The translations under genes were made by a program, and so were the position numbers. Positions 1 through 55,571 of a DNA stretch of 55,571 nt are shown here, piece by piece (positions within the stretch are counted from its first letter, which is position 1; every line of letters begins with the position of its first letter). The stretch lies in sequence record OR791690.1; one strand, 5' to 3'. The notes below the pieces were generated by a model. The model made no database searches. It saw nothing but the letters and a program-made list of their open reading frames with translations, and had not been told where the DNA came from. The DNA comes from Escherichia phage vB_EcoM_JL1.

Positions 1-324
1 GACTTCTTCTCTTCTTTCGAATTCTGATTGAAAGAAAGAAGCATGTCCAAAAGTTCCAATATTACAAAGTTATCTCCCGGCTTGTGGGTGGGCCTTTATA
101 ATAGGAGATGGAGCAATATTGTTGCAATTGAACATGCTTTAGTTGAAGAACAGTTTCGAATGGTAATCCTACTTCACACATGGTTGTTGGAACTTTGTCC
201 GGCCAAAGACAGGGAGTTCAATGATTGCCACATCATTACAACACTGTATGTTTAGTTGACATGCTGAAATGTTTCTAGAATGATTTCAACATGACATGCG
301 GAATACTTCTCCGTATTCTGTTAC

Positions 325-344
325 TTCACATCCAACTAATGTTA
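325..344 (-). promoter_or_regulatory. Phage-promoter-like conserved motif (copy P1)
   Basis: plus ttcacatccaactaatgtta; minus-strand consensus AACATTAGTTGGATTTGAAG shared by about 12 sites. Confidence 0.4.
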
Positions 345-416
345 CAGGTGGCTACAATATTGAAGCCAGCTCTAAGATTAATTGAAACAAGAAAAGGGAG
401 CCGAAGCTCCCAAATA

Positions 417-617
417 TCAGAACGGTATCTCTGTATCGAAATAACCAGAATTGTGCAAATATGCATGCAGTAATACATGCGACTCTTGTTTATATTCTGC
501 TAACAACTCTAAGAAGTCTTTAGTCTCCTCCACTGTAGGACGAGATAAGTTGCTCATGTCACAGGTGTGATGAGGGTTGAAACAGTTTTCGATTTGATTG
601 ATTTGCATGGTATTCAT
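417..617 (-). CDS. Small hypothetical protein (66 aa) ending in SSB-tip-like DTEIPF
   Basis: minus-strand ORF downstream of RNAP gene; C-terminus ...GYFDTEIPF resembles the E. coli SSB tip DDDIPF. Confidence 0.5.
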   Translation of the reverse strand: MNTMQINQIENCFNPHHTCDMSNLSRPTVEETKDFLELLAEYKQESHVLLHAYLHNSGYFDTEIPF

Positions 618-665
618 TATAAGTCTCCAAGTTTGTGGTCATCCTTGACCAATTAGTGTTACTGA

Positions 666-2780
666 TTATTGACAGAAGTAGTAAGCGTGTTCGCTCATCA
701 GAAGCTCTTCAGTTACGATGTTCTCATGATACATCTTGATGCCACCAAGTTGCTTAGACAGATTCTCGAATTGATTGTTGGTTACAAAGATTTCAACATA
801 TGCTGCACGAATAACTTCCATCATACGTGGAGCATCTGCCAAACAGCAACGGAAACAATCATGGATTGAAGTGAAGCCACGAAGACCAGCTTCTTTAGCT
901 TTAACTGCAACAGTACGAGCAACAAGTGCATCAATGCCCTGAATGTAGTTAACAACGAAAGTACGCTTGAATTCTTCTTTAGTTGGATTGGATTCACGAA
1001 TGGTCCAAGGCTTATTCTCCTGAATCTGACCAAAGATAACACGAGTTTGGGAGTCAACACGAATGCTGAATGCCTCACAGATTTCACGAGATGGGAAGCA
1101 AGGCTTCATTACAACCTGACCATCAGTGTGACGATATGTGATGTACTCTTTACCAAGTTCAACACAACGGTTGTATGCAGCATCAGCAGCTTTCTCAATG
1201 AACATGTTAATCTTAGCACCCAATGCGTTATGGATTGCTTCCACACACAGTTCAGCAAATGCCTCAGCTTTCTCCATAGGAATCTGGAGTGCTTCTGTCA
1301 TGTAGCTGATGAAGTCAGAAGAACCAGTCAATGCAGCTTTACCACCACCGTATTGGATAGCCATGTACGGAGTTTTGATAAACTTACGACCAGCTTTCGG
1401 ATTCAAGAATTCATCCATGATTTCAGGAGATGGTTTCATTGAAGACTTGTCCAGCAGCTTCAACAGTTCACGAAGACTCAACTGGTATGGGTCAGATGCT
1501 TTAGTCTCAGAATCAACCAGACCTGTTGCACGAGCCATTTCCATATTACCAGCAATGAATGCCAGATATTGAGTACCAGAACATTTAGCATCTAAGCCAA
1601 AGCCTACACGAGAATCACATTCACCTGTAGTCTCGAACTTGAACCAATCCAGAGCCAGACGAACATAAGTGAATGGCTTGGAAGGACGTTCAGCTTTAGG
1701 CATGTTCATCATGCGAGCAAGTGAACCAGCTGGATTCTGAGCAACATAAGTTAAACGCTTAGCACTGCACCATTCACCACCAGAAATATCTTCCAGCTCT
1801 GCCATAAACATGTTGTATGCAATGGTAGTAGAACCATCTTCGTTAAACTTCTTAACGATGTTCTCAACATTGTGAGAATACAAGCAACGAGCAAAGTCAG
1901 ATGATTGTGGGTTAGGACCAGCACATGCTACATGATACAGACGACCACGGTTATCAGCAAAGTAGTCAGAATACAGTGTGTCCTGATTCATCATTGCTAC
2001 AGCATTGTTCCAAACATGGAGTTCAGTCTGGATTGCTTCTGGCATCTGCAAGCCACCATAGGTACGTTGTTCAAGCATGGACTGAATGATGCGAACCATC
2101 TCAGTCTCCACATGGTACTCAGTATCTTGCAGGAATTCGATTGCAGCTTTCAGAGTTTTGGATGGCTTAACTTTGCCACCTTTAACGAAAGGCTTGCGAC
2201 GAGATTCAGATGTAACACGCTCAGTGAATGGCACTGCGGTATCTTTGGTTGTAACCAGCTCAACCCATGTGTCAGTTTGTTGGAACGACTTATCTTCGTT
2301 CATGGTGATGAAGCCAAAGTGCTTAGCCAGGCCAATGAGGTTGATAGCTGGGTCAACATAGTGCATTGCTTTCAAATCATTGTTGTAACGGTTGGCATCA
2401 GCAATTGAAGCAGAAGCCAGCTCAACCATTGCAATTGCAGGAACAACATCATCACGAGTGAATGAGGTCATCATCTTAAAGATTGCAAGAGCAGCAATAG
2501 CACAGGTCTGAGGTTGCATGTAGTTCTGTTTCTCTTTGGCACGATATACCAGAGCAGTGATAGCAGGGACAACGGATTTGATAGTTTGAGTTGAGATAGT
2601 TGCCATTTTGCGAGTCTCCAATTTAGTTTCGGTTTTAGTTTCGGATTGTGTAGCGGAGGTGATTTCATCTACCATCTGGTTGCAACGGTCCATCGTATCG
2701 AGCACGTCTTTCCAACCGTGGCCTTCTTCTTTTAAGCGAGCACCATCAGCAGCCAGTGTACGATATTCTTCATTAGTCAT
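666..2780 (-). CDS. T7-like single-subunit DNA-dependent RNA polymerase (704 aa, compact)
   Basis: motifs DAKCSGTQYLAF (T7 DGSCSGIQHFSA), KTPYMAIQYGGG, SIHDCF (T7 HDSFGT); ATG at 2780 with GGAGA RBS. Confidence 0.85.
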   Translation of the reverse strand: MTNEEYRTLAADGARLKEEGHGWKDVLDTMDRCNQMVDEITSATQSETKTETKLETRKMATISTQTIKSVVPAITALVYRAKEKQNYMQPQTCAIAALAIFKMMTSFTRDDVVPAIAMVELASASIADANRYNNDLKAMHYVDPAINLIGLAKHFGFITMNEDKSFQQTDTWVELVTTKDTAVPFTERVTSESRRKPFVKGGKVKPSKTLKAAIEFLQDTEYHVETEMVRIIQSMLEQRTYGGLQMPEAIQTELHVWNNAVAMMNQDTLYSDYFADNRGRLYHVACAGPNPQSSDFARCLYSHNVENIVKKFNEDGSTTIAYNMFMAELEDISGGEWCSAKRLTYVAQNPAGSLARMMNMPKAERPSKPFTYVRLALDWFKFETTGECDSRVGFGLDAKCSGTQYLAFIAGNMEMARATGLVDSETKASDPYQLSLRELLKLLDKSSMKPSPEIMDEFLNPKAGRKFIKTPYMAIQYGGGKAALTGSSDFISYMTEALQIPMEKAEAFAELCVEAIHNALGAKINMFIEKAADAAYNRCVELGKEYITYRHTDGQVVMKPCFPSREICEAFSIRVDSQTRVIFGQIQENKPWTIRESNPTKEEFKRTFVVNYIQGIDALVARTVAVKAKEAGLRGFTSIHDCFRCCLADAPRMMEVIRAAYVEIFVTNNQFENLSKQLGGIKMYHENIVTEELLMSEHAYYFCQ

Positions 2781-2842
2781 GATAAAGTCTCCAATTGATT
2801 ATGATTTAACTGAAACGGATTAGACTTGCGTAGCCTATTCAT

Positions 2843-2862
2843 AATCACAACCAACTAATGGT
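2843..2862 (-). promoter_or_regulatory. Phage-promoter-like conserved motif (copy P2), 63 nt upstream of RNAP start
   Basis: plus aatcacaaccaactaatggt. Confidence 0.4.
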
Positions 2863-2995
2863 GAGGTGAGCACACTACAACAGCGTACTCTGATTGCCTT
2901 TGACCTTGACTTATAAGCGAAGCGCCTAACTTGGTGTTGTTTGAAAGCCGATAGGCTGTAGGAAAAAGTTGGAGTAGGGACCGTATTTAAGTCCG

Positions 2996-3424
2996 ATAGG
3001 ACGTTGGGCTTCTGCTCCCCGGCCCCCTAAAAATAAAATTAATATTGCCACAATTCGAGTCTCGTTAATATCGAACAAATTCGAGTCTCCAATATCGTAA
3101 CAATTTTAGTCTCATTAATTCTGTAGCAATATTGAAAATAAAAAAAAAATTATAAAAAAATTATTTCATAGCCAGACAACTGTTCGAACAAATTTCGGCG
3201 AGATAACTTCTCCGAAGGAGATACAGCTGACCGACCATGAACGAATTACTATCCAGGTACAGTTGACCGACCATGTACCATTTGGTTTTGAACTTTACGC
3301 ATTCCTAATATTACTCTTAATATTGTAGCAATATTGGGAATAAATAAATATTTAATTTACTTGTCTTATTCTAGCTCAAAGAGAAACGACGCTAACGCAT
3401 CGAATCTCTTCTCGCATATAATCG
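2996..3424 (-). promoter_or_regulatory. AT-rich non-coding control region between nrdB and RNAP gene, with direct repeats
   Basis: no ORF; three ~25-bp direct repeats (GAGACTCGAATTTGTTCGATATT-like, minus strand), two copies of CATGGTCGGTCARCTGTAYCT, long A/T tract 3131..3170, repeated CAATATTGCTACA. Confidence 0.6.
3149..3179 (-). promoter_or_regulatory. Candidate sigma70-type promoter upstream of RNAP gene
   Basis: minus strand TTGTCT then about 18-19 nt then TATAAT; spacer slightly long. Confidence 0.3.
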
Positions 3425-4525
3425 TTAAAGCTCAAATCCGCCCAGAGCATTGGTGTCCACTTCGGAATCAATCTGCCCGACAAGGTACGAACTAATCTCC
3501 GTTTCTTGTGGAGCAACTTGTACAGCATCCGAATTCAACCATGCGTTAATCCAAGGAATCGGGTTAGTAGCACCTTTGAATGGAGCATCTAATCCAACTG
3601 CTTGCATACGAATATTCGTGATATATTCCACATATCCGCATAGAATTTGCTTGTTTAAGCCAATCATTGAGCCATCTTTGAACAAATAATCAGCCCAATC
3701 TTTCTCTTGTTGGGCCACATTTTCGAACATGAGTTGGCATTCTTGGCGGCATTCTTTAGCAATTTCGGCCATTTCTGGGTCATCAACACCACTTGCAAGA
3801 AGGTTCAGCATGTGTTGAGTTCCAGTCAAATGGAGTGCTTCATCACGAGCAATTAAGCGAATAATCTTGGCATTTCCTTCCATCAACTTGCGTTCAGCGA
3901 AGGCAAATGAACAAGCAAAACTGACATAAAAGCGGATTGCTTCTAGTGCATTAATGGACATGAGGCATAAATATAGCTTCTTCTTAAGCTCACGAATAGA
4001 AACCTCATCTTCATGCAGATGCCACATGGAAGTTAGGTGTTGAAGTTCGTCATAATATTGGGAGATGCCGATTGCACGCATTTTAATATGCTCATTCTCC
4101 ACAATTTCATCGAAAATGACACTCGGGTCTGTAACAATATTACGAATAATATGCGTGTAAGAACGGGAGTGAATTGTCTCTGAGAAGGACCAAGTTTCAA
4201 TCCAAGTTTCCAGCTCAGGAATGCTCACAATTGGCAGCAAAACTGTGGTTGGTCCACGTCCCTGAATGGAGTCAAGCAAGATTTGATAGCGCAAATTGCT
4301 GGTGAAGATGTGCTTCTCACATTCAGGCAGACCAGCATAGTCAATTCGGTCCTGGCTAACATCAACCTCTTCAGGTCGCCAAAAGAAAGATAACTGCTTT
4401 TCGATTAACTTCTCGAAGATGCTATACTTCTGTTGGTCATATCGAGCAACGTTAACGTTCTGACCAAAGAACATTGGCTCTAGTAGTTGGTTATTCTTGG
4501 TTTGTGAAAAGGTAGTGTAAGCCAT
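3425..4525 (-). CDS. nrdB: Ribonucleotide reductase class Ia small subunit (NrdB), host-like
   Basis: near-colinear with E. coli NrdB as I recall it ([11 protein letters not shown]..., [32 protein letters not shown]); no NrdA in the window. Confidence 0.9.
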
Positions 4526-5079
4526 TACAGATTTCCTAGATACTCATAGAATTTATGGCCACCATAACGCCCCAAACCTTTAACATTCTTGAAGTTGCAC
4601 TTCTCCGATGCTGTACAAAAGTGGGTTGCTTTGGTGACAGAGGGTTGATTAAATAGTACAAAAGAGATTGCAACATTAATGGTGTCCAGAACTTGTTGTT
4701 GTTCTGTGGCATAATTAATCTTTGCTACATGCTTCCATTGAGCATTCTTCTTCTTTGCTTCTCGTGTCCATGCAAATTGATTGCGTTGATAGACAACATC
4801 ACAAACGGTGTTAGCGAATGGCTTCCCGAACTCAGTTCTATTACGGACGACATTAGCTACCAGAATCTTTCCATGTTTGTCTTCTCCGCGAGCTTCATAC
4901 CAGATAACTTTAGTATAGCATTCTAGCTCTTTGCGTTGTGAAGAAGATAGTTTCAGACTTCCATTTAAATAAGAATGACTTGCAAAATCTGTAATAGCAG
5001 AATTCACTGCCCCAACCGAAGCTGGGGCGTTGATGTGAACTAAAGCTGCCAGAACTGCAAGGACTTTGAATGATAGCAT
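4525..5079 (-). CDS. SleB/CwlJ-like cell-wall hydrolase with N-terminal signal sequence (candidate endolysin)
   Basis: VIWYEARGE and VVRNR motifs typical of the Hydrolase_2 family; hydrophobic N-terminus [20 protein letters not shown]; next to holin; stop overlaps nrdB start (TAATG). Confidence 0.65.
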
Positions 5080-5096
5080 TCGAGTTCCTTATCATT

Positions 5097-5438
5097 TCAT
5101 CGTGCCTTCTTGAACCACGTCAAAGGATTAAGTTGTTTGATTGCGCCAGAGAAACTTTCCCTGACAGTTGTGATAATGAGGTTTGCACCGATGACACCAA
5201 TCACGATAGCCAATACTAACTGCATAGTGACGTTAGTCGTGAAGGTTTCAAATGTGCCAGCAACATGAAAGGCAAACAGGCCGATTAAGCTGCACAGCGC
5301 CGCATCCAGCAGCGCCTTGCTTAAGCCTTCACTCTCATATGCCCCACGAATTAAAGCCGTAAGACCAGCCAATAATCCGTGCCATACGCCATATTGGTGC
5401 ATCAGGTCCACAAACATCTGAATGGATAGTCGTTCCAT
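5097..5438 (-). CDS. Holin (putative)
   Basis: 113 aa, multiple hydrophobic segments, charged C-terminus WFKKAR, directly upstream of hydrolase. Confidence 0.55.
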   Translation of the reverse strand: MERLSIQMFVDLMHQYGVWHGLLAGLTALIRGAYESEGLSKALLDAALCSLIGLFAFHVAGTFETFTTNVTMQLVLAIVIGVIGANLIITTVRESFSGAIKQLNPLTWFKKAR

Positions 5439-5446
5439 TGTTTTCC

Positions 5447-6487
5447 TTAAGCCACCCGTTTCCAGAAGGCGTAATAGTGTGAAGAGTTGCGCACATTGAG
5501 TGCGGTCCCGCCACCAGTTGAGGTTGTTTCGTTATTGCTGGGGCCACCAGTGGTCAGAGCCGTGCCACCAGTGCTGCCTGCACTAGAGCCTCCACTTGTA
5601 CCTGTGTAGTTTGGCAAGTCCACTGTGTGGGTGTGAGCGCCGGAGGAGTTGGCAGTCCCACTTACGTGATGGGTGTGAGCACCAGCACCACCAGTGTTTG
5701 TGGACCATGCTTCTATATCGTTTCGACCTGAGCGGAGCGGTATGACGCCACCTTGATTACCACCGTTAACCGACGGCACAGAGTGAGTGTGGTTGCCATT
5801 GCTCTCGGCAGTGCCCGATAAGGAGTGAGTATGCGCACCACTGGAACTTGATGTAACTGCTGGGTGGTCGTGGTTGATGGTGTGGGTGTGAGCCATCGTG
5901 TGCGAGTGGGCTGCAATACCGTGAGTGTGGTTTTGCATTCCGTGCGTGTGACCTGGCAGGTTGGCTACAGCAATGGTGGCTGTATCTGACCCAGCTACTG
6001 AACCAATCTGACCATCAGCCGTCCCAGCTTCTGGGCCAGTTGCAGCACGGGCAGCGCGACCATCGGTAATTTGTTCCCACACAGTTCCTGGGAACGAGTT
6101 GTTCGGGTTTGTGGCATCATCAAACTGCAATACAATACCGATTGGGTATATAGTATTAAATATGTTTGAGGCATCTATTTGAAGCTTCCACGGACCCCAG
6201 TCCACAGTTGGGGACTCCTTCGTGCGAACATATAGTCTGGCAAAGTTGTATGTAGTGTATCTCTGAATGCTTAGCCCTGTTGATGTCCAGGGCATTACCT
6301 CAAGCACACCAGCAACCTTTTCTGGAATGTTCAGCAATGTGGTGGCTATATTATTGGCAGCAACCATGTATATGCCAGACTTTTCCACACCGTAGAAGTC
6401 ATTAAAGTCCAGCCCACTGGTTAGGGATTCGGCATATCTCGACCACTTCTCCTTAACCAACGCATCTAAAGAATAACCTTTAGCCAT
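5447..6487 (-). CDS. Tail fibre protein with HxH repeats and Gly/Ser/Thr-rich C-terminus
   Basis: repeated GHTHG / AHTHT / NHTHS motifs resembling metal-binding HxH repeats of phage fibre tips; follows other fibre genes. Confidence 0.65.
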   Translation of the reverse strand: MAKGYSLDALVKEKWSRYAESLTSGLDFNDFYGVEKSGIYMVAANNIATTLLNIPEKVAGVLEVMPWTSTGLSIQRYTTYNFARLYVRTKESPTVDWGPWKLQIDASNIFNTIYPIGIVLQFDDATNPNNSFPGTVWEQITDGRAARAATGPEAGTADGQIGSVAGSDTATIAVANLPGHTHGMQNHTHGIAAHSHTMAHTHTINHDHPAVTSSSSGAHTHSLSGTAESNGNHTHSVPSVNGGNQGGVIPLRSGRNDIEAWSTNTGGAGAHTHHVSGTANSSGAHTHTVDLPNYTGTSGGSSAGSTGGTALTTGGPSNNETTSTGGGTALNVRNSSHYYAFWKRVA

Positions 6488-6496
6488 TTTTGAATC

Positions 6497-7855
6497 CTAT
6501 AAAGTTGAAATCTGTTTGGCAGTTAGCGCGGAAGGCCACAGCCTAAAGTTTCTGATACGAACTGTATCAGGATACTTTGGAATATAGATGCTTGGTGCAG
6601 AGCTGTCGGCAGGAGGTGCCCCAGCCTGTGATGCAGCCAATACGCCGTTTATATACAACCTGTATGTAGACCCATCGTATAAGCCGACTATTCGAACAAT
6701 TGTTCCGCTAAGGGACGCTGGAATTGTCGCAGAAGCAAAAATTGCATTTTTACTGGTAGATGGGATATACACATATATAGCCAATGAACCGTTTTTACGA
6801 ACCAGGATTCTGGCAAGGTTTGTCCCTGCGGCAATACTCCAATCGGAGCGTTCTGGCAGAAATGTGTGGAGGTAGTCGAAACAAATGGTGAATTCAGAGT
6901 TGCTGGGAAGTCGAACAATATCGGACATCTCCAACTTAAACTCCACATTGTTAATACCTAACATACCGGTACTTGGGTCGAATGCTGGCTCGCCTGTGGT
7001 GGATGCAGTACCAGTCCCGCGCTGGATGTTTATCGAATTGATAAGCCCCATTTGAAACGACTCAAGTGGTGTGGCATACTCAGGCTCTTGTGCAGCCTTA
7101 ACATCTGGGAAGTTTAGTTCCGTTACAATACGCGACTTACTTGCAGCAGTACCTGCCTCTGGATTTCCTGTGGTTCCATTGATTCCAAGGTAGTAGCTTC
7201 CATTACGAAGATACAGCCCACCGTCGTTAACAATCTGGGCAGTTTTGGAATCATTCAGGTACACAGCTGTGAAGGTGACTTCACCAGTGTATGCACCACC
7301 AGTTACAGGAACAGCACCAACCTGGACCGCAGTAAGTTTGTGTGGGTTGTTGTAGTCCGTTACGTGTGCTTGAACCATTGCACGATAGTTGGCAACAATA
7401 GAATCAAGTTCAGACTTGTTGTATGCACCAATTTGTGCAGCAGTTACTTTGTGTGGGTTTGTGGTTACGTCTGCAATGTGCGCATTGATTGCTGCAACAA
7501 TTGAGTCGTAGTTTGCACGAGAAACTTGGATGGAGCTTGGACTCCACTGTGCAGAGTTTGCACTTGGGCGTAAGGTTTTGTTAGGACTGGCGACAGTACA
7601 AACATAAATCGTTTTGTTTGTTTCGTCCCAAGCCAAACTACCAACGCCATAACTTACATCACTGCCCCACTCAAAGATTCCACGTTCTGCTTGTGCAAGC
7701 ATTGTGGTGTCAATCTTATATTGCAGGTAGTTAAGAACCTGATAGGTCGGAATCTCCGCAACCCAACCCTTGAGATATTTTTCATCCCCTGGGTCACGTC
7801 TTGCGACAGAGTTGTTTGAAGTCCAGACTCGGTTCAGTTTAGGACGAATCGCCAT
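6497..7855 (-). CDS. Tail fibre / tail protein
   Basis: 452 aa; internal repeat NPHKVTAAQIGAY / NPHKLTAVQVGAV; position in fibre cluster. Confidence 0.55.
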   Translation of the reverse strand: MAIRPKLNRVWTSNNSVARRDPGDEKYLKGWVAEIPTYQVLNYLQYKIDTTMLAQAERGIFEWGSDVSYGVGSLAWDETNKTIYVCTVASPNKTLRPSANSAQWSPSSIQVSRANYDSIVAAINAHIADVTTNPHKVTAAQIGAYNKSELDSIVANYRAMVQAHVTDYNNPHKLTAVQVGAVPVTGGAYTGEVTFTAVYLNDSKTAQIVNDGGLYLRNGSYYLGINGTTGNPEAGTAASKSRIVTELNFPDVKAAQEPEYATPLESFQMGLINSINIQRGTGTASTTGEPAFDPSTGMLGINNVEFKLEMSDIVRLPSNSEFTICFDYLHTFLPERSDWSIAAGTNLARILVRKNGSLAIYVYIPSTSKNAIFASATIPASLSGTIVRIVGLYDGSTYRLYINGVLAASQAGAPPADSSAPSIYIPKYPDTVRIRNFRLWPSALTAKQISTL

Positions 7856-9004
7856 TTATACGCTCGCTAACATTGATTTATTGTAGGCTGTCAGTCTTGG
7901 GTAGTATGTAATCCTTGATACATACGTTGCATTTGTCAAGCCCAGGTTTGTTAGAAGTGTGCTCATTGATGTGTAGTTTCCACTAGGGGCGTCTACCACA
8001 GCTCGCAACTTCTTGCCTGCACCATCCATAGCATAAACCACAAAAGTTCCTGGTGCTGCAACCTGAAAGCCTTCGAAAGTTACTGTGTTGTTATCTACCC
8101 TAAGTCCTCCGTCTACAGCTTGGAAAACAGGAGGGGCAGATGTTGTAATAGTCCAGCCATTTACGGAGGATGCGTCGTTTAAGGTTTTGGTAATGTTCAT
8201 GTCAAGGTATGGCACAGGAAGTGCGAACCTGTTTCCCCAACGAATCTGGAATTCTGAATAATTCAGTTCCGTCATCACCGGATACTCTTCGCCACCAACT
8301 ATGCTCCACAGAACATTGCCAAGTGCATCAATGGACAGAATCCTGTTGCCAGCGCGCATCTCAATTCTGCCGTTACCGGTATTCATTCGGATTGAGATGT
8401 CTGTTCCAAACTTCATCCCACCTAGAAGCGACACAGGGCCAGAGAACTTGCCACCAGATGTTGGAAGTGTTCCAAGCTGTTGAGGAGTTTCTTGGTGTAC
8501 ACGACCAGTTTGTAGCTTGTGATATGCGATAGTCCTTGGGTCTGTAGTGCTTCCGAAGGCATTATCTATATCAGTTTTGCTATAAGTTTTATCCGTGATG
8601 GTGTCCACAGTTTCTTTATGAGGATTGGTTGCAGCCAAGTGTCCATCGTAAATAGACTTCAAGTTGCTGACGTTGTTAAGATAATCAACCTTTTTGAGGT
8701 CCAATATCTCTTCCCAACCTTTGGGAGTGTAGACACGAACAACACCATCAAGTGAGGAAACTGCGCCAACCTGATAAGTTACACTCGAATCAAACTCAGC
8801 AATACCACTGAATAGGAGTGAGATAATCTTCAAGTCACTAATCTGCGACAAGAAGTTTTGCCACTCATTAGGTGGCTTCTCAACTTCCCAACCTACGTCG
8901 GCATATCTGTCTGCAATAAAACTTGGTGCAGAGGTGTCCAAGTCCGGGTCTTTAACATCACCATCTTGCGCCCAGGGAAAATTAAACTTAAGACGTTGGG
9001 TCAT
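7856..9004 (-). CDS. Tail fibre or baseplate-attached protein
   Basis: 382 aa ORF between baseplate genes and fibre genes; shares NPHKET motif with neighbour. Confidence 0.5.
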   Translation of the reverse strand: MTQRLKFNFPWAQDGDVKDPDLDTSAPSFIADRYADVGWEVEKPPNEWQNFLSQISDLKIISLLFSGIAEFDSSVTYQVGAVSSLDGVVRVYTPKGWEEILDLKKVDYLNNVSNLKSIYDGHLAATNPHKETVDTITDKTYSKTDIDNAFGSTTDPRTIAYHKLQTGRVHQETPQQLGTLPTSGGKFSGPVSLLGGMKFGTDISIRMNTGNGRIEMRAGNRILSIDALGNVLWSIVGGEEYPVMTELNYSEFQIRWGNRFALPVPYLDMNITKTLNDASSVNGWTITTSAPPVFQAVDGGLRVDNNTVTFEGFQVAAPGTFVVYAMDGAGKKLRAVVDAPSGNYTSMSTLLTNLGLTNATYVSRITYYPRLTAYNKSMLASV

Positions 9005-9645
9005 TATTTCTCCGGAGGATAATCTTTGGAACCATAAACCAGGGCGATATTACCTCCAGCATCTTTAAGAGTAATACTAACCCCAACAGGTTTAAAGTTT
9101 GGAAGCATGTGTGCCATAAGAACTTTCTCAGGTACAGACAACATTTCATGAACAACATAATCCATTGTCTGAAATCCTTCGACGATTTGAAGTTTTAGTT
9201 CCCTTCCCACAACTAACTCAATGTACGTGATGATTTGTTCGATAGTGCAGTTGCCAGTTATCTTAATGATTCGGGCACGTATTGCAGCCTTCAACTGTGC
9301 ATCTGTTCGAATAAAGTCCCCAGAGTCCCTGTCGTAATCTGATTTCAGAATACCACCAACATTTGGGTTATTATCATCACCAGCAGAGAATGCACCTGGG
9401 TTGGCATAGAAGCCAAAGTACCCAAGTGCTGCGGCACCATGTATTACACGAGAAGCCCCTACAATATATGCAAGGTCATCAACCATGATGCCGAATGAAT
9501 CTGCCAAGTATCTATACTTAATTGAGTCGGTCATGGCTTGTTTAACTTCTGCAAACTCTTCCAAGAAAATGGAGATATACTTGCGAAGGTTTGGTGAAAG
9601 TGCATACTGCGAAAGCAGCATGTCTAAGCCATGTTTACCAGCCAT
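9004..9645 (-). CDS. Baseplate protein (Mu gp48 / P2 gpI-like by position)
   Basis: 213 aa; follows J-like gene in Mu-like order. Confidence 0.4.
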   Translation of the reverse strand: MAGKHGLDMLLSQYALSPNLRKYISIFLEEFAEVKQAMTDSIKYRYLADSFGIMVDDLAYIVGASRVIHGAAALGYFGFYANPGAFSAGDDNNPNVGGILKSDYDRDSGDFIRTDAQLKAAIRARIIKITGNCTIEQIITYIELVVGRELKLQIVEGFQTMDYVVHEMLSVPEKVLMAHMLPNFKPVGVSITLKDAGGNIALVYGSKDYPPEK

Positions 9646-9646
9646 A

Positions 9647-10804
9647 TTATACCGTTACGTCAGTGTAAGTTATGTTGGCAGCAACACCACGAGCACGCTT
9701 ATCAATATCCAAATCAATGGTTGCTGTTCCAGTTGGGTTTGGAGCAATACCAATAAACAGGGAATCAATTTCAAGCGACTGTGTTGCAGCCATGATAGGA
9801 GCAAACATGTTAGACCATACTACACTCTGCCCTGGTTGCAGGGAGTTGAGATAGTTAACAGTTGCTTCGGTCAATTGACGAATAGCATCGTTAGAACTCA
9901 AGTTGGCATTTGCACGTCGACGGAACGTACCTTTGACATAAATGTCAGTGTAAGTTGGTCGGCTGAAATGAATATCGTGCGGATAGCCTTTTGAGTCTGC
10001 CACAGTGATTGTGATATTGCCGTGCGTAGGAACGCCACCAGTTTTGGCATTATAGATTCGACGTGCAATATCGTTATTGGTGCCGCCATCAACTACAACA
10101 AATACAGTGCCCGAAGGCTGATTGCCAATAGGAGAGCCGGTATCATTATCACGAACACGAATGTAATCAATATCGAGGTCAGCGAGTGAAGCATAGATTG
10201 CTTCGACTGTGGCTGTGCTACTAACTGCCGTGGTCCTTTCTCGACGCGCACGGAGTTGTGGGTCTGGTTCGTAGTTAACACCTGTTTCTCCAGCTGTTTC
10301 ATTGTTAACAGAAGTCCAACCAGCAACAGGAGTTACGATTTTGTTGATGGTCTTTGGTGCGATATAATACTCACCTGGCTCTTCTGCAATAACAGTTACG
10401 TCACCTGGGAGTGTTACGTCTGTGTCCAGTACGAAGCGCATGGTCCCATCTGTTACAACAGAGCCAGCAGGAACAACAGTTCCCACATCACCATTACATA
10501 GAACAGTTGCTTGTGAAGGCTTGTCAACATATCGGACAGTGTTTGTTAACTCACAAACGTTATCCAATCCAACACCAGATACAGCACCTGGACGGAATGC
10601 GTTGAACACCTGCTCAGCCTGTTCCCAGCACGAAGCTATTTCGTCTGCCATAATTCCAATGTATTGCCCATCAGGGGATTCCGGACTTATATCAAAGTTG
10701 GAACCAAATGCGGCAATAAATTTATTATTAAGGCTTGATACAACGTCGGCCACAGGCTTACGAACAAAGCCGTTCTCTGTTACGCCGTATTTGATTGTTG
10801 CCAT
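9647..10804 (-). CDS. Baseplate J-like protein (Mu gp47-like)
   Basis: 385 aa; size and position after W-like and spike genes. Confidence 0.45.
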   Translation of the reverse strand: MATIKYGVTENGFVRKPVADVVSSLNNKFIAAFGSNFDISPESPDGQYIGIMADEIASCWEQAEQVFNAFRPGAVSGVGLDNVCELTNTVRYVDKPSQATVLCNGDVGTVVPAGSVVTDGTMRFVLDTDVTLPGDVTVIAEEPGEYYIAPKTINKIVTPVAGWTSVNNETAGETGVNYEPDPQLRARRERTTAVSSTATVEAIYASLADLDIDYIRVRDNDTGSPIGNQPSGTVFVVVDGGTNNDIARRIYNAKTGGVPTHGNITITVADSKGYPHDIHFSRPTYTDIYVKGTFRRRANANLSSNDAIRQLTEATVNYLNSLQPGQSVVWSNMFAPIMAATQSLEIDSLFIGIAPNPTGTATIDLDIDKRARGVAANITYTDVTV

Positions 10805-11151
10805 GTTAAGAATTCCGTAATGTCGCCATAGTCAGACAAGGCAGTAAAGGAGATTCCAAGTTTTCTATCTCGGTAGTCTGCATCAATATCTATGGATATT
10901 AGTTGCTGAACACCAGCAGTTCCTCGGATAATATTGGCTATTGCTGCCTCAATATCCGAAGGACGAACTTGCTTGGTAAAGATTGCTTCGAACCACGGTA
11001 AGCCCAACGAATTGTCGAGCTTCCATTCGCCGAATATTGTCAGCAATCTGCATTTAACCAATTGAGCGACTTGAGCAGCACCTGAAATACGAGTTGTTCC
11101 CCGACCAATGATAATGTCGTGGTTTGAATCAAGAGCTAAATTTCCAGCCAT
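10780..11151 (-). CDS. Baseplate protein (gp25/W or Mu gp46-like)
   Basis: 123 aa; position between spike and J-like genes. Confidence 0.4.
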   Translation of the reverse strand: MAGNLALDSNHDIIIGRGTTRISGAAQVAQLVKCRLLTIFGEWKLDNSLGLPWFEAIFTKQVRPSDIEAAIANIIRGTAGVQQLISIDIDADYRDRKLGISFTALSDYGDITEFLTWQQSNTA

Positions 11152-11966
11152 TATTTCATCGGCCCAACATCGCCGCCTTCTGGGTTAGTGTGAGTGTGGC
11201 CATCAACCTTAATACCATTAAGAGTGAGGGAACCAGTTTGAACCATGTTACCATCCATCTTAAAGTTGCCAGTGAACGTTGCAGTGGAGCCATCTTTAGT
11301 CCCAGATACAGCCATGCCGCCCATCACTGTTAAGGATTTTGTAACGGTCGTGTCGCCATCCAATGTAATCTGCGGCGCTTTAACTGTAGCTTGCGACGTA
11401 ACTTCAACAAGAATCTCCGAATCTTTTGTGATTTGAATCTTCGCAGCGCCAGTAATGATTTCAATTAAACCGTCACCGTGCAGTGTCAGTCTTTGGCTTC
11501 TGTCTGCATTACGCAGTTCTGCTACTCCACCATTAAATCCTGGAATAACTTTGGTCAAAGGTTGAGTCCCGATAGTGCATACAGCAGCATTGTGGGAAAA
11601 CAATTGGCTAAATTCTGGAGCAGGTCGCCCATTTACTAAGCCAGCACTACTCTTGTTCTGTGAAAGCCAATGGTCTATTCCTCGCTGTGAGAAATGGACA
11701 TAGCATGGGGTTCCATCTGGAACTGGATGAGTTAAACTCCAGCCGCCACCCTGAATAAACTGAACAGGAACACCCTGCAACCGTTGTTTTGGATGCAAGG
11801 TATAGGCTTCGGCATAACCCACGAACAAGTTTTCGATTGCAAGCTGGACTTCGCAAGTCTGTGTTACGGCATCGAAATTGTAGATGTGTCCTGGATAACT
11901 TGTGTTAATGTCAGGAGCATTTTGGTTATTGTTATGACTAGCCACGTTCGAGTACACTCTCGTCAA
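11151..11966 (-). CDS. Baseplate central spike (P2 gpV / Mu gp45-like)
   Basis: C-terminal apex motif VDGHTHTNPEGGDVGP typical of spike tips. Confidence 0.55.
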   Translation of the reverse strand: MTRVYSNVASHNNNQNAPDINTSYPGHIYNFDAVTQTCEVQLAIENLFVGYAEAYTLHPKQRLQGVPVQFIQGGGWSLTHPVPDGTPCYVHFSQRGIDHWLSQNKSSAGLVNGRPAPEFSQLFSHNAAVCTIGTQPLTKVIPGFNGGVAELRNADRSQRLTLHGDGLIEIITGAAKIQITKDSEILVEVTSQATVKAPQITLDGDTTVTKSLTVMGGMAVSGTKDGSTATFTGNFKMDGNMVQTGSLTLNGIKVDGHTHTNPEGGDVGPMK

Positions 11967-12300
11967 TAATGAATAGGTAGAGTTGTCGGTAGCTTGTTAC
12001 TTCTTCGCCAGGGAATACTGTGTTGGCTGCATACATGTTTGGGAGCGGAGTCTTGTATTGCTTAAGAATATCAATACCGCATCGAATAGGGATTCCGAAT
12101 ATCTTATTCGTGGCTCCCCAAGCTAAGTCAAACATGTAGCAGTTTAAGGGTTCGTTTAAGTACAGTGCAGACATTTTAACTGTCACACCATTAAACTCAA
12201 ACGACACATCTTTCCTTATATTGTAAGGAACACTCTTAACGTATCCGGTGGGCAGAAGGTCAGCAATTTGCTTTAGAGCTTGTTGTTCCTGCTCAATCAT
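11938..12300 (-). CDS. Hypothetical tail/baseplate protein
   Basis: 120 aa minus-strand ORF in baseplate cluster. Confidence 0.4.
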   Translation of the reverse strand: MIEQEQQALKQIADLLPTGYVKSVPYNIRKDVSFEFNGVTVKMSALYLNEPLNCYMFDLAWGATNKIFGIPIRCGIDILKQYKTPLPNMYAANTVFPGEEVTSYRQLYLFIIDESVLERG

Positions 12301-13184
12301 AAGATACGCCCCTTGATAGAAGAAAGTGGAGAAGCAAGTTCACTCAACTTACCTTTCAAGTTGGATAACTGTTTGGTTGGAAGAGTGCCAAGAGCACCGA
12401 GTCCTGGAAGTGGAACACCACCAAGAACACCCATACCCAAACTTTGAGCAACCTTCGCAAATTCAGAATAGTCAGACATTGATTCCATTGCTTTACGAGC
12501 TTCGCTGGCAAGAGCATCTTCATCAACTGTCTGCAATTCTTCAAACAAGATTTCAACTGACAACATTGCAGAAGTCATCTTATCATGTTTGGTTTTGATT
12601 GAGGTTACTACACAATTCAAATAAGGTCCCAGAATGGTGGAGATGTATAACTTCTGCCCCGTAACACGGAAGCTGTTAAACAAATCGTAGGTAGACTGGA
12701 TTCGGTTGCTTGTTTCAAATGCAGAAGCAACGCCACCAGCAATTCCACCAAGGATGGGAATGATTGGGCTATTGAAGATTGCGCCAGAAGCAACAGATAA
12801 ACCTTGTACAGATGCAGACCACATGGAGGAGTTCTGCATGTTGACAGCAACAGCGGTCAGCTTAAGTACCCTGTTCTGGTTAATAACATGGTCACTAACC
12901 ATGAAGCCAGAACTAACAGGGAACTTGGTTACAGTTGTTTCAGACGCATGTTCTTCACTAACCATTGCATCAAATTTAAAAGAGTTAAAACTTTCGGTGG
13001 CAGCTTCACCAACAATAGGCAAGCTCTCAAGCGATTTCGCAAATCCACCAAACAGCCCAGATTCCTCTTCCTTCTGAGATGCAGGTCCATTGGACCACAT
13101 GACAATAGATGGATGATGCCCGTAGCTGAAATTCTTCAAGCCGGAGGACACACCACCAATGAGGTCGGTATCAAAGATAGACAT
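12297..13184 (-). CDS. Baseplate hub / tail protein (putative)
   Basis: 295 aa; position downstream of tape measure. Confidence 0.4.
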   Translation of the reverse strand: MSIFDTDLIGGVSSGLKNFSYGHHPSIVMWSNGPASQKEEESGLFGGFAKSLESLPIVGEAATESFNSFKFDAMVSEEHASETTVTKFPVSSGFMVSDHVINQNRVLKLTAVAVNMQNSSMWSASVQGLSVASGAIFNSPIIPILGGIAGGVASAFETSNRIQSTYDLFNSFRVTGQKLYISTILGPYLNCVVTSIKTKHDKMTSAMLSVEILFEELQTVDEDALASEARKAMESMSDYSEFAKVAQSLGMGVLGGVPLPGLGALGTLPTKQLSNLKGKLSELASPLSSIKGRIL

Positions 13185-14296
13185 TAAAATGACTCCATTG
13201 CCATTCCACTGTTAGCATACATTTCCTGCCACGCAGCTTCCTTACCACCCATCATTGTATTGCCACCCAATATTGCAGTGATTGATGTTTGATAAATGGT
13301 TGAGTGGGTCGAGCCTTTATGCACAACTTCCATGATAAAATATTTGTCTTCAACAGCCCACCGGAATACGGACTGGTCTGTGTTAAGAACAATACCTTCC
13401 CCTGAAACAGAAGTTACACCGTTAGCAAGCAACTTCTTCTTACCGAGCAAAGGAGATACATCAAGAATCATACCTGGTTGGAAAGATGGGTTTAGGAATG
13501 TATTTAAAGTGTAGGTGCAGATTCCAGCAACAGGGTTGCCAATAACAGAGTCTTCATCCAGCTGGACTGGCTCTCTGTCTTTAGACATTCTGTTTACAGC
13601 ATCTTTATCACCAAAGGTATCTGGGAAGATTTGCACTTCACCAGTTGTAACAGTGTATAACAAATTGTATTCGCCAAGCATGTTGCGAAATTCGTGTAAG
13701 AATGTGTCATGGAACACACGCCCACGAGGCATCACTGTTTCAAGGACCGAATCTTCAACACCAAATGTAGAGATGGTATTGAACCCATAGTCAGAACACA
13801 TTGAGCGCATTGCATCAATGAGTTTGGTTCCAGGCTTGATTGCAGTCAACTGTTTGAAATCAGTGGATGCACCATATGCCTTGGAAATACAAAACAATTG
13901 TGTTACATGTTCAGGAGGCTTTCTATAACCAACTGCGTTTGTAATAATCCCGGAGAAGATGGTTGGTAGTGATGTAGACATTGTTACGCGGTCACTCTGT
14001 TCAGCCTTCTGGCCAAACTTCTTAGCACCGCCACTAGAAGTCCCGCCACTAGAGTCTGAACGTTCATCTTCTGCATACCCTGCACGAATTTCAATATACA
14101 TATCTCCGTAGGACTTGTCTTGGAGGAACTTAACTTCTTCTAACGACAAGTTAAACAGAGTTATGTTTGCTGTATCGGCGGGCCACCCAACAGTAGAACG
14201 GACTTCAAAATCAATACGATGTGATTTAAATACCGTCCGAATACTTGGGTCTTCTTTACGTGAAACTATTACTTCAACTCTGCGAAGCCACGGCAT
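13184..14296 (-). CDS. Tail protein (DNA-circulation-protein-like by position)
   Basis: 370 aa; immediately downstream of tape measure gene. Confidence 0.4.
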   Translation of the reverse strand: MPWLRRVEVIVSRKEDPSIRTVFKSHRIDFEVRSTVGWPADTANITLFNLSLEEVKFLQDKSYGDMYIEIRAGYAEDERSDSSGGTSSGGAKKFGQKAEQSDRVTMSTSLPTIFSGIITNAVGYRKPPEHVTQLFCISKAYGASTDFKQLTAIKPGTKLIDAMRSMCSDYGFNTISTFGVEDSVLETVMPRGRVFHDTFLHEFRNMLGEYNLLYTVTTGEVQIFPDTFGDKDAVNRMSKDREPVQLDEDSVIGNPVAGICTYTLNTFLNPSFQPGMILDVSPLLGKKKLLANGVTSVSGEGIVLNTDQSVFRWAVEDKYFIMEVVHKGSTHSTIYQTSITAILGGNTMMGGKEAAWQEMYANSGMAMESF

Positions 14297-14369
14297 TGCA
14301 ATATACCTATTGAAATTAATACATATTCAACTAATGTAAAAGGAAAGCTGGGGATTTCTCCCCAACTCC

Positions 14370-17300
14370 TTACCTTCTTTGTTGCGCACCGTTGTTCATG
14401 TTCATTTGTTGGGTCACAGTCTGACCACCAGGAATTGCCACTGTAGCAGAAGCAGTCTGGTTGTTGACCTTAGCATCAATCTTGACATTAACAACAGTTT
14501 GGGTTTGACCGTATGACATTCCATTACGGGTAAACCCTGTAGCACCTTCATCCAAGCCTTTGGAAGACTTAGCCCACTCACGATATGCTTTAACTCGCTT
14601 CTGAGCCTGAGCTGGAACAGCATTAAGCCAATCCATCCCAAACTTATCGACAGCCTTGTCAACAGTTCTGGGGCCATCCGTGTAAGCAGCCATTGCTTTC
14701 TCGTGGTCGCCACCATAACGCTTGTACATTGCATCGTACAATTCACGACCAACACGAGCATCTTCTTCAGGACTTCCATCAGAAGGTTTGATTCCATAAC
14801 CTGGGTCACGAGCAGTGGAAGGAAGAACCTGCATGATTCCACGAGCACCAGTTGGGCTTGTAACTCGTGTGCCATCCTTGTTGTATTCCCTCCCACCAGA
14901 TTCTTCCTTGGCTATGAAGTCATACACATTTGCAGCAACTTGGCGAGCTTGGCTGTAACCAGAGTTGGCAGCACCAGCAGCAGTGCTTCCAGCTTCGAAC
15001 AGTGCAGCACCGTGAGATAACACACTTTGTGGCACGTTATGCCCTGGCAGGAGCTGTGCGCGCTCCACCTGCAACATTTCTGACTGAGCCATACCTTCGG
15101 CAAAGTCAGAGTTTCTACCCGCTTCTACCACCGAACCTGCTCGCTCATGGCTGTATTCCGTGCGGTCGTAGGCTCGCGCCATCCCATTCAGGCCAGCCAT
15201 TTCGGCAGCACCTGCGATACGGGCCTGACTCCAGCCACGCTCCTTGCCCCTTTCCTGCATGATGCGAGCTAGGGCCACAGGGTCGCCGCCTGTCGCACGA
15301 ATATCGCCTATGGTGAGCAATCCCCTACTGCCGCGAACGATGTTCACAGCGGCGCTGGGGTCGCCGTTAAGCATGGTATTGTAGGCACTATGTGTGGTTT
15401 GATTCAGACGCGCAGCTTGTTGTGAGTTAAGCCCTAACATCTCCAAGCCTTGCGACATGGAGGAGTATTCATTAGGATTCATAACACCAGCATCAAGCGA
15501 GTTGCCGATAAAGTCATTCATGTATTCAGCAGCTTCATTGCCAATCTGAATAGCACCAATGCCTACAGCAGCCATACGTCCAGCAGGAGTTGCCATCAAT
15601 GCTTGCATAACTCCGTTGGTTGCTGAACCAATACTGCCGCCAGCAATTCCAGCAGCTAGTGAACCACCCATGCGACCATAGTCATCATAGTAGTTGCCAC
15701 CACTTGTGAAGTTACCGCCACGACCACCACCACCGCCAGAATATCCACCGCCATTGGCAGCATCAAATCTTTCGCGGTCCCAACCCATTGAATCGGCTTT
15801 GCCGTTAAAGTCTGCGTCTGCACTAATACCCTTCTGCCTGTTTTCTTCCTGAGCAGCAAGGATACCTTTCTTAACAGACAATGCCATAGAGTCATTTCCA
15901 GTATCACCGTTTCCTGTGGTTGCTGGAAAGTTTTGCTCGTGCATTACAAAGTTTGGCTTGTAGTCAGAATAAGATGCTTCTGGATTGTACGAGGAGCGTG
16001 AACCAATAAACGGGTCTTCTGGAGTACCAGCAGCAGCAGAATAGCCACGAGTGGACTTTTGACGAATATCCTTCCAGATTCCATCGCCAGTCATTGCACT
16101 TCTTGCACCAGCAATTAGCTCTTCTCGCTCTAATCCAGCATTGTTTCTAACAAACTCTCGCCCAGCATCAAGACGACCAAGCACAGAATCAAGGCGATTT
16201 CGGTTTCTTTCGTACCATCCCTCGTCCTTCTCAATCCATTGTGAACGTGTTTCGTCGTTGATGGTTTGTGAGAACAAAGCACGAGAACGGCCAGAAACGT
16301 GCATACCAAATTGAATTTGGTCCATGTAGTCTGGATGGTCGCCTTTAAGAAGGTCAGCAAACTTACCAGCCCTTTGCGGATTCTTGTGCTCCCAAATGGC
16401 ATCATCCCCAATAAGACCATCAGGAGAATACATGAAGGCGGGATAGTTGTCATTTGTTATAGCGCCAGTTTGTTTGATATCGAATCCAAATTCCTTACCA
16501 ACACGAGCGCGTGCTTCTTCTTCCGTCCTGTGACCATCAGCGAACATCTTCTTAGTGAAATCGCTGTGCTCTTTACTGCGGGATAGGCCAATCTTATCAA
16601 TCATCCCAGCCCAAGGTCGGGTATATGGGTTGTTTCCTAAGAAGGTTCCAACAGTTGAGCCAGTTATGTCATAATTTTTACGGAAGTCCAGCCACTCTTG
16701 GCTGCCCTGTTCTAAGTCATGGAATCGGACGGGGGACTCGGAACGTCCTGTACCATAGTCTGATACATCACGGAATCCAGCACTATCCATATTTGCAATC
16801 GCAAGTTCCTCACGACGCATTCTTGCAGAGTTCCAATTGGTGGCCTCTCCAAGTTGTGCTGTAAAATCTGTAGATGTTGACAGTGAATCTTTATCGACTC
16901 GCTGTGAAGCTCCCTTCATCTTTGGAATGCGAACAGGTTCGGCATCCATTTTGTCGTAAGTGTTTTCGAGAATAGCTCGAACACTTGATGCAGAATAAGC
17001 TGGCTCATCTGCAAGTTCAGAACGAAGGTTTTCGTATCCGCTTCTGGCTTCTTCCAAATCTGTGTAGCGTGTTGCACTATCCATAATCATGTCACGGTCA
17101 GATACTTCGTGACGAGTATTCAGCATCCCTTTGGAGCCAGAATAAACTTTGGCAGCAGATTTAACAGCTTCACTAATAGAAGAATACAAAGCCTTGCTCG
17201 GCTCGCTCCAACCTGTGCCACCAGTTAGTGATGCAGTGAGGGAGTATTCTGGGTTTATGCCAGAACCATAAGAGCCAAGAGGAAGTCCAGATGCGTTAAG

Positions 17301-18098
17301 TGGTGCACGAGGATGTGCAATGCCAGAAACAATTGAAGGAGAACCAATCTGAGGGAGTGCATCCATGTAAGAAATATGTGGGGCCGATTTATTTCCTACA
17401 TTAGATGCAGAGGTATACCCAACTTCCTTAAAGGCTGCGGGTAACTCTTGTTCCAGACGTTTGGCAACTCGACTAATGTCTCTTGCGTATTGTTCATGAT
17501 TGCTGTATTGCTCACGGTCAACATACATGTGGGCCATGTAGTTATAGGAGTCAGCAATGTTTCCACGGTTGGTGGAGTATTCTGCCATAATATCGCCAGC
17601 ATAATGGCCTGGGATTTCCGGCATAATGTCTTGATGCCCTTGCAAAGTATCTCGCATATAGGCATTAAGCATATTGAAACTACCTTGCGGTAAGTTCGGA
17701 TTTGGCTTTGGCATGTGCATCCACACATCATCTGTGCTAACGCCAAGCCTTTCCATGTATGCGTGAACAGCTTCTACATGGTGTGATGGGCCATTCATTG
17801 CTGCATGAAATGCTTCTGTGTAGCCTGCACTTGAAAGCACTTGTGCAATGTGGGCAGCGTCTGAAATCATGGAAGAGTCACCCAAAGATTCAGTAATTAA
17901 ACTGTCATCTTCGAACGACCCGCCCATTAATTCTGCATTTGTATCCAGCCATCCCGAAGCAGCGCTCGCACTAAGTTGTTGAACCATGTGCGACTTCTTC
18001 ATACCAGCGTGGAAAGTCAGACCGCTTTGAGAGCCTAATGCAATTAACTCATTAACGCTCAACTTCATTAAATCTTTTTGATTAGCCATTGTCTTCAT
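14370..18098 (-). CDS. Tape-measure-like tail protein (1242 aa) with embedded YqaJ-type PD-(D/E)XK nuclease domain and C-terminal lytic transglycosylase (SLT) domain
   Basis: position between chaperone and baseplate genes; QGSQEWLDFRKNYDITGS ... SPDGLIGDDAIWEHKNP (YqaJ-like); Gly-rich and hydrophobic segments; ESGG ... GIMQV near C-terminus (SLT). Confidence 0.7.
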   Translation of the reverse strand: MKTMANQKDLMKLSVNELIALGSQSGLTFHAGMKKSHMVQQLSASAASGWLDTNAELMGGSFEDDSLITESLGDSSMISDAAHIAQVLSSAGYTEAFHAAMNGPSHHVEAVHAYMERLGVSTDDVWMHMPKPNPNLPQGSFNMLNAYMRDTLQGHQDIMPEIPGHYAGDIMAEYSTNRGNIADSYNYMAHMYVDREQYSNHEQYARDISRVAKRLEQELPAAFKEVGYTSASNVGNKSAPHISYMDALPQIGSPSIVSGIAHPRAPLNASGLPLGSYGSGINPEYSLTASLTGGTGWSEPSKALYSSISEAVKSAAKVYSGSKGMLNTRHEVSDRDMIMDSATRYTDLEEARSGYENLRSELADEPAYSASSVRAILENTYDKMDAEPVRIPKMKGASQRVDKDSLSTSTDFTAQLGEATNWNSARMRREELAIANMDSAGFRDVSDYGTGRSESPVRFHDLEQGSQEWLDFRKNYDITGSTVGTFLGNNPYTRPWAGMIDKIGLSRSKEHSDFTKKMFADGHRTEEEARARVGKEFGFDIKQTGAITNDNYPAFMYSPDGLIGDDAIWEHKNPQRAGKFADLLKGDHPDYMDQIQFGMHVSGRSRALFSQTINDETRSQWIEKDEGWYERNRNRLDSVLGRLDAGREFVRNNAGLEREELIAGARSAMTGDGIWKDIRQKSTRGYSAAAGTPEDPFIGSRSSYNPEASYSDYKPNFVMHEQNFPATTGNGDTGNDSMALSVKKGILAAQEENRQKGISADADFNGKADSMGWDRERFDAANGGGYSGGGGGRGGNFTSGGNYYDDYGRMGGSLAAGIAGGSIGSATNGVMQALMATPAGRMAAVGIGAIQIGNEAAEYMNDFIGNSLDAGVMNPNEYSSMSQGLEMLGLNSQQAARLNQTTHSAYNTMLNGDPSAAVNIVRGSRGLLTIGDIRATGGDPVALARIMQERGKERGWSQARIAGAAEMAGLNGMARAYDRTEYSHERAGSVVEAGRNSDFAEGMAQSEMLQVERAQLLPGHNVPQSVLSHGAALFEAGSTAAGAANSGYSQARQVAANVYDFIAKEESGGREYNKDGTRVTSPTGARGIMQVLPSTARDPGYGIKPSDGSPEEDARVGRELYDAMYKRYGGDHEKAMAAYTDGPRTVDKAVDKFGMDWLNAVPAQAQKRVKAYREWAKSSKGLDEGATGFTRNGMSYGQTQTVVNVKIDAKVNNQTASATVAIPGGQTVTQQMNMNNGAQQRR

Positions 18099-18257
18099 CT
18101 ACTGGTTCGAGTTTCTTACGCAAATCGAGAATGTCGTGGAATAGCAATAAGTCCATAATCGAATAGGTTCCATCTTGCAATTCATGTAACTTGCAGAGAG
18201 AACTGTCTTCGATTATAGGACGATGCAGAAAATATTTTATGTCGGGGAACAGGGATA

Positions 18258-18716
18258 CTAAACTGTCTCCGGACTCGAATTCTTCTGCTCTGCCAGCTTG
18301 GATGCTTCCTCCGCCTCCAATCGTCTCTGTTCGTTGATTTCGAGCCCTTGCTTGAAAAAATCAAGGAAGTTTGCTTCGAGCACGAAAGCAAAGACATGGC
18401 AAGACAACATCAATTCGCCATTAAACTGCATATCATATAATGCAGGTTTGATTTCTTGTCCATCTATGGACGAGTGCATGCTGATAACACGCTTAAACAA
18501 TTCTGTGAATACGGTATGCTCCACTTGCTGCATCAAGTATATAATATCAGCGAAGTTATATTTACCTTCGATGAATGGGAATACTCGTGAGCCTAGCTTG
18601 CTTACCAACTCCGCGTGAAGAGACAGTGCAGCCGAAGCCGACAATTGTCGAACAACGACTAACACTGTTTCGCCTTTGGAGTTTGTGAATTCACGTTGAA
18701 GCAATTCACAAGCCAT
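18258..18716 (-). CDS. Tail assembly chaperone (putative)
   Basis: 152 aa between tube and tape measure genes. Confidence 0.4.
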   Translation of the reverse strand: MACELLQREFTNSKGETVLVVVRQLSASAALSLHAELVSKLGSRVFPFIEGKYNFADIIYLMQQVEHTVFTELFKRVISMHSSIDGQEIKPALYDMQFNGELMLSCHVFAFVLEANFLDFFKQGLEINEQRRLEAEEASKLAEQKNSSPETV

Positions 18717-18727
18717 ACTTACTCCAA

Positions 18728-19183
18728 TTAAACGCCAATCTCCGGATAAGAGCCAGTCTTAATCTGGAGGCGCTCTACAAAGATAGACCACACGTTAGAC
18801 GTGAAGGACACACCACGCTGAATTGCAGGTTGCTGCAAGATAGCGCCGTTTACACCATTGACCAGCACATCACCCATCTTGTCAACAATCTGAATCTGGA
18901 GCGGTTGCCACAGAGATTTGTTGCCAGACAGACCAGTTGCCTGAGTTAACTGAGCACGGCTGTACAGGATTTCGTTCCAGTCTGCGGTTTGCAGAAGCGG
19001 GAAAGTAATAGTACCAGACAAGTCCGCCGTAGTAGCTACAGCCAACTTACCATACGCGTCAATAACAGGCAGGTGTTGAGGTGCGTTACGACGGGCAGTG
19101 ATGATGGAGTTACCAGAAGTAAAACCATCTACACGAGCACCGTCGATAATGAGGTCGGTATTATAGAAAGAATATTGTTTCAC
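18728..19183 (-). CDS. Tail tube protein (putative)
   Basis: 151 aa directly downstream of sheath gene. Confidence 0.45.
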   Translation of the reverse strand: MKQYSFYNTDLIIDGARVDGFTSGNSIITARRNAPQHLPVIDAYGKLAVATTADLSGTITFPLLQTADWNEILYSRAQLTQATGLSGNKSLWQPLQIQIVDKMGDVLVNGVNGAILQQPAIQRGVSFTSNVWSIFVERLQIKTGSYPEIGV

Positions 19184-19193
19184 TTATCGCACC

Positions 19194-20642
19194 TTACTGA
19201 ACGAAGTTGCCGGAGATAACTGCACCCTGCAATGCGCCAGAGCCAATTGCAATGAAGGAAGTGCCTTCCCAGATACGAGCACCTTTCTGAGATTGCATCA
19301 GAGCCAAGTCAGTAGACAAGACTTTGTAACCATCAGGGTAGAAGTTGCCTTCATTGTCGTAACCTGGGGCAATCAGACCATTGGTCACTGCCAGTTCCAG
19401 AGCCAGAGTTACTTGCTGGTTAACCAGTGCAACACCAGTGTCCGTCCAAGGAATCTTGGTAGTGGAAGTGTAGAACAGGTTGAACACGTTAGCACGAATC
19501 TTGGAGGTTAACCAAGAAACACCCTGCACGGTATCGAACCAAGTGCCGTCAGCCATCTTGCCGTTGTAGAACATGGTGTTCCCACCAACGTTGATGAATG
19601 CGTTACCATTCACACGCTCAAGTGCAGCAAGCTGGTTCGGGGACAAGTCAGCAGTCTTAATAGCTGGACCTTGCTTAAACGCCAGAACGAGCGAGGAGTT
19701 TGCAACGTTGAAGTTAACAGTCGATGCACGACCCAGGATAGAAACTTCTGGATATTCGTCACCATTGTCGGACGCATCATACACCAACAGAGTACGTTGG
19801 AGGTTCTGCTCTTTGGCACGCTTAAAGCTAGACTCAGCACCAGGAACCAGAATCTGCGGGTCGCTGTCAGCCCAACCAAACACTTTGCCGTTTGCTTCTG
19901 CCCACTTGGCAACAGTCATCTGGTTATTACCTTCAGCACTGCCACGATATTTGCGGTCAATAGCAACAAAGAAGAAGTCGAACGCAGAGTTCAAAATTGC
20001 ATTCAGGTCGGTGCCGATAGACACTTCATCAGTACCTTGAACATGTACAGGGCTTGAAGCAGAATCTAACTCAAATGCCTCAGCAGCAGAACCATACACG
20101 TTACCAATGATGGCATTAGAACCAGTATCGTTGGTAGTGATTTTGAAAGTGCCTGTGGTCTGCGAAGCAGTTGCAGGAATGTCAGCAGCAACAAATGCAG
20201 CATTAATCATTGATGCAGCAGCAGCAAAATCTTTTGCAGACGAGAAGTTGATAGGTGCGGTAGACTTATCAACGCCATTAATATTAATGGACAGAACACC
20301 ATTAGTCACTGCATTGATGGTTTCCAGTGTCGCAGCAGAAGATGCAGTTACAGTACCAGGAGTTGCCAGAGTAACATCTTCATGAGTGATAGCACCCACG
20401 AGGAAATACTTTGGAGTTGGCTTCTGAGAGAACCACGCTAATGCAGCTTGATAGATTTCACCAGATGGGAAATCAGCAGATACAGCAGCCATGCTGGTAT
20501 ACTGGCGAACAGGAACAGCTTCGCCCGGAGTTGGAGTAAACTCTTTACTCAGAAACAGAAGAGGACCAAAACCTTCCACGGCAACAGCGTTAGGACTTAC
20601 CGCGATGTTGACCTGGATGATGTCGGAAATTGGAATTGCCAT
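19194..20642 (-). CDS. Contractile tail sheath protein (putative)
   Basis: 482 aa; size and position in Mu-like tail module. Confidence 0.5.
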   Translation of the reverse strand: MAIPISDIIQVNIAVSPNAVAVEGFGPLLFLSKEFTPTPGEAVPVRQYTSMAAVSADFPSGEIYQAALAWFSQKPTPKYFLVGAITHEDVTLATPGTVTASSAATLETINAVTNGVLSININGVDKSTAPINFSSAKDFAAAASMINAAFVAADIPATASQTTGTFKITTNDTGSNAIIGNVYGSAAEAFELDSASSPVHVQGTDEVSIGTDLNAILNSAFDFFFVAIDRKYRGSAEGNNQMTVAKWAEANGKVFGWADSDPQILVPGAESSFKRAKEQNLQRTLLVYDASDNGDEYPEVSILGRASTVNFNVANSSLVLAFKQGPAIKTADLSPNQLAALERVNGNAFINVGGNTMFYNGKMADGTWFDTVQGVSWLTSKIRANVFNLFYTSTTKIPWTDTGVALVNQQVTLALELAVTNGLIAPGYDNEGNFYPDGYKVLSTDLALMQSQKGARIWEGTSFIAIGSGALQGAVISGNFVQ

Positions 20643-21155
20643 TTAGATTCCCTTAATTAGGATGGGTTCACCACCGTCGTAGAATTTGCCGCCAACACTG
20701 GCGTCAGACATTGTTCCAATGCTCATTACGTCTTCACGCAGAACATTGAATTTGATTTGGATTCCTTCTCGGAATTCCCAATTCGTCTCAAGAGTTAACG
20801 AGGCAAGATTCAGTGGATTTTTGTCGAGTGTTGCAAAGCCTTTGCTCTTAAGCATGGCCTGAACATCTGGACGGAAGAAGGAATTATCAAACTTAACATA
20901 CTCACTCCCACGACGTGAGAAGAGAATATAGAAAGTTAGAATTCGAATCCCTCTCGTAACAAATACTTCCTCACCATTACGGACTTCGATTCGAGTTTCA
21001 TCAAAGCCTGGATTAACTGACGACACACACTTTATTGCGGCATAGTTATCAGATGGTCGAGGTGCGTTTACCTGCATCTCATAGGAGAAGCGTGGGACGC
21101 CCACACAGACGTCCACAATATCCTTAATCGCCTGAATATCTTCATCGTAAATCAT
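20643..21155 (-). CDS. Head-tail joining / tail completion protein (hypothetical)
   Basis: 170 aa; tightly packed between capsid and sheath genes. Confidence 0.4.
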   Translation of the reverse strand: MIYDEDIQAIKDIVDVCVGVPRFSYEMQVNAPRPSDNYAAIKCVSSVNPGFDETRIEVRNGEEVFVTRGIRILTFYILFSRRGSEYVKFDNSFFRPDVQAMLKSKGFATLDKNPLNLASLTLETNWEFREGIQIKFNVLREDVMSIGTMSDASVGGKFYDGGEPILIKGI

Positions 21156-21514
21156 TTCTCTAACTCCTTAGCAGCAATGACTTCAAAGAACCCAGCCGCC
21201 TTGTAGTCAGAAACAGAAATAACTTTATAACGAAGGCCGTAGATAGTAAGGATAGACTTCATCGGCATTTCAGTTCGGGAGTGTACTTGCATGAATGCAG
21301 GTTGGCGCTCTCCGACTTCTGTAGCTTTAAGCGATTGACCGCTTACGCCAGAATCCCTGTCACCATAAGGTATGGGAGTACATCGGATGGGTTTCTTTGG
21401 AGCATATGAATCACCAACCCAATTATTTTTGTCATCGTAGTAACCTTCTTGATATACCTCAAGATACATACGAGTGGTTGTGTAGCGGTTGAATGCTCGA
21501 CGCTGGTTAATCAA
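21152..21514 (-). CDS. Head-tail connector protein (hypothetical)
   Basis: 120 aa; overlapping start/stop with neighbours. Confidence 0.4.
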   Translation of the reverse strand: MINQRRAFNRYTTTRMYLEVYQEGYYDDKNNWVGDSYAPKKPIRCTPIPYGDRDSGVSGQSLKATEVGERQPAFMQVHSRTEMPMKSILTIYGLRYKVISVSDYKAAGFFEVIAAKELEK

Positions 21515-21900
21515 AACTGCGACCCAGGGCTAACCCTCGGCCCAGCAAATGCCATTCGCCGCCATTGCAAGTAACGTTGACCGTACACAGTAGACATGAA
21601 ATCAGCTTCAACATAAGGAATTGTTGAAATGATTCGGTCGCTAAACTCTACCTGAACATCGTCCACATCGGTACGACTAACAGGCATAGCTGGCATTGCG
21701 GCATCACCAGGCATTAGGTCATCAATTGTTGCAGACCAATGCGCTACTAGTGATGCCATAGCTGGGTCATAAAACCCACACCAACGCGATTCGATTGTCC
21801 CCATGATAAGTTTCGCATCTTCAACTAATATGTCAAAACGCTCTGGGGTCATGTCAGCCATTGCCGGATAACGTTTAACCAAATCGGTTAGTGTTATCAT
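21511..21900 (-). CDS. Head-tail connector protein (hypothetical)
   Basis: 129 aa. Confidence 0.4.
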   Translation of the reverse strand: MITLTDLVKRYPAMADMTPERFDILVEDAKLIMGTIESRWCGFYDPAMASLVAHWSATIDDLMPGDAAMPAMPVSRTDVDDVQVEFSDRIISTIPYVEADFMSTVYGQRYLQWRRMAFAGPRVSPGSQF

Positions 21901-22341
21901 TTACGCCAACTTATCGTAGAGTGCCAGTTTAACGTCTTCCGGCATGCCCTTAATATCAATACCATTCTTAGTCAGAATAGCATCAATGTCAGACATACCA
22001 ACTTTCACACGTTCAACAATGGTAAGAGAACCAGCTTTGATTGCTTCTTTAACCAGGTTGACTTTGCGAGTTTTGCCGGTGCTGTAATACTCTTTAATGA
22101 CAAGAGCTTCTTTACCGGTCTTAACAGAAGCACCGATATTCTCGTCATCAAGCGGAACCACTTCTTCGCGCAGTTCTTCAACTTCCGTCAGAGATGCCGT
22201 AAGAGATTTGTAGATTTCATCGTCGATTTCTACAGTTGCGCCACCAGGAATGTGAACAAAGTCCAGCTCAGCTTTGCCAGACTTTCCCTTCTTATAGAAG
22301 AAGAATTGAAGGTTGCGTGATTCGTTGTTCTTAATCTGCAT
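21901..22341 (-). CDS. Hypothetical structural protein
   Basis: 146 aa; downstream of major capsid gene. Confidence 0.4.
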   Translation of the reverse strand: MQIKNNESRNLQFFFYKKGKSGKAELDFVHIPGGATVEIDDEIYKSLTASLTEVEELREEVVPLDDENIGASVKTGKEALVIKEYYSTGKTRKVNLVKEAIKAGSLTIVERVKVGMSDIDAILTKNGIDIKGMPEDVKLALYDKLA

Positions 22342-22361
22342 TACTATTTCTCTTAAGTTAT

Positions 22362-22381
22362 GGGCGAGAACAGTCCCGCCC
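22362..22381 (-). terminator. GC-rich hairpin after major capsid gene (possible attenuator; no U-tract)
   Basis: minus GGGCGGGACTGTTCTCGCCC between 22388 and 22341. Confidence 0.25.
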
Positions 22382-22387
22382 TATTTA

Positions 22388-23428
22388 TCAGATGCCGGAG
22401 TTGATGGAGATTGCTGCCGGATACATCGCTTGGAAGCCAGCGAAACGACCACGGCCAGGAACTTCATAAACCAGGCCATGAAGCTGTACCGGTTGCCAGG
22501 TCAGCGGCAGAGGTTCACGCAGACGGAAAGTGCGGTTGCCCATTGCATTGCGGCAAACAACAACGAAGCAATCGGAACCAGCGTCGCCGTGACCTTTGAT
22601 TGCGTTCAGACCCTTGATTTTATCGCGGGAGTTAATGAACTGGTTGTTGTCAATGAAGAACTGACCAATCGTCTTGTCAGACTGCTCAGAACGTGCAGTG
22701 TTGAAGATGTACTGCTCATGCTCAACAGGCATCCAGATTTCATCCGGGCGCATGATTTTCAGAGTAGAGGCATACATTGCAGACACAGCAGTGGTCAGGT
22801 CGGCAATAACTTCGGTCGGAGTCTTCTCAGCCCACTTGGTAGAACCACCAGCACCAGCAGCAACAGTTGCTTTGGTAATGTCTGGGTTTTCGAAGAAGCC
22901 AACAAAGCCGTTAGCTTTATCGCCGTACCATGCAGCAGAGTTAACATACTGTTCGTAACCACGAATAGCAGCATTTGCTTTACGGGTTTCCAGCGGTAGG
23001 CCAGTAACAGCAGCAGACGCTACTTCGTCAATATCGTAGTCGAATGCAGTACCAACTGATTTAACAGGGATGCTGTATTCTTTACCAGAAATGCTGGACT
23101 TCGGCAGGTCGGTTGCACGGGCGTTAATTACCTGGGCTTTACCAACATGGTTGTAAGAACGGTAGGTCAGAGTGTTTACGCCAGCACCACCAGTAGTGTC
23201 CACACCGAAAGCAGCACGAGCTTCCAGTTCTGGATACAGAGTGTCGTAAGTTTGAGCTTCAATGTACTCAAGCTGGCGTTGAAAGAATACTGCATCGTCG
23301 TCATTCAGGACAACAGTGCCAGAATCCTGAATACGGGTGATAGCGTCGTTCAGTTCGAATTCAGAACCGTCCGCCAGTTTAATCATCTTAGGCATGTAAA
23401 TTAATCCGTTTTGTTTGGTGAGGCGCAA
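22388..23428 (-). CDS. Major capsid protein (putative)
   Basis: 346 aa; position after protease/scaffold and decoration genes. Confidence 0.5.
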   Translation of the reverse strand: MRLTKQNGLIYMPKMIKLADGSEFELNDAITRIQDSGTVVLNDDDAVFFQRQLEYIEAQTYDTLYPELEARAAFGVDTTGGAGVNTLTYRSYNHVGKAQVINARATDLPKSSISGKEYSIPVKSVGTAFDYDIDEVASAAVTGLPLETRKANAAIRGYEQYVNSAAWYGDKANGFVGFFENPDITKATVAAGAGGSTKWAEKTPTEVIADLTTAVSAMYASTLKIMRPDEIWMPVEHEQYIFNTARSEQSDKTIGQFFIDNNQFINSRDKIKGLNAIKGHGDAGSDCFVVVCRNAMGNRTFRLREPLPLTWQPVQLHGLVYEVPGRGRFAGFQAMYPAAISINSGI

Positions 23429-23450
23429 CTATTAATTGCGCCATCACAAC

Positions 23451-24038
23451 TTAAGACTTCGGCGTAATAGCAATTTCTTTAGTTGCAGTCACGCTGGAGG
23501 TTGTTTTGTTTGTTGCCTTAATCGTGGCAGAGGTATCAGTGGTCGTCTCATTCAGAACAGTTACAGTACCATTTGCAGCCACAGAAACGCCAGTCACAGG
23601 AGGTGTAACAGTGTAGGCATAATCTGTTGCTGTAGAATTACCAAACTTGAACAGCTTGTCTACAGTTACAGTGGCATCAGCAGAAGACGCATCAGCCGTT
23701 ACAACTCCAGCTACAGCAGACACCGTAGGTGCAGGAGGTTTAGGCTTAATCGTAATCACTTTAGATGCAGTTACACCAGGCTCTGTTTTATTCGTTGCCT
23801 TGATTGTCGCAGAAGTGGCTGTAGTCGTTGCACTTAGTACAGTCACAGTGCCGTTTGCCGCCACAGAAACACCAGCTACAGCAGGAGTAACGGCGAAGTT
23901 GTAATCTGTTGCTGTAGAGTTCTCAAACGTAAACAGTTTGTCTACAGTTACAGTGGCATCAGATGCAGATGCGTCCGCAGTTACAGTACCTGCTACAGCA
24001 GACACCGCAGGAGCTGGAGGTGGCGTTACGGCTTTGGG
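23451..24038 (-). CDS. -1 frame C-terminal extension with two Ig-like (Big_2-type) repeats, reached by programmed frameshift
   Basis: -1 frame open from slippery site 24032..24038 to TAA at 23451; encodes tandem ~90-aa repeats (SAVAGTVTADASASDATVTVDKLF...). Confidence 0.55.
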   Translation of the reverse strand, partial: PKAVTPPPAPAVSAVAGTVTADASASDATVTVDKLFTFENSTATDYNFAVTPAVAGVSVAANGTVTVLSATTTATSATIKATNKTEPGVTASKVITIKPKPPAPTVSAVAGVVTADASSADATVTVDKLFKFGNSTATDYAYTVTPPVTGVSVAANGTVTVLNETTTDTSATIKATNKTTSSVTATKEIAITPKS

Positions 24039-24499
24039 ACTACGTTAATCATGACCGGAACAACATCACCAGCAGCAGCCGGATAACGCAGGGCAGTCAG
24101 GTTGGTTGCCTTAGTATAGCCAGCACCAACGCCACCGAACTGACCAGTGGCAGATACGCCAATGTCTTTATCGGTGATTGCAGTTACAAGTTTAACCATG
24201 ATTGGGCCAGACAGCATGACGCCCAGAGGCCAGCCAACTTTAATAGCAACAGTACCGTCACCAGGACGAGTAGCAGATTCGATGTTAATCTGGCGCATGG
24301 TAATGCCCAGAACAGTGCCATCAGATTCAATACCAGGTTTAACCTGATTAGAAGCCGTGCCTTGAACAACAGCCAGACCAAAGTTTGCCATTTCTTCTTC
24401 GGCAACGTAGGTCAGGCGCTGGGAGTTGGTGGTAGCCAGGCCGTATTGTTCACCTGCATATGCTTCACCAGTATTAATAGACCAATCTTGCTTTGGCAT
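24026..24499 (-). CDS. Head protein (157 aa), 0-frame product of a frameshifting gene (decoration/auxiliary capsid protein)
   Basis: between scaffold/protease and major capsid gene; ends ...VVPKP with slippery C_CCA_AAG just before TAA. Confidence 0.55.
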   Translation of the reverse strand: MPKQDWSINTGEAYAGEQYGLATTNSQRLTYVAEEEMANFGLAVVQGTASNQVKPGIESDGTVLGITMRQINIESATRPGDGTVAIKVGWPLGVMLSGPIMVKLVTAITDKDIGVSATGQFGGVGAGYTKATNLTALRYPAAAGDVVPVMINVVPKP

Positions 24500-24508
24500 T
24501 GTCTTACC

Positions 24509-25528
24509 TTATAAAGAGTTGAAGCGTTCTAAACGACGTTTGTTAGCTTCTTCGGAAATAGAAACTTTAGGTTTACGAGCTTCTGAATCTTTCTTAGCAG
24601 CGAATTGCATAGACTGATTCAGGGCATCTCCCAAAGTAATGGAATCGCAATCTTCAAGAGCTGCATCGAAACGGGCGGAGATATAGTCTTCGCTCTTATC
24701 GCTGAAATCCTTGTCATGCAATTTATTAACTACAGCCAACTTAATTTCTGCATCGGTCTTGCCGGAGAAATCGAGGTTGGAGAACTCGTCGCCAAGACGT
24801 GCCACATCAACAAGCAGCGCTGTACGAGCAACTACACGTTTGTCTACCTCAGCCTGAATGGCTTCATCGGATAGTCGTGCAGTTTCTGCATCAGCAAGTT
24901 TCTGCTCAAGGACACTAATCTTGTCAAGCGCTGCATCACGCTCTGCTTCAACAACATCAAAGGTTGCCTTATCAACAATGGCAATCTCCTCACCAGAGTC
25001 ACCAATGCGAGTAGTCTGAGCACGACCACGAACAACAATTGCAGCATGGTTAGGGATAATGCGAACTTTATCGAAGTCAGCTTCATCATCTTCTGATACA
25101 GCCAGTTCAGCATTATGGCCCAAGGAGATTTGGTCAACACCAGAATCAACTAATCGAATAGCTTGCTCGTCATTCAAAACGATTGATGCAGCCAAGAAAG
25201 AACCGTCTGCAACTGGACGCCCTTCGATGAACCCTTTCTGGAGTTCTTTGTTGTTCTTGATGTTAACATCATTTTTCGGATGGCCGATAGTAACCGGAAT
25301 TGAACGACAACCTTCGATGGTTGCTTCGTCAAATAATACTTCCGGCTTGGTACGAACACGGCAAATAGATTCTGGGTCCAGATGTTTTGCAATTTCACCA
25401 AGTTCTTTCGCCTTGTACAGCATGATGCCAGTACGAGCGATGGTGCATTCTGCAATCATTTCGCCAGAGTCACGTAAACGACGGGTCGTTAAAGTAGCCT
25501 TGTCGTTCAACAAAACTACTTCATTCAC
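24509..25528 (-). CDS. Prohead protease / scaffolding protein (putative fusion); start uncertain
   Basis: ORF open to 25750 but overlaps portal by ~200 nt; candidate starts GTG 25528 or ATG 25459; acidic coiled-coil C-terminal half. Confidence 0.45.
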   Translation of the reverse strand: MNEVVLLNDKATLTTRRLRDSGEMIAECTIARTGIMLYKAKELGEIAKHLDPESICRVRTKPEVLFDEATIEGCRSIPVTIGHPKNDVNIKNNKELQKGFIEGRPVADGSFLAASIVLNDEQAIRLVDSGVDQISLGHNAELAVSEDDEADFDKVRIIPNHAAIVVRGRAQTTRIGDSGEEIAIVDKATFDVVEAERDAALDKISVLEQKLADAETARLSDEAIQAEVDKRVVARTALLVDVARLGDEFSNLDFSGKTDAEIKLAVVNKLHDKDFSDKSEDYISARFDAALEDCDSITLGDALNQSMQFAAKKDSEARKPKVSISEEANKRRLERFNSL

Positions 25529-25541
25529 GGTATCTTCGTCG

Positions 25542-26858
25542 TTAAGCTGAACCAGGTTTTGGTTTTGCTTCACTTGCGTTACCCTTTTGGATGTTAGGAG
25601 GATTAGGATTTGGTTTGCCAAGGTCACAAGTTCCGAACACGCCCGAATGGAACATGACTTCGTTTGCAACTTCGGTAGTGATAGTACCGTTGTTAACCAG
25701 CAGGTCAACAGCAAATGCCAAATCTTTAGCTCGCTTCGCTTTCTCAACATTGGATTCAGGGAAGATGTCTAACCATTCGTAGTTATATTCTTCAATGCCA
25801 AAGTGCGCTTGGACAATCTTGTCTACCACATCTAAACGAGGGTCGAACACAGAAGTCTGCAAGCCAGTCAACAAGTCGATATAGTTTACGAGGTCAGATT
25901 CGCCCGTAGCATTCATACCGTCTGGAGATGCAGAAAGGAAACGTGTAGCCGGAATACCAACTGCGGCAGCAACTATCTTCAAATATTCCCAAATCAAATC
26001 TTTCACACCAGACAGTGCAATTGATTTGGTGTCATACTTCTCAGTATTGTCGAGAATTAAGACGTTATAAATACTCTTTGCCAGCTTCATGAGTTTGAAG
26101 CGCTTCATCACAGCAGCTTCACCTTCCGGTGATGTAAGCAGAGATTGTAAGCCTTCAACAGTTACCACATCAATGGTGGCTTCTTGGGCAAGGCTGGCAG
26201 CAGCAGCAGCAGTTGTATAGAATTGGTCAATCGTTTTCAACAGTGGAATAAGTACCGAATCAGAATACCACATGTTACGTTGGAATTCGAACAGTGGCAG
26301 TTCAGTACCCTCGAACCGAAGGAAACGAGTGTAATGGATATAGCCGGGATACCCAGCCAAAGTGTAATACTCTGGCAAACCATAGTGAGGACTCAAAGGG
26401 TCCAGAACCATAGTCCCTGCGGCAAATAAGCGTGAGCGGTCAATAACTCTCATGGATTTAATACATCCAGTCTTCAAGTTATCCAGTCGCAATGGTGTAT
26501 CAAGTTTACCCGTACCTTTTAGGTCGAGCAGAACAAATGAAGTCCCATACAATCTGGCCCATTGATATGCCTCACGGAACAGCTTACGAATACGAAGTTT
26601 CTTATCCGCTTTGCGTCCCTCTTCGGTATCAATATGTCGCCACTTACGCGTCATATCTTGAGGAATAACGGTGCACACTTTCTGTGCCACCCAATCCTCA
26701 CGGAAGCGGTTCATAAGTTCGCGATAGTTCGCGTTCTTGTTTGAGAAAGTCCACTGGTTGAAAGTAGACTTATCTGCCTGGCCGCCCAACCCCGTTACAA
26801 GGTTTTCTAACCCATCTGCAACTTTAACAGAAAGATTGTTTTTCTTCTTGGAAGTCAT
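25542..26858 (-). CDS. Portal protein (putative)
   Basis: 438 aa directly downstream of terminase region. Confidence 0.5.
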   Translation of the reverse strand: MTSKKKNNLSVKVADGLENLVTGLGGQADKSTFNQWTFSNKNANYRELMNRFREDWVAQKVCTVIPQDMTRKWRHIDTEEGRKADKKLRIRKLFREAYQWARLYGTSFVLLDLKGTGKLDTPLRLDNLKTGCIKSMRVIDRSRLFAAGTMVLDPLSPHYGLPEYYTLAGYPGYIHYTRFLRFEGTELPLFEFQRNMWYSDSVLIPLLKTIDQFYTTAAAAASLAQEATIDVVTVEGLQSLLTSPEGEAAVMKRFKLMKLAKSIYNVLILDNTEKYDTKSIALSGVKDLIWEYLKIVAAAVGIPATRFLSASPDGMNATGESDLVNYIDLLTGLQTSVFDPRLDVVDKIVQAHFGIEEYNYEWLDIFPESNVEKAKRAKDLAFAVDLLVNNGTITTEVANEVMFHSGVFGTCDLGKPNPNPPNIQKGNASEAKPKPGSA

Positions 26859-27082
26859 TATTTCTTCCTTAGAATAGTTCCATTACCCTTAACAATTTGA
26901 ATGTTGTCGGAGGTGTGGAGTCGCAGATTTGACTCGTGTTTTAACTTAACACAGTCGCTCTCTGTGGTAGAAACTGCCTCAACCACGCACAAAATGTTCC
27001 CTTCCAAATCTTGAATCTGGAAGGAATTGTTCTTGCGTGAGCGGGCATCTAATCGAGTGATAACCGCCATATTTACATCCAT
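26858..27082 (-). CDS. Hypothetical protein
   Basis: 74 aa between terminase and portal. Confidence 0.35.
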   Translation of the reverse strand: MDVNMAVITRLDARSRKNNSFQIQDLEGNILCVVEAVSTTESDCVKLKHESNLRLHTSDNIQIVKGNGTILRKK

Positions 27083-29091
27083 GCGGAGTAGTTGGCACTT
27101 GGGCCAGAGAATTCGATTGCAACCATATCTGAAACGTTATCGACACAATCGTCGTGTCCAGTACCACTACCCAAAGAAGTGAATCCAAGTATTTCACGTC
27201 TAACATGGTCAATGTGTTCATGACCAGCAGGGAAGAATATTCTCTTTTGCGAGAAATATGGGATTGCGTTAAGGAATCGAGTTACCTTGTCATTACCATT
27301 AATGCCATCACGAGGCAGTGGTAAAACTCGGACACTCCCATCTCTAATGAATTGTTGGTTCAAGAATTGTCCAGCAGACTTGTCTTCCATGTACAGTGCA
27401 CGAGGAATACAACCTACACATTTCAAGTCCAACTTGTTGCATTTGTTCCAGAAGTCGATAATAGCAGTCTTGAGTTCTGGAGTTTCAAACTTACCGAGCA
27501 TAATATCTAAACAATAAACATCACGCTCTTTAGTCACGCCCCAATGCTTGAGGACCGAATAATCAGAATAGGATTTGGCAGTTGATGCCGTATCCGCTGT
27601 AATAAAACTTCTGACTATGCGACTTCTGTCGAAAACGTCTGGCTCATACTCCTGCCACCAATCTTCTTTGATAAGGCCGTGGCCTTGTGCAGATGGGTCG
27701 CCAGCATACTGTGAATTGTATGTGTATGGGTTAGACTCTTTCATTGCCTCCAGAGATTCTAAACTCTTACGTGAAGGCCATAGTGCAGACTTCTCTTCCT
27801 TCCTGTTCAAATTGTACAGAATGGGAATGGCATGAGTGTAGTTCTGCTTCTTGATTAACTTATCATACCATTCGGCACTTCCAACGCCTTTCTCAATAAT
27901 CGCTGGGATATTGAGATAATGGTACTTGTCGGAAGAGCCACCACGGAGTATGTAACCAACTAAATCCTGGTCATGTACTCGCTGCATGATGATAACCATT
28001 GGTGTACGGGCACACTTAATTTGGTTTCCGTATGAATCAGTTATGCAACCATCGTTGGCAAGACGGGACATAAAGGTGTTATCGAATCGGTCGTTGATTT
28101 CTGCTCGAACTGTGTCAGAGTAGGCATCTTTCGGTTTGATAACGTCATCCACCACGAAACAGCCTGAGTATTTTGCAACAAGAAGACCAGCACCTTTACC
28201 AGTTAGCTTACCACCAGTAGGTACTGCGTGCATAACTCCAGCTTTGGTTGTACCCCAGCGTTCAAGAGAACGTTTGTTAGGGTCGATTCTCACCTTCGGG
28301 AATATGCGTTGGAATAGTGGGTCCATCATTACAGCACGGATGTAACCGCTCGATTCAAGAACAACGTCTTCTGCATACGAGGTGATAATGTTATGGCTCG
28401 ATTCATTGTGGCAAAATGAATACAAGGGCAATGCAATACTCATGAGCTGAGTCTTAGAGTGTCGTGGGGGAATGGTCACTATTAAGCGGTCAATCTCACC
28501 ATCAACAACCTTCTGGCCAACACTGAATATTACATCGTGAAAGTCTTGTGCTTGAAATGGAAATCCCATCTGGATATGGAACTGCCATTTACCAAAGGCT
28601 TCGAAACTTTTCATCAAGATTTTGCGAACACGTTCTGCAACCTTGGCAGGGATTACAGTCGGGTCCACGTTATGTGGGTCATGCAGAATCTTGTCTACGA
28701 GTTCATCGGTGTTATCATGCTCCGAGTTTGGTTCCTCCAAAGTGGAACCTGCAACACGGTCAGTAACACCTGCTTGAATACCTTTCTTCAACTCGTCTGC
28801 ATAGGCAGTTGAGTCTTTCTTGTCGCCAGAGCGAAGACGCTCAAGTTGTGCTCTGAAAACTGAACGCAGTACAGCATCGTTTTCAAGACCCTGGCCTTCT
28901 AACTCTGCTTGAATTTGTTCTTCATAGCTGTCAACTATTGCAGTATTTTCTGAAATATATCGACGGAGCAATGGCAAAGATAGAATACAGAATCTTTCTC
29001 TTGAGACTTTTAATACGTCACCGTAGTGTTTGGCAAGATACGAGGCTACTGTATCATTAAACTCCGGCCCGAGGTCATCAGTCTTTGACAT
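27073..29091 (-). CDS. Terminase large subunit
   Basis: Walker A-like PPRHSKTQ, Walker B CFVVDDV, C-terminal nuclease region SFITADTAST; likely ATG at 29091 (track start GTG 29118). Confidence 0.75.
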   Translation of the reverse strand: MSKTDDLGPEFNDTVASYLAKHYGDVLKVSRERFCILSLPLLRRYISENTAIVDSYEEQIQAELEGQGLENDAVLRSVFRAQLERLRSGDKKDSTAYADELKKGIQAGVTDRVAGSTLEEPNSEHDNTDELVDKILHDPHNVDPTVIPAKVAERVRKILMKSFEAFGKWQFHIQMGFPFQAQDFHDVIFSVGQKVVDGEIDRLIVTIPPRHSKTQLMSIALPLYSFCHNESSHNIITSYAEDVVLESSGYIRAVMMDPLFQRIFPKVRIDPNKRSLERWGTTKAGVMHAVPTGGKLTGKGAGLLVAKYSGCFVVDDVIKPKDAYSDTVRAEINDRFDNTFMSRLANDGCITDSYGNQIKCARTPMVIIMQRVHDQDLVGYILRGGSSDKYHYLNIPAIIEKGVGSAEWYDKLIKKQNYTHAIPILYNLNRKEEKSALWPSRKSLESLEAMKESNPYTYNSQYAGDPSAQGHGLIKEDWWQEYEPDVFDRSRIVRSFITADTASTAKSYSDYSVLKHWGVTKERDVYCLDIMLGKFETPELKTAIIDFWNKCNKLDLKCVGCIPRALYMEDKSAGQFLNQQFIRDGSVRVLPLPRDGINGNDKVTRFLNAIPYFSQKRIFFPAGHEHIDHVRREILGFTSLGSGTGHDDCVDNVSDMVAIEFSGPSANYSAWM

Positions 29092-29110
29092 TGATTCGTT
29101 CTCTTTGTTT

Positions 29111-29296
29111 TTAATCACAATCCACTAATGGTTGAGTTTGCACGGGATTGATGCGAATGATGCTGCCTAAACCAGAATCGGCCTTTAAATACAGGCGGTT
29201 TAGTGGCATATATGAATCACAGATAGGACATTGCTGCGTTATGAAATCATCTTCTGCAATTTCATAGTGGCAGTTAGGACATTGTATTGTGCGCAT
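29111..29296 (-). CDS. Zinc-ribbon protein (61 aa)
   Basis: CPNC ... CPIC pairs. Confidence 0.45.
   Translation of the reverse strand: MRTIQCPNCHYEIAEDDFITQQCPICDSYMPLNRLYLKADSGLGSIIRINPVQTQPLVDCD
29113..29132 (-). promoter_or_regulatory. Phage-promoter-like conserved motif (copy P3), ~22 nt upstream of terminase ATG
   Basis: plus aatcacaatccactaatggt; overlaps 3' end of upstream small ORF. Confidence 0.4.
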
Positions 29297-29351
29297 AAGC
29301 GACTCCGAATAAGATAGGAGGCCAGATAGCCTCCCTAATTACGCGTGTCGC

Positions 29352-29681
29352 TTAATATTTAATATCGCTCCAGGCCATATCTTTATAGAAATCTTCCAGA
29401 TATGCTTGGGCAGAACCAACAACCACCACAATCTTAAATGGCAGTATCAGCGGCTTAACAGCCGACATTAAATCTTCGCGCCCACGCTTGATACGTTCGA
29501 CGTTCTTGATTGTGTTTTCACCATGTGGGAGCATGAAAACAATAACATCCGCACCTGTTTCGTTGCGAACTGCAAGTGCACGGGTGAGATAAGTCCCGCC
29601 ACCAGTAGAGGTGACATTAGACTTGAGGTATGCAAATTTAACTTTGCGGTTATTTACTACAACAGGTGAGGACAGTTTCAT
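29352..29681 (-). CDS. Hypothetical protein
   Basis: 109 aa minus-strand ORF. Confidence 0.4.
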   Translation of the reverse strand: MKLSSPVVVNNRKVKFAYLKSNVTSTGGGTYLTRALAVRNETGADVIVFMLPHGENTIKNVERIKRGREDLMSAVKPLILPFKIVVVVGSAQAYLEDFYKDMAWSDIKY

Positions 29682-29699
29682 TTCAGATAGGTTCCAGAT

Positions 29700-30296
29700 T
29701 TATTTGTAACGTTCGGCCCCGTGAGTGTGGGCACCAATTTCAACAGTTCCTGGCACAGACACTTTCACACTGCCATCGCCAACAACAGAGATGCTGTGTG
29801 AGTGTGAACCGTCAGGAATATATGGCCTTTCATGCGGTCCAAGTTCCACACGACCAGTTGAGCCAAAGCCACCTTCGCCACGACCAGTTGCATTCAAGCG
29901 GTCAACTTCAACGAAATGGTGTTGAGTAGCTTTACTAACTTGCACCTGACAAATACGTTCACCTGGCTGAACCACAAAGGCTGTGTCCGAGTCGTTGTGC
30001 AGCTTAACCATAAGATTGCCACGATAATCGGAGTCCAGAATTCCTGTGCAATTTGCCAAGCGAATACCAGACTTAAAGCCATGACCAGAACGGCTATGAA
30101 CTTTGAGTTCGTATCCAACTGGAATCTCGAACTGGAGGCCAGTATCGAAAACAGCAGAGCAGCCGGGATTGATAACAACAGTGCTATCGGAGATAGTGCA
30201 AACGTCAGCAGCAGCAGCGCCAGCAGTAGCGTACACAGGTAATTTCGCATTAGGATGCACTCGCTTTACAGCAACAACTTGAGTCATACAAGACAT
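29700..30296 (-). CDS. dut: dUTP diphosphatase with ~45-aa C-terminal extension
   Basis: motifs SRSGHG, GILDSDYRG, GERICQ, GEGGFGSTG; extension carries SHSHS and GAHTHG. Confidence 0.8.
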   Translation of the reverse strand: MSCMTQVVAVKRVHPNAKLPVYATAGAAAADVCTISDSTVVINPGCSAVFDTGLQFEIPVGYELKVHSRSGHGFKSGIRLANCTGILDSDYRGNLMVKLHNDSDTAFVVQPGERICQVQVSKATQHHFVEVDRLNATGRGEGGFGSTGRVELGPHERPYIPDGSHSHSISVVGDGSVKVSVPGTVEIGAHTHGAERYK

Positions 30297-30298
30297 GA

Positions 30299-30928
30299 TT
30301 ATTTCTCTACTTGATAGGTTACGCGTTCAATCCAGTTGAACACTTTGAATACAGAATCACCCACTTTACCATCAACTAAATGTTCGTCCACTGTTACGCG
30401 GGTAGGTGTGTCTGGGAGGTTGATGTATCTGCGAGAATCGCCCGTGAAATCAAAACCATCACGATGCAAACGCACAATGAGGACAAAATCATAAGCAGAC
30501 TCAATGGCAACGACTTCATCACCAAAACCGCCATCGGGATAAATGACATTAATAATGCCACCCATACGCCCCGCGAGTTCTTTAACACGAGCAGCTTCAA
30601 CCTTACCGAAGTAGTCTTGTCCGTGGCGAGGCTTATACACATCTTCGCTAACGTGAATAAGAGCCTGACGAGGTGTTCTGCCACCAAGACCTGCAAGGGA
30701 GATAGAGTCTTTGAGGTCACGGTCCGAAGCGTAGTGAATAAACTTGTCCACATCAACTTGAAAGTGTTTGGCAGTATGCTCATACAGTGCATCCTTAAAC
30801 TGGTGTTTAATGAATTTGCGTTTGCCGAGGAAGTAAGGTTCCTCCGCAGCAACAATCTTATTTGCAATGGTGTCTTTGCCGCAGCCAGGAGGTCCATTGA
30901 GAATAACAGCTAATCGCTTAATCAAAAC
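30299..30928 (-). CDS. P-loop nucleotide kinase (dNMP kinase-like); start uncertain
   Basis: Walker A GPPGCGKDT; ORF open to 31027 but likely TTG/ATT start near 30928 after GAGGAA RBS. Confidence 0.5.
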   Translation of the reverse strand, partial: VLIKRLAVILNGPPGCGKDTIANKIVAAEEPYFLGKRKFIKHQFKDALYEHTAKHFQVDVDKFIHYASDRDLKDSISLAGLGGRTPRQALIHVSEDVYKPRHGQDYFGKVEAARVKELAGRMGGIINVIYPDGGFGDEVVAIESAYDFVLIVRLHRDGFDFTGDSRRYINLPDTPTRVTVDEHLVDGKVGDSVFKVFNWIERVTYQVEK

Positions 30929-31673
30929 TTTCCTCACTTTTGTCTGCACGTAAACGAACGAGTGACGGGAACCGGAACTTACCAGCTTCTGTCTTCTCAC
31001 GATATCGAACTTGCATAATCGAACCAATTAGCTCGTGGCGATGTTCCCACAACCACTTACGAATCAATGTGTTAGATTCTGGGACACCGTGGTCTGCCAG
31101 ACAATCTTTCACCATTGAGCCAGCACTGCCGTAGTTCGAAGAGATAGAACCACACATACCTTTAAGAGCACCAGTACCTTCTTTCATACCAGTAATCTTC
31201 ACATCGGCATATTTATATGGTACAATCTTCCACCATTTACCTTTTGCATCACGGACAATGATACCTTCATGACCAAGCGCCAAATATTTATCCATCAATG
31301 CCTTAAGGTTTTCATTGCTTGGGTCTTTGCACCAGCCGATGTACAAGCGTGGGTCAACAGCACCATCACTAAGCTCATACACATTGTCCTGGGTTAGAGG
31401 GACGCTTGGCGGGTCAATACGTCCGAGGATGCTAGAAGTCTCATTCCAACTATTACGGAATATCTCAGCATCTCTGAACTGTAAGTGGTCCAAATGAGGT
31501 AGGGGTTTGGAATTACGACTCCAGACACTACCTGATTTATTACGGATAGCTCGAATTCCGTCAATCTTGATGAAGAGTTCACAGCGCCCTTTGATACGGC
31601 AATCTGGGTCTTCCCAATCATGTGCGTGAGCCTTTGTGTAGCGTGTACCATCATCGAGGAGCTTAATAGACAT
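30918..31673 (-). CDS. ATP-dependent DNA ligase, minimal (251 aa)
   Basis: motif I KIDGIR, motif IV EGIIVRD, motif V WWKIVPYK, motif VI FRFPSLVRLRADK. Confidence 0.7.
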   Translation of the reverse strand: MSIKLLDDGTRYTKAHAHDWEDPDCRIKGRCELFIKIDGIRAIRNKSGSVWSRNSKPLPHLDHLQFRDAEIFRNSWNETSSILGRIDPPSVPLTQDNVYELSDGAVDPRLYIGWCKDPSNENLKALMDKYLALGHEGIIVRDAKGKWWKIVPYKYADVKITGMKEGTGALKGMCGSISSNYGSAGSMVKDCLADHGVPESNTLIRKWLWEHRHELIGSIMQVRYREKTEAGKFRFPSLVRLRADKSEESFD

Positions 31674-32187
31674 TAAGATTCTTTCTCAGGTATTCTCGAA
31701 CAGCATTCTTGCGTCCGATTTTGGTTTTAGGAACTGGCTCTATTTTAGCAAGATTGCACTTGGCAATTTGCTCTTCGTCAGATAATTTGGCAAATGCAAT
31801 ACACTTCTTCTCAATGACTGCATCACGTCGTGATACACCATATCGTTCCATGTATGTAATAATGCCGTGACAATCTTTACACAGCAATTCCAAATCTTCT
31901 GGCTGAACCAGTAGAAGGTTGTCCACAAAGCGGTGCAGGTCTTCCAATTTGAGGAGGCCACCAACTTGAACTTTGTGGTTTACTTCAATATCTTTGAGCT
32001 TATACAACTTCTTGCAATGGTAGCATTGAATGTGGAAGATTGGTTTCTTTGAGTCACCGACCTTCAATGCAATACGTCGAGATTGTATTAGCGCAAGTTT
32101 GCTTGGGTGTTTAGACCAAACACTTCGAATAGCAGATTGGAGCCAAGATACGAACTTGGCTTCCGTTCCACAATAACCGTAAGCCAT
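31663..32187 (-). CDS. HNH endonuclease
   Basis: CYHCKK ... VNHKV ... CKDCHG. Confidence 0.6.
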   Translation of the reverse strand: MAYGYCGTEAKFVSWLQSAIRSVWSKHPSKLALIQSRRIALKVGDSKKPIFHIQCYHCKKLYKLKDIEVNHKVQVGGLLKLEDLHRFVDNLLLVQPEDLELLCKDCHGIITYMERYGVSRRDAVIEKKCIAFAKLSDEEQIAKCNLAKIEPVPKTKIGRKNAVREYLRKNLNVY

Positions 32188-32198
32188 TCCAACTCCAA

Positions 32199-33260
32199 TT
32201 ATTTCTGGAGGTACTCTTCTTGAGTGAGGATACGATTCTCTTTAAGGTCAAAGTATTCGTTAATGTTCTTGTAATGCCACAAGCGAACACAATTACCCTT
32301 TTCAATTTGATGGTGCATGTAAACAAGACGGCCCACTTTGAGCAGCTCTTGTTCCCAACCATCTCCGAAGCGCACAATATATGCACCAATAACTTTCTTC
32401 AAACCTTCTGCATAGGAGGTTGTACCATCCAGCATTTCGAATGAAGCAACTGCACCAATGCCATCACGACGGAAATAAGTTTCTCCGGCTTTGGCACCAG
32501 TTTTGTAAATTCTTTCTTCAAGAACTCCGCAACCCATAACGTTATCCGTTGAGTCGCCGATAAGCAATTGATGCAAGAAGAATTTAGGGCCATTGCCTTT
32601 AACTTCTTTCTTCTTCGATTTGCCATTGTCCTTGATTATTAGTTTGAGTTCGCCGTAATCCTTTGGAGTTACAACCTTCTCCCCAATACCCTGGGTTTCT
32701 CGTTCCCATTGGTAATGTTTAATTACCGGACCAGCACTACCGTTCTGCCCGATTTGTCGCAAGTCTTTGTCCAGCGACGCAATCCAGACTTCATCATATG
32801 TGCAAGGACCAATGCGCTTGAGGCTCTTAATCTCATTACGTTTACCCATTGTCATTTCGTATTCATGACGTGCGAATACAGCAAGTAGGTCATCTGCTTC
32901 CAGACCTTTCATCCACACACCGTTCCAGGCAACCATAAGATGTGCTTTCGCATTCTTCAAGTTTTCTGGTCGCCAAACATCATCACGATTGCCTTTGTAA
33001 TTCTCGGCAAGAACGTTACGGAATGTTTTGGATGGTGAAATGCAGGTAACTACTTCTGTAGCTCCTACACGTTTCGCAAGGAATTCCATCTTGGAATCCA
33101 TTGACATTTGAATCTTAGCAAAGTTAATATCTTCTGAATCTTTGCCGTATTCCTCAGCAGCACAGTGACTGAATGCAACCATGTCGCCGTCAACCAGCAA
33201 CAAAACTCGTTTCTTACTCACTTTGGTAAGCTCCAAATTAAAGGCTCCCGAAGGAGCCAT
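32199..33260 (-). CDS. 5'-3' exonuclease / flap endonuclease
   Basis: LLLVDGDMVAF, LEADDLLA, IGDSTDNVMG. Confidence 0.75.
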   Translation of the reverse strand: MAPSGAFNLELTKVSKKRVLLLVDGDMVAFSHCAAEEYGKDSEDINFAKIQMSMDSKMEFLAKRVGATEVVTCISPSKTFRNVLAENYKGNRDDVWRPENLKNAKAHLMVAWNGVWMKGLEADDLLAVFARHEYEMTMGKRNEIKSLKRIGPCTYDEVWIASLDKDLRQIGQNGSAGPVIKHYQWERETQGIGEKVVTPKDYGELKLIIKDNGKSKKKEVKGNGPKFFLHQLLIGDSTDNVMGCGVLEERIYKTGAKAGETYFRRDGIGAVASFEMLDGTTSYAEGLKKVIGAYIVRFGDGWEQELLKVGRLVYMHHQIEKGNCVRLWHYKNINEYFDLKENRILTQEEYLQK

Positions 33261-33268
33261 ATTTATAA

Positions 33269-34135
33269 TTAGAACGGCATACCCGTACCGCCAGCAGCGC
33301 CACCTTCTGCTTCACGCTGTGCTTTTGCAGCAGCCTGTGCTTCCAGTTCAGCTTTCATAGCTGCATCAACTTCTTCATCAGAAGCCTGATTCGGTACAGC
33401 GCCTTCATCGGCAGGTTTACCGCCTAACAGTGCAGACAGCTTAGTCTTGTAGAAATCAACACCGGAAGTAATGCGGTTCTTGATTGCATACGGAGATTCG
33501 CCACCTGGCAGTTTGTTGAATACTTCCAGGTCCGGCTCAGACATGTCGAAGAAGACAGTCGGGTTAACCAGTGCTTTAGCTTCTTTCTTCTCTTTGGATT
33601 TCATCGGGGAGAAGGTAGCAACTTTGTTTGCAACCTGGCCAGCATTCTTACCGGACTGCTTGGTATACTGAACAATGCCAACAATCAGAGGTTCGCCCAA
33701 CCAATCCGGCAGGTTCTTGGCAGGATGGCCCTGAATGCCTTGTTCCAGATTAGGTTTAACTTCCAGTGCATCAATCGCCTTAGCGAATTTGTAGATGTGG
33801 GAGTTCTCGCCCATGAAGCCGTCAGCATTATAGGTAAACTCAAAGTCAAACCAACGCGGCTTGTCTTCAAGATTCTTCGCCATCATGATGCCGTCATCTT
33901 CGTCTGGGTCTTGAACCATGACCATTTTACCTTCACTGTCAACCTCTTTCATGTACTCGTCGAGCAGTTCGAAAGTAACCAGAAGTTTCAAGGACGGGGT
34001 AGGATATTTAGCAGAACCAGGCTGTAAGCCCAGGTCGATAATACGGCAAACACGAGCAGGATAACCACCCGCTTCCAGTAATGGTGCAGCAGAAGGAGTC
34101 TTGTTCGAGGCCAGTGTAGGAGCAGCAAATGCCAT
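33269..34135 (-). CDS. Putative ssDNA-binding protein with C-terminal tail ending MPF
   Basis: 288 aa between exonuclease and polymerase genes; acidic/Ala-rich tail ...GGTGMPF. Confidence 0.4.
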   Translation of the reverse strand: MAFAAPTLASNKTPSAAPLLEAGGYPARVCRIIDLGLQPGSAKYPTPSLKLLVTFELLDEYMKEVDSEGKMVMVQDPDEDDGIMMAKNLEDKPRWFDFEFTYNADGFMGENSHIYKFAKAIDALEVKPNLEQGIQGHPAKNLPDWLGEPLIVGIVQYTKQSGKNAGQVANKVATFSPMKSKEKKEAKALVNPTVFFDMSEPDLEVFNKLPGGESPYAIKNRITSGVDFYKTKLSALLGGKPADEGAVPNQASDEEVDAAMKAELEAQAAAKAQREAEGGAAGGTGMPF

Positions 34136-34165
34136 TTTGAGTACCTTTAAATTTCAGTTTAGGAG

Positions 34166-34438
34166 TTAGTCGACCTGCAACATAGCAAGTCGGAAGTCAT
34201 ATCCAACTAATGCTTCGGACAGCTCTTCAAATGAAGACGTTGCCGAAATTAAAGTTTGGATGTTTTTGAATGTCTCATCATTGAATGCTTGAGACTGTGT
34301 GTCGGACGAATAGAATACTTTGTCCTTAATCTTTTCAAGGAACGCCATTACAGCGTCCTTTGCGAGAACTTCGGAATCGGTAGCAAACATGTGGTGCTCT
34401 GATTCCTGTACATCAAAAATAGAATATACAGTTTTCAT
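34166..34438 (-). CDS. Hypothetical acidic protein
   Basis: 90 aa; start overlaps polymerase stop. Confidence 0.45.
   Translation of the reverse strand: MKTVYSIFDVQESEHHMFATDSEVLAKDAVMAFLEKIKDKVFYSSDTQSQAFNDETFKNIQTLISATSSFEELSEALVGYDFRLAMLQVD
34196..34215 (-). promoter_or_regulatory. Phage-promoter-like conserved motif (copy P4, inside upstream ORF)
   Basis: plus gtcatatccaactaatgctt, ~61 nt upstream of 34135. Confidence 0.3.
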
Positions 34439-36372
34439 TAGTGAATCTCTGCGTAGTTATCACCGAACTGCACATCACATGCACAATCACGGTTAAGTTT
34501 AAGTTCTTTGTTGGTTCGGTCCATTGCCTCATTAAGCAAGTCCGTCCACAAATCACGGAAGCCTTTCTTAACTTGGAGAATCAATTCATCATGGAATTGC
34601 CCGGACAGAAGTGGGTCACAGCCCCAACGCTCATTACAAATTGCAATGATGTTGTTACACCAAATATCAAACACATATGCACCAGTACCCTGACACAATG
34701 TGGAGAAGCGGTCTTTCTCTGTGCGCAATGAATACCAGAATTTGTTTACTGGATTCTGTTGCCACATCTGACCATCAACTGTAATAACTTTGGTGTTTGC
34801 AGCAATCTCTTTAATGGACCAGTTCAAGTCCCAATATGCTTTATGCAGTCGTGCAGCAGTAGTCTGGTCACAGCCAGCAGAGCGGGCTACAGTTGGTATG
34901 CCAGCGCCATACTGACAAGCATAGTTTGTGGTCTTAAACATTGGACGTTGTTTACACTTCTTAATTCCGTCCTTGTGGTCCTGAGATTCTTGTTCAGTAA
35001 TAAATCCACCAATTACGCCGATTGCAAGGTGAGCATCATAGTCTGGTGCCAACTGCTTCTTAACGTATTCAGGGTCATACATCCACTGGAAGTGGTGCTT
35101 ACAACGGTCTTCCAGTGAGCACAAGTCAGAGCCTAACTGTTCATAGTCTTCACGCCACGCTTCCAGCATTGAACGCAGTTCTTCACCGCCAAATACACGA
35201 ATAGAAGGGAGGTTAACAAGTTCGCGATGTTTAAGGCGTAAAGTATTGGTAAGGCCACCACATCGTGCAGTAAGGTATCCGTCTTCATCGACGTCGCGAA
35301 GAAAACCGTTAACAACAGACAGACGGTGTTTATACACGCCCATCCCAATAAGATGTTGAATACCAGAGTCGGGGTTTCTTTCCGCCAGCTTATGCAAGCT
35401 CGGACATATTTCAGGATTGCCATCTTCATCCTTCACAGTGATTTGTGGAATCTGGCGGGTTTCACCTGTTTCCTTATTACGGTCAAACTTAAAGGTTTCT
35501 GGTTCCCAACCCAGGCTGAACAACCAATCTTTGATTTGAACATGTGAACCAGCATTAGGCTTCTTATAACCTTTAAGAACTTTGATAGCCAGGTCTGGGT
35601 CTTTCCAGTCCAAACCGTTCGCATCACAAATAGCCTTCCACTTAATTCCAGTGGAAGACAGTTGCCCGTTCATCTTGTGGCATTTAGCTGGACGGGTTTT
35701 GATAACATATTCCGGAACACGCGGCATTGATGCTTCCAACGCGTCCGTCTTCTCTTTAATCATTGGCTCCAGCTTGGCCTTAAATGCCAATGCCTTCTCA
35801 ATGTTCAGCTTCCAGCGAGTACGTTGTTGAATAACTTGCTGACGAGCTTTTGTCATCAGGTATTCAACGAAGCGTTTAACTTCGCTAGGAGATTTATAAA
35901 TCTTCAAGAGTTGGATATATTGCTGTTCCCACAGCTTCAACTGAATCTTGCAGTCTTCCATCACACGATGGTTGTACTCTTCTTGAGTTTGATTTTCCCA
36001 ATCTTCAATGACTGGTTTTGGCACACCAAACTCTTCGCCGTAACCTTCCAGGCCGTGCTTAACACGACGAGGTTGCAGATACCAACTGATAAACAAAGTA
36101 TCAATCAGTGTACATTTTGAAACGTCGTAACCAAGGAACCTCAGTGCTTCAAAGTCAAAGGTTGCGCCGTTGTGCATGATTAATGTTGGGCCTGTATCCA
36201 GAAATGCCTGGATAGATTTTCTGTCGGTCCACTCTATCACAGTTTCTTCACGAGTCAGAACATCAATATACCCGATGTTGTGAAGACGCGGTGCAGCTTG
36301 CTTACGCATTTGCTCCAACAGGCCAGTTGTTTCAATGTCACTGGCATACATATTTTCCCAAGGATACAACAC
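34438..36372 (-). CDS. DNA polymerase, family A (T7-like)
   Basis: exo motif DIETTGL; KTTNYACQYGAG; QFHDE. Confidence 0.85.
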   Translation of the reverse strand: MLYPWENMYASDIETTGLLEQMRKQAAPRLHNIGYIDVLTREETVIEWTDRKSIQAFLDTGPTLIMHNGATFDFEALRFLGYDVSKCTLIDTLFISWYLQPRRVKHGLEGYGEEFGVPKPVIEDWENQTQEEYNHRVMEDCKIQLKLWEQQYIQLLKIYKSPSEVKRFVEYLMTKARQQVIQQRTRWKLNIEKALAFKAKLEPMIKEKTDALEASMPRVPEYVIKTRPAKCHKMNGQLSSTGIKWKAICDANGLDWKDPDLAIKVLKGYKKPNAGSHVQIKDWLFSLGWEPETFKFDRNKETGETRQIPQITVKDEDGNPEICPSLHKLAERNPDSGIQHLIGMGVYKHRLSVVNGFLRDVDEDGYLTARCGGLTNTLRLKHRELVNLPSIRVFGGEELRSMLEAWREDYEQLGSDLCSLEDRCKHHFQWMYDPEYVKKQLAPDYDAHLAIGVIGGFITEQESQDHKDGIKKCKQRPMFKTTNYACQYGAGIPTVARSAGCDQTTAARLHKAYWDLNWSIKEIAANTKVITVDGQMWQQNPVNKFWYSLRTEKDRFSTLCQGTGAYVFDIWCNNIIAICNERWGCDPLLSGQFHDELILQVKKGFRDLWTDLLNEAMDRTNKELKLNRDCACDVQFGDNYAEIH

Positions 36373-36437
36373 AGTATGGCTCCAATGGATTGGTGAGGAC
36401 TACGCTGGTGGGCGAACCATGCAGCGTAGTAGCTCTG

Positions 36438-38204
36438 TTATTGGTGTGGACCGTTCTTCTTAGTAAGCTGAACAATCTCTTTGGTTTCGAACAGCGAGTC
36501 ATCCCAAGAACGTTGAATGATTCGACCAGATTCGGTGTCGTAATATGTCTTGAAGCCTTCTGTTTTACCACTCTTACGAGCCTTAATGGAACGAATGATA
36601 GAACAGTTTGGGTCAACTGCCTGACTATTACGCTCAAAGCCGAACATGCCATGGGAATATTTAGCAGCAGCACGGGAGCCAGTAAAGTCTGACTTCTTAA
36701 TACGTCCACCATCCTCATGAGGTCGTTGACCTTTTGCCACAGGGTTAAGGTGCGACAGGATGTTTACATGGAACTGGTATTGGTCTGCCAGCTTAGTAAT
36801 ATCTGCATACAGCTTACCTAAGAAGTCGTTCTTCTCTGAGGCAGAAATCCCTTCCGATAAGTAGGTTAAGTTATCAAGGACAAACATATCAATGTCTGGT
36901 CCAATCTGACGAAGAATCGTCTTTAACCCATCCCAGGTTTCATAAGGGTCTTCTCCAGCTTGCTTGCGGTCCCAAATCTCCATGTTACGAAGCATCTTCG
37001 CAGCAGTTTGACGGAACTTAGCTTCATCATATCGAGGGTCTTCACGAGTAAACGCAGGTTCCCAATATGGCAAGTTGTCATTAAGGCCAGCCATTCGGCG
37101 CAGTGTTTCTGTAGGAGTTTCCTCCATGTATGCAGTAAACACTCCCCAATCATGCTTGGTAATGTTGTGATGCACAATCTGACGGGACAGCGTAGTTTTA
37201 CCACCACCTTCTGCACCACCGATTGTAATAACTTCGGCTCGACGTTGACCAAACATTAAGTCGGTTAACTTGGGCCAAGGATAGTCCACACCCTGTTCAA
37301 CTTCGTCATCAAGCTCTTCCATAAGAAGTTCTTTGTTGACAAGTGCTGTAGGCAGAGGACGAGCAGCACGGAACACAACAGCAGATTGAGTAGCTTTGAG
37401 CAAGCCACGCTTCAAACAATCGTTGGCATCGTTAGCTGGAAGTGTTGCAATCATTGCACCAGGCAATAATCGACACGCTTCTTTTGCAGCTTTACGTCCA
37501 GGTTCGTCATCATCAAATACGATAACAATCTGCTCCCAACGTTGCTTAATTTCTTCTGCAACTGGTGACAAACATTTGTGTACGGAATCACTCCCGTCAC
37601 TCAAACTAATTACAGCAAAATCCAAATCTTCATATGCACCACCACGGTTCATAGTTTTGAGGATTTGACGCAATGCGATACAGTCTTCTTCACCTTCTGT
37701 GATGAACAGTGTCTTACCGCCAATTGCTTTTGCAGCCATCCAGTTGTAAGGGTCGTTACCCTGGGTGTCGCCAACTGACCACATAACTTTCTTGTTCAGA
37801 AGTTTAATCTTCCATCGAACAAGTTTACCATTTTTGGTGTAGCCATGTGCCAGAGCATTTGGAGTCTTCCCATCATACTCTGAATACAGAAGTCGAACAC
37901 CAGCAGCTTTCCAAAATTCTGGCTCAATGCTGCGATGGGTTAAATCAAACGGAGGACAAGCAGTGATTTCATCAACTTCTTCCTGAATTTCTTCTGGAGT
38001 TTTGACTTTAATCTCTGGAATGTTCTCCGGATTATTGCCATAAGGATTTGGTACTAGAACGCCACATGCAAAACAGTAACCAGAAAAATTCTTATTACCA
38101 GCTTCATCGACATTCAACCAAACCTGTAAAGACTTGCCAGATGTGGATTTACAGTCTGGTACATCGTGCTTAATCTTAGCCACACATTGCTTAACGTTCA
38201 TCAT
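36438..38204 (-). CDS. Primase-helicase (T7 gp4-like)
   Basis: N-terminal Cys4 zinc finger, TOPRIM EGEEDCIAL, Walker A GGAEGGGKTT. Confidence 0.8.
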   Translation of the reverse strand: MMNVKQCVAKIKHDVPDCKSTSGKSLQVWLNVDEAGNKNFSGYCFACGVLVPNPYGNNPENIPEIKVKTPEEIQEEVDEITACPPFDLTHRSIEPEFWKAAGVRLLYSEYDGKTPNALAHGYTKNGKLVRWKIKLLNKKVMWSVGDTQGNDPYNWMAAKAIGGKTLFITEGEEDCIALRQILKTMNRGGAYEDLDFAVISLSDGSDSVHKCLSPVAEEIKQRWEQIVIVFDDDEPGRKAAKEACRLLPGAMIATLPANDANDCLKRGLLKATQSAVVFRAARPLPTALVNKELLMEELDDEVEQGVDYPWPKLTDLMFGQRRAEVITIGGAEGGGKTTLSRQIVHHNITKHDWGVFTAYMEETPTETLRRMAGLNDNLPYWEPAFTREDPRYDEAKFRQTAAKMLRNMEIWDRKQAGEDPYETWDGLKTILRQIGPDIDMFVLDNLTYLSEGISASEKNDFLGKLYADITKLADQYQFHVNILSHLNPVAKGQRPHEDGGRIKKSDFTGSRAAAKYSHGMFGFERNSQAVDPNCSIIRSIKARKSGKTEGFKTYYDTESGRIIQRSWDDSLFETKEIVQLTKKNGPHQ

Positions 38205-38855
38205 TTATTCCTGTTTAATGAGTGCCTCCCAGCAAACAGGAAACAACTCTGACATAATTTTATTGACTTCTTCTGCAAACAAACGTGCCTCATATTGGGC
38301 GTGCTCTGTAGAGCGTTGCTTGTACATATTAGCCCAGCCCAGTAAAGAGCCAGTCCAAATCCATGTAGTCATCATGGATTGTGGCAACACCATTCGGGCT
38401 TGCTCTGGAGCAATCCCCAAACCAATTAACGTTTCATATTCTGCAATGCAAGCCTTGTTGTGGCTTTCCATGCGATAATGAATATCGTCAGCAAAATCCT
38501 GTGGCAATGGTTGTGCAGTCTGAGTCATCAACTTTTCAGGACGACCAAACACCACATCAGGTACAAAGCATTCAATTTCGATTGCTTCGCCATCTTTGTA
38601 ACGACGGCTAACTTCGTTCCAACGAAAGCCCACCTGGTGCTTACCCAGTTGGCGTGCAACAAAGATTGGTGCAGTGCAGCGTAATGTTACATACGCATGG
38701 GCAAAAGGTGTATTGTGCTTATGCCTTGCGAGAAATTCAATGAGCTTTTCGTCGCGCAATGTCATCTCGTGGGACTCTGCACCATAAGAAGCTCGTGCAG
38801 CATTAACAGTTGTAAGGTCGCTGCCCATGTGGTCAACGAGTGTTGCAGTAATCAT
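38205..38855 (-). CDS. thyX: ThyX-like flavin-dependent thymidylate synthase homologue with altered RHR motif
   Basis: MGSDLTTVNAARASY, APIFVARQL, RSTEHAQYE match ThyX as I recall it; canonical RHR replaced by KHQ. Confidence 0.6.
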   Translation of the reverse strand: MITATLVDHMGSDLTTVNAARASYGAESHEMTLRDEKLIEFLARHKHNTPFAHAYVTLRCTAPIFVARQLGKHQVGFRWNEVSRRYKDGEAIEIECFVPDVVFGRPEKLMTQTAQPLPQDFADDIHYRMESHNKACIAEYETLIGLGIAPEQARMVLPQSMMTTWIWTGSLLGWANMYKQRSTEHAQYEARLFAEEVNKIMSELFPVCWEALIKQE

Positions 38856-38911
38856 TTGCTCTCCGGTTCATATGGTGGGAGATTAATTAGCTCCGCACCA
38901 TGATAATGGTA

Positions 38912-39142
38912 TTATTTTAATGACGCCTGAATTTCTTTCATCGACGCATTTAGTACAGAACGCTTTTCATATTCGCGTTGATTGTACGTGCTTGTCAGTG
39001 CTTCCGCAGCTTCTATTGACAAGATTGCAAAACCACCAAAGGCATTGCGAACTTCTTCAATATCCATGTGCAGGACTTCACTTGTAATTTGGCTTGCTAT
39101 TACGGCCTTATAAATCTCTTCGGCAATTTCAGCAGTTTTCAT
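38912..39142 (-). CDS. Hypothetical protein
   Basis: 76 aa minus-strand ORF. Confidence 0.4.
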   Translation of the reverse strand: MKTAEIAEEIYKAVIASQITSEVLHMDIEEVRNAFGGFAILSIEAAEALTSTYNQREYEKRSVLNASMKEIQASLK

Positions 39143-39644
39143 GTTTCTCTCCAGTTAAAATTTAAGTAAGTGTCCTGACGTGAACTGTTACAAAACACTT
39201 ATTAAATTTGATTCGAACCGCCCAAGTGAATCAGCCTTGTTTATGGGGACCATCGGGGAAAAGTATAAACCCGCTTAATGCTCGCATCATGTTTGAACAT
39301 TAAGAACCCTCGACTTGCATATTTCATGTGTATAGGAACATAGTCTGGATTTTGAATCCAGCTAACTTCGGGATGAGGAGTAACCCAAACGAAAGCCTGA
39401 ACTTTCTTTCTGCACAACACAATCAGCGCAACTAAGCCGTATCGCTACGGTATGCCAGACGCTCGCATGAGCCTTTTGAACAGAGGCATAACTGTTGGAG
39501 GTAAAGTGGCGGATTCGGCGAACGTTAGTTCACAATTACACAGTCGGCCTCGGATGCTTCATCCCTATCCCATCGTGCAGGTTTCATTAACTCTACGAAT
39601 CCATTGAATTTGGTGGCCGATACGTTGGCCAGACGCTGTGATAT

Positions 39645-39845
39645 TTAACAAGGGTCGCTGTCAGGTTCTGTCAACTTCTTGCGAAGGAATGCATCCCCTG
39701 CGTTATACAGAAATGCGAAGTAAAGTTGCTTTGCCTTATGTCGGCTACAACCCAAGGCTACCTGAATTTCTTGATACTGATATGTACGCACCTCATTATT
39801 AATGATTGCGTTGCGAATGATTGCACGAATGCTGATTTTGTCCAT
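39645..39845 (-). CDS. Hypothetical protein
   Basis: 66 aa minus-strand ORF. Confidence 0.35.
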   Translation of the reverse strand: MDKISIRAIIRNAIINNEVRTYQYQEIQVALGCSRHKAKQLYFAFLYNAGDAFLRKKLTEPDSDPC

Positions 39846-40228
39846 AGAAGACTACCTTATACAGTTGAGGTTGCGGCCTTTACGCGGCCAACGTGCCATT
39901 AATGCTGGCAAGACAGAGCTAACGTTCTCAAGCACTTTTGTCTAGGTCTGTTCCCGGCCACTGTTCTAGGAAGTGACTACCTGAACTTTCTCGCGTTCAA
40001 TGCGAGGCAGCAATTTTAATTGTTATGCCCAGAGCAACTTGCAGGTTTGTTTGAGTTGGAGTCCTGCTTCCAAACGCATGGGCTTACACCATCATCGCAA
40101 CAAGTTGCTAGAGTCTCGTTATTTAAAGTCGCGCACTCCCTCGACTTTTGGGTAGTTATAGACGTCCGTCTTGGCTGTCGTCACCTTGGTCAGTCTTTTA
40201 CACCACCAACTAGCTAGGCCATGTTCAC

Positions 40229-40438
40229 TCACTGTCGGGTAAGTTTCGAACACTTTTGTGCCCACGTTTCATTGTGGACTAAAATCTGTGTTTTGGTTTC
40301 GCGTGATAAGATTTTCACTTCTGCAACATCCAAATAGATTGGTTGTGCAATTAAGCAGTAATCACTTACGAACCCACTTTGAGAGCAACTCACTATCGAC
40401 ATTGCTATCAGAACTGCTAGACACTTCTTTCTGAACAT
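40229..40438 (-). CDS. Lipoprotein, o-spanin-like, partly embedded in upstream gene
   Basis: MFRKKCLAVLIAMSIVSC lipobox; starts inside 40362..40598 in another frame; no clear RBS. Confidence 0.3.
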   Translation of the reverse strand: MFRKKCLAVLIAMSIVSCSQSGFVSDYCLIAQPIYLDVAEVKILSRETKTQILVHNETWAQKCSKLTRQ

Positions 40439-40598
40439 GCGTTTTAATCTCGATAGATTCTTTAATGGAGTCGAATTGCTTCTCTTTGGCTTCCTGACGC
40501 TCCTCGGCTTTGCCTGAGCTTTTGCCTTTGAGGAACACTGCAATAAGAATACCAAATGCAGTCAGGACGCCAAGAACTATTGATTTAAGCTGTTGCAT
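40362..40598 (-). CDS. Membrane protein, i-spanin-like
   Basis: N-terminal TM helix, charged periplasmic-type remainder; AGGTGA RBS. Confidence 0.4.
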   Translation of the reverse strand: MQQLKSIVLGVLTAFGILIAVFLKGKSSGKAEERQEAKEKQFDSIKESIEIKTHVQKEVSSSSDSNVDSELLSKWVRK

Positions 40599-40779
40599 AA
40601 ATCACCTTAGATGGCGCACGCACCACTTGAGCAGTCGTTATCGCCCTCACCAGGAACGATTGCTTCTTCGTCCTGCTTCTTCTTAAGTTCTTCAATTGCT
40701 TCTTCGGCAGCACCGAAGTCTAAATTATCAAGTGCATCAAAATCCATAAGGACTCCAGTATTGCGGTTATTAAAGTGGG

Positions 40780-40872
40780 TGGACGAGGTTGGATTCGAAC
40801 CAACGACACATCTGCCTAACAGATTGCTCTACCTGACTAAGCTCTGGAGCAGACCTTCTGAGCTACTCGTCC
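40780..40872 (-). tRNA. tRNA gene with ~20-nt insertion; anticodon probably UAG (Leu) by manual fold
   Basis: acceptor stem GGACGAG/CTCGTCC, T-arm GTTGG-TTCGAAT-CCAAC, D-arm GCTT-AGTCAGGTA-GAGC, anticodon loop GUUAGGC; extra TAGCTCAGAAGGTCTGCTCCAGA between acceptor strand and D-arm. Confidence 0.6.
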
Positions 40873-41860
40873 AAAGAATAAGAGGGTTTTGATAACGCAG
40901 GTTTTCCCGAACTGCGAGGCTTGTAGAATCCGTGAGCCGCCTACTGTGTTTTGACATAACGTGGGATTGATGGTCCCGACTCACTTCATCTCAGGTACGA
41001 GGCACTACTTTGCGAGTGCAAGCAGGTGTTGAACCCAAGTACCAACAGGCAACCTGATTTAATCTACCTTTGTAGATACCATCGGTTATGAGCAGTTTAT
41101 TTCCATACTCAGGGCAACTCACTTTAGGGTGAATTTAGGTTACGCAGTGCAGCTTCGAAGTCGCTGCCACAGGCTTGAGATTCCTGTGTGGAGGGAAATC
41201 CAGAGGAGCACTTCCCCAAGGAGTTACGTTTCATATTGGCATAGCTTCTCACACTAAGCCAATTGAAGACATTCCAGTGTGCTCGTCCGTCCTCTAGAAA
41301 TATCCAACTGCATAATTAAGTTTGTACTCTGTCACATCCCCACGCGCACTGAGGGACTTAAGCCTGCATTGCATCGCAGAATACAAATTAATTATTGCTC
41401 CGATTTATTAATCACATCTCGAAGCCACAATGCGCCAAATTTGGTTACGTGGGATTGGAAGACCACGGAGAGGACTTAAATTTAATTAAGCCGCAACTCG
41501 CATTTCAGAATCATTTGCATTTATTTTAAATGAATAAAACAGTCGCAATAACTCCAGGCAGTTTAGGCCCGTCGTAAGACTCAGAAAACTACTTCAATTT
41601 GTACACAACAAATTTCCCAACATTGCCTTCCGTCGAAGGCTCATGCACTGGTGTTTGAATTATGCACAAATTGAAATAACTTCAATGAACACTCTTGTCT
41701 GGGCCATGAGATTGGGCATCGGCCTACCTCCCAACTCTAATCACAAGAATGCTCATTGAAGCCCACTCTTCCTTTCAGAATGGGTTCAAGGCAGCACCGG
41801 AAATATTCCAGTGCATGCCAGATCGATTTAGCTTAGTCTCTCAAGTTTGCCATCGGCAAC

Positions 41861-42199
41861 TTAGAATACCGGAGCTTCTTCAACAGCAGCTTCGGCAGCT
41901 TCGGCAACACTTGCGTCAGCAACTTTAGCTTCTTTCGGAGTATCGAACTTAGTACGCTCAACTTCCGGCTCACCAGCTTCAACCCACGGCAGGTAGAATG
42001 CCAGGAACTGCTCGATGGTGTTCTTCTGCATGGAGCGAGAACGGTCGATAGCGCCAACGGTGTTCAGGTACGCTTCGGCAGCTTTCTCAATTTTAGCACC
42101 GTTTTCCAGTTTGAAGTCATGTGCATTACACTCTGCTTCGGTCAGGAACAGGGAACCATCGTTAGCTTCGTACTGAGTTACGGTTACAATCTTAGCCAT
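41861..42199 (-). CDS. Hypothetical protein
   Basis: 112 aa; downstream of promoter-like motif P5. Confidence 0.5.
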   Translation of the reverse strand: MAKIVTVTQYEANDGSLFLTEAECNAHDFKLENGAKIEKAAEAYLNTVGAIDRSRSMQKNTIEQFLAFYLPWVEAGEPEVERTKFDTPKEAKVADASVAEAAEAAVEEAPVF

Positions 42200-42272
42200 T
42201 TGTATATACCTTATATTGAATAGTTTTGCACGCCACGGTGACGCGACTTAGATAAAATTAAAGAGCCTTTCT

Positions 42273-42295
42273 CTTTCCACATCCAACTAATGTTT
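42273..42295 (-). promoter_or_regulatory. Phage-promoter-like conserved motif (copy P5)
   Basis: plus ctttccacatccaactaatgttt. Confidence 0.4.
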
Positions 42296-42322
42296 CAGAA
42301 CTGCTCTGATTCGACAAACGAC

Positions 42323-42997
42323 TCAATATCTATTGAATCGTTCTAGTGTTTTATTTACTAAATCCTTTGTCTCAGCGACAGTGAGTTCAGTGATGATTGA
42401 TTCGTCATAACCCTCAATCTGGATTGCTACAAAACGCCCAACTCCAGTTACAGTAAGTCGGTTTGTTCTGTCACGAACAACTACACCAGCTTCTTGCGCG
42501 ACTGCTCGCAGCAATTTCCAGCGTAAAGTTCGATTTGGCACAGCAAAGCCCTTTGCCGAGAACAACTCTTTCATGAGTTCTCCAAGACAAACAGCTTCAA
42601 TGTTTTGTCCTCTTCCAACTAATTCTTGCAACAGGCACAGTGTCAACATTTCTAAATTGTTGAAGTGCCCAGCGCGCTCCAAATTAAAGAACTCTGGAGG
42701 AACAGTTGAACGAGATTTAACAGCTTGCTTATATGCACGTTCTTCTTCCTGTGCAGCAAGCATCAGCATCTCTGGCTTAATGTACTTCATAGCAGAGAAG
42801 CCAGCGCGTGTGGCTTTAATTATGCGACAAGCCTCTTTCATCTTGTAGCGTTGCCACTCACCGCGCTTCGATTCTGGATTAAAATGGACCCACATAATGA
42901 TAACATCTTCCTTGGCAAGATAGACGGCATCATTATCATTGAGCCATTGCTTACACGTTGATAGTGCAATCTCTTTGTCATCATCATGATAAGACAT
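42323..42997 (-). CDS. Hypothetical protein
   Basis: ORF open to 43054; likely ATG at 42997 (MSYHDDD...). Confidence 0.45.
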   Translation of the reverse strand: MSYHDDDKEIALSTCKQWLNDNDAVYLAKEDVIIMWVHFNPESKRGEWQRYKMKEACRIIKATRAGFSAMKYIKPEMLMLAAQEEERAYKQAVKSRSTVPPEFFNLERAGHFNNLEMLTLCLLQELVGRGQNIEAVCLGELMKELFSAKGFAVPNRTLRWKLLRAVAQEAGVVVRDRTNRLTVTGVGRFVAIQIEGYDESIITELTVAETKDLVNKTLERFNRY

Positions 42998-42998
42998 T

Positions 42999-43325
42999 TT
43001 AGTGGCCTTGTAGGATACGTTTGTTCGCAGTTTCTGCGTCGATTCCCAAATCAACTAATGTCACCAAGCACTGCGAAATCCGCTCTTGCGCAGCTTTCTC
43101 CAGAATTTGGTATTTTTCGTTGTCAACGCCTAACACATTCTTGGCATGAATGAGTGTAGCCATCAGACCGTGCCCCAAAGCAACAGCTTGCATTGCCTGG
43201 AGTTCAAAGTTAATTGTGATGCCAGCGAGTTCGTGCTCTTTCTGGATAATCTCAATCAACTCTTCTTTAGATTTGTCCTGTAAGTTCAAAATGGAACTCC
43301 GTAAATCGGTTGGTTTGTTGTCCAA
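42999..43325 (-). CDS. Hypothetical protein
   Basis: 108 aa. Confidence 0.45.
   Translation of the reverse strand: MDNKPTDLRSSILNLQDKSKEELIEIIQKEHELAGITINFELQAMQAVALGHGLMATLIHAKNVLGVDNEKYQILEKAAQERISQCLVTLVDLGIDAETANKRILQGH
43045..43062 (-). promoter_or_regulatory. Phage-promoter-like motif (copy P6, inside upstream ORF)
   Basis: plus cccaaatcaactaatgtc. Confidence 0.3.
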
Positions 43326-43606
43326 TTGCGAGTTGCGATTTGCATGGACTTGTTTGGGCCGCAGTAGAAATATTTCTTAACTTCGGCAAGGGTGTAGTTG
43401 GCACTGCTTTCAAGCAACTCCTTAAAGGTGTGCTTCCAGAATCCATCTTTCTCCGACAAACTTACGTGGAAAGAATTGGTGCCGTTATAGTACCAACGCC
43501 CACCAACGAGAACGAAGTGGATTGTTTCTTCCTCTCCTTCCCCACTCGACGGAAACATTAGTACATTTCTCAACGTCAAAACTTTAGCAGAATGCTTGCG
43601 AATCAT
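43286..43606 (-). CDS. Hypothetical protein
   Basis: 106 aa; GGAGAG RBS. Confidence 0.45.
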   Translation of the reverse strand: MIRKHSAKVLTLRNVLMFPSSGEGEEETIHFVLVGGRWYYNGTNSFHVSLSEKDGFWKHTFKELLESSANYTLAEVKKYFYCGPNKSMQIATRNWTTNQPIYGVPF

Positions 43607-44157
43607 AGGAACTCTCCAATTTTCGATTCAGTGTTTGTGACTTCTCTTCTCATCTTTTGGCCCAGGAACAGGCCACAGGGTAGCGCAGGAAGGCCGAAAA
43701 TCGGGCCACTGCCTACCGTTTGTGTCAATTCTGGATAACTGCATTGGCGAAGGGTTACTCCCGTTAGGGTGCGATACGCTAATCACATGAGTGTCGTCGC
43801 CTTGCGGCTCAGGCGTGTCACAGAGGCTTTGCAACCCTTCCCAATACATTCACCCAATCCACCCGCTTTGGCATAGCTGGTGGCGCGGTTTTGTGCGGAT
43901 TATGCCACTCTAAGCCCTGTTTGTCCGACTTCCTCAGAGCACCAGCAGCTTGTGGCACAAACCTATTTTCGAATGACTAACATAAGCATGAGGCATAACC
44001 CTCTAATTATTCAGCCCTAACAGCTTGCTTATTTAGTTCCAATTCATCCCAATACATCGCCTATAACAAGTGAATAGCTTTCTGTGGATAAGTATTCCGG
44101 CCCTTTGGCCTATGTTAAAAGATAAATGTATATGATGGAAACATTCCATCGAAAAGA

Positions 44158-44222
44158 ACTTTGTAGAACGAATCGAACGTTCTCACACGTCTTGGTACCA
44201 GACGGACTACCTAGTTACAAAG
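44158..44222 (-). ncRNA. tRNA-like minihelix (D-arm-less)
   Basis: acceptor CTTTGTA/TACAAAG, T-arm GAACG-TTCGATT-CGTTC, one internal hairpin; 65 nt; 20 nt downstream of motif P7. Confidence 0.3.
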
Positions 44223-44241
44223 CTCTTATCTGATGTTGTTT

Positions 44242-44260
44242 CTTCAATTCCAACTAATGT
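44242..44260 (-). promoter_or_regulatory. Phage-promoter-like conserved motif (copy P7)
   Basis: plus cttcaattccaactaatgt. Confidence 0.4.
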
Positions 44261-44271
44261 AATTTTGTGCT

Positions 44272-44362
44272 GTACTCTCTTCCCAAGTTGTCCAGACTTG
44301 GTTGTTTGAGGCTGCGCTTATTGCAGTGGACTTCCTCTACAATTGCTAGTGGAAAAGAGTAC
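44272..44362 (-). ncRNA. Candidate structured small RNA between motifs P8 and P7
   Basis: 12-bp inverted repeat arms (gtactctcttcc / ggaaaagagtac) enclosing ~67 nt with an internal hairpin; no ORF. Confidence 0.25.
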
Positions 44363-44379
44363 AGACAGAATTACACTAA

Positions 44380-44399
44380 TTCAATTCCAATTAATGTTT
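44380..44399 (-). promoter_or_regulatory. Phage-promoter-like conserved motif (copy P8)
   Basis: plus ttcaattccaattaatgttt. Confidence 0.35.
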
Positions 44400-44465
44400 C
44401 AGAATTATTCCAATATTCCAAACAAAAAGAATAATAAGAATAAATTAAATAAATGAAGAAAGTGC

Positions 44466-44495
44466 TTGACACCCATTTGGCGATAAGTGTATAAT
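44466..44495 (+). promoter_or_regulatory. Near-consensus sigma70 promoter on the non-coding strand
   Basis: TTGACA (44466..44471), 18-nt spacer, TATAAT (44490..44495), TG immediately upstream of the -10. Confidence 0.5.
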
Positions 44496-44520
44496 GCCTT
44501 TCTTCCCTAAGTGGTCAGAA

Positions 44521-44539
44521 TCAAATCCCACTAATGTTT
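44521..44539 (-). promoter_or_regulatory. Phage-promoter-like conserved motif (copy P9)
   Basis: plus tcaaatcccactaatgttt. Confidence 0.4.
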
Positions 44540-44606
44540 CAGACTAAAGCCGAAGGCCAATGCGAGCACAAAACCCGCTTGGCACTTCGAAGAAACCCGC
44601 CTGGAA

Positions 44607-44846
44607 CTATAGTGTTTTCCAGTCCGAGTCAAATAGCTCTTTCGGTCGTGTGTAGATAGTAGAAGAATCAATACTTAAGAAAGTATGGTCCCCGTACTTC
44701 TTCACTTCTTGGTAAGCAAACCCATCTACCCAACTTCCGCAGTGAGTTTTAATCTTTGTAGGCCCAAGAATACGATAGAAAGTGTTTCGAGGCTGGTGGT
44801 GAACAATCAATCCAGCCTCAAGTTCAGCAATATTTAAATCACGCAT
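44607..44846 (-). CDS. Hypothetical protein
   Basis: 79 aa. Confidence 0.45.
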   Translation of the reverse strand: MRDLNIAELEAGLIVHHQPRNTFYRILGPTKIKTHCGSWVDGFAYQEVKKYGDHTFLSIDSSTIYTRPKELFDSDWKTL

Positions 44847-45396
44847 TTAAGAATAATATTCCCTCAGAGAAAATGTAGTCACTTCCATAATCTCTGGTGA
44901 TTGCATCCCAATCAATATATGGTGCAAGTCGGTCTGGAATATCCAGTGCCTCACTTTGCTTCAAATATTCTGTAATTGAGTCGCAACGTGTAATGAACAT
45001 ATCGTTCAAATCATCCACAGTGAAAATATCAATCTCACCACTGCGGAATGCTGCAAGAATTACATCCAAATCGGTGTCAACAAGCAGCTCATTGAACTTA
45101 TCATATTTACGAATGCTGAATAGCCCATTGGCAAAGCAAACTTCGGTAACATCTTCTTCATTTGACTCAATTACGTCGTATGTACCGGTTTCTGGATATT
45201 CAATGCCATATTCTTCATGCAAATAATCTCGCATGTTGAAATCATAGTGACGCCAAGACAGGCCATCAATCCACGCATCTACAAATTCAGAATTAGTTTC
45301 GCCTGTGTAGAAACGAACCAATAAGGTTTCATCTCTACGCCAGGACTTAAGCTGTTCTACTGCTTGAGTAATTTGGTTTTCCATCGGATTCTCCAT
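44839..45396 (-). CDS. ArdA-like acidic protein (candidate anti-restriction DNA mimic)
   Basis: 185 aa, strongly acidic; C-terminal YIDWDAITRDYGSDYIFSEGILF resembles ArdA as I recall it. Confidence 0.45.
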   Translation of the reverse strand: MENPMENQITQAVEQLKSWRRDETLLVRFYTGETNSEFVDAWIDGLSWRHYDFNMRDYLHEEYGIEYPETGTYDVIESNEEDVTEVCFANGLFSIRKYDKFNELLVDTDLDVILAAFRSGEIDIFTVDDLNDMFITRCDSITEYLKQSEALDIPDRLAPYIDWDAITRDYGSDYIFSEGILFLNA

Positions 45397-45404
45397 TGAT
45401 GAAG

Positions 45405-45803
45405 TTATGCTGGAAGTTCGAAGTGCGGTGCATCAAGGAACTTAGCCCATTTCACTGGCTTAGTGAAGGTCCGTTCCCATGTTCCACCCCAGCGAATGAC
45501 AACTCCAAGCTCTTCTGCGGCTTTGAACATGTGTTCAGCCACAATTTGGAATCGTTCGAGGTCATTCCAGTCAATCGGATATGGTGCAATGTCTAAAGCA
45601 TTGCCTGACATGTGTCGGCTAACTGAAACTTTGGTTGCACCTTGCTTTAAAAGCTCTTGTTGACGCTCATGAGTGCGCAATCCTTCAAGAACAGTTACGT
45701 CAAACGGCATTGTTTCACATGCACGCTTGAAAACTGCCACCAATGAAGGATTTACGCCTTTGAGTCGGTCAATGGAGCGTTGGCCCAGCTTAACGTTAGA
45801 CAT
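45405..45803 (-). CDS. Peptidase M15-type (L-alanyl-D-glutamate peptidase / VanY-like) peptidoglycan hydrolase
   Basis: SRHMSGNALDIAP zinc-binding motif; 132 aa. Confidence 0.6.
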   Translation of the reverse strand: MSNVKLGQRSIDRLKGVNPSLVAVFKRACETMPFDVTVLEGLRTHERQQELLKQGATKVSVSRHMSGNALDIAPYPIDWNDLERFQIVAEHMFKAAEELGVVIRWGGTWERTFTKPVKWAKFLDAPHFELPA

Positions 45804-46065
45804 TTTTCAACTCCTGGTCCAGAGTTTCTTGCAATGTTACAAGCAAGTTCTCAAGTGTTTCTACACGCTTTTCCAGTTCAGTAAGGCGTTCTTCCTGAAT
45901 CTCGATAAATTGCGCACGATTCATTGAAAACCAGATATTATCTGTAAATAACTGGATTTCTTCGGACGTTGAGCCTTGCCCTTTCAGTTTTGCAACGCGT
46001 TCTGATTGATTTGCAGACTCTCGTTTTGCTGCCTTAAGTTGGTCAGCCAGTTCTTCAACTTTCAC
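45796..46065 (-). CDS. Hypothetical coiled-coil protein
   Basis: 89 aa. Confidence 0.45.
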   Translation of the reverse strand: MKVEELADQLKAAKRESANQSERVAKLKGQGSTSEEIQLFTDNIWFSMNRAQFIEIQEERLTELEKRVETLENLLVTLQETLDQELKNV

Positions 46066-46288
46066 GGAATGGATTTCCTGTTGGGTTGATGGTTAATTTA
46101 AAAGATACAAGCTCCCGATTGATTTCGGTTGTCCCTTCTACTGTGGCTGTAGTCAGAATAGCTGCATCTTTCCCTACTCGTTCCAAGAATTTAACTACTC
46201 GGTCACGAATTACTGACCAGTGACGATATTCGCAACTGGATTCAAGTAAGTACGGTACTCCATCAATGGTAAATTCGGATGACGTCAT
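46055..46288 (-). CDS. Hypothetical protein
   Basis: 77 aa. Confidence 0.45.
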   Translation of the reverse strand: MTSSEFTIDGVPYLLESSCEYRHWSVIRDRVVKFLERVGKDAAILTTATVEGTTEINRELVSFKLTINPTGNPFRES

Positions 46289-46635
46289 TTGACTTCCTTA
46301 CAATATGTTGATAACAGTGGGAATTTGGCATGAAAGAAGTCAATGTCACGATAAATCTGTAGCACTAAACGTTCCTCAGCGTCAACACCAACTAAAGCCA
46401 GCTTACTGCTCTGTGTGTTATAGAACACTGTGGACATTGGGTTAGGATTTCCGTTATCTGGAATCTCAATCCAAGTACCTTCGTGCAAAGAAATTGTTGC
46501 AATGAGTGGCTGGCTCATTGTAATTGTTTCAACGGACATTTTGTATCCGCCACACTGGAAGTTTCGAACAGACGCTTCCGATTTAAATGCGAATACTCCG
46601 AACAGGATTGTTAGTGCAATGTATAAAGTTTTCAC
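46285..46635 (-). CDS. Secreted protein with signal peptide
   Basis: N-terminal MKTLYIALTILFGVFAFKSEA. Confidence 0.5.
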   Translation of the reverse strand: MKTLYIALTILFGVFAFKSEASVRNFQCGGYKMSVETITMSQPLIATISLHEGTWIEIPDNGNPNPMSTVFYNTQSSKLALVGVDAEERLVLQIYRDIDFFHAKFPLLSTYCKEVK

Positions 46636-46823
46636 GGAATTAGTGCCTCTGGACTATTTTAGATACAGTGTGTAACTTACCCTTATAAAGAATTGCACAC
46701 CCAACCATAATAAATTGTGTATTAAGTGTTGAAATTGGTTCATCAACACCTTCAAGATAAATATCCCACATAAATCCTCCAATAATTAATCGAGGCCACT
46801 CGAAGTGGAATGACCTCTGTTAA

Positions 46824-47741
46824 TTACAGCTTCTTGATAAGCTCTGCGGATTTGCTTGCGGCAGCTTTCATTTCATCGCGTACGGCTTTAACAACTGTTG
46901 CCTTGTCCACACGAATGTTGCAGTTGCCTATTGCAATCTTGCCATCTTCTGTCGGTGCAAGTTGCTGTAAGTCCAGCATTTGCTCTAGCTTTTGCAGAAG
47001 AATACGCTGTGCTTCGATTGCATTTTGAATATTTAAAGTTTCCATTTTTGCTCTTACCTTTCTTGAATAGGTTCCATATAATGTCAGGCGCACTTGCAAA
47101 CCTTTTACACCATCATGGTCAATATTGACTTTATTGTATGGTGAGTATGGATGCTTGTACGTATTTGTAACAGTTGCCCAATTGCCCTTGTACCAAATAA
47201 CATCGCCAACTTCTACATCAGCACCTTTAACATCCTCTTCGTCTGAGAGTGGTTTCACTGCTTCCTCATATGGAAGGAATACTGGCTTTATTTGAGTATC
47301 GAACTTCACCGTAGGAGTTTCCTGTGCTGGTGGCGTATTAACAATGTGGACTATGCGGTTGGGTGAAAAGTCAAAGTATCCTGTTACATGGGTTAATCGA
47401 ACCACATTTTCAGGTATTTCCCCAAGGTCTTTAACTTCCTTTATCTCAAAGAATCTGATTCCGTAAGATAAGATGTTTCCAGGTCGTACTTCATGCGCCA
47501 ATACTGCACGGGTTGTGGTAGGCTTTGTAAAAGATTCTGTAGTGGGACGTTTTTCCAATACTCTGACTATACGGCCCAACTCAAAATTAAAGAACCCGCC
47601 AGAGTGTTGTAGCTGAACTACATCACTAAGTCTGTTGATGTGTACAATCGGATACCCTCTACCATCATGAAATACAACATCGCCAGTTTTAACCAAATTG
47701 GCAGGTAATTCGACAACCTTATTGTCCATGATATTCCTCAC
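46824..47741 (-). CDS. Hypothetical protein with internal repeats
   Basis: 305 aa; repeated GDVVFHDGRGYPIV / GDVIWYKGNWATV-type segments. Confidence 0.5.
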   Translation of the reverse strand: MRNIMDNKVVELPANLVKTGDVVFHDGRGYPIVHINRLSDVVQLQHSGGFFNFELGRIVRVLEKRPTTESFTKPTTTRAVLAHEVRPGNILSYGIRFFEIKEVKDLGEIPENVVRLTHVTGYFDFSPNRIVHIVNTPPAQETPTVKFDTQIKPVFLPYEEAVKPLSDEEDVKGADVEVGDVIWYKGNWATVTNTYKHPYSPYNKVNIDHDGVKGLQVRLTLYGTYSRKVRAKMETLNIQNAIEAQRILLQKLEQMLDLQQLAPTEDGKIAIGNCNIRVDKATVVKAVRDEMKAAASKSAELIKKL

Positions 47742-47850
47742 GCATTGCTGAACAGTGCTTACACACCCAAATGGTTACATAATTGTTTTCGTGTGAAATT
47801 TCCCAATTATGTAGCCCTATAAAACATAAAATTTTCATAGGGCATCTCCA

Positions 47851-48222
47851 TTAGAACGGAATGTCGTCGTCGAAGTCTTTCGGTTCGTTCGGGTTATAGT
47901 TGCTCTGCTGTTGCTGGGTAGGTGCTTGCTGTTGTGCAGAAGGTTGCTGGCGTTGCTGTTGCTGTTGAGCGGCAGCTTGAGGTTGAGCTTTAGCTTTAGC
48001 TTTCTCTTCACGCTTACGCATCATTTCATCAACCTGTTCCTGAGTCATGATGGTTAATGCAAGTGAGGTAAACTCATTACCATTTGCTTGCTTGTTCCAG
48101 CCAGACACCCAATACCAGATTCCGTCAACGTTAATACGCCCACGAATGTCGGGATGTTTTGGGTCTTTCTTGAAGCCGTTAGGACCGATGATGCCAGTGT
48201 TTACATCTGAATATTGTTCCAT
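47851..48222 (-). CDS. Small protein with SSB-like linker and C-terminal tip (...NEPKDFDDDIPF)
   Basis: C-terminal 25 aa closely resemble the E. coli SSB tail (Q-rich linker, DFDDDIPF); N-terminal ~70 aa unrelated to the SSB OB fold. Confidence 0.6.
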   Translation of the reverse strand: MEQYSDVNTGIIGPNGFKKDPKHPDIRGRINVDGIWYWVSGWNKQANGNEFTSLALTIMTQEQVDEMMRKREEKAKAKAQPQAAAQQQQQRQQPSAQQQAPTQQQQSNYNPNEPKDFDDDIPF

Positions 48223-48295
48223 GATTAAGATTCTCTTAAGTTAATTACAGTTTAAGTTTCAGTGACATTGCTAACCACGGAATAGCTTTGTCCCT

Positions 48296-48315
48296 CTTCA
48301 AATCCAACTAATGTT
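48296..48315 (-). promoter_or_regulatory. Phage-promoter-like conserved motif (copy P10)
   Basis: plus cttcaaatccaactaatgtt; shares ~30 nt with P11. Confidence 0.45.
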
Positions 48316-48354
48316 AGATTAATCAGGAACACTCAATGAATGCTCCTTGTTAAT

Positions 48355-48666
48355 TTAACGTTGCTTCTTCGCCCACTCTATTGCGGCCATTATTGTATCG
48401 CCATGACAGCGTGCTGGGGCACACCAACAAACTAAATCTTTGCCATCTAATGCCAGCAAATCATCTATTGTTACTTCACCAGATTTAATTTGTTTCCACA
48501 AATACTTGCGATACTCTTCGCACACGTAGTCTCTCTGACTTTCTTTAAACATTTTAAAAGGATTGTGGAATTTCTTGTTTCCAGCGATTCCCTTCATATC
48601 TCGACCGATATATACTGCGTTGTTGTGAACACCTTTAACTTTCGAATAGTTCAAAACTCTTGCCAT
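48355..48666 (-). CDS. DUF4326-like protein
   Basis: C-terminal DLVCWCAPARCHGD motif; ATG at 48666 with GGAG RBS (track start 48696). Confidence 0.5.
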   Translation of the reverse strand: MARVLNYSKVKGVHNNAVYIGRDMKGIAGNKKFHNPFKMFKESQRDYVCEEYRKYLWKQIKSGEVTIDDLLALDGKDLVCWCAPARCHGDTIMAAIEWAKKQR

Positions 48667-48685
48667 CTTTATTCTCCAATTATTA

Positions 48686-48704
48686 CTCACAATCAACTAA
48701 TGTT
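48686..48704 (-). promoter_or_regulatory. Phage-promoter-like conserved motif (copy P11), ~20 nt upstream of gene start
   Basis: plus ctcacaatcaactaatgtt. Confidence 0.45.
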
Positions 48705-48744
48705 AGATTAATCATGGACACCTACAGGAGATGCCCATTGTTAA

Positions 48745-49032
48745 TCACATAGATTTGGAAATAGGAATTGGGTCGATTGATGATTCAGGTTTATACCAAC
48801 TAACTTCACCAGAATCTTTCACAAGTTCCCAATTATCGGAGAATGTACGATAACATAAATTGCGGTTATCGTCATTAACGACAAAACCCAAAGGAGATTG
48901 AATATACGCACCGAGTGTACCGTTGTTACGAGGAACTCCGTCACCACGACCTGCGACGATTTTGTACTTCTTACCGTAGGTAAAGCTGTAATTTGTTTTA
49001 CCAACATAACGTAAGATTGAATTTTTGTTCAT
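48745..49032 (-). CDS. Hypothetical protein
   Basis: 95 aa. Confidence 0.45.
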   Translation of the reverse strand: MNKNSILRYVGKTNYSFTYGKKYKIVAGRGDGVPRNNGTLGAYIQSPLGFVVNDDNRNLCYRTFSDNWELVKDSGEVSWYKPESSIDPIPISKSM

Positions 49033-49262
49033 TGCTTTAGTTTCTCCAAAGCTTCTAAGACTGAGTTTCCAGAACCACTAATTACAAGCGTCTCTTCTGG
49101 AATGTTCAAGGATATGTAAGAGAACGTCCACTTTACAATTGTCTTTTGGGCGAAATACGAATACTTGTCAGACAATTCAATATCCTGTCTGGCATCATTT
49201 AGCAAGAACTCCCGCCCATTTATAGAGAGTCGCTTAAACATTTCTATGTAATTCTTACCCAC
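49029..49262 (-). CDS. Hypothetical protein
   Basis: 77 aa. Confidence 0.45.
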   Translation of the reverse strand: MGKNYIEMFKRLSINGREFLLNDARQDIELSDKYSYFAQKTIVKWTFSYISLNIPEETLVISGSGNSVLEALEKLKQ

Positions 49263-49545
49263 GTTTCACCTTCTCCCACTTGGATAAGCCGCCTTCGAGG
49301 TTGAAGATACGGTTGCAACCAGATTCGTCTTTAATGACAAACTGAGTTCCGGTTAATTGAATTGGCTCAAGTGCACCGAATATCACCTTAGGACCAGACA
49401 AGCTGGTGGCAAGAACTTCATATGCTTTGCTTGGGCAAATGTCAAAAGCAAAGTCACGAGTGTAAACTAAGTCACCAACTTTTAAGTATGCTGGCAACAA
49501 GCGACCTGTGGCTGGGTCACGTTGTAAACGAGTACGTTGTTTCAT
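49255..49545 (-). CDS. Hypothetical protein
   Basis: 96 aa. Confidence 0.45.
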   Translation of the reverse strand: MKQRTRLQRDPATGRLLPAYLKVGDLVYTRDFAFDICPSKAYEVLATSLSGPKVIFGALEPIQLTGTQFVIKDESGCNRIFNLEGGLSKWEKVKRG

Positions 49546-49608
49546 AAATGCTCCAAGTTAATTAATAATATTCAGCAACCACTCTCATTACAAAAGTGGT
49601 TGAGGAAA

Positions 49609-49815
49609 TTATTTAACTTCTTCCCAGGACCAGATACTGCCTTTTAACGGAACTTTTTCACCAATTCTCCAATATGGCCTTCCGTTTGCGTACGTTCGGT
49701 CGCCAATGTCCGAGATAATTATTAAGTTGCCTACAAGCTCTCCTCCAATCACGTCACCAACTTTCGGAGAGTGTTCAGACGAAGAAGTTGATTTAATACA
49801 TTTAAACTTTGTCAT
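49609..49815 (-). CDS. Hypothetical protein, paralogue of next gene
   Basis: starts MTKFKCIKS, like neighbour MKFKCVAS. Confidence 0.45.
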   Translation of the reverse strand: MTKFKCIKSTSSSEHSPKVGDVIGGELVGNLIIISDIGDRTYANGRPYWRIGEKVPLKGSIWSWEEVK

Positions 49816-50039
49816 TGCAATAAACCTTGTTCACAAATATCTGCAAATTCTGCTTCATGGTCACGCTGCCATGTCCAGAATGCACCATTCATAGGAACTA
49901 CAGCACCTTTACGGAATGCTGGAGAAACATTCTCAGCAGATTTAGTCACTTTAAATTCCAAAGGTGAGATAGCCTCACCCTCAACAATGAATCCAACTGG
50001 AACATAATCTTTGGTTGAAGCAACACATTTAAATTTCAT
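49812..50039 (-). CDS. Hypothetical protein, paralogue of previous gene
   Basis: likely start at internal ATG 50039 (MKFKCVAS...). Confidence 0.4.
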   Translation of the reverse strand: MKFKCVASTKDYVPVGFIVEGEAISPLEFKVTKSAENVSPAFRKGAVVPMNGAFWTWQRDHEAEFADICEQGLLQ

Positions 50040-50292
50040 GATATAAAACACCGATTTCAGATTTAAGATTAAATTCACGAAAGAAATCCATTGTTACAAA
50101 ACGGATTTTACCTTCATCATCAACTACGTTACAGGAGATTTCGGAGTGGACCATACGGCCCAACTTCAAAGCAACTTCTGACAGGTTTGCTTCACCAGTG
50201 CCAGAAATAACTTCATAGATTTTATATGGTGTAAAGCCGCTTAAAGAGTTATTACGGCTTGGGACAATCATCATGCCTGTTCTAGTAGCCAT
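50029..50292 (-). CDS. Hypothetical protein
   Basis: 87 aa. Confidence 0.45.
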   Translation of the reverse strand: MATRTGMMIVPSRNNSLSGFTPYKIYEVISGTGEANLSEVALKLGRMVHSEISCNVVDDEGKIRFVTMDFFREFNLKSEIGVLYHEI

Positions 50293-50310
50293 AATAACTC
50301 CTAAGTTTGA

Positions 50311-50619
50311 TTATTTGGTTGATTCTGCTGGTGGCTTCATGTCTTCAATTTGTTGAAGTGCGTCTGCCAACTGTTCTTGGAGCTTGTTCTTCTGCTCCAT
50401 CAATTCATCGTAGGCGTTTTGTTCTGCCTCACGAAGTTCACGAAGAGTGTCAATTGTTTCATTAGCCTGAGACAACTGCTCTTCAACAAGATTGATGTGG
50501 TCCATTACAAAAGCCAACAGACTCACATCAACACGCATATATGCAATTACATCAGCATTTTCCGGAATGGAATTCTTAGCAACATTTGCAATATTTGAGA
50601 ATTCGAGTAAAGAAGCCAT
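50311..50619 (-). CDS. Hypothetical acidic coiled-coil protein
   Basis: 102 aa. Confidence 0.45.
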   Translation of the reverse strand: MASLLEFSNIANVAKNSIPENADVIAYMRVDVSLLAFVMDHINLVEEQLSQANETIDTLRELREAEQNAYDELMEQKNKLQEQLADALQQIEDMKPPAESTK

Positions 50620-50633
50620 TTAATTACCTTAGT

Positions 50634-50714
50634 TTAGATTATGAAGCTGCCCACAACGAGCAGCACCAAAGGGAACATTAAAGCACAGAATACTAATTTC
50701 TTGATAATAGACAT
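50634..50714 (-). CDS. Small hydrophobic peptide (26 aa)
   Basis: MSIIKKLVFCALMFPLVLLVVGSFII; start overlaps upstream stop (TAATG); below ORF-track length cutoff. Confidence 0.35.
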   Translation of the reverse strand: MSIIKKLVFCALMFPLVLLVVGSFII

Positions 50715-50887
50715 TATTTCACCAGGAAGTAGAGAGCAATCAGGAATCCAACACATGCAATGATTGTTGGCATATAATTATCAATTTTACGATATTGACG
50801 TTCGACTGGCTTCTTGCCTTTGATGGCATCCATCAGTTCTTGATGATTTATTTGCTGCATGAATGTGTTGAATTGCTGGTCGTTCAT
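50714..50887 (-). CDS. Small membrane protein (57 aa)
   Basis: GGAGG RBS; C-terminal hydrophobic helix IIACVGFLIALYFLV. Confidence 0.4.
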   Translation of the reverse strand: MNDQQFNTFMQQINHQELMDAIKGKKPVERQYRKIDNYMPTIIACVGFLIALYFLVK

Positions 50888-50900
50888 TTTGCCTCCGGAA

Positions 50901-51068
50901 TTAATACAACACGTTTCTACAGAACTTTAGGATTTCGCCCGCTTTCTTAACTTCTTTGGCAACAGTTCGCGCAGGTAGTCGGGAAAATCGTTTCTCCTGA
51001 CGCTTTACTGTAGCGTAGCTAAATCCGAAATGTAGGCTGTACATTGCTGACTCTAGAATCTTGCTCAT
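50901..51068 (-). CDS. Small protein (55 aa)
   Basis: GGAG RBS; ATGA overlap with upstream ORF. Confidence 0.35.
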   Translation of the reverse strand: MSKILESAMYSLHFGFSYATVKRQEKRFSRLPARTVAKEVKKAGEILKFCRNVLY

Positions 51069-51229
51069 TTAACACTCCAATTGCCAAATACCAGATTAAC
51101 GATTTTGGCCACCTTACGTGCTGGCATACGAGGATTTGCAGCTCTTGCCAATTTCTTAGCCTTACGCTTTGAAGCACCGTACATAGCCATATACGTGACC
51201 GTTTTGGTCATATATTTTAATTTCTTCAT
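51065..51229 (-). CDS. Small basic protein (54 aa)
   Basis: Lys/Arg-rich; ATGA overlap with stop of 51226..51492. Confidence 0.35.
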   Translation of the reverse strand: MKKLKYMTKTVTYMAMYGASKRKAKKLARAANPRMPARKVAKIVNLVFGNWSVK

Positions 51230-51492
51230 TTTAAGTGTGGCCCACCTTCCATAAAGCTGGACATGAAATTGTTTGTGATGCCTCGGATTACCTTATCTGT
51301 GAGAACATCTTCATAAAACTGTTTGTTAGTGATTTCAATACCAAACTCCTCCTTGATACGAACCACTAACTCATTTGTTGAAACATCAATCCAACCACCG
51401 TAGTTGACAACCAAACGCTCTTGGATGAATTCAATCTTTTCTTCATAGGAGGCCAGCTCGATTAAGTCAGGCTTCAATTTAAACTGTGTCAC
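51226..51492 (-). CDS. Hypothetical protein
   Basis: 88 aa. Confidence 0.45.
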   Translation of the reverse strand: MTQFKLKPDLIELASYEEKIEFIQERLVVNYGGWIDVSTNELVVRIKEEFGIEITNKQFYEDVLTDKVIRGITNNFMSSFMEGGPHLK

Positions 51493-51677
51493 TTGGCCCC
51501 CAGAATTTGGCTTAATGAACTGAACACGATTTCCTCATGTTCGTCAGGTGTACATGCATTGATGTATTCAAAGTCGTAACCAACAAACTTCTCCGCCCAC
51601 TGTTGCAAACGAAGTAAAGAATTGAAGTACAATCTTTGCTCCACACCATTTAACTTAAAGTAGACGATGAAGTCCAT
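51489..51677 (-). CDS. Hypothetical protein
   Basis: 62 aa. Confidence 0.4.
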   Translation of the reverse strand: MDFIVYFKLNGVEQRLYFNSLLRLQQWAEKFVGYDFEYINACTPDEHEEIVFSSLSQILGAK

Positions 51678-51692
51678 GTTTACTCCTATGTA

Positions 51693-51911
51693 TTAAACTT
51701 CAATTGGCTCTTGAACTAAATCAGAGGCTGAGATTTCTTTAAACTCCTCCTCGGTAAAAGTTCTCTCATTGTCATTTAATAAAACACCAATGTTAGAATC
51801 ACCAACGAATACAGCATTTACATTAATGTCATCTTCCAAAACTTTTTGCAGGTGTTCTCCACCACGCGTAAAGAAGATTGCACCATCTTCCAAATCTTTA
51901 AAACGAGTCAT
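51693..51911 (-). CDS. Hypothetical protein, first gene after the control region
   Basis: AGGAG RBS; preceded by hairpin. Confidence 0.45.
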   Translation of the reverse strand: MTRFKDLEDGAIFFTRGGEHLQKVLEDDINVNAVFVGDSNIGVLLNDNERTFTEEEFKEISASDLVQEPIEV

Positions 51912-51932
51912 TTTATTCTCCTAAGTTAAAAG

Positions 51933-51960
51933 AAATAGCCCACAAGATTGCAGGCTATTT
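51933..51960 (-). promoter_or_regulatory. 5' leader hairpin (terminator-like) just upstream of first early gene RBS
   Basis: minus AATAGCC-N12-GGCTATT followed by TCTTTT then AGGAG and ATG. Confidence 0.3.
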
Positions 51961-52052
51961 GTGACACAGCAAGTGCCGAAGAACTACAATGATTAGCTTG
52001 GAGACATAATCTCTCTAAAATCTGTCACAGAATTTACAGAGATTTGGTCTTA

Positions 52053-52070
52053 TTCACATGCAACTAATCG
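52053..52070 (-). promoter_or_regulatory. Degenerate copy of phage-promoter-like motif (P12)
   Basis: plus ttcacatgcaactaatcg. Confidence 0.25.
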
Positions 52071-52259
52071 AAATAATGACGCGCCAATCTAATACAATAT
52101 TACCCCGCCAAATGAGATAAATTGCAGCAGATTGGCACGAACATTTGTAGCACTGGAGTTCTGTAGAAGCAGCCAACTTGTTTGTATTTGGCACAAACAG
52201 TTGAATACCTATGTACAGAAAACCGACCATTTAATTAATAAACTAAATGATTTAAATAA

Positions 52260-52520
52260 AGGGTTTTATCCCAATATTGTCACAATATTACATGCGATGA
52301 TAAAGCCTTCGCTTGGCTGGAAGCCAGTATTCATGCGGGTTGCAAGAATATTGGGTTAAATACTACATGCGAATTTGGCACAAATACTGTTACAAAATTA
52401 ACATGCCAGATTGGTAGACGATTGTATCTTCGAGGTGATTAGTCCTCTAACAATTCTGCCACATTCCAACATGCCAATTTGTAGCAATATTTACATGCCA
52501 TACTGCGACAATATTGTCAC
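52260..52520 (-). repeat. Cluster of short repeats in the control region
   Basis: at least five minus-strand copies of YGGCATGTWAATATTG-like motif and two AATATTGTCACAATATT near-palindromes; no ORF. Confidence 0.5.
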
Positions 52521-52992
52521 AATATTTGTTGCTCAAAATCGGGGCGGCAAACGATATTAAATTCGATGCTTTGTCCGACTTCTTCTCTTCTTTCGAATTC
52601 TGATTGAAAGAAAGAAGCATGTCCAAAAGTTCCAATATTACAAAGTTATCTCCCGGCTTGTGGGTGGGCCTTTATAATAGGAGATGGAGCAATATTGTTG
52701 CAATTGAACATGCTTTAGTTGAAGAACAGTTTCGAATGGTAATCCTACTTCACACATGGTTGTTGGAACTTTGTCCGGCCAAAGACAGGGAGTTCAATGA
52801 TTGCCACATCATTACAACACTGTATGTTTAGTTGACATGCTGAAATGTTTCTAGAATGATTTCAACATGACATGCGGAATACTTCTCCGTATTCTGTTAC
52901 TTCACATCCAACTAATGTTACAGGTGGCTACAATATTGAAGCCAGCTCTAAGATTAATTGAAACAAGAAAAGGGAGCCGAAGCTCCCAAATA

Positions 52993-53193
52993 TCAGAACG
53001 GTATCTCTGTATCGAAATAACCAGAATTGTGCAAATATGCATGCAGTAATACATGCGACTCTTGTTTATATTCTGCTAACAACTCTAAGAAGTCTTTAGT
53101 CTCCTCCACTGTAGGACGAGATAAGTTGCTCATGTCACAGGTGTGATGAGGGTTGAAACAGTTTTCGATTTGATTGATTTGCATGGTATTCAT
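52993..53193 (-). CDS. Copy of 417..617 (small protein ending DTEIPF)
   Basis: sequence identity with 417..617. Confidence 0.5.
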   Translation of the reverse strand: MNTMQINQIENCFNPHHTCDMSNLSRPTVEETKDFLELLAEYKQESHVLLHAYLHNSGYFDTEIPF

Positions 53194-53241
53194 TATAAGT
53201 CTCCAAGTTTGTGGTCATCCTTGACCAATTAGTGTTACTGA

Positions 53242-55356
53242 TTATTGACAGAAGTAGTAAGCGTGTTCGCTCATCAGAAGCTCTTCAGTTACGATGTTCT
53301 CATGATACATCTTGATGCCACCAAGTTGCTTAGACAGATTCTCGAATTGATTGTTGGTTACAAAGATTTCAACATATGCTGCACGAATAACTTCCATCAT
53401 ACGTGGAGCATCTGCCAAACAGCAACGGAAACAATCATGGATTGAAGTGAAGCCACGAAGACCAGCTTCTTTAGCTTTAACTGCAACAGTACGAGCAACA
53501 AGTGCATCAATGCCCTGAATGTAGTTAACAACGAAAGTACGCTTGAATTCTTCTTTAGTTGGATTGGATTCACGAATGGTCCAAGGCTTATTCTCCTGAA
53601 TCTGACCAAAGATAACACGAGTTTGGGAGTCAACACGAATGCTGAATGCCTCACAGATTTCACGAGATGGGAAGCAAGGCTTCATTACAACCTGACCATC
53701 AGTGTGACGATATGTGATGTACTCTTTACCAAGTTCAACACAACGGTTGTATGCAGCATCAGCAGCTTTCTCAATGAACATGTTAATCTTAGCACCCAAT
53801 GCGTTATGGATTGCTTCCACACACAGTTCAGCAAATGCCTCAGCTTTCTCCATAGGAATCTGGAGTGCTTCTGTCATGTAGCTGATGAAGTCAGAAGAAC
53901 CAGTCAATGCAGCTTTACCACCACCGTATTGGATAGCCATGTACGGAGTTTTGATAAACTTACGACCAGCTTTCGGATTCAAGAATTCATCCATGATTTC
54001 AGGAGATGGTTTCATTGAAGACTTGTCCAGCAGCTTCAACAGTTCACGAAGACTCAACTGGTATGGGTCAGATGCTTTAGTCTCAGAATCAACCAGACCT
54101 GTTGCACGAGCCATTTCCATATTACCAGCAATGAATGCCAGATATTGAGTACCAGAACATTTAGCATCTAAGCCAAAGCCTACACGAGAATCACATTCAC
54201 CTGTAGTCTCGAACTTGAACCAATCCAGAGCCAGACGAACATAAGTGAATGGCTTGGAAGGACGTTCAGCTTTAGGCATGTTCATCATGCGAGCAAGTGA
54301 ACCAGCTGGATTCTGAGCAACATAAGTTAAACGCTTAGCACTGCACCATTCACCACCAGAAATATCTTCCAGCTCTGCCATAAACATGTTGTATGCAATG
54401 GTAGTAGAACCATCTTCGTTAAACTTCTTAACGATGTTCTCAACATTGTGAGAATACAAGCAACGAGCAAAGTCAGATGATTGTGGGTTAGGACCAGCAC
54501 ATGCTACATGATACAGACGACCACGGTTATCAGCAAAGTAGTCAGAATACAGTGTGTCCTGATTCATCATTGCTACAGCATTGTTCCAAACATGGAGTTC
54601 AGTCTGGATTGCTTCTGGCATCTGCAAGCCACCATAGGTACGTTGTTCAAGCATGGACTGAATGATGCGAACCATCTCAGTCTCCACATGGTACTCAGTA
54701 TCTTGCAGGAATTCGATTGCAGCTTTCAGAGTTTTGGATGGCTTAACTTTGCCACCTTTAACGAAAGGCTTGCGACGAGATTCAGATGTAACACGCTCAG
54801 TGAATGGCACTGCGGTATCTTTGGTTGTAACCAGCTCAACCCATGTGTCAGTTTGTTGGAACGACTTATCTTCGTTCATGGTGATGAAGCCAAAGTGCTT
54901 AGCCAGGCCAATGAGGTTGATAGCTGGGTCAACATAGTGCATTGCTTTCAAATCATTGTTGTAACGGTTGGCATCAGCAATTGAAGCAGAAGCCAGCTCA
55001 ACCATTGCAATTGCAGGAACAACATCATCACGAGTGAATGAGGTCATCATCTTAAAGATTGCAAGAGCAGCAATAGCACAGGTCTGAGGTTGCATGTAGT
55101 TCTGTTTCTCTTTGGCACGATATACCAGAGCAGTGATAGCAGGGACAACGGATTTGATAGTTTGAGTTGAGATAGTTGCCATTTTGCGAGTCTCCAATTT
55201 AGTTTCGGTTTTAGTTTCGGATTGTGTAGCGGAGGTGATTTCATCTACCATCTGGTTGCAACGGTCCATCGTATCGAGCACGTCTTTCCAACCGTGGCCT
55301 TCTTCTTTTAAGCGAGCACCATCAGCAGCCAGTGTACGATATTCTTCATTAGTCAT
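53242..55356 (-). CDS. Copy of T7-like single-subunit RNA polymerase gene
   Basis: identical to 666..2780. Confidence 0.85.
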   Translation of the reverse strand: MTNEEYRTLAADGARLKEEGHGWKDVLDTMDRCNQMVDEITSATQSETKTETKLETRKMATISTQTIKSVVPAITALVYRAKEKQNYMQPQTCAIAALAIFKMMTSFTRDDVVPAIAMVELASASIADANRYNNDLKAMHYVDPAINLIGLAKHFGFITMNEDKSFQQTDTWVELVTTKDTAVPFTERVTSESRRKPFVKGGKVKPSKTLKAAIEFLQDTEYHVETEMVRIIQSMLEQRTYGGLQMPEAIQTELHVWNNAVAMMNQDTLYSDYFADNRGRLYHVACAGPNPQSSDFARCLYSHNVENIVKKFNEDGSTTIAYNMFMAELEDISGGEWCSAKRLTYVAQNPAGSLARMMNMPKAERPSKPFTYVRLALDWFKFETTGECDSRVGFGLDAKCSGTQYLAFIAGNMEMARATGLVDSETKASDPYQLSLRELLKLLDKSSMKPSPEIMDEFLNPKAGRKFIKTPYMAIQYGGGKAALTGSSDFISYMTEALQIPMEKAEAFAELCVEAIHNALGAKINMFIEKAADAAYNRCVELGKEYITYRHTDGQVVMKPCFPSREICEAFSIRVDSQTRVIFGQIQENKPWTIRESNPTKEEFKRTFVVNYIQGIDALVARTVAVKAKEAGLRGFTSIHDCFRCCLADAPRMMEVIRAAYVEIFVTNNQFENLSKQLGGIKMYHENIVTEELLMSEHAYYFCQ

Positions 55357-55571
55357 GATAAAGTCTCCAATTGATTATGATTTAACTGAAACGGATTAGA
55401 CTTGCGTAGCCTATTCATAATCACAACCAACTAATGGTGAGGTGAGCACACTACAACAGCGTACTCTGATTGCCTTTGACCTTGACTTATAAGCGAAGCG
55501 CCTAACTTGGTGTTGTTTGAAAGCCGATAGGCTGTAGGAAAAAGTTGGAGTAGGGACCGTATTTAAGTCCG

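Follow-up and report, generated by a model that had tools for sequence, protein, structure and literature searches.

Introduction

tmRNA is seen as a molecule complete in itself, its tRNA-like and messenger functions physically coupled; the known exceptions are two-piece forms, both pieces of which come from one gene and are paired via helix 2 and the acceptor stem. How much of the molecule template switching needs in cis has, to our knowledge, so far been approached only with engineered variants. Among RefSeq viruses, a survey reported ssrA in mycobacteriophages only (PMC4131195), and Felix O1 and Moogle have been credited with 'ssrA' from ARAGORN (PMC4319497, PMC4392139). Mycobacteriophage DS6A contains little beyond the tRNA-like domain (TLD) of a tmRNA, and a similar molecule strongly inhibits tmRNA, perhaps via titration of SmpB (PMC4131195).

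The locus described here lies on the minus strand of Escherichia phage vB_EcoM_JL1 (OR791690.1), at positions 40873-41860 of the 55,571-nt stretch that was analysed as a whole and that we call the window. It is a modular, covarying non-coding RNA of ~1 kb. The initial annotation, which had offered a long structured RNA, a decayed gene and several micro-ORFs as options, missed the identity of the element: it is a messenger module like that of tmRNA, with an antisense to host tmRNA in front of it.

Results

Coding content and short motifs

As the initial annotation had stated, no minus-strand ORF of 60 aa or more is contained in 40873-41860. The longest are 43 aa (40991..41122) and 42 aa (41124..41252), followed by ORFs of 30 aa and 26 aa; a 51-aa minus-strand ORF (40829..40984) extends into the tRNA-like gene at 40778-40872, and the plus strand of the region has ORFs of 66 aa and 59 aa. 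Neither a decayed gene nor a set of micro-ORFs gains support: no small ORF of the region, on either strand, matched PHROG or Pfam, and the single-base and whole-module indels found among close relatives ignore the small-ORF frames. The sole frame under coding constraint in the region is a start-less 10-codon tag of the tmRNA type. What gained support was the suggestion of a long structured RNA, through covariation in the core and in the 3' half and through homologues that elsewhere occupy unannotated stretches.

Two short hairpins that had been pointed out, GCCTTC-GACG-GAAGGC (41625-41640) and GCACT-N8-AGTGC (41002-41019), are real, and each is part of a helix conserved among relatives. The TGGCATG motif (41814-41820), also pointed out there, occurs 9 times in the whole window where 10.65 copies are expected, which is the level of chance.

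A core homologous to the messenger part of tmRNA

The central part of the region is organized as follows.

41397-41592, minus strand: conserved core, homologous to the messenger part of tmRNA
41584..41592, minus strand: antisense block 1, GUAGUUUUC, perfectly complementary to GAAAACUAC at nt 99-107 of E. coli tmRNA, which holds the tag codons E-N-Y
41549..41583, minus strand: 35-nt lineage-specific insert that splits the antisense and can form a hairpin GGGC-CUAAACU-GCCU
41536..41548, minus strand: antisense block 2, UUGCGACUGUUUU, forming 12 Watson-Crick pairs and 1 G-U pair with E. coli tmRNA nt 81-93
41519..41535, minus strand: single-stranded A/U-rich leader ending in UAAAU (U-5, A-4), directly 5' of the resume codon
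41486..41518, minus strand: start-less tag frame of 10 codons, GCA AAU GAU UCU GAA AUG CGA GUU GCG GCU UAA, i.e. ANDSEMRVAA*
41397..41500, minus strand: structured 3' part of the core, with a helix-5-like stem enclosing the stop codon and two pseudoknots
41433-41467, minus strand: H-type pseudoknot a, with covariation
41397-41432, minus strand: pseudoknot b with the conserved loop GAUGUGAUUAAUAA, with covariation

That the core is a homologue of the tmRNA messenger is, in our judgement, very probable. The comparison with Rfam that the initial annotation had proposed gave no match for the region at gathering thresholds, and below them it pointed to tmRNA families at the tag: tmRNA_permuted (20.5 bits, gathering score 47) and alpha_tmRNA (17.6 bits, gathering score 50) both centre on 41486..41518. 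Across the whole window the only Rfam signals are the tRNA-like gene and these families, and the same families are matched by the homologous elements of Ackermannviridae and Felix O1-like phages. With blastn, host ssrA has no nucleotide-level similarity to the region, and the absence of a match in all complete E. coli genomes indicates that the region is neither a recent capture of ssrA nor a prophage element.

At 41516-41523 the sequence UAAAU is followed by GCA, that is, a frame-setting leader by an alanine resume codon. U85 and A86 of E. coli tmRNA occupy the same positions and set the reading frame (cf. PMC2481249). In 53 dereplicated homologues, retrieved with a search pattern that left both positions free, A-4 never varies and conservation of U-5 is 90% or more. 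In Felix O1 and GJ1 in-frame stops lie upstream of the tag with no start codon in between, as judged by eye.

ANDSEMRVAA, a tag of the degradation type, is common to chaseviruses, in which it differs only synonymously; other tags of the homologues are ANDNVFLAVA, ANDDVVLMAA, ANDSEVLMAA, ANDAQFLAVA and more. Exactly 10 codons and a stop were found in 113 of 120 IMG/VR pattern matches, with 23 distinct peptides, and the tag ends in AA or VA in all 113 of these homologues. Codon 10 is GC+N, with position entropies of 0/0/1.64. Third codon positions take 58 of the 109 changes in the tag, and there is an excess of synonymous changes (p=0.014), in a test that is modest and in which codons 1-3 are fixed by the search pattern. 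By these sequence patterns, the tag evolves like protein-coding sequence.

The stop codon lies in helix 5 and the pseudoknots follow it, as in tmRNA. The structure of the core comprises 20 pairs in which 91.5% of cells are paired, compared with 33-49% when the partners are slid against each other. Double-sided changes are present in 15 of the 20 pairs; there are 153 compensatory cells compared with 41 in shuffles, and none of 500 shuffles reached the observed value. The tertiary helix of the pseudoknot is 100% paired, with all 4 of its pairs covarying.

Complementarity to host tmRNA

The 5' part of the core is complementary to host tmRNA. The target of block 2 (nt 81-93) spans U85, A86, the -1 triplet GUC and the resume codon GCA. 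In relatives the antisense target extends over nt ~57-107 of tmRNA, from the 3' half of PK1 through A86, the -1 triplet and the resume codon to tag codons 3-6. FXie and TH23 lack the 35-nt insert and their antisense is continuous. Essentially every one of the 113 IMG/VR homologues has the motif GUUUUCG, for which a search in cis found no conserved partner.

When the 5' segments were aligned locally to the reverse complement of ssrA they always fell on nt 80-107 (z 4-6.6). The duplexes have energies of -24 to -39 kcal/mol, those of shuffles lie at -13 to -24, and in 11 of 15 phages none of 200 shuffles matched the observed energy; pairing of the 5' segment with the phage's own tag region is much weaker than with host tmRNA. 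Of 53 dereplicated RNAs, more than 85% pair with host A86-C91 and with nt 97-105, and full-length cofolding preserves the pairing of host nt ~81-107 (81-93 and 96-107) with the phage RNA (ddG -5 to -12). These tests take host tmRNAs to resemble that of E. coli.

The split antisense of the window (9 + 13 nt), taken alone, is barely significant: its score was attained by 11 of 300 shuffles, and a cheap-gap local alignment, which inflates the null, gives a z of 1.4. A sliding 24-nt scan of duplex energy, which does not distinguish AU-rich true blocks from GC-rich chance matches, did not single out the window antisense, and RNAduplex on long sequences was discarded as it returned meaningless whole-length duplexes. 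The window antisense carries weight because it is homologous to that of FXie, TH23 and other phage families. Complementarity to host tmRNA exceeds chance at a conserved site across the homologues and is marginal for the window alone. We consider it fairly likely, from the sequence comparisons, that the antisense is functional.

The antisense also appears in variants that may follow the host. Chaseviruses of E. coli and Yersinia carry GUAGUUUUC, which fits ENY-type tmRNA, and those of Erwinia and Pantoea carry GAAGUUUUC, which fits the ENF-type tmRNAs of Erwiniaceae; Erwinia phage Ea21-4, with the 'E. coli-type' block, is an exception. Scored against ENY- and ENF-type tmRNAs taken as representative of the hosts, the preference is reciprocal and amounts to ~4.5 kcal/mol. 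In the literature searched, no phage or cellular RNA directed at the messenger region of tmRNA came up, and on these tags or on 'tmRNA-like' phage RNAs it found nothing beyond ARAGORN mentions.

Accessory modules around the core

The core is embedded in further structured modules.

41762..41860, minus strand: module A, a group of three hairpins immediately past the stop of a 112-aa gene
41680..41761, minus strand: module B, a long hairpin with base helix CUUCAAU/AUUGAAG and an apical pseudoknot-like stem-loop
41593..41675, minus strand: module C, a long hairpin with a base helix as in module B, containing GCCUUC-GACG-GAAGGC (41625-41640)
41332..41396, minus strand: module E, a variable cassette, by eye only like a truncated copy of the tag end and downstream hairpin (GCAGGCUUAAGUCCCUC...GAUGUGA)
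40873..41331, minus strand: module F, a structured RNA of ~460 nt with compensatory pairs by RNAalifold

The hairpins of module A lie at 41845-41860, 41794-41814 and 41756-41789; the third, CCCAUUC/GAGUGGG, is replaced by UCCUCU/AGAGGG in FXie and is the 'permuted acceptor stem' of ARAGORN -ps80. Module B is missing from GJ1 and PYps3T and lies downstream of the tag module in 4HA13, Fifi451, SSEM1 and Faunus, a difference in position which shows that modules were shuffled among relatives. The stems of module C covary by eye; it is homologous to the segment that immediately precedes the tag module of Felix O1-like phages and is missing from MLP1, TH25 and TH23. Extra or variant copies of module E are found in flopper and FXie.

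Module F contains hairpins at 41062-41077 and 41002-41019 and a terminal one, CGCAG-UUCGGGAAAAC-CUGCG. Compensatory pairs detected by RNAalifold in 8 close relatives include, among others, 41304/41191, 41263/41235, 41260/41238 and 41255/41243, and further 41083/41056, 41076/41063 and 41074/41065. In Pectobacterium phage PM1 the module is conserved in part. Modules A, B, C, E and F, shuffled as they are among relatives, would be structural or processing accessories.

Absence of a tRNA-like domain and the flanking tRNA-like gene

The core has no tRNA-like domain of its own (acceptor stem with G3:U70, T-arm, CCA). With default settings ARAGORN called no tmRNA in the window, Felix O1, JN01, PH4 or Magnus. 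It made a single call in 143 homologous loci, and this one was rejected, its 'TLD' being stitched together from neighbouring tRNA genes; such an artefact may be the source of the published 'ssrA' reports in Felix O1-like phages. A T-arm-like motif of any kind was found nearby in 59 of 113 loci, mostly in ordinary tRNAs, and in 54 there was none.

Several candidate domains were rejected. The permuted TLD at ~41770-41815 (ARAGORN -ps80) has a non-canonical T-arm and no CCA, and it is refuted by FXie, which is without the whole segment, and by flopper, which has G3:C70 in place of G3:U70; the stop codon in FXie lies ~10 nt ahead of the hairpin used as 'permuted acceptor stem', and everything upstream of that hairpin is missing there. 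A 'standard' tmRNA obtained with relaxed ARAGORN settings, assembled from GGACGAG at 41288 and the second half of the tRNA-like gene (3'), was dismissed since its tag is junk and the real tag lies outside. UUCGACG in 41625-41640, considered as a tmRNA D-loop motif, was set aside: it forms the loop of a hairpin that covaries, and Felix O1 reads UUAGACG at this place. Beside the Felix O1/JN01 element stands a tRNA-like gene with G3:U70, A73 and CCA, which was not accepted as a TLD because the same gene stands alone in T5-like, rV5-like and jumbo phages and is a normal tRNA-Arg(UCU) in L133.

The region adjoins on its 3' side the following gene.

40778..40872, minus strand: aberrant tRNA-like gene with acceptor stem, T-arm, a D region enlarged by an insertion of ~20 nt and a hypervariable anticodon loop

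It had been taken for a tRNA. Its tRNA-like character stands, and its status as a genuine tRNA does not: ARAGORN makes no tRNA call, the Rfam tRNA model scores 27.0 bits (gathering 29) and covers model positions 9-63 only, and it has no cloverleaf that passes tRNA detectors. The minimum-free-energy fold shows the acceptor stem and the T-arm, and where the D and anticodon arms would be it has one long central helix. The anticodon loop is of 5 nt or irregular, with the loop sequence GUUAGGC in vB_EcoM_JL1, GUUCGAC in GJ1, flopper, MLP1, TH25 and TH23 and GUAAGAC in FXie. Acceptor pair 3:70 is A3:U70 in the window, and in relatives the CCA end is partly encoded. The record of phiEcoM-GJ1 labels the homologue 'tRNA-Arg, may contain an intron'. 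In PYps3T the gene is deleted and the tag module kept, so it is not an obligatory partner supplying the TLD.

Distribution and transcription

The core is present in at least 760 phage records, belonging to Chaseviridae, Felixounavirus, Ackermannviridae and 45-kb siphoviruses, and in at least 120 IMG/VR contigs. The family defined here is without an Rfam model. Homologues in other phages sit in unannotated stretches, some of them within tRNA arrays, and the element explains the recurrent 'gene desert' beside phage tRNA genes. In several families tRNA-like modules share the transcription units of the element. In PH4, Magnus, Akira and DS8 the tag is followed by acceptor/T-arm-like modules (by eye). 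A tRNA on the same strand lies no more than 1.5 kb downstream in 37 of 113 homologues. The tRNA-like modules in these units could provide a non-canonical tRNA-like domain. In 4HA13 an HNH endonuclease is inserted in the region. Small 'hypothetical proteins' are annotated here in several relatives, one of which is called 'endolysin' in PYps3T.

Upstream of the region a candidate promoter was found.

42276..42295, minus strand: candidate phage-RNA-polymerase promoter AAACATTAGTTGGATGTGGA, identical to 'putative phage promoter 7' of phiEcoM-GJ1

From 42295 this promoter would transcribe the 112-aa gene, the RNA region and the tRNA-like gene as a single unit. A scan of 40500-42400 found neither minus-strand terminator-like sites nor a sigma-70 promoter. 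Transcription of the region is plausible, judging from the predicted promoter and the terminator scan. In the siphoviruses and Erwinia phage Ea21-4 a near-consensus sigma-70 promoter puts the antisense at the extreme 5' end of the RNA, and in DS8 the unit closes with an intrinsic terminator (both by eye).

Discussion

From these results we propose, at a confidence slightly short of even, that the element is a headless tmRNA-like RNA with an antisense to host tmRNA, acting by a hybrid two-piece mechanism. The 5' stretch complementary to host tmRNA suggests that the phage blocks or rewrites host ribosome rescue. The phage RNA would base-pair with SmpB-bound host tmRNA; formed in vivo, this duplex would mask the host resume codon and tag template, and would set the phage leader and resume codon beside the host tRNA-like domain, an arrangement like that of a natural two-piece tmRNA. 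Ribosomes under rescue would use the phage template, copying its tag and terminating on the phage stop codon. Such a swap, in which the phage tag replaces the host tag, is conceivable and short of probable. If it occurs, each rescued polypeptide in the infected cell would be tagged ANDSEMRVAA, not ANDENYALAA, and the fate of tagged proteins would be altered, e.g. by loss of the SspB-binding ENY motif or by a changed ClpXP degron. That a widespread class of phage RNA hijacks ribosome rescue in this way, as an inter-species two-piece tmRNA with the head and SmpB from the host and the template from the phage, we regard as somewhat unlikely.

The same complementarity speaks equally for a pure anti-tmRNA antisense or decoy, which pairs with tmRNA or titrates SmpB, S1 or RNase R and thereby shuts down or destroys host trans-translation, e.g. 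by RNase III cleaving the duplex, and whose tag frame is an untranslated structural mimic, and partial tmRNA mimics have a precedent as inhibitors in the TLD-only case of DS6A (PMC4131195). Such an RNA has, however, no need of a tag constrained like a protein (10 fixed codons, a conserved stop and free third positions in the final Ala codons), of tags that differ only synonymously among chaseviruses, or of a conserved frame-setting A-4/U-5, and we consider it unlikely. Nor do we favour, with still lower expectation, that the element is half of a complete phage two-piece tmRNA, its partner being a phage tRNA-like RNA that brings the aminoacylatable end and is base-paired to the tag RNA. Candidates for that role are the gene at 40778-40872, which adjoins the region 3' and has an acceptor stem and a T-arm, and in other families the acceptor/T-arm-like modules downstream of the tag (PH4, Magnus, Akira, DS8); the same-strand tRNAs within 1.5 kb in 37 of 113 homologues also fit, and natural two-piece tmRNAs are known (Rfam RF01849, RF04321). 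But none of the candidates has the alanine identity pair G3:U70, PYps3T keeps the tag module without the tRNA-like gene, about half of the loci have no T-arm-like motif nearby, no conserved pairing between tag RNA and tRNA-like modules was found, and the antisense to host tmRNA would be left unexplained.

The mosaic architecture, with modules gained, lost and shuffled between close relatives, the HNH endonuclease insertion in 4HA13 and the degenerate tRNA alongside are what one would expect of evolutionary debris, a slowly decaying relic of a tRNA/tmRNA cluster acquired from other phages by recombination and functionless, perhaps apart from RNA processing sites. Debris would hardly be kept as a core in several phage groups of different families and hundreds of genomes, with covarying stems, a constrained tag and, in other families, near-consensus promoters, and we think this account very improbable. 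A frameshifted remnant of a protein gene, or a cluster of translated micro-ORFs, is hardly credible: the 'hypothetical protein' annotations of relatives and the 'endolysin' of PYps3T suggest it, but against these stand the missing PHROG and Pfam matches, the indels that ignore the small-ORF frames, substitutions that are compensatory in stems and not codon-periodic, and homologous stretches elsewhere that are unannotated or lie within tRNA arrays.

Should the hybrid two-piece mechanism be correct, a messenger half alone joined to an antisense to host tmRNA would be a new kind of viral interference with translation quality control, and would offer a natural test of how much tmRNA template switching needs in cis. 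The carriers are hundreds of virulent enterobacterial phages from several unrelated families.

The element shares with GOLLD and ROOL that it is a long, ornate, ORF-free phage RNA, often beside tRNA genes. It differs from them in sequence and motifs and in the presence of a decodable tag frame, and the Rfam models of these two families and of other large RNAs stayed without a hit at lax cut-offs, E<=10 for 38500-44900 and E<=1 for the window as a whole. Like trans-acting antisense sRNAs with a 5' seed, it has a conserved, accessible 5' region (in several families) with imperfect, multi-block complementarity to a single-stranded part of an abundant host RNA; in contrast to them its target is tmRNA instead of an mRNA, and the antisense is fused to a replacement template. 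The tmRNAs of phages (mycobacteriophage Bxz1 group, Bacillus phage G) and the DS6A molecule are likewise tmRNA-derived phage genes, and DS6A shows that phages can hold a partial tmRNA; yet the known cases are either complete or the tRNA-like half alone, whereas here we find the messenger half with an antisense.

With one-piece tmRNA (SsrA, RF00023, E. coli ssrA) the phage RNA has in common the A/U-rich leader with U-5/A-4, the GCA resume codon, the start-less 10-codon tag of the form AND....AA, the stop in helix 5 and the H-type pseudoknots downstream. Unlike one-piece tmRNA, it is without the G3:U70 acceptor stem, the T-arm and the closing CCA and falls below the Rfam and ARAGORN thresholds; its 5' part is an antisense in place of the TLD, helix 2 and PK1, and it is here embedded in a multi-module RNA of ~1 kb. 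The closest analogue of the proposed hybrid are the two-piece families RF01849 and RF04321 (Alphaproteobacteria and others), which also gave the best, weak, Rfam scores: in both cases the template and the aminoacylatable end would be on separate base-paired chains. The difference is that the proposed partner of the phage RNA is the intact host tmRNA, and that the pairing would extend over the 3' half of PK1, the leader and the tag codons.

A tmRNA-type messenger core in the non-coding region

The region at 40873-41860 and its borders comprise the following features.

Features of the region and its borders (positions in the window)
42276-42295, minus strand, phage-RNA-polymerase promoter, identical to the annotated phiEcoM-GJ1 'promoter 7'
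41861-42199, minus strand, 112-aa gene (phrog_17419) bordering the region
41762-41860, minus strand, module A
41680-41761, minus strand, module B
41593-41675, minus strand, module C
41584-41592, minus strand, antisense block GUAGUUUUC, predicted to pair with host tmRNA nt 99-107
41536-41548, minus strand, antisense block UUGCGACUGUUUU, predicted to pair with host tmRNA nt 81-93
41486-41518, minus strand, tag ANDSEMRVAA
41332-41396, minus strand, module E
40873-41331, minus strand, module F
40778-40872, minus strand, tRNA-like gene

As the initial annotation stated, 40873-41860 lacks minus-strand ORFs of at least 60 aa (the longest measure 43 and 42 aa), and both hairpins it quoted exist (41625-41640 and 41002-41019); TGGCATG, which it took for a motif, occurs 9 times in the window versus 10.65 expected and is not one. 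Among the identities offered for this stretch, that of a long structured RNA is borne out by compensatory stem substitutions and a tmRNA-type messenger core. In the Rfam comparison it proposed, an E-value scan weakly matches tmRNA_permuted and alpha_tmRNA, the sole matches in the whole window besides the tRNA-like gene; no Rfam family covers the element. The tmRNA matches centre on AUAAAU-GCA AAU GAU UCU GAA AUG CGA GUU GCG GCU UAA, where the frame from GCA reads ANDSEMRVAA*, a textbook tmRNA tag; the tag of E. coli tmRNA is ANDENYALAA.

The tag stretch of about 130 nt is, by blastn, common to several phage groups, namely Erwinia and Pantoea chaseviruses, Ackermannviridae (PH4, Magnus), Felix O1-like phages and 45-kb siphoviruses (DS8, Akira, ZX4). 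The element of the Felix O1-like phage JN01 was matched by 763 phage records when its adjoining tRNA-like gene was included in the query, many of these matches covering the tRNA-like part alone. Each group has its own ten-codon tag (ANDNVFLAVA, ANDDVVLMAA, ANDSEVLMAA, ANDAQFLAVA, ANEEMYLAVA), and among chaseviruses with ANDSEMRVAA every nucleotide difference is synonymous. A pattern scan of IMG/VR gave at least 120 contigs, 113 of them with a ten-codon tag and stop, and 23 peptides. Across 42 distinct tag sequences the final Ala codon is GC plus any nucleotide (position entropies 0/0/1.64), third positions take 58 of the 109 inferred changes and synonymous changes are in excess (p=0.014). The tag frame has no start codon, and in-frame stops were seen by eye upstream of it in Felix O1 and GJ1. 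In the leader all 53 sequences have A at -4, and no fewer than 90% have U at -5; their equivalents A86 and U85 set the frame on E. coli tmRNA (PMC2481249). Comparison of the leader (41519-41535), which directly precedes the resume codon, with GJ1, TH25 and FXie shows two alleles, UAUUCAUUUAAAAUAAAU and UAAACACUAAACACAAGU, with A-4 in both. The independent assortment of these alleles from the rest of the region suggests recombination inside the element.

In the 53-sequence alignment the stop codon is enclosed by a helix resembling helix 5, the tertiary helix of an H-type pseudoknot is 100% paired and covaries in 4/4 pairs (CCGA/UCGG, CCAG/CUGG, CCAA/UUGG, UCGA/UCGA, CUAG/CUAG), and a second pseudoknot has the conserved loop GAUGUGAUUAAUAA. 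Paired cells amount to 91.5% versus 33-49% with slid partners, and 15 of 20 pairs show double-sided change. Compensatory cells number 153 versus 41 in shuffles, the observed value being reached by 0/500. By coding constraint on the tag, leader and covarying structure, the core at 41397-41592 is recognized as truly related to the messenger domain of tmRNA.

Neither PHROG nor Pfam holds relatives of the region's small ORFs, close relatives of the phage show single-base indels and whole modules gained or lost, and substitutions in stems are compensatory, which argues against both a decayed gene and micro-ORFs; a protein-coding remnant is hardly credible. Evolutionary debris also appears very improbable. 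Blastn against 5,426 complete E. coli genomes gave no match to the region, and the homologous pieces in other phages are unannotated stretches, some within tRNA arrays. In the Yersinia phage PYps3T an 'endolysin' CDS, probably a mis-annotation, is annotated within the homologous non-coding region (1326-1586 of locus L008), and in 4HA13 an HNH homing endonuclease gene has inserted into the non-coding RNA region and separates the tag module from module B (1500-1931 of locus L014).

Antisense 5' flank and host tmRNA

GUUUUCG(U) upstream of the leader is common to all families, and no conserved cis partner of GUUUUCG was found. UAGUUUUCGU is exactly complementary, in reverse, to ACGAAAACUA, which lies in tag codons D-E-N-Y of E. 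coli (ssrA sequence confirmed from an annotated genome). Local alignment of 5' segments with the ssrA reverse complement always matched nt 80-107, with z = 4 to 6.6 for FXie, TH23, Faunus, SSEM1, Felix O1 and Ea21-4, and z = 3.5 to 4.8 for PH4, Magnus, DS8, Akira and ZX4, where the match reaches nt ~57. Duplex energies are -24 to -39 kcal/mol versus -13 to -24 in dinucleotide shuffles (0/200 equally good in 11 of 15 phages), in every case the best site on the full tmRNA ends at nt 105-108, and the phage's own tag region gives far weaker duplexes (-11 to -23). Of 53 dereplicated RNAs, more than 85% pair with host A86-C91 and nt 97-105, and about 70% with nt 57-80. Full-length cofolding with intramolecular competition allowed left host nt 81-107 intermolecularly paired in 6/6 RNAs, including that of the window (ddG -5 to -12). 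Where the phage messenger domain departs from the host's, at the -1 triplet and codons 4-7, the antisense has its targets, which would keep the RNA from pairing with itself.

In one possible host-linked change, chaseviruses of E. coli and Yersinia have GUAGUUUUC and those of Erwinia and Pantoea have GAAGUUUUC, which fits the ANDENF... tmRNAs of Erwinia piriflorinigrans and Pantoea. With such stand-ins for the tmRNAs of the exact hosts, the preference is reciprocal at about 4.5 kcal/mol, the Erwinia phage Ea21-4 being an exception. Inspection by eye places the antisense at the extreme 5' RNA end, behind a near-consensus sigma-70 promoter, in the siphoviruses and Ea21-4, and an intrinsic terminator at the end of the DS8 unit. 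The antisense of the window is split in two by a 35-nt insert (41549-41583) and alone is of marginal significance (its score is equalled in 11 of 300 shuffles; z 1.4), nor does it stand out in the energy scan; it carries weight because of the insert-free FXie and TH23 of the same family and because of the other families. From these complementarities we are inclined to think that the 5' flank works through a duplex with host tmRNA.

Search for a tRNA-like domain

ARAGORN at default found no tmRNA in the window, Felix O1, JN01, PH4 or Magnus. Relaxed thresholds recovered the tag with proposed tRNA-like domains (TLDs) that relatives contradict, the segment being absent from FXie and G3:U70 being G:C in flopper. 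Over 143 homologous loci the default gave one tmRNA call, whose 'TLD' joins pieces of tRNA genes lying several hundred bases off, across three intact tRNA genes. Such an artefact may be what lies behind the statements in print that 'ssrA' is encoded by Felix O1 and Moogle (PMC4319497, PMC4392139); a dedicated survey found ssrA, among RefSeq viruses, in mycobacteriophages alone (PMC4131195). A T-arm-like motif lies within -900 to +1500 at only 59/113 loci, mostly in ordinary tRNAs, and the adjoining tRNA-like gene is gone from PYps3T, which keeps the core, and was rejected as the needed TLD. Very probably the element is a structured RNA whose core is of the tmRNA messenger type and which lacks a canonical TLD.

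The flanking gene, initially taken for a tRNA, is aberrant: ARAGORN found no tRNA gene in the whole window, and 40778-40872 scores 27.0 bits with the Rfam tRNA model, under the gathering value of 29, with partial model coverage. It has a D-region insertion of ~20 nt and three anticodon-loop sequences on otherwise near-identical backgrounds (GUUAGGC in the window; GUUCGAC in GJ1, flopper, MLP1, TH25 and TH23; GUAAGAC in FXie), and the 3' strand of the anticodon stem is a possible pairing partner for GUCUGC of the shared insertion. It looks like a fast-evolving decoy or processing signal, not a decoding tRNA. Its 5' acceptor strand, GGACGAG, has a second copy ~410 nt upstream of the gene in GGACGGACGAGCACACUGG (41274-41292), a stretch 100% conserved in relatives; the copy could be an alternative pairing partner or chance, recurrence of a 7-mer in 1 kb being expected in about 6%. 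A 511-nt 'tmRNA' built on it by ARAGORN -ps80 has no credible tag and was rejected.

Hairpin/pseudoknot modules make up the rest of the kilobase. Modules B and C have a common base helix, CUUCAAU/AUUGAAG, and vary in presence between relatives, B lying downstream of the core in 4HA13, Fifi451, SSEM1 and Faunus. Module E resembles, by eye, a truncated repeat of the tag end. Module F (~460 nt), part of which is kept by Pectobacterium phage PM1, has several compensatory pairs even between close relatives.

In JN01 (locus L003, 1821-1899) and Felix O1 (locus L004, 7953-8031) a tRNA-like gene directly follows the tag module. It has C1-G72, G3:U70, A73, an encoded CCA and a UCU anticodon loop without a normal D arm, scores 31.7 bits with Rfam and is missed by ARAGORN; homologues in T5-like, rV5-like and jumbo phages are annotated 'tRNA-TERM' or 'tRNA-OTHER'. 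It may be an alanine-accepting oddity. Other phages have repeated units downstream of the tag module, CACAAC-AGGUAAGAGCA...UGCUCUUUCC-GUUGUG(G), then a domain ending in a 5-bp hairpin and CCACAAC-A.

Repeated units (positions in the loci)
1110-1560, ZX4 (L015)
1130-1600, DS8 (L016)
1115-1340, Akira (L017)
1625-1990, Magnus (L002)

These are acceptor/T-arm-like minihelices without G3:U70 or CCA, and their GUUGUG has two alternative CACAAC partners. A non-canonical phage tRNA-like partner for the tag RNA seems quite improbable.

Genome context and transcription

The genome is of the phiEcoM-GJ1-like myovirus type (Chaseviridae, Carltongylesvirus), with 96-98% identity over the region to Escherichia phages flopper, DE15 and Bp7, and the minus strand holds essentially all genes. 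The same ORFs are found at both window ends (666-2780 = 53242-55356, offset 52,576 bp), therefore the window is a ~52.6-kb genome read beyond its own start, circularly permuted or with a terminal repeat included. Scanned for signals, 40500-42400 showed neither a sigma-70 promoter nor anything like a terminator on the minus strand, which, with the promoter at 42276-42295, makes co-transcription of the region from the phage promoter plausible. The phage promoter consensus ACATTAGTTGG recurs on the minus strand, with several copies clustered at 44262-44539, 48316-48705 and 52072-52920. Further stretches without ORFs of at least 80 aa (38855-40229, 43606-44839, 51492-53242 and 2780-3425) had no Rfam match in the E-value scan.

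Proposed mechanism and relation to known tmRNAs

In the literature searched, neither these tags nor a tmRNA relative reduced to its messenger part is described, and the same holds for an RNA complementary to the template region of tmRNA. We propose that the phage RNA would pair with host tmRNA and that the hybrid would write the phage tag. A pure inhibitor or decoy, weighed on the same duplexes and the same tag constraint, is unlikely. The tag-writing hybrid is the reading that best reconciles the tag constraint with the absent TLD, and is put forward tentatively. As the TLD that defines tmRNA was looked for and not found, the element is not a tmRNA proper but a tmRNA-derived RNA, and the phage-host hybrid could possibly constitute an inter-species two-piece tmRNA.

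Follow-up and report, generated by a model that had tools for sequence, protein, structure and literature searches.

Predicted phage promoters head an array of structured RNA modules, one of tRNA descent, in a Carltongylesvirus genome

The junction where the early genes (one for an anti-restriction protein, one of 79 aa) meet the DNA-metabolism genes of Escherichia phage vB_EcoM_JL1 (OR791690.1) is non-coding, and the two elements that lie in it behind copies of a promoter motif, element A and element B, are, to judge from their folding and covariation, genuine structured RNAs of the minus strand. As neither has a match in Rfam or a homologue elsewhere, each appears to represent a new RNA family limited to this group of phages. 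By the sequence of element B and its relatives, the element descends from a tRNA gene, with a product that is no longer a tRNA. The explanation that we favour, with a confidence that is about even, is that the modules are made as one read-through leader and excised from it by host RNases, and that they are accessory and exchanged at the flanking promoter copies.

The window, that is the whole stretch of DNA analysed (55,571 nt), is a Carltongylesvirus genome (Chaseviridae) that at this locus is 94–98% identical to the phages DE15, ST32, SA91KD, and phiEcoM-GJ1 (hereafter GJ1), with 98.5% identity to DE15. Every gene of the window is on the minus strand. A 704-aa ORF is present in two copies, 52,576 bp apart, so the window comprises the whole genome plus a direct terminal repeat of ~3 kb (1..2995 and 52577..55571), and a repeat of ~3 kb is described for the Chaseviridae in the ICTV profile (PMC12842549). 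The ORF encodes a single-subunit RNA polymerase (PF00940; 666..2780 = 53242..55356), and the same repeat holds one copy of the promoter motif (342 = 52918). A T7-like primase-helicase and a family A DNA polymerase are encoded downstream of the locus, and an ArdA-like anti-restriction gene (phrog_14321) adjoins the array. No ORF of at least 60 aa was present between the motif copies on either strand, as the initial annotation had stated when it set the stretch apart from protein-coding DNA, and the stretch is indeed non-coding; the longest ORF between the motifs has 55 aa (+ strand, 44267..44434), and the DE15 record annotates a 55-aa CDS antisense to element A.

The motif ACATTARTNGGAWTTGA has eight matches in the window against 0.22 expected, all eight of them on the minus strand. 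Three exact matches (44244–44260, 44381–44397, and 44521–44537) fall at the junction, and a repeat search recovered these copies as a single family of 23-nt direct repeats with spacings of 137 and 140 nt, which in minus-strand order are P9 (44521..44543), P8 (44381..44403), and P7 (44244..44266); the positions and the minus orientation assigned to the three copies earlier are confirmed by both results. A looser motif search returned further minus-strand sites, several of which lie 40–95 nt upstream of ORF starts. The features by which promoters of a T7-like polymerase are recognised, an intergenic, strand-specific, conserved motif of about 17–23 bp together with a polymerase gene in the same genome, were all found, and from the enrichment, strand, position, and polymerase gene we infer that the motif is a predicted promoter of the phage's own single-subunit RNA polymerase. 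These promoters are not new, having already been predicted for phiEcoM-GJ1 in 2008. GenBank labels the homologous GJ1 sites "putative phage promoter 4", which is P9, and "5", which is a fused P8/P7 (EF460875), and the SA91KD record (OL960574) describes its promoters as "similar to promoter of phiEcoM-GJ1 (Jamalludeen 2008)", annotations that agree with the first description of the motif as promoter-like. The motif and its genomic position are shared with GJ1 (Jamalludeen et al. 2008), which, unlike the present genome, has no 137-nt element A cassette; three motif copies are found here because this extra cassette is carried. As the 2022 ICTV profile reports that promoter sequences of the Chaseviridae have not been identified so far (PMC12842549), the promoter role of the motif is a predicted one; no transcriptome or promoter study of the Chaseviridae was found in the literature.

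The array was compared with ~30 related loci from isolates, IMG/VR, and metagenomes, four of which came from a metagenome scan. Read along the minus strand, it consists of the stop codon of the 79-aa gene (44607), a hairpin-rich spacer, P9, an AT-rich stretch, P8 with its cassette or cassettes, P7 with what is here called the 'slot' RNA, and an invariant hairpin, GAUGGAAUGUUUCCAUC. The spacer (44542..44588, minus strand) contains two direct GCGGGTTT repeats, and the homologous stretch of the SA91KD record is annotated as a rho-independent terminator; a simple terminator scan made no call on it. The invariant hairpin (44134..44150, minus strand) stands directly after element B and is unchanged in all of the relatives bar one A-to-G substitution, which preserves a G.U pair. 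A small ORF from the AUG in this hairpin (MECFH...) was considered and rejected, as single-base indels shift its frame between close relatives. Beyond the invariant hairpin, 4HA13, phiA050, and two uncultured relatives have a further hairpin with covarying stems (minus strand; L004 ~1378–1420, L006 ~1909–1950, L019 ~358–400, and also L104), the conserved loop of which, UAUC(AG)UCCGU, is similar to the GGUAGUCCGUC segment of element B; where these four relatives have the further hairpin, the window reads GGCC-AAAG-GGCC. GJ1 and SA91KD carry 250–560 nt of extra DNA between the invariant hairpin and the gene of a 73-aa ORF (43628..43849). The start of that ORF, ATGTATTGGGA (43839..43849, minus strand), is repeated ~205 nt upstream (44044..44056, minus strand), where it heads a 16-codon ORF (MYWDELELNKQAVRAE), and the repeated start may be a relic of gene deletion or duplication.

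Among near-identical genomes, the cassettes are present, absent, or swapped for small ORFs. The 137-nt P8 cassette is missing in GJ1, MLP1, BSBP01, and others, where P8 and P7 are fused into one copy, and a 58-aa ORF (phrog_2834) is found in place of the element A cassette in Mangalitsa, PO103-1, Pel53, FXie, and Faunus. PYps3T and phiA050 have another, different ORF at the cassette position, and the metagenomic contig L105 has an insert of ~480 nt there. The phrog_2834 ORF is Cys-rich (L012, 2632..2808; homologues in L088, L091, L093, L099, L101, and L005), starts 3–5 nt past the promoter motif, and ends on a TAG stop codon within the next promoter motif. The promoter copies presumably act as cassette boundaries, through recombination between copies, and the patchy distribution of the RNA modules, their rapid swapping, and their position beside the ArdA-like gene suggest that they are accessory, with a role that might lie in interaction with the host.

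Element A (44252..44381, minus strand), the module after P8, forms, by covariation, folding, and inverted repeats, a three-way junction within a stalk of ~31 bp. Inverted-repeat arms of 12 bp had been noted after P8; such arms exist, at 44270–44283 and 44351–44364, with a corrected length of 14 nt at 93% complementarity, and they form the inner stem. The RNA has a folding energy of −33.9 kcal/mol (z = −3.2 against shuffled controls). Across the seven lineages compared, pairing holds in 95 of the 98 cells of the 14-bp stem, with two to four pair types at nearly every position, and sliding its register lowers pairing to ~40–50%. The stem also has 14 G.U against a single A.C, and therefore the sense strand is the folding strand. 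The core of the element comprises one helix, bearing the conserved bulge AAGUCCA as well as an apical hairpin, and a second hairpin, CCAAGU[CUGGACA]ACUUGG, the loop of which is complementary to the bulge; both of these segments are invariant, hence uninformative for covariation, and a pseudoknot between them is possible in the modelled fold. The leader after P8 (44365–44381) pairs with the RNA copy of the P7 region (44252–44268), which supplies the 3' strand of the ~31-bp stalk. This stalk was recovered in all six of the element A-bearing phages that were folded, and its changes immediately before the promoter core compensate for one another. In the Aeromonas phage phiA050, a homologue of element A occupies the last slot, within a 17–20-bp stem. 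A search of bacterial genomes and IMG/VR with the 17-nt core of element A returned chance or unrelated matches only.

Element B (44154..44227, minus strand), the slot RNA after P7, consists of a 12-bp closing stem, a vestigial D arm, a middle hairpin (44188–44204), and a T arm (44166–44182). The perfect 7-bp stem CTTTGTA/TACAAAG and the canonical T arm GAACG-TTCGATT-CGTTC of the initial annotation (44158..44222) are both present, and the T arm is a feature kept across the variants; the acceptor-like stem proved to be only part of a continuous closing helix of 11–12 bp (15 nt at 87% complementarity in the repeat search). The D arm, which had been taken to be missing, is vestigial rather than absent: ACU[AGGU]AGU is able to form, its GG is invariant, and RNAfold draws a 3-bp 'mini D arm', to which covariation in the 13-sequence alignment gives no support (the pair 25–34 is unpaired in 6 of the 13).

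The fold of element B exceeds that of shuffled sequences alone (z = −2.4) and with the adjoining hairpin included (z = −3.7). In an alignment of 13 distinct sequences, which come from only ~3–4 independent lineages such that counts of covariation overstate the events behind them, standard pairs make up 97.6% of pair cells compared with 40–50% for slid partners, and 10 pairs are altered on both sides compared with one or two when slid; none of 500 shuffles matched the observed values. Of the covarying pairs, the 12-bp closing stem has five, the middle hairpin two, and the T stem one, and the alignment contains 12 G.U cells and no A.C. That structured elements follow P8 and P7 is thereby upheld, through folds that beat shuffles, compensatory changes, and the G.U/A.C asymmetry on the minus strand.

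Four forms of the slot RNA were distinguished: B1 (the window type), B2 (flopper, MLP1, and PYps23T), B3 (BSBP01), and B4 (an IMG/VR contig). Together with the metagenomic contig L104, these forms have six unrelated T-stem sequences, all with G53:C61 and a TTCRANN loop (eight loop variants). In Faunus and Pel53 the homologous closing stem is retained and the T arm is gone, and therefore tRNA mimicry is not essential to the role of the slot. The apex of the middle hairpin (44188..44204, loop GGUACCA) is a perfect palindrome of 6–10 nt in every B1/B3 variant, despite differing sequences (GGUACC, CUGGUACCAG (DNA: CTGGTACCAG), CGGCCG, GCGGCCGC, CGGCGCCG, and GUGCAC; homologous palindromic apices in L001, L004, L090, L096, L099, and L101). 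Because the palindromes are unusable for intramolecular pairing, they point to loop–loop dimerisation, a dimeric protein site, or template-switch mutation. No homologues of the elements were found outside the Chaseviridae, and a promoter-plus-leader pattern searched against IMG/VR mostly matched one unrelated coding sequence. A set of small viral contigs from IMG/VR (L228–L277, ~1.2–2.3 kb) has a common hairpin, CAGCAAGTTTGGACAGCTTGCTGG, ~130 nt from one end, which appears to be a chance pattern match unrelated to this phage.

The descent of element B from a tRNA gene is shown by a syntenic homologue. In L104, the flanks of which are phiA050-like, a full cloverleaf lies between the leader ACAACAUC and the invariant hairpin, i.e., in the same slot, and scores as a tRNA in Rfam (49.3 bits, E = 1.7e-8, gathering score 29); ARAGORN likewise reports a tRNA, the anticodon loop of which is aberrant at 6 nt. 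The acceptor (AACUUUG/CAAAGUU) and D arm (GUA-GCUC-AAUAGGCA-GAGC) of L104 align with GCUUUG-UA-ACU[AGGU]AGU of the window, and a covariance model built from the B1 sequences only detects both L104, with 19.2 bits, and the BSBP01 form, with 16.8 bits. The element was thus rightly described as tRNA-like from the outset, and the 'minihelix' with a transcript of its own gives way to a remodelled tRNA.

Element B shares with the tRNA family (RF00005) a canonical T arm (GAACG-UUCGAUU-CGUUC, with a 5-bp stem, G53:C61, and a 7-nt UUCRANN loop), an acceptor-like stem, and a GG-containing remnant of the D region, and its syntenic homologue passes the model. The window copy differs in several respects: the D arm is reduced to a vestige, the acceptor/T stack is taken beyond the 12 bp of a tRNA by two inner pairs (UA/UA) that L104 lacks, the putative anticodon loop GGUACCA has G33 and C37 (no U33 and no purine at 37; the relatives have CGGCCGA or CGGCGCCGU), and no CCA is encoded. 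Rfam scans returned nothing relevant, both over the whole window at gathering thresholds and over 43800–44900 at E <= 10, and element B was not called by ARAGORN in standard, mitochondrial, or relaxed modes, the one relaxed-mode call placed there being an artefact with a 183-nt 'intron'. A second long stretch of the window (~40600..41860, minus strand) is without a minus-strand ORF above 51 aa. It includes a stalk-enclosed element (41678..41762; 20-bp stem, z = −5.4), the stem of which resembles the element B stem of 4HA13, and an aberrant tRNA-like gene (40788..40843) with an Rfam tRNA score of 27 bits, just under the gathering score of 29. With introns allowed, ARAGORN calls a tRNA-Thr(agt) at 40776..40873, a region that we take to be probably the 'tRNA with intron' reported for GJ1.

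The three motifs had been taken together to drive short structured RNAs, and this fails for the segment after P9. A candidate 'element C' was rejected as an RNA module, since its fold is no better than shuffles and what is conserved in its flanks is a −35 and a −10 hexamer, together a perfect sigma-70 consensus (TTGACA-18-TATAAT, 12/12 matches; 44466..44495, + strand). This predicted promoter faces P9, is the sole perfect sigma-70 consensus in the window, and is antisense to all of the phage genes; it and P9 would be convergent, with start sites ~20 nt apart. Neither hexamer varies in 18 of the 20 related loci, which represent four lineages and several genera (4HA13, Faunus, phiA050, and two metagenomic contigs included). 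The spacer between the hexamers contains a covarying inverted repeat. An AT-rich stretch (44404..44454) with direct and inverted GGAATA(W)/TTATTC repeats lies ahead of the antisense promoter and immediately ahead of P8; it could be a UP element, an operator, or origin iterons. The P8-proximal 61 nt (44386..44446) have 87% identity in an Aeromonas phage and are better conserved than the neighbouring genes. More copies of GGAATA(W)/TTATTC are found in L005, L006, L019, and L104.

Under the favoured explanation, the three motif copies would serve the phage RNA polymerase and head three cassettes, with that of P8 giving the three-way-junction RNA in its ~31-bp stalk and that of P7 giving a degenerate tRNA-derived cloverleaf that keeps the 'top half' only, a long acceptor-like stem and a T arm. 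The leader would read through all of the modules into the DNA-metabolism genes, RNase III would cut the long stalks, and RNase P and 3' tRNA-processing enzymes would cut the tRNA-like module, with stable small RNAs and a processed 5' end on the downstream mRNA as products; phages would exchange the modules by recombination at the flanking promoter copies. We infer both the read-through and the RNase processing, because a simple consensus scan for host-type terminators found none on the sense strand in 43500–45000, the U run after element B is not conserved, and the element A stalk needs P7 to be transcribed. RNase III substrates include long stems in T7 mRNAs and rRNA precursors, and the top half of a tRNA is the part recognised by RNase P, the 3' processing enzymes, and the CCA-adding enzyme. 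Element A alone has a stalk of the size used by RNase III (at least 20 bp, about two turns), at ~31 bp with small bulges, and its cleavage is predicted; the element B stalk, at 12–15 bp, is short for RNase III, and its helix exceeds the 12-bp acceptor-plus-T stack measured by RNase P. There is a precedent in Mycobacterium smegmatis, in which the tRNA-like module of YrlA is cleaved by RNase P and receives CCA (PMC4201824).

The initial annotation had the three promoters driving separate short RNAs, and three small-RNA genes that are independent of one another, with a separate promoter and a termination-made 3' end for each, would account for modules that start 10–20 nt past a motif copy and for the UUUU after the element B stem in most Carltongylesviruses. 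This arrangement is quite unlikely, as the scan of 43500–45000 detected no sense-strand terminator of the kind that an independent gene would own, the U run is missing in 4HA13, MLP1, BSBP01, phiA050, and L104, the element A stalk, with the RNA copy of P7 as its 3' strand, needs transcription across P7, and the segment after P9 holds no RNA module. The element B closing stem was itself tried as an intrinsic terminator and rejected, as its U run is not conserved. It is very improbable that the slot holds a tRNA gene in decay, devoid of present function, with hairpins that arose by chance. A graded series can be drawn from the tRNA-scoring L104 through the shrunken D arm of the window to Faunus and Pel53 without a T arm, and tRNA finders give no call on the window copy, but double changes preserve pairing in three helices, the T loop is kept in eight variants, the slot is filled in every genome examined, and phage genomes seldom retain dead DNA. 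Hardly credible is a reading of the conserved features at the DNA level, as palindromic protein sites or a protein gene on the opposite strand: the perfect 6–10-nt palindrome at the hairpin apex of every element B variant and the annotated 55-aa CDS of DE15 would fit it, but 26 G.U cells against one A.C indicate that only the sense strand folds, the stem sequences vary freely in a way that would scramble an antisense ORF, and indels break every ORF frame between close relatives.

Other readings concern what the modules would do. A trans-acting tRNA mimic, in which released element B decoys a host factor that reads the top half or elbow of tRNA (for example a defence nuclease directed at tRNAs, or an enzyme of tRNA processing or modification) as part of an anti-defence island, is rather unlikely; it would suit an accessory, fast-diverging module that is swapped among phages and adjoins the ArdA-like gene (phrog_14321), as well as the selection on T arm and acceptor stem and not on the anticodon loop, and the second aberrant tRNA-like gene at 40788–40843, but no target is known, decoys of anticodon nucleases would be expected to retain the anticodon loop, and some phages have a version without a T arm. 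More speculative, and distinctly improbable, is an exchangeable cassette array by the anti-restriction gene in which element B, freed by host RNases, would dimerise via its 6-nt loop and act as a top-half tRNA decoy for a host factor of tRNA-directed defence or processing. The self-complementary loops through which this doubtful dimer would form differ by phage (GGUACC, CGGCCG, GGCGCC, or GUGCAC), and the element, if this were true, would be an RNA-based counter-defence element of a new family. The locus might instead be a primary replication origin of the T7 type, at which tandem promoters transcribe into AT-rich repeats and prime or activate DNA synthesis, with the RNA folds secondary. The layout of the T7 origin, the phi1.1A/B promoters plus an AT-rich region, has its counterparts here in tandem promoters, an AT-rich region, and a T7-like primase-helicase and polymerase, from which origin activity would be predicted. 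The AT-rich GGAATA/TTATTC stretch after P9, with its 87% identity over 61 nt to an Aeromonas phage, the strictly conserved sigma-70 promoter alongside, and the T7-like replication genes downstream are consistent with an origin, which is nonetheless unlikely, as it needs neither the sense-strand covariation of elements A and B nor a tRNA-derived fold, cumulative GC skew has no inflection at the locus, and only two GGAATAW copies occur at this site in the window. An origin does not exclude the read-through leader, and a roadblock or switch for the host polymerase at the sigma-70 promoter is a live rival or complement to it.

The layout of the array has parallels in the early/middle junction of T7, which contains the TE terminator, the class II promoters phi1.1A/phi1.1B, the RNase III site R1.1, and the primary origin. 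A terminator-like spacer, tandem promoters for a single-subunit polymerase, an AT-rich stretch, long leader stems, and downstream replication genes are common to both, whereas the T7 stems are simple bulged hairpins and those of the present array enclose a three-way junction and a cloverleaf, and the perfect antisense sigma-70 promoter and the strain-variable cassettes are features of the present array. A non-decoding tRNA-like fold within a longer transcript is also known from plant mitochondrial t-elements, mascRNA, and mitochondrial tRNA punctuation, eukaryotic or organellar systems in which RNase P or RNase Z recognises the fold and defines RNA ends. To our knowledge, no tRNA-like processing signal has been described for the transcript of a phage RNA polymerase. 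Element B also resembles the YrlA-type Y RNAs, non-coding RNAs whose 5' end pairs with the 3' end in a long stem, topped by a tRNA-like T-arm module, some of them phage-encoded (Chen et al. 2014, PMC4201824). YrlA genes sit within 4 kb of a Ro60 gene (PMC4201824); at the present locus there was no Rfam match to YrlA, the GNCGAA(N)G motif was absent, and the neighbouring ORFs scanned had no Pfam domain.

The Chaseviridae are candidates for therapy and biocontrol, and their transcription signals and non-coding RNAs are little-studied ground. The locus supplies a concrete set of conserved promoter copies for the phage RNA polymerase and two RNA families outside Rfam, one of which clearly illustrates the remodelling of a tRNA gene into an RNA that does not decode, and it demonstrates how promoter copies may bound exchangeable cassettes with either RNA or small-protein content. 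Should the RNAs be processed and functional, they would extend tRNA-like punctuation or tRNA mimicry to a phage; if not, the region would still map the switch from early to middle transcription.

Follow-up and report, generated by a model that had tools for sequence, protein, structure and literature searches.

The strong early sigma70 promoters of coliphages, such as A1-A3 of T7, N25 of T5 and PL and PR of lambda, combine near-consensus hexamers with an A+T-rich upstream region, are read by the unmodified host RNA polymerase and lie on the coding strand, where they serve early genes. T7 is also said to carry A0, a leftward Escherichia coli promoter near its left end, upstream of the early promoters and directed against all genes. 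In phages 186 and P2, the convergent promoters pR/pL and Pe/Pc have their starts tens of base pairs apart, both members of each pair use the host polymerase to control lysogeny, and the firing or occupancy of one interferes with the other; transcriptional interference of a 'sitting duck' kind has reportedly been described. The lambda oop promoter, Po, is a host promoter beside the replication origin, and its product is a discrete 77-nt RNA with its own terminator, which is antisense to the 3' end of the upstream gene and acts on cII mRNA. The primary origin of T7, located about 15% from the left end, consists of the tandem phage promoters phi1.1A and phi1.1B, which are not separated by any gene, and of a 61-bp AT-rich region beyond them; to our knowledge it neither contains nor needs a host promoter.

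Chaseviridae are myoviruses that encode a T7-like single-subunit RNA polymerase, and their promoters have not yet been identified (ICTV profile). The window, that is, the whole stretch of 55,571 bp analysed here (Escherichia phage vB_EcoM_JL1, OR791690.1), is a complete phage genome of this family, genus Carltongylesvirus, subfamily Cleopatravirinae, with direct terminal repeats of 2,995 bp (1-2995 and 52577-55571) that are 100% identical. All its long ORFs are on the minus strand. The gene of the RNA polymerase (704 aa, Pfam RNA_pol, minus strand) lies entirely within the terminal repeat (53242-55356 and 666-2780), so that there are two copies of it per genome. A stretch of about 1 kb without convincing genes, 43607-44606, divides the block formed by the endolysin, ArdA-like and 79-aa genes from the next one, which holds the replication genes. 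Along the coding strand, the 79-aa gene ends with its stop codon at 44607, and after it come a hairpin, a phage-promoter motif known as P4, a sigma70 promoter on the other strand, an AT-rich block, a second motif, P5, and a third copy of the motif. Since GenBank usually gives these genomes in the reverse-complement orientation, the sigma70 promoter stands about 11 kb, or 20% of the genome, from the conventional left end. The region around it is 94-98% identical to that of the Carltongylesvirus Escherichia phages DE15 and ST32 and has matches in 48 records, from Carltongylesvirus and its relatives. A search for a host origin of the promoter block among 5,426 E. coli genomes gave no match.

The sigma70 promoter reads TTGACA cccatttggcgataagtg TATAAT on the plus strand (44466-44495), exactly as the first-pass annotation had it. 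Both hexamers, the -35 at 44466..44471 and the -10 at 44490..44495, agree with the consensus in six of six positions, and the -10 is followed by a conserved GC. The spacer of 18 nt (44472..44489) is within 17 +/- 1 bp, and standard sigma70 geometry predicts a transcription start, to within about 1 nt, at 44502, 7 nt past the -10, from which a transcript would head to 44607 and beyond. With spacers of 15-19 nt allowed, the two strands of the window hold no other 12/12 sigma70 match; the composition-based chance expectation for such a match, with spacers of 16-18 nt and both strands counted, is 0.047. It is closer to consensus than any site on the phage's own coding strand, where no sigma70 site of the whole genome reaches 10/12. 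Natural promoters are rarely 12/12, and that perfect hexamers have been selected here speaks for the highest possible affinity for polymerase; a spacer of 18 nt is not the optimum for sigma70. The TG reported earlier beside the -10 does abut TATAAT, at -14/-13, but this is one position out of register for the canonical extended -10 (TGnTATAAT), which was scored as 'no' by the scan, and the dinucleotide is absent in phage Myduc and in the metagenomic contigs L151 and L152. The site is very probably a functional promoter for the host housekeeping RNA polymerase (E-sigma70), as judged from its sequence and from the phylogenetic footprint described below. It is left unmarked in the two GenBank records that annotate promoters here, those of phiEcoM-GJ1 and SA91KD, and no mention of it was found in the literature on 4HA13, ST32, PP101, the PYps phages, Tiny and the phages of avian-pathogenic E. 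coli (APEC).

Antisense promoters of host type are known from phages, and this element belongs with them. It resembles the early promoters of T7, T5 and lambda in its hexamers, in its A+T-rich upstream region and in its predicted use of unmodified host polymerase, but unlike them it opposes all genes and has nothing to express. With T7 A0 it shares the phage type, a phage with a single-subunit RNA polymerase, and the orientation against all genes; A0, in contrast, occupies the extreme left end, whereas the promoter of vB_EcoM_JL1 is placed about 20% into the genome, faces a phage-promoter motif and is conserved across genera.

TTGACA-N18-TATAAT occurs on the anti-coding strand, at the syntenic place, in six genus-level lineages of Cleopatravirinae: Carltongylesvirus, Sabourvirus 4HA13, Faunusvirus Faunus, Aeromonas phage phiA050, Suwonvirus PM1 and Myducvirus Myduc. 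In the other genera the site comes, as in the window, just past an ArdA-like gene, a gene of about 80 aa, a hairpin and the phage motif. Across the six lineages all 12 hexamer columns are invariant, compared with 6 of the 78 columns of spacer and flanks (Fisher P=7e-11). The mean pairwise identity between genera is 46% for the spacer and 41-46% for the spacer with 30 nt on each side, and the flanking proteins are 30-36% (ArdA-like) and 30-52% (79-aa) identical between lineages. Among 13 distinct Carltongylesvirus sequences both hexamers are invariant, and the variable columns of the spacer concentrate at its 3' end; two metagenomic Carltongylesvirus contigs, L151 and L152, have a spacer of 17 nt. 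Invariant hexamers, a spacing held at 17/18 nt and a freely varying spacer sequence indicate selection for recognition by sigma70, and a spacer that drifts in sequence and measures 17 or 18 nt is not what a fixed hairpin or a fixed-geometry operator would show. By these comparisons the promoter is under strong purifying selection. The earlier description, a near-consensus sigma70 promoter that opposes all genes and is directed at the 79-aa gene and the ArdA-like one, was correct, and the feature it reported is real and has biological meaning.

It could nevertheless be argued that the match is fortuitous or vestigial, carried along in a non-coding block that serves the minus strand as leader of the P4 transcript. 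Within Carltongylesvirus, the 165-bp block 44380-44545 is near-invariant as a whole (94-99% identical, even where the flanking 1.8 kb falls to 83-88%), and at that depth the hexamers are indistinguishable from their surroundings. Between genera, however, those surroundings have diverged as described above, and yet the 12 hexamer positions and the 17/18-nt spacing persist; moreover, the probability of an exact match in a syntenic gap of about 500 bp is about 3e-5 per genome. A chance origin is thus very unlikely, even though one genus, Loessnervirus, manages with a version that looks dead. In the four genomes of this genus that were examined (Erwinia phage Y2, L020 12040-12075, and L023-L025), the sequence is TTGACA-N8-TATAAT or TAAAAT and the AT-rich repeats are lacking; the 8-nt spacer falls outside the sigma70 range. 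This spacer is shorter than that of the other genera by one helical turn. Its occurrence implies that the function of the promoter is dispensable or replaceable, and it constitutes a natural 'dead-spacer' variant that could serve as an experimental control. In two Nefertitivirinae genomes, nothing above 10/12 was found in the 18-19 kb after the polymerase gene. A pattern scan of IMG/VR for more lineages was unspecific, with Chaseviridae accounting for 2 of 120 matches, and ArdA-guided scans added only L018, truncated at the end of its contig, besides the two contigs with 17-nt spacers.

The spacers of 4HA13, Faunus and phiA050 (L009 1616-1633, L010 1625-1642 and L011 1614-1631) contain inverted repeats of 6-7 bp, namely ACAGAAT..ATTCTGT, ACAGAT..ATCTGT and ACACAT..ATGTGT, with one compensatory G/C swap between Faunus and phiA050. 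In these three phages the repeat may be an operator or a hairpin. As a general operator it was discarded, for it is weak in the window and missing from PM1 and Myduc, and the 17-nt variants disrupt it.

The phage-promoter motif (5'-CTGAAACATTAGTTGGAWTTGA on the minus strand) has nine matches in the window, where 0.5 would be expected, and every one of them is in the coding orientation; its copies are the 'putative phage promoters' annotated in the phiEcoM-GJ1 GenBank record. Two of them, annotated in both phiEcoM-GJ1 and SA91KD, bracket the sigma70 promoter: putative phage promoter 4 (P4, 44521..44543, minus strand) stands face-to-face with it and putative phage promoter 5 (P5, 44381..44403, minus strand) back-to-back. 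The first-pass annotation had described a back-to-back arrangement, which is true for P5, and had missed the facing P4, together with the conserved AT-rich repeat block and the possibility of an origin; its reading has been supported only in part. Motif searching located a third copy at 44266-44244, also on the minus strand, so that three copies follow one another in tandem within 44244-44543, spaced 137 and 140 nt, with no genes between them. P4 is a probable promoter of the phage RNA polymerase, to judge from its motif. It begins 25 nt after the -10 hexamer, which places the predicted start sites of the two promoters about 24 bp apart, and the distance from the -10 to the facing motif is 25-44 nt in all six lineages. 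At the level of sequence motifs, all six thus have a convergent pair on opposite strands, with starts less than 100 bp apart.

This geometry is that of the pR/pL and Pe/Pc switches, and interference between the two promoters is predicted in vB_EcoM_JL1 as well. There are differences: the predicted contest here would be between the host polymerase and a T7-like phage polymerase, in a strictly lytic phage with no known repressor. The explanation that we favour, although tentatively, is that the promoter works by polymerase occupancy, together with antisense transcription, where the ArdA-like block gives way to the next one. A polymerase-sequestering site had been among the roles suggested in the first-pass annotation, and sequestration or occupancy would be consistent with the selection for perfect hexamers. 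After DNA entry, the host polymerase would bind to this unusually tight site and fire toward the ArdA-like block. A sigma70 open complex spans roughly -55 to +20, and in vB_EcoM_JL1 it would reach the P4 start site; in other genera P4 is as much as 13 bp farther away or 6 bp closer. Whether bound or firing, the host polymerase would occlude P4, and it would also collide head-on with polymerases that leave the ArdA-like block for the replication-gene block, laying an antisense RNA over the 3' end of the former. The block would be lifted once the host polymerase has been shut down or has lost the competition with the phage polymerase.

Stray transcription by the host polymerase into the middle and late regions of T7 is reportedly harmful, and this harm would be a reason to have a barrier where the ArdA-like block meets the next one. 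Other features weigh on the occupancy model from the opposite side. P5, 140 bp further on, would not be blocked, so that the silencing of P4 alone would leave the next block on in the lineages that have P5. In addition, the strong intrinsic terminator that comes after the RNA polymerase block (52987..52972) suggests that little host sense traffic arrives at the junction, which weakens the notion of an insulator against host read-through.

The main rival explanation is that P4, the sigma70 promoter, the 60-bp AT-rich repeats and P5 together form a T7-like replication origin, in which the host promoter would prime synthesis toward the left end or would help to melt the AT-rich segment by firing divergently from P5. 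The AT-rich block (44404..44465), directly upstream of the -35, contains TATTCC (44406 and 44414) and GAATAA (44429 and 44438) repeats, whose density reaches its genome maximum there, and the 100-bp window 44354-44453 is the least stable of the genome. Comparable repeat arrays are present in 4HA13, Faunus and phiA050, PM1 has plain A/T tracts, and an AT-rich, UP-like region precedes the promoter in most lineages; the block could function as a DNA-unwinding element, as something like an UP element or as a cluster of sites for protein binding. An origin would account for the two or three tandem phage-promoter motifs, 137-140 nt apart without a gene between them, and for an AT-rich segment of about 60 bp downstream of P4, an arrangement as in T7, at a comparable position (15-20% of the genome). 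The inverted TATTCC/GGAATA pairs and GAATAA repeats, seen in four lineages, resemble iterons or protein-binding sites; the site is unique in the genome; and the conservation of the 165-bp block within the genus exceeds that of the flanking genes. On the other hand, PM1 and Myduc keep the promoter and P4 but have neither the TATTCC repeats nor a nearby P5, and Loessnervirus has lost both the AT-rich block and the normal spacing. The T7 origin works, as far as we know, with no host promoter, whereas the block of vB_EcoM_JL1, where origin function is putative, has one. GC skew has no inflection here, although none is expected, given that all genes are on one strand. An origin is consequently regarded as possible but rather unlikely. 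Besides this block, the least stable DNA of the genome is found at 3066-3170, 3301-3360 and 52230-52289, in the unique region, adjoining both boundaries of the terminal repeats.

What the promoter would produce if it fires was approached from the sequence ahead of it. It had been proposed that it drives a small plus-strand gene, a 31-codon ORF that starts at 44560. This ORF does exist (44560-44655), with GAAGG 3 nt before its ATG, and it lies inside one of 41 codons (44534..44659, plus strand), but the frame or the start is lost within the genus, in GJ1, TH26, 2KOFFS, TH29 and Mangalitsa, through frameshifts and loss of the start, and there is no homologue in other genera. Both ORFs were rejected as genes, and a promoter for a small protein is highly improbable. 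The apparent similarity of a 'PAWNY...QSESN' peptide was likewise dismissed, since it mirrors two conserved sequences, the end of the 79-aa gene and a 3'-UTR motif. Rfam gave no match at gathering thresholds, and at relaxed thresholds only a chance match to U4 (E=1.6); ARAGORN found no tRNAs. A structured plus-strand sRNA was rejected on the negative Rfam result and on alignment folding, which favours the minus strand.

A transcript from about 44502 would run antisense across the P4 leader and the hairpin and through the 79-aa and ArdA-like genes. The 79-aa gene (phrog_2652, 44607..44846, minus strand) is the first on the predicted antisense path; the fold predicted for its protein is a Tudor-like barrel, and no sequence-level link of the protein to CarD or Mfd was found. 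The second is the ArdA-like antirestriction gene (44839..45396, minus strand), whose product has a weak Pfam ArdA match (E=0.0027, below the curated cut-off) and a match to the PHROG anti-restriction protein with E=5e-52. Just upstream of it is an endolysin gene (L-Ala-D-Glu peptidase, 45405-45803, minus strand), which stands among the small genes of the left-hand block, at a distance from the structural genes, and is also on the predicted path. Between 44301 and 46963 no plus-strand terminator-like site was found, the first being at 46963, about 2.4 kb past the promoter. The predicted product is therefore an unstructured antisense RNA that covers the P4 leader and the first two genes on the path, perhaps with the endolysin gene as well.

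It has also been considered that this RNA is itself the functional product, a cis-antisense RNA that would act on the 3' part of the 79-aa/ArdA-like/endolysin mRNA, or on the first ~25 nt of the P4 transcript, and trigger decay. Placed and oriented as it is, the promoter would necessarily give an RNA fully complementary to the 79-aa and ArdA-like genes; it is also strong and conserved, and the convergent transcripts would overlap by about 25-40 nt. The locus resembles lambda oop in having a host promoter whose RNA would be antisense to the 3' end of the upstream gene, and in its overlap with the sense transcript. Unlike oop, it lacks a plus-strand terminator before 46963 and a conserved plus-strand structure; besides, the first 25-44 transcribed nt are unconserved between genera, and the target genes diverge freely. 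An antisense regulatory RNA, as the first-pass annotation had suggested, is conceivable, but the lack of structure and of a terminator within about 2.4 kb makes it unlikely.

The structure that is conserved at this place belongs to the other strand. The hairpin at the 3' end of the ArdA-like gene block (44551..44589, minus strand), annotated as a terminator in SA91KD, is enclosed by a longer stem in which the P4 motif is paired with sequence just past the stop codon of the 79-aa gene. Alignment folding of this region gives -38.7 kcal/mol for the minus strand versus -26.7 for the plus strand, and natural variants in the stem form G-U pairs on the minus strand and A-C mismatches on the plus strand, which assigns the structure to the sense transcript. 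Just past the 79-aa stop codon, at 44571-44608, there are two direct copies of AAACCCGC(T/C)TGG(C/A)ACT, and a GCYTGGAACTA motif is found at the same place across genera (the equivalents in L009, L010 and L021), which pairs with the P4 motif in the minus-strand RNA. This post-stop motif may be a processing site or a terminator for the phage polymerase. Downstream of P5 there is a hairpin module of about 95 nt, with 14-nt arms (44270-44283/44351-44364) that are 93% complementary and an inner hairpin at 44283-44301; it is common only to the window, SA91KD and DE15, and may be a small RNA driven by the phage polymerase. A further hairpin, which brackets the promoter (GAAGAAAG...CTTTCTTC, minus-strand fold), was tried as an attenuator and rejected, since the changes in 2KOFFS and TH26 are uncompensated and the flanks are unpaired in other genera.

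The sigma70 site would be the best-supported transcription signal in Chaseviridae, and it points the 'wrong' way. To specialists it would be surprising that the best host promoter of a phage with a T7-like polymerase faces backwards and is perfect across six genera. If polymerase occupancy is indeed its mode of action, a lytic phage would be using the host polymerase as a positional or timing device set against its own T7-like polymerase; alternatively, the host polymerase would be a component of an origin. In either case it would be used for something other than gene expression. A two-polymerase switch, or an origin that depends on the host polymerase, is a possibility, and would be the more novel reading. 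From a practical point of view, a consensus promoter on cloned fragments of these phages would be strongly active and could hinder their engineering.

Some further sites were noted in the course of this analysis. A second plus-strand sigma70-like site, TTGACA-17-AATGAT (10/12), at 52832-52860 (= 256-284), faces a phage motif (52908-52924) that is 47 nt away and follows the strong intrinsic terminator mentioned above, and in Y2 a CTGTCA-18-TATAAT is found beside another phage motif. A general rule by which host promoters face phage promoters was rejected, because neither site is conserved in other genera or within Loessnervirus; in Y2, 4HA13 and PM1, the stretches examined downstream of the polymerase gene showed no counterpart of the 52832-52860 site. 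Upstream of the RNA polymerase gene (55357-55571) no good sigma70 site was found, and there is a phage-promoter-like motif, CACCATTAGTTGGTTGTGA, at about 55424-55442. The host promoter annotated in phiEcoM-GJ1, TTGACG-18-TATTAT (L030 364-393), is situated just beyond the terminal repeat and, being outside it, would precede only the right-hand copy of the polymerase gene or the concatemer junction. Finally, record PP952070.1, 'Staphylococcus phage Pel53', is 91-97% identical to the window in the promoter region; it is evidently a Carltongylesvirus, and its host label, Staphylococcus hyicus, looks doubtful.

Follow-up and report, generated by a model that had tools for sequence, protein, structure and literature searches.

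The question raised by this locus is whether a very acidic open reading frame (ORF) of Escherichia phage vB_EcoM_JL1 encodes an ArdA-type anti-restriction protein, and when and against what such a protein would act. The window, that is the whole stretch of DNA analysed (55,571 nt), is the complete genome of a Carltongylesvirus (Chaseviridae). The reading we prefer, at a probability of roughly 0.72, is that the ORF encodes a divergent phage-borne DNA mimic of the ArdA family which would block Type I restriction-modification (R-M) enzymes.

The gene and its start codon

The original prediction, made from the sequence alone, placed a 185-aa protein at 44839-45396. This reading frame is present on the minus strand without interruption, the quoted sequence matches, and the translation contains the segment YIDWDAITRDYGSDYIFSEGILF. 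The gene is defined by the following features:

44839-45396, minus strand: longest ORF form of the ArdA-like gene, 185 aa, from an upstream ATG at 45394-45396
44839..45384, minus strand: ArdA-like coding sequence, 181 aa plus stop, from the preferred ATG at 45382-45384
45391..45394, minus strand: GGAG, a Shine-Dalgarno-like sequence judged so by its spacing and the starts of orthologues, 6 nt 5' of the preferred ATG and within the first four codons of the 185-aa form (context ...CATCAATGGAGAATCCGATGGAAAA)

The second ATG (45384) is probably the true start, giving 181 aa, because of the GGAG located 6 nt upstream and the start sites of the orthologues: those of phiEcoM-GJ1 and DE15 are both annotated from the equivalent methionine with 181 aa.

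The ORF is a real gene under purifying selection, with a dN/dS of 0.14–0.21 against its orthologues. A chance open frame, for which only the general caveat speaks that ORF lists are mechanical, was rejected and has practically no probability left: the gene is conserved at 30–97% identity in 50 phage records and about 75 protein clusters, its dN/dS is low, its fold is predicted with confidence, and it has a Shine-Dalgarno-like sequence and tight packing with neighbours on both sides.

It is also an ordinary and already annotated feature, namely the orthologue of phiEcoM-GJ1 gp22, which has carried the label “antirestriction protein” since 2008. Some orthologues are labelled wrongly, as “tail fiber protein” in MLP1, PYps3T/4T/16T/23T and FXie-2024a, and as “replication inhibitor protein” in Pel53. 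Literature searches turned up no functional or anti-restriction experiment on any Chaseviridae ArdA-like protein.

Relationship to ArdA in sequence and predicted fold

The original prediction proposed an HMM search against ArdA (PF07275) as its check, and the outcome depends on what is searched. For the protein alone, PF07275 is the top Pfam family (18.8–18.9 bits, E 0.0025–0.0027; model positions 42–145 of 155, extending to residue 170 of the 181-aa form), but the score is below the Pfam gathering score of 27 bits. Its relatives and profiles are positive: PF07275 is the top family in all 13 diverse clade members searched (best E 6.3e-8), and precomputed PF07275 matches exist on most (~22) of the relatives with 30–40% identity.

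A profile built from 35 clade sequences found 461 proteins in 1.84 billion, and all nine sampled matches of ~165 aa pass the Pfam ArdA gathering score (36–132 bits). Canonical ArdA matches align to this profile only from about position 45–115 on. Aligned to bona fide ArdA with hhalign, the clade reaches 99.6% probability (E 1.2e-23); the 91 aligned columns begin at residue 93 and fall in the C-terminal half only. A profile match to Tn916 ArdA (PDB 2W82) covers residues 103–161 of the latter. Searched against PDB, profiles A1 and A2 reached 2W82 at E 0.07–0.08, level with a designed protein, which is suggestive but alone not decisive. Moreover, PHROG 14321 (“anti-restriction protein”) matches the protein at E 4.8e-52.

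Other searches gave less. NCBIfam had no match for the protein, and ArdA was missed by single-sequence phmmer against PDB, whose top hits, to archaeal PriL (E 0.26 to 0.54), were rejected as chance matches. A weak DUF6429 match (E about 0.01, residues 38–65) occurs in 7 of 13 clade members and is sub-threshold. The tblastn search of 72,556 plasmids returned no plasmid ardA match at E<=0.01, which leaves the protein without a direct tie to the plasmid ardA genes that have been studied by experiment. As judged by intermediate sequences and profiles, the protein is a distant but genuine ArdA relative; this sequence-level homology is confined to the C-terminal half, and the N-terminal half resembles ArdA by predicted structure only.

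In the AlphaFold monomer model (pLDDT 89.8, pTM 0.80), the protein is predicted to form three small domains in a row, as in an elongated ArdA-type monomer. ArdA 2W82 is the sole Foldseek match in PDB at E<=0.001 (E 1.2e-4, probability 1.00), with TM 0.56/0.61 over 174 columns, nearly full length. The order of secondary structures agrees with the 2W82 layout, in which domain 1 is a beta-sheet with a helix, domain 2 a helical bundle and domain 3 a beta-sheet with helices. Among viral structures (BFVD), the neighbours of the model are Chaseviridae “antirestriction proteins”. The regions of the protein and its defining segments, all numbered on the 181-aa form, are:

45334..45384, minus strand: residues 1–17, N-terminal helix (H2–14), net charge about +1, from model secondary structure and segment charge
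45160..45333, minus strand: residues 18–75, domain-1-like, three strands and short helices, net charge -11, from DSSP of the model and Foldseek with 2W82
45034..45159, minus strand: residues 76–117, domain-2-like helical region, net charge -6, helices 77–83, 91–101 and 106–115 in the model
44842..45033, minus strand: residues 118–181, domain-3-like, net charge -10, from hhalign (99.6%), the profile match to 2W82 103–161 and Pfam ArdA
44908..44949, minus strand: residues 146–159 (ALDIPDRLAPYIDW), equivalent of the ArdA “anti-restriction motif”, from pairwise and HMM alignments
44851..44919, minus strand: residues 156–178 (YIDWDAITRDYGSDYIFSEGILF), the segment pointed out in the original prediction, including YID, D165 and L177-F178

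The N-terminal helix is specific to the Chaseviridae clade and makes up most of the extra length compared with the canonical ArdA of ~165 aa, and a 4-residue insertion, EIDI (residues 117–120), is found in the Carltongylesvirus subclade. Residues 18–75 are like ArdA in structure only, and the hhalign alignment does not extend there. Clear sequence homology lies in residues 118–181, the counterpart of ArdA domain 3, which is the dimerisation domain.

[quoted passage not shown] L127, E129, V130, P131 and L134 of Tn916 ArdA correspond to L147, D148, I149, P150 and L153 here, and Y137, I138, D139 and D146 correspond to Y156, I157, D158 and D165. Tn916 G159-I160-F161 aligns with G175-I-L177-F178, in which L177-F178 is the equivalent of the VF motif. 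G175 and F178 never vary among the 35 clade members, and I157, D158, Y170 and P150 hardly do. By these alignments, the dimer-interface and essential residues of ArdA are conserved in the phage protein. The ArdA resemblance of the C-terminal segment that the original prediction pointed to is thus upheld by HMM, profile-profile and structural comparisons, and it carries the equivalents of Y137/I138/D139, D146 and the VF motif. Seven acidic residues of Tn916 ArdA (D109, D111, D112, D115, E122, E123 and E129) are said to form a charge pattern across the dimer interface; only about four of the seven positions are acidic here (D125, D128, D135 and D148) while N127, K142 and Q143 are not, in a gapped pairwise alignment that differs from the HMM alignment.

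“Very acidic”, as the original prediction described it, fits the protein well. It contains 22 D and 18–19 E against 4 K and 10 R, with a pI of 4.05 and a net charge of -26/-27. Of the 62 minus-strand ORFs in the window with 80 aa or more, it has the lowest pI and is also the most negatively charged. Each of the three predicted domains is net negative (-11, -6 and -10). The pI is 4.05–4.57 in 35 of 35 clade members and 4.05–4.35 in the bona fide ArdA set, and the net charge is within the ArdA range. In the clade alignment, 18 columns are at least 80% D/E and 3 columns at least 80% K/R, and acidic residues are kept position by position; those in residues 18–75 are D18, D36, D40, D48, D53, E57, E58, E62 and D70.

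Gene neighbourhood and transcription

The gene belongs to a compact stretch on the minus strand, with these features around it:

45405..45803, minus strand: endolysin gene (Peptidase_M15_4; PF13539 E 5.6e-9, PHROG 465 endolysin E 2.2e-54)
44607..44846, minus strand: 79-aa ORF, PHROG 2652 (unknown function), its ATG overlapping the stop region of the ArdA-like gene by 8 nt
44551..44589, minus strand: stable hairpin followed by CUUUAGU, a likely terminator just behind the 79-aa ORF (RNA fold -31.3 kcal/mol, z -3.45)
48297..48316, minus strand: nearest upstream phage-type promoter motif, TAACATTAGTTGGATTTGAA, from the scan with GJ1 promoters
48686-48705, minus strand: second upstream phage-type promoter motif, from the same scan

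The endolysin gene lies directly upstream and ends 20 nt before the preferred start. On the other side, homologues of the 79-aa ORF also overlap the ArdA-like gene in Faunus (45% identity) and 4HA13 (37%), so that the two genes are a conserved, translationally overlapping pair in three genera. No meaningful Pfam match came up for the 79-aa ORF or for its homologues in Faunus and 4HA13, and neither Rfam nor tRNA scans detected anything in the window.

The hairpin at 44551..44589 likely ends the transcription unit, and in SA91KD a terminator is annotated at the matching position. The promoter scan was built on the seven promoters annotated in phiEcoM-GJ1, and its matches lie on the coding strand only. 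A unit running from SSB through the endolysin gene and the ArdA-like gene to the 79-aa ORF presumably starts at the motifs at 48.3–48.7 kb; the GJ1 and SA91KD annotations also place the ArdA-like gene in a phage-promoter unit. Its start is 10,187 nt from the genome end, and its neighbours are non-structural early/middle genes, the tail module being about 25 kb away.

The original prediction had assumed early expression in support of an anti-restriction role, an assumption that this arrangement qualifies. Judged by promoter position, the gene would be transcribed by the phage RNA polymerase and not from an immediate-early host promoter. Being ~10.2 kb from the end, downstream of phage-RNA-polymerase-type promoters and beside the endolysin gene, it may deliver its protein after the incoming DNA has already been exposed.

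Proposed function and comparison with known systems

The ArdA homodimer mimics about 42 bp of bent B-DNA. The phage protein would likewise be elongated, with three domains studded with aspartate and glutamate, and would probably pair head-to-head through its C-terminal domain to imitate bent B-form DNA. It would then occupy the DNA-binding groove of the host Type I enzymes (the HsdS/HsdM core together with neighbouring HsdR contacts), and enzymes with an occupied groove would be kept from cutting unmodified phage DNA. We infer dimerisation, Type I enzyme binding and the anti-restriction effect. Monomeric ArdA mutants retain antirestriction activity (PMC3906837), and canonical ArdA acts against Type I enzymes but leaves BREX and Type III EcoPI uninhibited (PMC10149784). 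The clade-wide PF07275 matches, the hhalign result and the conserved motif residues support the DNA-mimic idea of the original prediction.

In favour of a need for protection, each of the eight Type I specificities tested has target sites in the genome. Their counts show no general avoidance: only EcoKI (2 observed against 8.5 expected) and EcoEI (1 against 7.0) are depleted, each at a level reached by ~1% of shuffles, and this depletion is weak since eight motifs were tested. It hints that the phage also relies on site avoidance. No modified bases are reported for Chaseviridae (ICTV), and the annotations of the closest RefSeq relative include no methyltransferase.

Could the ArdA similarity be compositional or coincidental, in an acidic protein with an unrelated structural or replication role? 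The labels “tail fiber protein” and “replication inhibitor protein” on orthologues and the sub-threshold single-sequence Pfam score would fit such a role. However, searches of Pfam, PHROGs and NCBIfam gave no tail-fibre or replication family, the genes around it are non-structural and the tail module is far away, and the link to ArdA rests on Y156, I157, P150, L153, G175 and F178, not on composition alone. Together with the unique fold match to 2W82, the profile-profile match effectively refutes this role, which we regard as highly improbable.

An ArdA-fold DNA mimic could also have a main target other than a Type I enzyme, such as a repair nuclease, another defence system or a nucleoid or transcription factor, and might act with the overlapping 79-aa partner. 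Fletchervirus gp119, which is ArdA-like and acidic, is an inhibitor of endonuclease V both in vitro and in vivo (PMC13091555), and a DNA mimic is in principle able to inhibit any DNA-binding protein, its shape setting the specificity (PMC10149784). The N-terminal half, the proposed HsdR contact in ArdA (PMC2731889), has diverged beyond sequence recognition here and carries an extra helix, the gene appears to lie in a unit driven by the phage RNA polymerase and not an immediate-early one, and its conserved overlap with an uncharacterised ORF in three genera would also fit. We nevertheless think another main target unlikely: gp119 matches ArdA domains 2–3 only whereas the present protein matches 2W82 nearly full length, the dimer-interface motif that is characteristic of ArdAs targeting Type I enzymes is preserved, and those canonical ArdAs that have been tested act specifically on Type I systems (PMC10149784). 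Chaseviridae DNA is moreover reported as unmodified, which leaves no evident need to inhibit a repair enzyme in the way gp119 does.

From the unrecognisable N-terminal half, the added helix, the apparent phage-RNA-polymerase-driven expression and the overlapping partner, one may go on to suppose that the whole Chaseviridae clade was retargeted to a host factor beyond Type I R-M (another defence system or a DNA-processing enzyme), or that it forms a two-protein module with the 79-aa partner. We hold this to be quite doubtful. If true, it would be a second phage case of a repurposed ArdA scaffold after Fletchervirus gp119, and with a non-Type I target the clade would strengthen the growing view that ArdA-fold DNA mimics are a scaffold open to retargeting.

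For an ArdA-family mimic acting on Type I enzymes, our preferred reading, the analysis supports the long-standing similarity-based annotation in Carltongylesvirus/Chaseviridae despite the sub-threshold single-protein Pfam score, and flags the wrong labels on orthologues. The practical value is modest. Such phages are considered for biocontrol or therapy of E. coli, Yersinia and Erwinia, and a working Type I anti-restriction protein, if it is one, would help explain their broad within-species host range.

The closest known proteins are phiEcoM-GJ1 gp22 and the other Carltongylesvirus orthologues (vB_EcoM_DE15 gp28, ST32 ORF26), annotated “antirestriction protein” by similarity only. Amino-acid identity ranges from 80% (GJ1) to 96.8% (DE15), the length is 181 aa, the gene sits in the same place between the endolysin gene and the overlapping small ORF, and there is no substantive difference.

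With Tn916 ArdA (Orf18; PDB 2W82), the plasmid ArdAs (ColIb-P9, pKM101) and PF07275, the protein shares the predicted three-domain elongated fold (ArdA being the only significant PDB neighbour), the anti-restriction/dimer-interface motif, the YID core, a VF-type motif and a pI of about 4. It differs in its low identity (16–19%), the sub-gathering Pfam score, the missing BLAST-level match to plasmid ardA, the N-terminal half unrecognisable by sequence, the extra N-terminal helix (181 against ~165 aa) and the EIDI insertion. The gene resides in a lytic phage, and a phage RNA polymerase apparently transcribes it, whereas ArdA has a conjugative leading-region promoter.

T7 Ocr (gp0.3) is similar in concept, as an acidic phage DNA mimic against Type I R-M, and this phage, like T7, encodes a T7-like single-subunit RNA polymerase. 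Ocr had no match in HMM or fold searches with the ArdA-like protein and is unrelated in fold and sequence. In T7 it is expressed before any other gene, driven by host promoters at the leading end, whereas the ArdA-like gene lies behind phage-type promoters, at a distance of about 10 kb from the end. Ocr also blocks BREX, which the tested ArdAs do not (PMC10149784).

Fletchervirus NCTC 12673 gp119 is likewise a phage-encoded, very acidic, ArdA-like predicted DNA mimic, and it shields a deoxyinosine-containing genome from EndoV (PMC13091555). It resembles ArdA domains 2–3 only, whereas the model of the present protein matches all three and Chaseviridae DNA is reported unmodified. Finally, the bacterial proteins sArdC and sArdN show that the C-terminal or N-terminal domain of ArdA alone can give anti-Type I activity (PMC12548430). 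They are one-third-length, single-domain proteins from bacterial chromosomes, while the phage protein is full-length with three predicted domains; their activity makes activity plausible for the phage protein as well, although only its C-terminal half is well conserved.

The acidic reading frame and its family

44839-45396, minus strand: ArdA-like ORF of 558 nt and 185 aa, containing YIDWDAITRDYGSDYIFSEGILF
44607-44846, minus strand: 79-aa ORF, sharing 8 nt with the 3' end of the ArdA-like gene

The original prediction described a very acidic protein of 185 aa, and the minus-strand translation of 44839-45396 is indeed the quoted protein, including YIDWDAITRDYGSDYIFSEGILF. The gene probably starts at the second ATG (45384) rather than the first. 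GGAG lies 6 nt 5' of the second ATG in ATGGAGAATCCGATG, and the orthologues of phiEcoM-GJ1 (MENQIIQ...) and vB_EcoM_DE15 are annotated from the matching Met, with 181 aa (the numbering used here). A chance ORF is excluded, and dN/dS against the orthologues is 0.14-0.21. The acidity also held up: with 22 Asp and 18 Glu vs 4 Lys and 10 Arg (pI 4.05, net charge -26), the protein ranks first in the window for both low pI and net negative charge, out of 62 minus-strand ORFs with 80 aa or more. Judged from the alignments, this acidity is more than mere composition. The pI is 4.05-4.57 across all members of the clade (Chaseviridae homologues), the clade alignment has 18 columns with at least 80% Asp/Glu vs 3 with at least 80% Lys/Arg, and half of the 40 Asp/Glu positions of the window protein hold an acidic residue in the majority of relatives at 30-40% identity (background 0.205). 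All three predicted domains carry negative net charge (-11, -6 and -10).

PF07275 (ArdA) is the best Pfam family for this protein (E 0.0027), so the HMM check proposed with the prediction returned the expected family on top, but for a single sequence the 18.8 bits stay below the gathering score of 27. No match was found in NCBIfam, phmmer against PDB did not find ArdA, and tblastn found no plasmid ardA. Two homologue searches gave about 75 clusters; some 25 of the relatives are 30-40% identical, and almost every one of these has a precomputed PF07275 match. PF07275 was the top family in 13 of 13 members of the first diverse alignment (best E 6.3e-8). A clade profile of 35 sequences, scored against 1.84 billion representative proteins, yielded 461 matches at E<=0.001, many of them about 165 aa long, and all nine of the latter that were checked exceed the Pfam ArdA gathering score (36-132 bits). 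When the phage clade was aligned with 17 ArdAs of this ~165-aa set by hhalign, the probability was 99.6% (E 1.2e-23, 91 columns); the alignment is limited to the C-terminal half (residues 93-181), and ArdA is not recognisable from sequence in the N-terminal half. At the sequence level, ArdA membership is settled by this family-level evidence, the single-sequence Pfam test being marginal.

The Carltongylesvirus subclade carries a four-residue insertion, EIDI (residues 117-120), and ITRCDS replaces the Y-x-G-x-Y-x-S stretch common to other Chaseviridae and canonical ArdAs. Because of this insertion and divergence, this subclade alone falls below the Pfam ArdA threshold. The protein belongs to a Chaseviridae-specific subfamily at or below the Pfam detection limit.

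Predicted fold and ArdA-defining residues

The AlphaFold2 model from the 35-sequence alignment is confident, with a mean pLDDT of 89.8, a pTM of 0.80 and no segment below 50. Foldseek against PDB gave a single match at E<=0.001, the ArdA of Tn916 (2W82; E 1.2e-4, probability 1.00, TM 0.56/0.61, 174 aligned columns). Since the 174 columns superpose simultaneously, we infer that the model retains the linear three-domain arrangement of ArdA, beyond one domain. Three strands with short helices are followed by a helical region and a strand-and-helix C-terminal domain, in agreement with the published ArdA description (PMC2731889), and an additional N-terminal helix (residues 2-14) largely explains why the protein is longer than canonical ArdA. 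The closest viral predicted structures are "antirestriction proteins" from other Chaseviridae. By homology and predicted fold, the protein belongs to the ArdA superfamily.

In ArdA, Y137, I138, F161 (VF motif) and F91 are essential, and the anti-restriction motif 126-140 forms the dimer interface, L127 and L134 being interface hydrophobics and D139 and D146 hydrogen-bonding residues (PMC2731889). The equivalents here are Y156 (Y137), I157 (I138), D158 (D139), L147 (L127), L153 (L134), P150 (P131), D165 (D146) and L177-F178 (VF motif), in columns invariant or nearly so throughout the clade. The C-terminal segment said to resemble the end of ArdA carries Y156/I157/D158, D165 and L177-F178; it is exactly the defining-residue region, so the proposed resemblance to ArdA is correct. 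Only about 4 of the 7 acidic residues of the dimer-interface charge pattern appear to be retained, and the alignment is ambiguous there.

Genome, annotation and transcription

Megablast and tblastn assigned the window to genus Carltongylesvirus, family Chaseviridae, with about 95% identity to phages DE15, Bp7 and TH53. Its ends, 1-2995 and 52577-55571, are direct terminal repeats (2,995 bases, 0 mismatches), as in the ICTV description of Chaseviridae repeats of about 3 kb (PMC12842549), and this makes the window a complete genome of 55,571 bp (52,576 bp unique), in the reverse of the conventional orientation. The polymerase gene, lying within the repeat, is thus present twice:

666-2780 and 53242-55356, minus strand: T7-like RNA polymerase gene, within the terminal repeat

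Over the whole window, ARAGORN found no tRNA and Rfam no RNA family, although the matching region of phiEcoM-GJ1 has an annotated tRNA-Arg ("may contain an intron").

The orthologues phiEcoM-GJ1 gp22 (80% identity; since 2008) and DE15 gp28 (96.8%) are both labelled "antirestriction protein", and PHROG 14321 ("anti-restriction protein") aligns over the full length (E 4.8e-52). Because near-identical proteins are so annotated in GenBank and RefSeq, the anti-restriction label is already known, not new. Orthologues in MLP1 (NC_079176), PYps3T/4T/16T/23T, FXie-2024a (PP107930) and Pel53 (PP952070) go under the names "tail fiber protein" or "replication inhibitor protein", for which this analysis gives no support. 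The host label of "Staphylococcus phage Pel53" (S. hyicus) looks doubtful, because its nucleotide identity to these coliphages is about 90%.

Every gene in the window is on the minus strand. With the seven putative phage promoters from the phiEcoM-GJ1 annotation as probes (20-nt motif, consensus CATTAGTTGGATGTGAA, at most 3 mismatches), we found matches on the coding strand only, at 55439, 52920, 52072, 48705, 48316, 44539, 44399, 44262, 42627 and 42295, with terminal-repeat copies at 2863 and 344, invariably between genes or gene blocks. The 2022 ICTV profile states that promoters of Chaseviridae "have not yet been identified", yet the CATTAGTTGGATGTGAA motif behaves as a true set of phage-RNAP promoters would.

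The predicted transcription unit from 48705/48316 contains SSB, several small ORFs, the endolysin, the ArdA-like gene and the 79-aa ORF, and would end at a stable hairpin right after the last (-31.3 kcal/mol, z -3.45), which makes the ArdA-like gene penultimate; the SA91KD annotation has an identical layout. Conserved counterparts of the 79-aa ORF in Faunusvirus (45% identity) and Sabourvirus (37%) overlap in the same way; the ORF falls in PHROG 2652, of unknown function, and has no Pfam match. The two form a conserved gene pair, and the ORF is a possible functional partner.

The endolysin gene (Peptidase_M15_4; 45405-45803, minus strand), directly upstream of the ArdA-like gene in this early/middle phage-promoter unit, lies well away from the structural and packaging genes, with no holin evident beside it, a placement kept in GJ1, SA91KD, Faunus and 4HA13. 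At 43606-44540 (minus strand), three tandem phage-type promoters (44539, 44399, 44262) in an AT-rich stretch (GC 0.33) face about 0.6-1 kb without a long coding-strand ORF, a CDS-free gap also annotated in relatives. The arrangement recalls the primary origin of T7, which lies 3' of the tandem phi1.1A/B promoters, or else a non-coding RNA; Rfam returned nothing. Inside the promoter cluster, a perfect sigma-70 consensus (TTGACA-18 nt-TATAAT; 44466-44495, plus strand) is antisense to all genes.

Anti-restriction role and its alternatives

Sites for all eight Type I specificities considered are present in the unique genome (1-52576), for example 9 EcoBI, 6 EcoAI and 18 EcoR124I. Compared with dinucleotide shuffles, EcoKI (2 vs 8.5 +/- 3.0 expected) and EcoEI (1 vs 7.0 +/- 2.4) are under-represented, while EcoR124I (18 vs 10.0) and StySBLI (6 vs 2.5) are over-represented; some specificities may be selectively avoided, a weak signal given eight motifs. 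Chaseviridae have no modified bases according to ICTV (PMC12842549), and no methyltransferase is annotated in the closest RefSeq relative. A phage with unmodified DNA and Type I sites would benefit from an anti-Type I protein.

The best-supported explanation, to which we give a probability of about 0.72, is a family-typical DNA mimic blocking Type I restriction-modification. The protein would be an elongated acidic mimic, probably dimeric, that fills the DNA groove of the Type I enzymes. Tested ArdAs are Type I-specific, BREX and EcoPI not being inhibited (PMC10149784). Monomeric (PMC3906837) and single-domain (PMC12548430) ArdA derivatives keep antirestriction activity, so by analogy activity is plausible here despite the divergent N-terminal half. 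That same divergence is in keeping with the main rival, a protein retargeted to a different or additional target, as are the later promoter class, the conserved overlapping 79-aa partner and the inhibition of EndoV by the ArdA-like gp119 of Fletchervirus (PMC13091555); we consider it unlikely. Taken as one proposal, that the protein was retargeted or works with the 79-aa partner as a two-gene module seems improbable.

Timing bears on the Type I-blocking role as well. The start of the gene lies 10,187 nt from the genome end, and its predicted place in the early region stands if "early" is taken broadly, as the part of the genome that serves host takeover before replication (PMC6266442). Going by the promoter positions, the gene would require the phage RNA polymerase for its transcription, which speaks mildly against a role confined to first-line protection. 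In this it would differ from T7 ocr, which has no such dependence, and the ArdA-like protein is not related to Ocr.

Follow-up and report, generated by a model that had tools for sequence, protein, structure and literature searches.

A small phage protein with a non-OB β domain and a host-matched SSB-type tip, probably a phage single-stranded DNA-binding protein

The minus-strand gene at 47851..48222 of the window (the whole 55,571-nt stretch of coliphage DNA analysed) encodes a 123-aa protein in which a conserved β domain, which is not an OB fold, is joined through a disordered linker to an acidic tip with the same sequence as in the host SSB. We put the probability at roughly 60 % that the gene encodes a genuine non-OB phage SSB, whose host-matched tip would recruit SSB partners to phage single-stranded DNA (ssDNA). 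The domain-linker-tip architecture resembles that of bacterial SSBs, is found family-wide, and argues for this reading. As far as we found, it is unreported that the "SSB" label of these proteins stems from tail similarity alone, that their fold is non-OB, and that the family is this large; the label itself is already known in databases.

The SSB-type tail and its match to the host

The ORF was confirmed as a complete CDS of 123 aa plus stop, with the ATG at 48222 and the stop codon at 47851-47853; its full translation is MEQYSDVNTGIIGPNGFKKDPKHPDIRGRINVDGIWYWVSGWNKQANGNEFTSLALTIMTQEQVDEMMRKREEKAKAKAQPQAAAQQQQQRQQPSAQQQAPTQQQQSNYNPNEPKDFDDDIPF and its C-terminal end is ...QQQSNYNPNEPKDFDDDIPF-stop. 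The protein is homologous to ST32 gp19, phiEcoM-GJ1 gp15, and SA91KD_19, and its residues 1-90 matched the HMM of PHROG 7364 ("single strand DNA binding protein") with E=5.8e-42 and 145 bits; the name of this PHROG is only an annotation. In relatives, the gene bears the annotation "single-stranded DNA-binding protein", to which the ST32 record adds "No experimental evidence", and the ST32 paper lists the gene only among replication genes (PMC6266442). Along the minus strand, the protein consists of the conserved β domain at residues 1-60 (48043..48222), the presumed ssDNA-binding module; a long α-helix (QEQVDEMMRKREEKAKAKA...) at residues 61-88 (47959..48042); a disordered Gln/Pro/Ala-rich linker at residues 89-115 (47878..47958); and the acidic tip DFDDDIPF at residues 116-123 (47854..47877).

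The original prediction held that the protein ends in the E. coli SSB tail and proposed an alignment to E. coli SSB as a check. HMMER alignments to PDB chains bear this out: the last eight residues, DFDDDIPF, are identical in E. coli SSB (1eqq_A) and Klebsiella SSB (7f2n_A), and NEP stands before them in both. The BLOSUM62 local alignment to E. coli SSB covers residues 79-123 only; the reference sequence used here was checked by its strong BLASTP matches to 89 genomic SSBs (E ≤ 1e-10, with a coverage filter) and, for residues 131-178, also against the PDB alignment. DFDDDIPF runs straight into the stop codon, and the free C-terminal Phe is present. In E. coli SSB, this free Phe forms part of the docking determinant, and the partners of the C-terminus include the χ subunit of Pol III, PriA, RecQ, ExoI, RecJ, RecG, RecO, Ung, and DnaG. 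The motif [DE][DE][ILVM]PF-stop occurs once in the six frames of the 55.6-kb window and is kept in relatives; hence, the resemblance of the tail is not due to chance.

Gln, Pro, and Ala make up 73 % of residues 79-115, in agreement with the Gln/Pro/Ala-rich tail that had been predicted. It had further been claimed that the C-terminus copies both the linker and the tip of E. coli SSB, which is correct for the tip, identical at 8 of 8 positions, but not for the linker, which is Gln-rich with 0 Gly, compared with 29 % Gly in the E. coli SSB linker. Similarity to the host ssb at the DNA level is confined to the final 33 nt (85-88 % identity, E 0.5-6), and such a match does not support the idea that the 3' end of the host ssb was recently captured as DNA. 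Compared with bacterial SSBs (E. coli Ssb; PF00436, TIGR00621), the phage protein has the same succession of domain, disordered linker, and acidic tip, with the last eight residues in common, but its domain is a non-OB one of ~58 aa instead of ~112 aa, its linker is Gln-rich instead of Gly-rich, and its DNA homology is limited to the tip. When the 3' end of the gene was compared with E. coli assemblies, 619 of the 678 places lay on plasmids, as short stretches with 95-99 % identity, which presumably represent the tips of ssb genes carried on plasmids.

The tip co-varies with the host SSB, in a contrast that rests on one host genus, Acinetobacter. Members infecting enterobacteria and Vibrio carry DFDDDIPF, whereas the members from Acinetobacter phages end in EPADLDDDLPF or PPADLDDDLPF, and ...PADLDDDLPF is likewise the C-terminus of the SSBs encoded on Acinetobacter chromosomes. 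When one genome per species was scanned for D[LF]DDDLPF-stop, at least 120 loci were obtained; among the matches listed, 52 of the 80 titled loci came from Acinetobacter and 6 from other Moraxellaceae, and canonical OB-fold SSBs accounted for 89 of 120 ORFs. A host-matched tip argues that the tip contacts proteins that also read the host SSB, and its co-variation supports the SSB reading. A tip that reproduces the host's own and changes with the host genus would also be seen if the protein were an SSB-tail decoy, a reading that we regard as unlikely. Such a decoy would be a non-DNA-binding scaffold or oligomerisation module showing several host-type tips and soaking up host SSB-interacting proteins, by which repair nucleases, helicases, restart factors, or SSB-reading defence components would be kept off host or phage DNA. 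The folded domain, which is tiny, non-OB, and net-neutral, would suit this role, as would the place of the gene among small host-takeover-type genes in the source phage (PMC6266442).

Fold and conserved face of the N-terminal domain

The original prediction that the N-terminal ~70 aa do not form an SSB OB fold was upheld by HMM searches, hhalign, and AF2 alike. PF00436 (SSB) gave no Pfam match to the 123-aa protein at E ≤ 10 and none to any of 141 relatives scanned singly. TIGR00621 reached 22.7 bits against a cutoff of 53.95 and covered residues 40-123 only, and the NCBIfam SSB models and the PDB SSB sequences were matched through the tail only. When the 141-sequence domain alignment was compared by hhalign with a canonical OB alignment of 65 sequences, consisting of E. 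coli SSB and the SSBs recovered from the genome scan for D[LF]DDDLPF-stop, the probability was 0.2 %. Aligned locally to the E. coli OB domain, residues 1-78 scored 24, which is below the shuffled mean of 26.3 ± 4.8.

With the 141-sequence alignment, AF2 predicted residues 10-70 confidently (pLDDT 92-97); the single-sequence run, with a pLDDT of 58, was uninformative. The model contains four strands at residues 10-14, 26-32, 35-46, and 49-58, followed by a helix at residues 61-88, along which the pLDDT drops from 92 to 54, and by disorder past residue 92 (pLDDT <50 at residues 92-119). The topology is a plain four-strand meander with tight turns. The model is not an OB fold, since both the fifth strand and the helix between strands 3 and 4 that are expected of an OB fold are absent, and the fold prediction proposed at the outset thus yields no complete divergent OB fold. 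Foldseek against the PDB with this model returned nothing significant (best E = 0.28; MoSub1 and T5 PC4 in the noise) and no OB fold among the structural neighbours. An ordinary SSB, its N-terminal domain being a canonical OB fold after strong divergence or truncation, is a very improbable reading: the database labels and a sub-significant, one-hairpin match (E=0.025) to the OB-fold Shiga toxin B subunit speak for it, but it failed all of the OB tests run, namely Pfam, TIGR00621, hhalign, local alignment, AF2, and Foldseek.

The Shiga toxin 2 B subunit was the sole PDB sequence match of the domain profile (VKVDGKEYWTSRW against rvnvdGveYwvSgW), spanning family residues ~29-45 (window 48088-48138, minus strand); the likeness is limited to one hairpin within a different topology, and we regard it as coincidence. 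Matches to Phage_RBD_prop in 53 of the 141 members (best E=0.003) were all sub-threshold and were judged to be a spurious β-hairpin likeness.

The weak structural neighbours of the model are PC4, the T5 PC4 homologue, MoSub1, Pur-alpha, and Whirly, all of which are β4-α ssDNA binders, in line with the SSB reading. Compared with the PC4-like binders (human PC4, MoSub1, the T5 PC4 homologue 4bg7, YdbC/DUF2128, Pur-alpha, and Whirly), the phage protein appears similar in topology and in the occurrence of single and tandem forms, but significant similarity is reached neither in structure nor in sequence. The β-β-β-β-α arrangement of PC4/Whirly/PUR is seen in the model of the phage protein; however, its α-helix at residues 61-88 is an insertion found only in the Chaseviridae members of the family alignment, which weakens the PC4-like reading. 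Judged from the model, the domain appears to have a fold without a solved relative, and "PC4-like" is a lead and not an assignment. The structural matches in BFVD were family members, mostly named "uncharacterized protein".

A recurrent, sub-threshold similarity of the core links the domain to DUF736 (PF05284), which is known from plasmids, ICEs, and phages. The similarity lies at profile positions 25-71 and was found in 8 of the 141 members, with a best match of 19.1 bits (E=1e-3); no member reaches the gathering score of 22.1 bits, the plasmid homologue scores 16 bits, and the window protein gives no match. The DUF736 model differs in its 99 positions with extra N- and C-terminal segments. 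The label "DUF736 domain-containing protein" has been given by PGAP to the tandem plasmid homologue, and a DUF736 label by JGI to the member P0104. At this level, below the threshold, the domain family appears to be related to DUF736 and is not formally a member of it; no characterisation of DUF736 function was found in the literature.

Seven residues, G10, N15, P24, G28, G34, W38, and W42, are invariant in the family, and Y4, N8, K18, N31, S40, K44, F51, and S53 are near-invariant. In strand 3, W38, S40, W42, and K44 alternate with the hydrophobic Y37, V39, and A/G41, and in strand 4, F51, S53, and S/A55 alternate with hydrophobic positions 52, 54, and 56. If the turn at 46-49 pairs K44 with F51, one face of the hairpin would be formed by Trp, Ser, Lys, and Phe and the other would be hydrophobic, contributing to the core or to a dimer interface; the former would be a typical surface for base stacking and phosphate contact. 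The invariant Trp residues and the alternating Lys and Ser on strand 3, typical of base-stacking surfaces, argue for the SSB reading. Together with the ssDNA-binding structural neighbours, this pattern points to nucleic-acid binding and speaks against a decoy, for which a 58-aa domain strongly conserved over more than 6,000 clusters would also be needless.

Family, genomic positions and proposed role

We searched the family profile against 50 %-identity representatives from 1.84 billion proteins and found 6,424 representative clusters at E ≤ 1e-3 and 2,302 at E ≤ 1e-10; in a 90 %-identity database, 2,728 proteins were matched by the domain profile. tblastn with residues 1-78 found 137 phage records, the carriers being Chaseviridae of Escherichia, Yersinia, Erwinia, Pantoea, Pectobacterium, and Proteus, the Vibrio podophages VP2/phiVC8, siphophages of Acinetobacter, Klebsiella, Salmonella, and Providencia, and Burkholderia phages. 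A typical member has 80-130 aa with a core domain of ~58 aa, and the family consensus is YDNTNRGALFKNDRKEKDTHPDYKGSINVEGVEYWVSAWxKEGxxGKFxSLSV. The family is absent from Pfam, and the literature on DUF736, PC4-like and SSB proteins, SSB-tail mimics, phiEcoM-GJ1, phiVC8, and DpoZ yielded no characterisation of any member.

The tail is a general property of the family: in 147 representatives at 50 % identity, the median length of linker plus tip is 36 aa, and an acidic tip with a terminal [PA][FYW] is present in 127 (~86 %), DIPF being the commonest ending. In 9 further representatives, the tip motif stands just before a short extension. Six members show a recurrent extension of this kind (IPFAPEFR, LPFAPEFR, IPFSAEFR, and IPFAPEGRG), which could reflect read-through, an assembly artefact, or a sub-family with another binding mode. 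A tandem two-domain form accounts for 16 of the 147 (~11 %); VP2p29 (159 aa), which ends in NEPPMDFDDDIPF, is one such protein. These tandem members parallel the type I/type II arrangement of PC4-like proteins (PMC7549692), a likeness that adds to the support which the structural neighbours give to the SSB reading. Tandem members with EDEDIPF and EDDEIPF tips also occur on megaplasmids of Burkholderiaceae (Caballeronia and Paraburkholderia); hence, the family is not restricted to phages. The megaplasmid genes, at 3770-4267 of locus L139 and 2770-3270 of locus L140, adjoin hypothetical and VWA-domain genes.

In VP2, Bhz20, K21lambda1, Bm1, and PMBT28, the gene adjoins that of DNA polymerase I/DpoZ, with helicase and primase in the same cluster. 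In a lambdoid podovirus and in metagenomic contigs carrying P0107, Erf (PF04404) and a YqaJ exonuclease (PF09588) precede the gene, and in the P0141 contigs, a DUF3799 exonuclease and a 285-aa protein do so. Phage ssb genes classically lie in one of these two settings, beside polymerase/helicase/primase or beside Erf/exonuclease. The source phage has genes for a family A DNA polymerase (34438-36372), a T7-like primase-helicase (36438-38204), an exonuclease, a ligase, and a single-subunit RNA polymerase. No other SSB was found in the source window or ST32 by a PHROG scan of ten other ORFs, by Pfam on further ORFs, or in the ST32 annotation, and the idea of a second, canonical SSB hidden in the source genome was dropped; likewise, no other SSB is annotated or detectable in VP2 or Bhz20. 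In three independent phage lineages, each with its own replisome, no candidate SSB besides this gene was found. Its presence in the SSB slot of unrelated phages and its standing as the sole SSB candidate in phages that encode a replisome both argue for the SSB reading. A decoy would have no reason to lie between polymerase, helicase, and primase or after Erf and exonuclease in unrelated phages, and the replisome-encoding carriers would be left without an SSB of their own; we consider a pure decoy less likely than a genuine phage SSB.

The tight linkage to polymerase/helicase or Erf/exonuclease genes could also point to an adaptor, in which the β domain would bind the phage polymerase, primase-helicase, recombinase, or the host SSB, and would either equip its partner with a host tip or bridge it to SSB-coated DNA. 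Compatibility effects between helicase-SSB and DpoZ variants, described in a preprint (bioRxiv 10.1101/2025.10.22.683976), would fit such a protein. Nevertheless, an adaptor seems doubtful to us. The neighbours differ by lineage (family A polymerase, T7-like primase-helicase, Erf, or DUF3799 exonuclease), but the invariant residues are the same, a constancy that a universal ligand such as ssDNA fits better than a lineage-specific protein; moreover, no replication gene adjoins the gene in the source phage. We hold it similarly improbable that the whole family is non-DNA-binding and comprises phage and plasmid SSB-tail decoys or adaptors, that is, multimerising β scaffolds whose host-matched tips would redirect the host SSB interactome. 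In that case, the name "SSB" would have reached the database entries as an artefact of their similar tails, and the family would capture repair, restart, and possibly defence factors during infection.

Many of the carriers outside Chaseviridae (VP2, Bhz20, K21lambda1, Bm1, and PMBT28) are 2-aminoadenine (Z-genome) phages, in which the gene adjoins a DpoZ-type polymerase and PurZ lies directly after it or a few genes off; Z-genome replication modules may have a family member as their standard SSB. The gene order in PMBT28 is helicase, polymerase, family member (annotated "DNA-binding protein"), and PurZ. When the helicase-dpoZ-ssb block of PMBT28 was combined with purZ/mazZ/datZ in E. coli, dZ incorporation rose from ~40 % to ~50 % (PMC12944874). 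Judging by the gene order, the "ssb" of this block is very probably the family member; the block was assayed as a whole, and the raised incorporation lends the SSB reading indirect support.

For a phage SSB of this kind, we propose that the ~58-aa four-stranded β domain would coat phage ssDNA as a dimer or higher oligomer, in which the ssDNA would be contacted by the face of W38, S40, W42, K44, F51, and S53 together with the basic K18 and R27/R29. The tandem forms suggest that two repeats may constitute one functional unit, and the Chaseviridae-only helix of the model, possibly an oligomerisation element, may aid this assembly. The disordered Gln/Pro/Ala linker would present DFDDDIPF, and the tip would dock the host readers of the SSB C-terminus at phage replication or recombination intermediates; possibly, it would also dock the T7-like polymerase or primase-helicase of the phage, as the tail of T7 gp2.5 does. 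The acidic C-terminal tail of T7 gp2.5 ends in Phe and docks the phage polymerase and helicase. Similar to gp2.5, the protein described here belongs to a phage with a T7-like replisome (primase-helicase, family A polymerase, and single-subunit RNA polymerase); in contrast, gp2.5 is a 232-aa OB-fold protein with a tail of its own, whereas the present protein is non-OB and carries the tip of the host, and no PHROG or sequence link connects the two.

Should the domain bind ssDNA, these proteins would form a structurally new class of SSB, smaller than any known so far and extremely common in phages, with more than 6,000 clusters and with occurrence in Chaseviridae and in most of the sampled Z-genome siphophages and podophages. 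Such a class would have been overlooked because these proteins owe their "SSB" label to tail similarity alone. In that case, the linker-tip module of bacterial SSBs would be portable: it would have become attached to an unrelated DNA-binding domain while its tip stayed host-matched, and this would testify directly, on evolutionary grounds, to a dependence of phages on the host SSB interactome. Were DNA binding absent, the protein would instead be a new type of host-takeover decoy. As the compatibility between SSAPs and SSBs probably runs through the SSB tail, the mini-SSBs are candidate tools for recombineering and host portability. They could also support a reconstituted Z-DNA replication, the PMBT28 homologue having already been co-expressed with its nature unrecognised.

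Promoter and phage genome

The source phage is a Chaseviridae/Carltongylesvirus coliphage of the phiEcoM-GJ1/ST32/Bp7 type, with up to 94 % DNA identity to these relatives. A possible Shine-Dalgarno sequence, AAGAGA (48232..48237, minus strand), can be read 9 nt upstream of the ATG, and 80 nt upstream of the ATG, at 48302..48316 (minus strand), the phage-type promoter motif of the phiEcoM-GJ1 class, TAACATTAGTTGGAT, is present without a mismatch. The upstream region of SA91KD is 97 % identical, and its annotated phiEcoM-GJ1-type promoter is at the same position. With up to three mismatches, the motif has 14 copies in the window against 1.84 expected, 13 of the 14 being on the coding strand; examples on the minus strand are 330-344, 14325-14339, 34201-34215, 42281-42295, 44248-44262, 48302-48316, and 48691-48705. 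These promoters are presumably read by the phage RNA polymerase, and the possession of its own phage-type promoter suggests that the gene is probably read by the single-subunit enzyme of the phage. The original prediction spoke of a small early protein; small it is, with 123 aa, but "early" becomes uncertain given this promoter.

A hairpin (GGAGCA-loop-TGTTCC; 48315..48347, minus strand) occupies the place where SA91KD has an annotated rho-independent terminator and, by homology to that annotation, may terminate the upstream transcription unit. The gene directly upstream (48355-48696, minus strand) encodes a DUF4326 protein (PF14216, E=7e-22); PHROGs group it with domains that occur in fusions with NrdA-like and DNA-repair proteins, and DUF1768 is the label of one relative.

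The window comprises one genome of 52,576 bp and an exact overlap of 2,995 bp, positions 1-2995 being the same as 52577-55571 with 0 mismatches. The gene of the single-subunit RNA polymerase (PF00940) is present twice, at 666-2780 and at 53242-55356. The identical ends could be a terminal repeat or result from a wrapped circular assembly. Among the related records, PP952070.1, "Staphylococcus phage Pel53", whose host is given as Staphylococcus hyicus, has 86 % DNA identity to the coliphage region and carries a gene with the E. coli-type SSB tip, and its host assignment looks doubtful.
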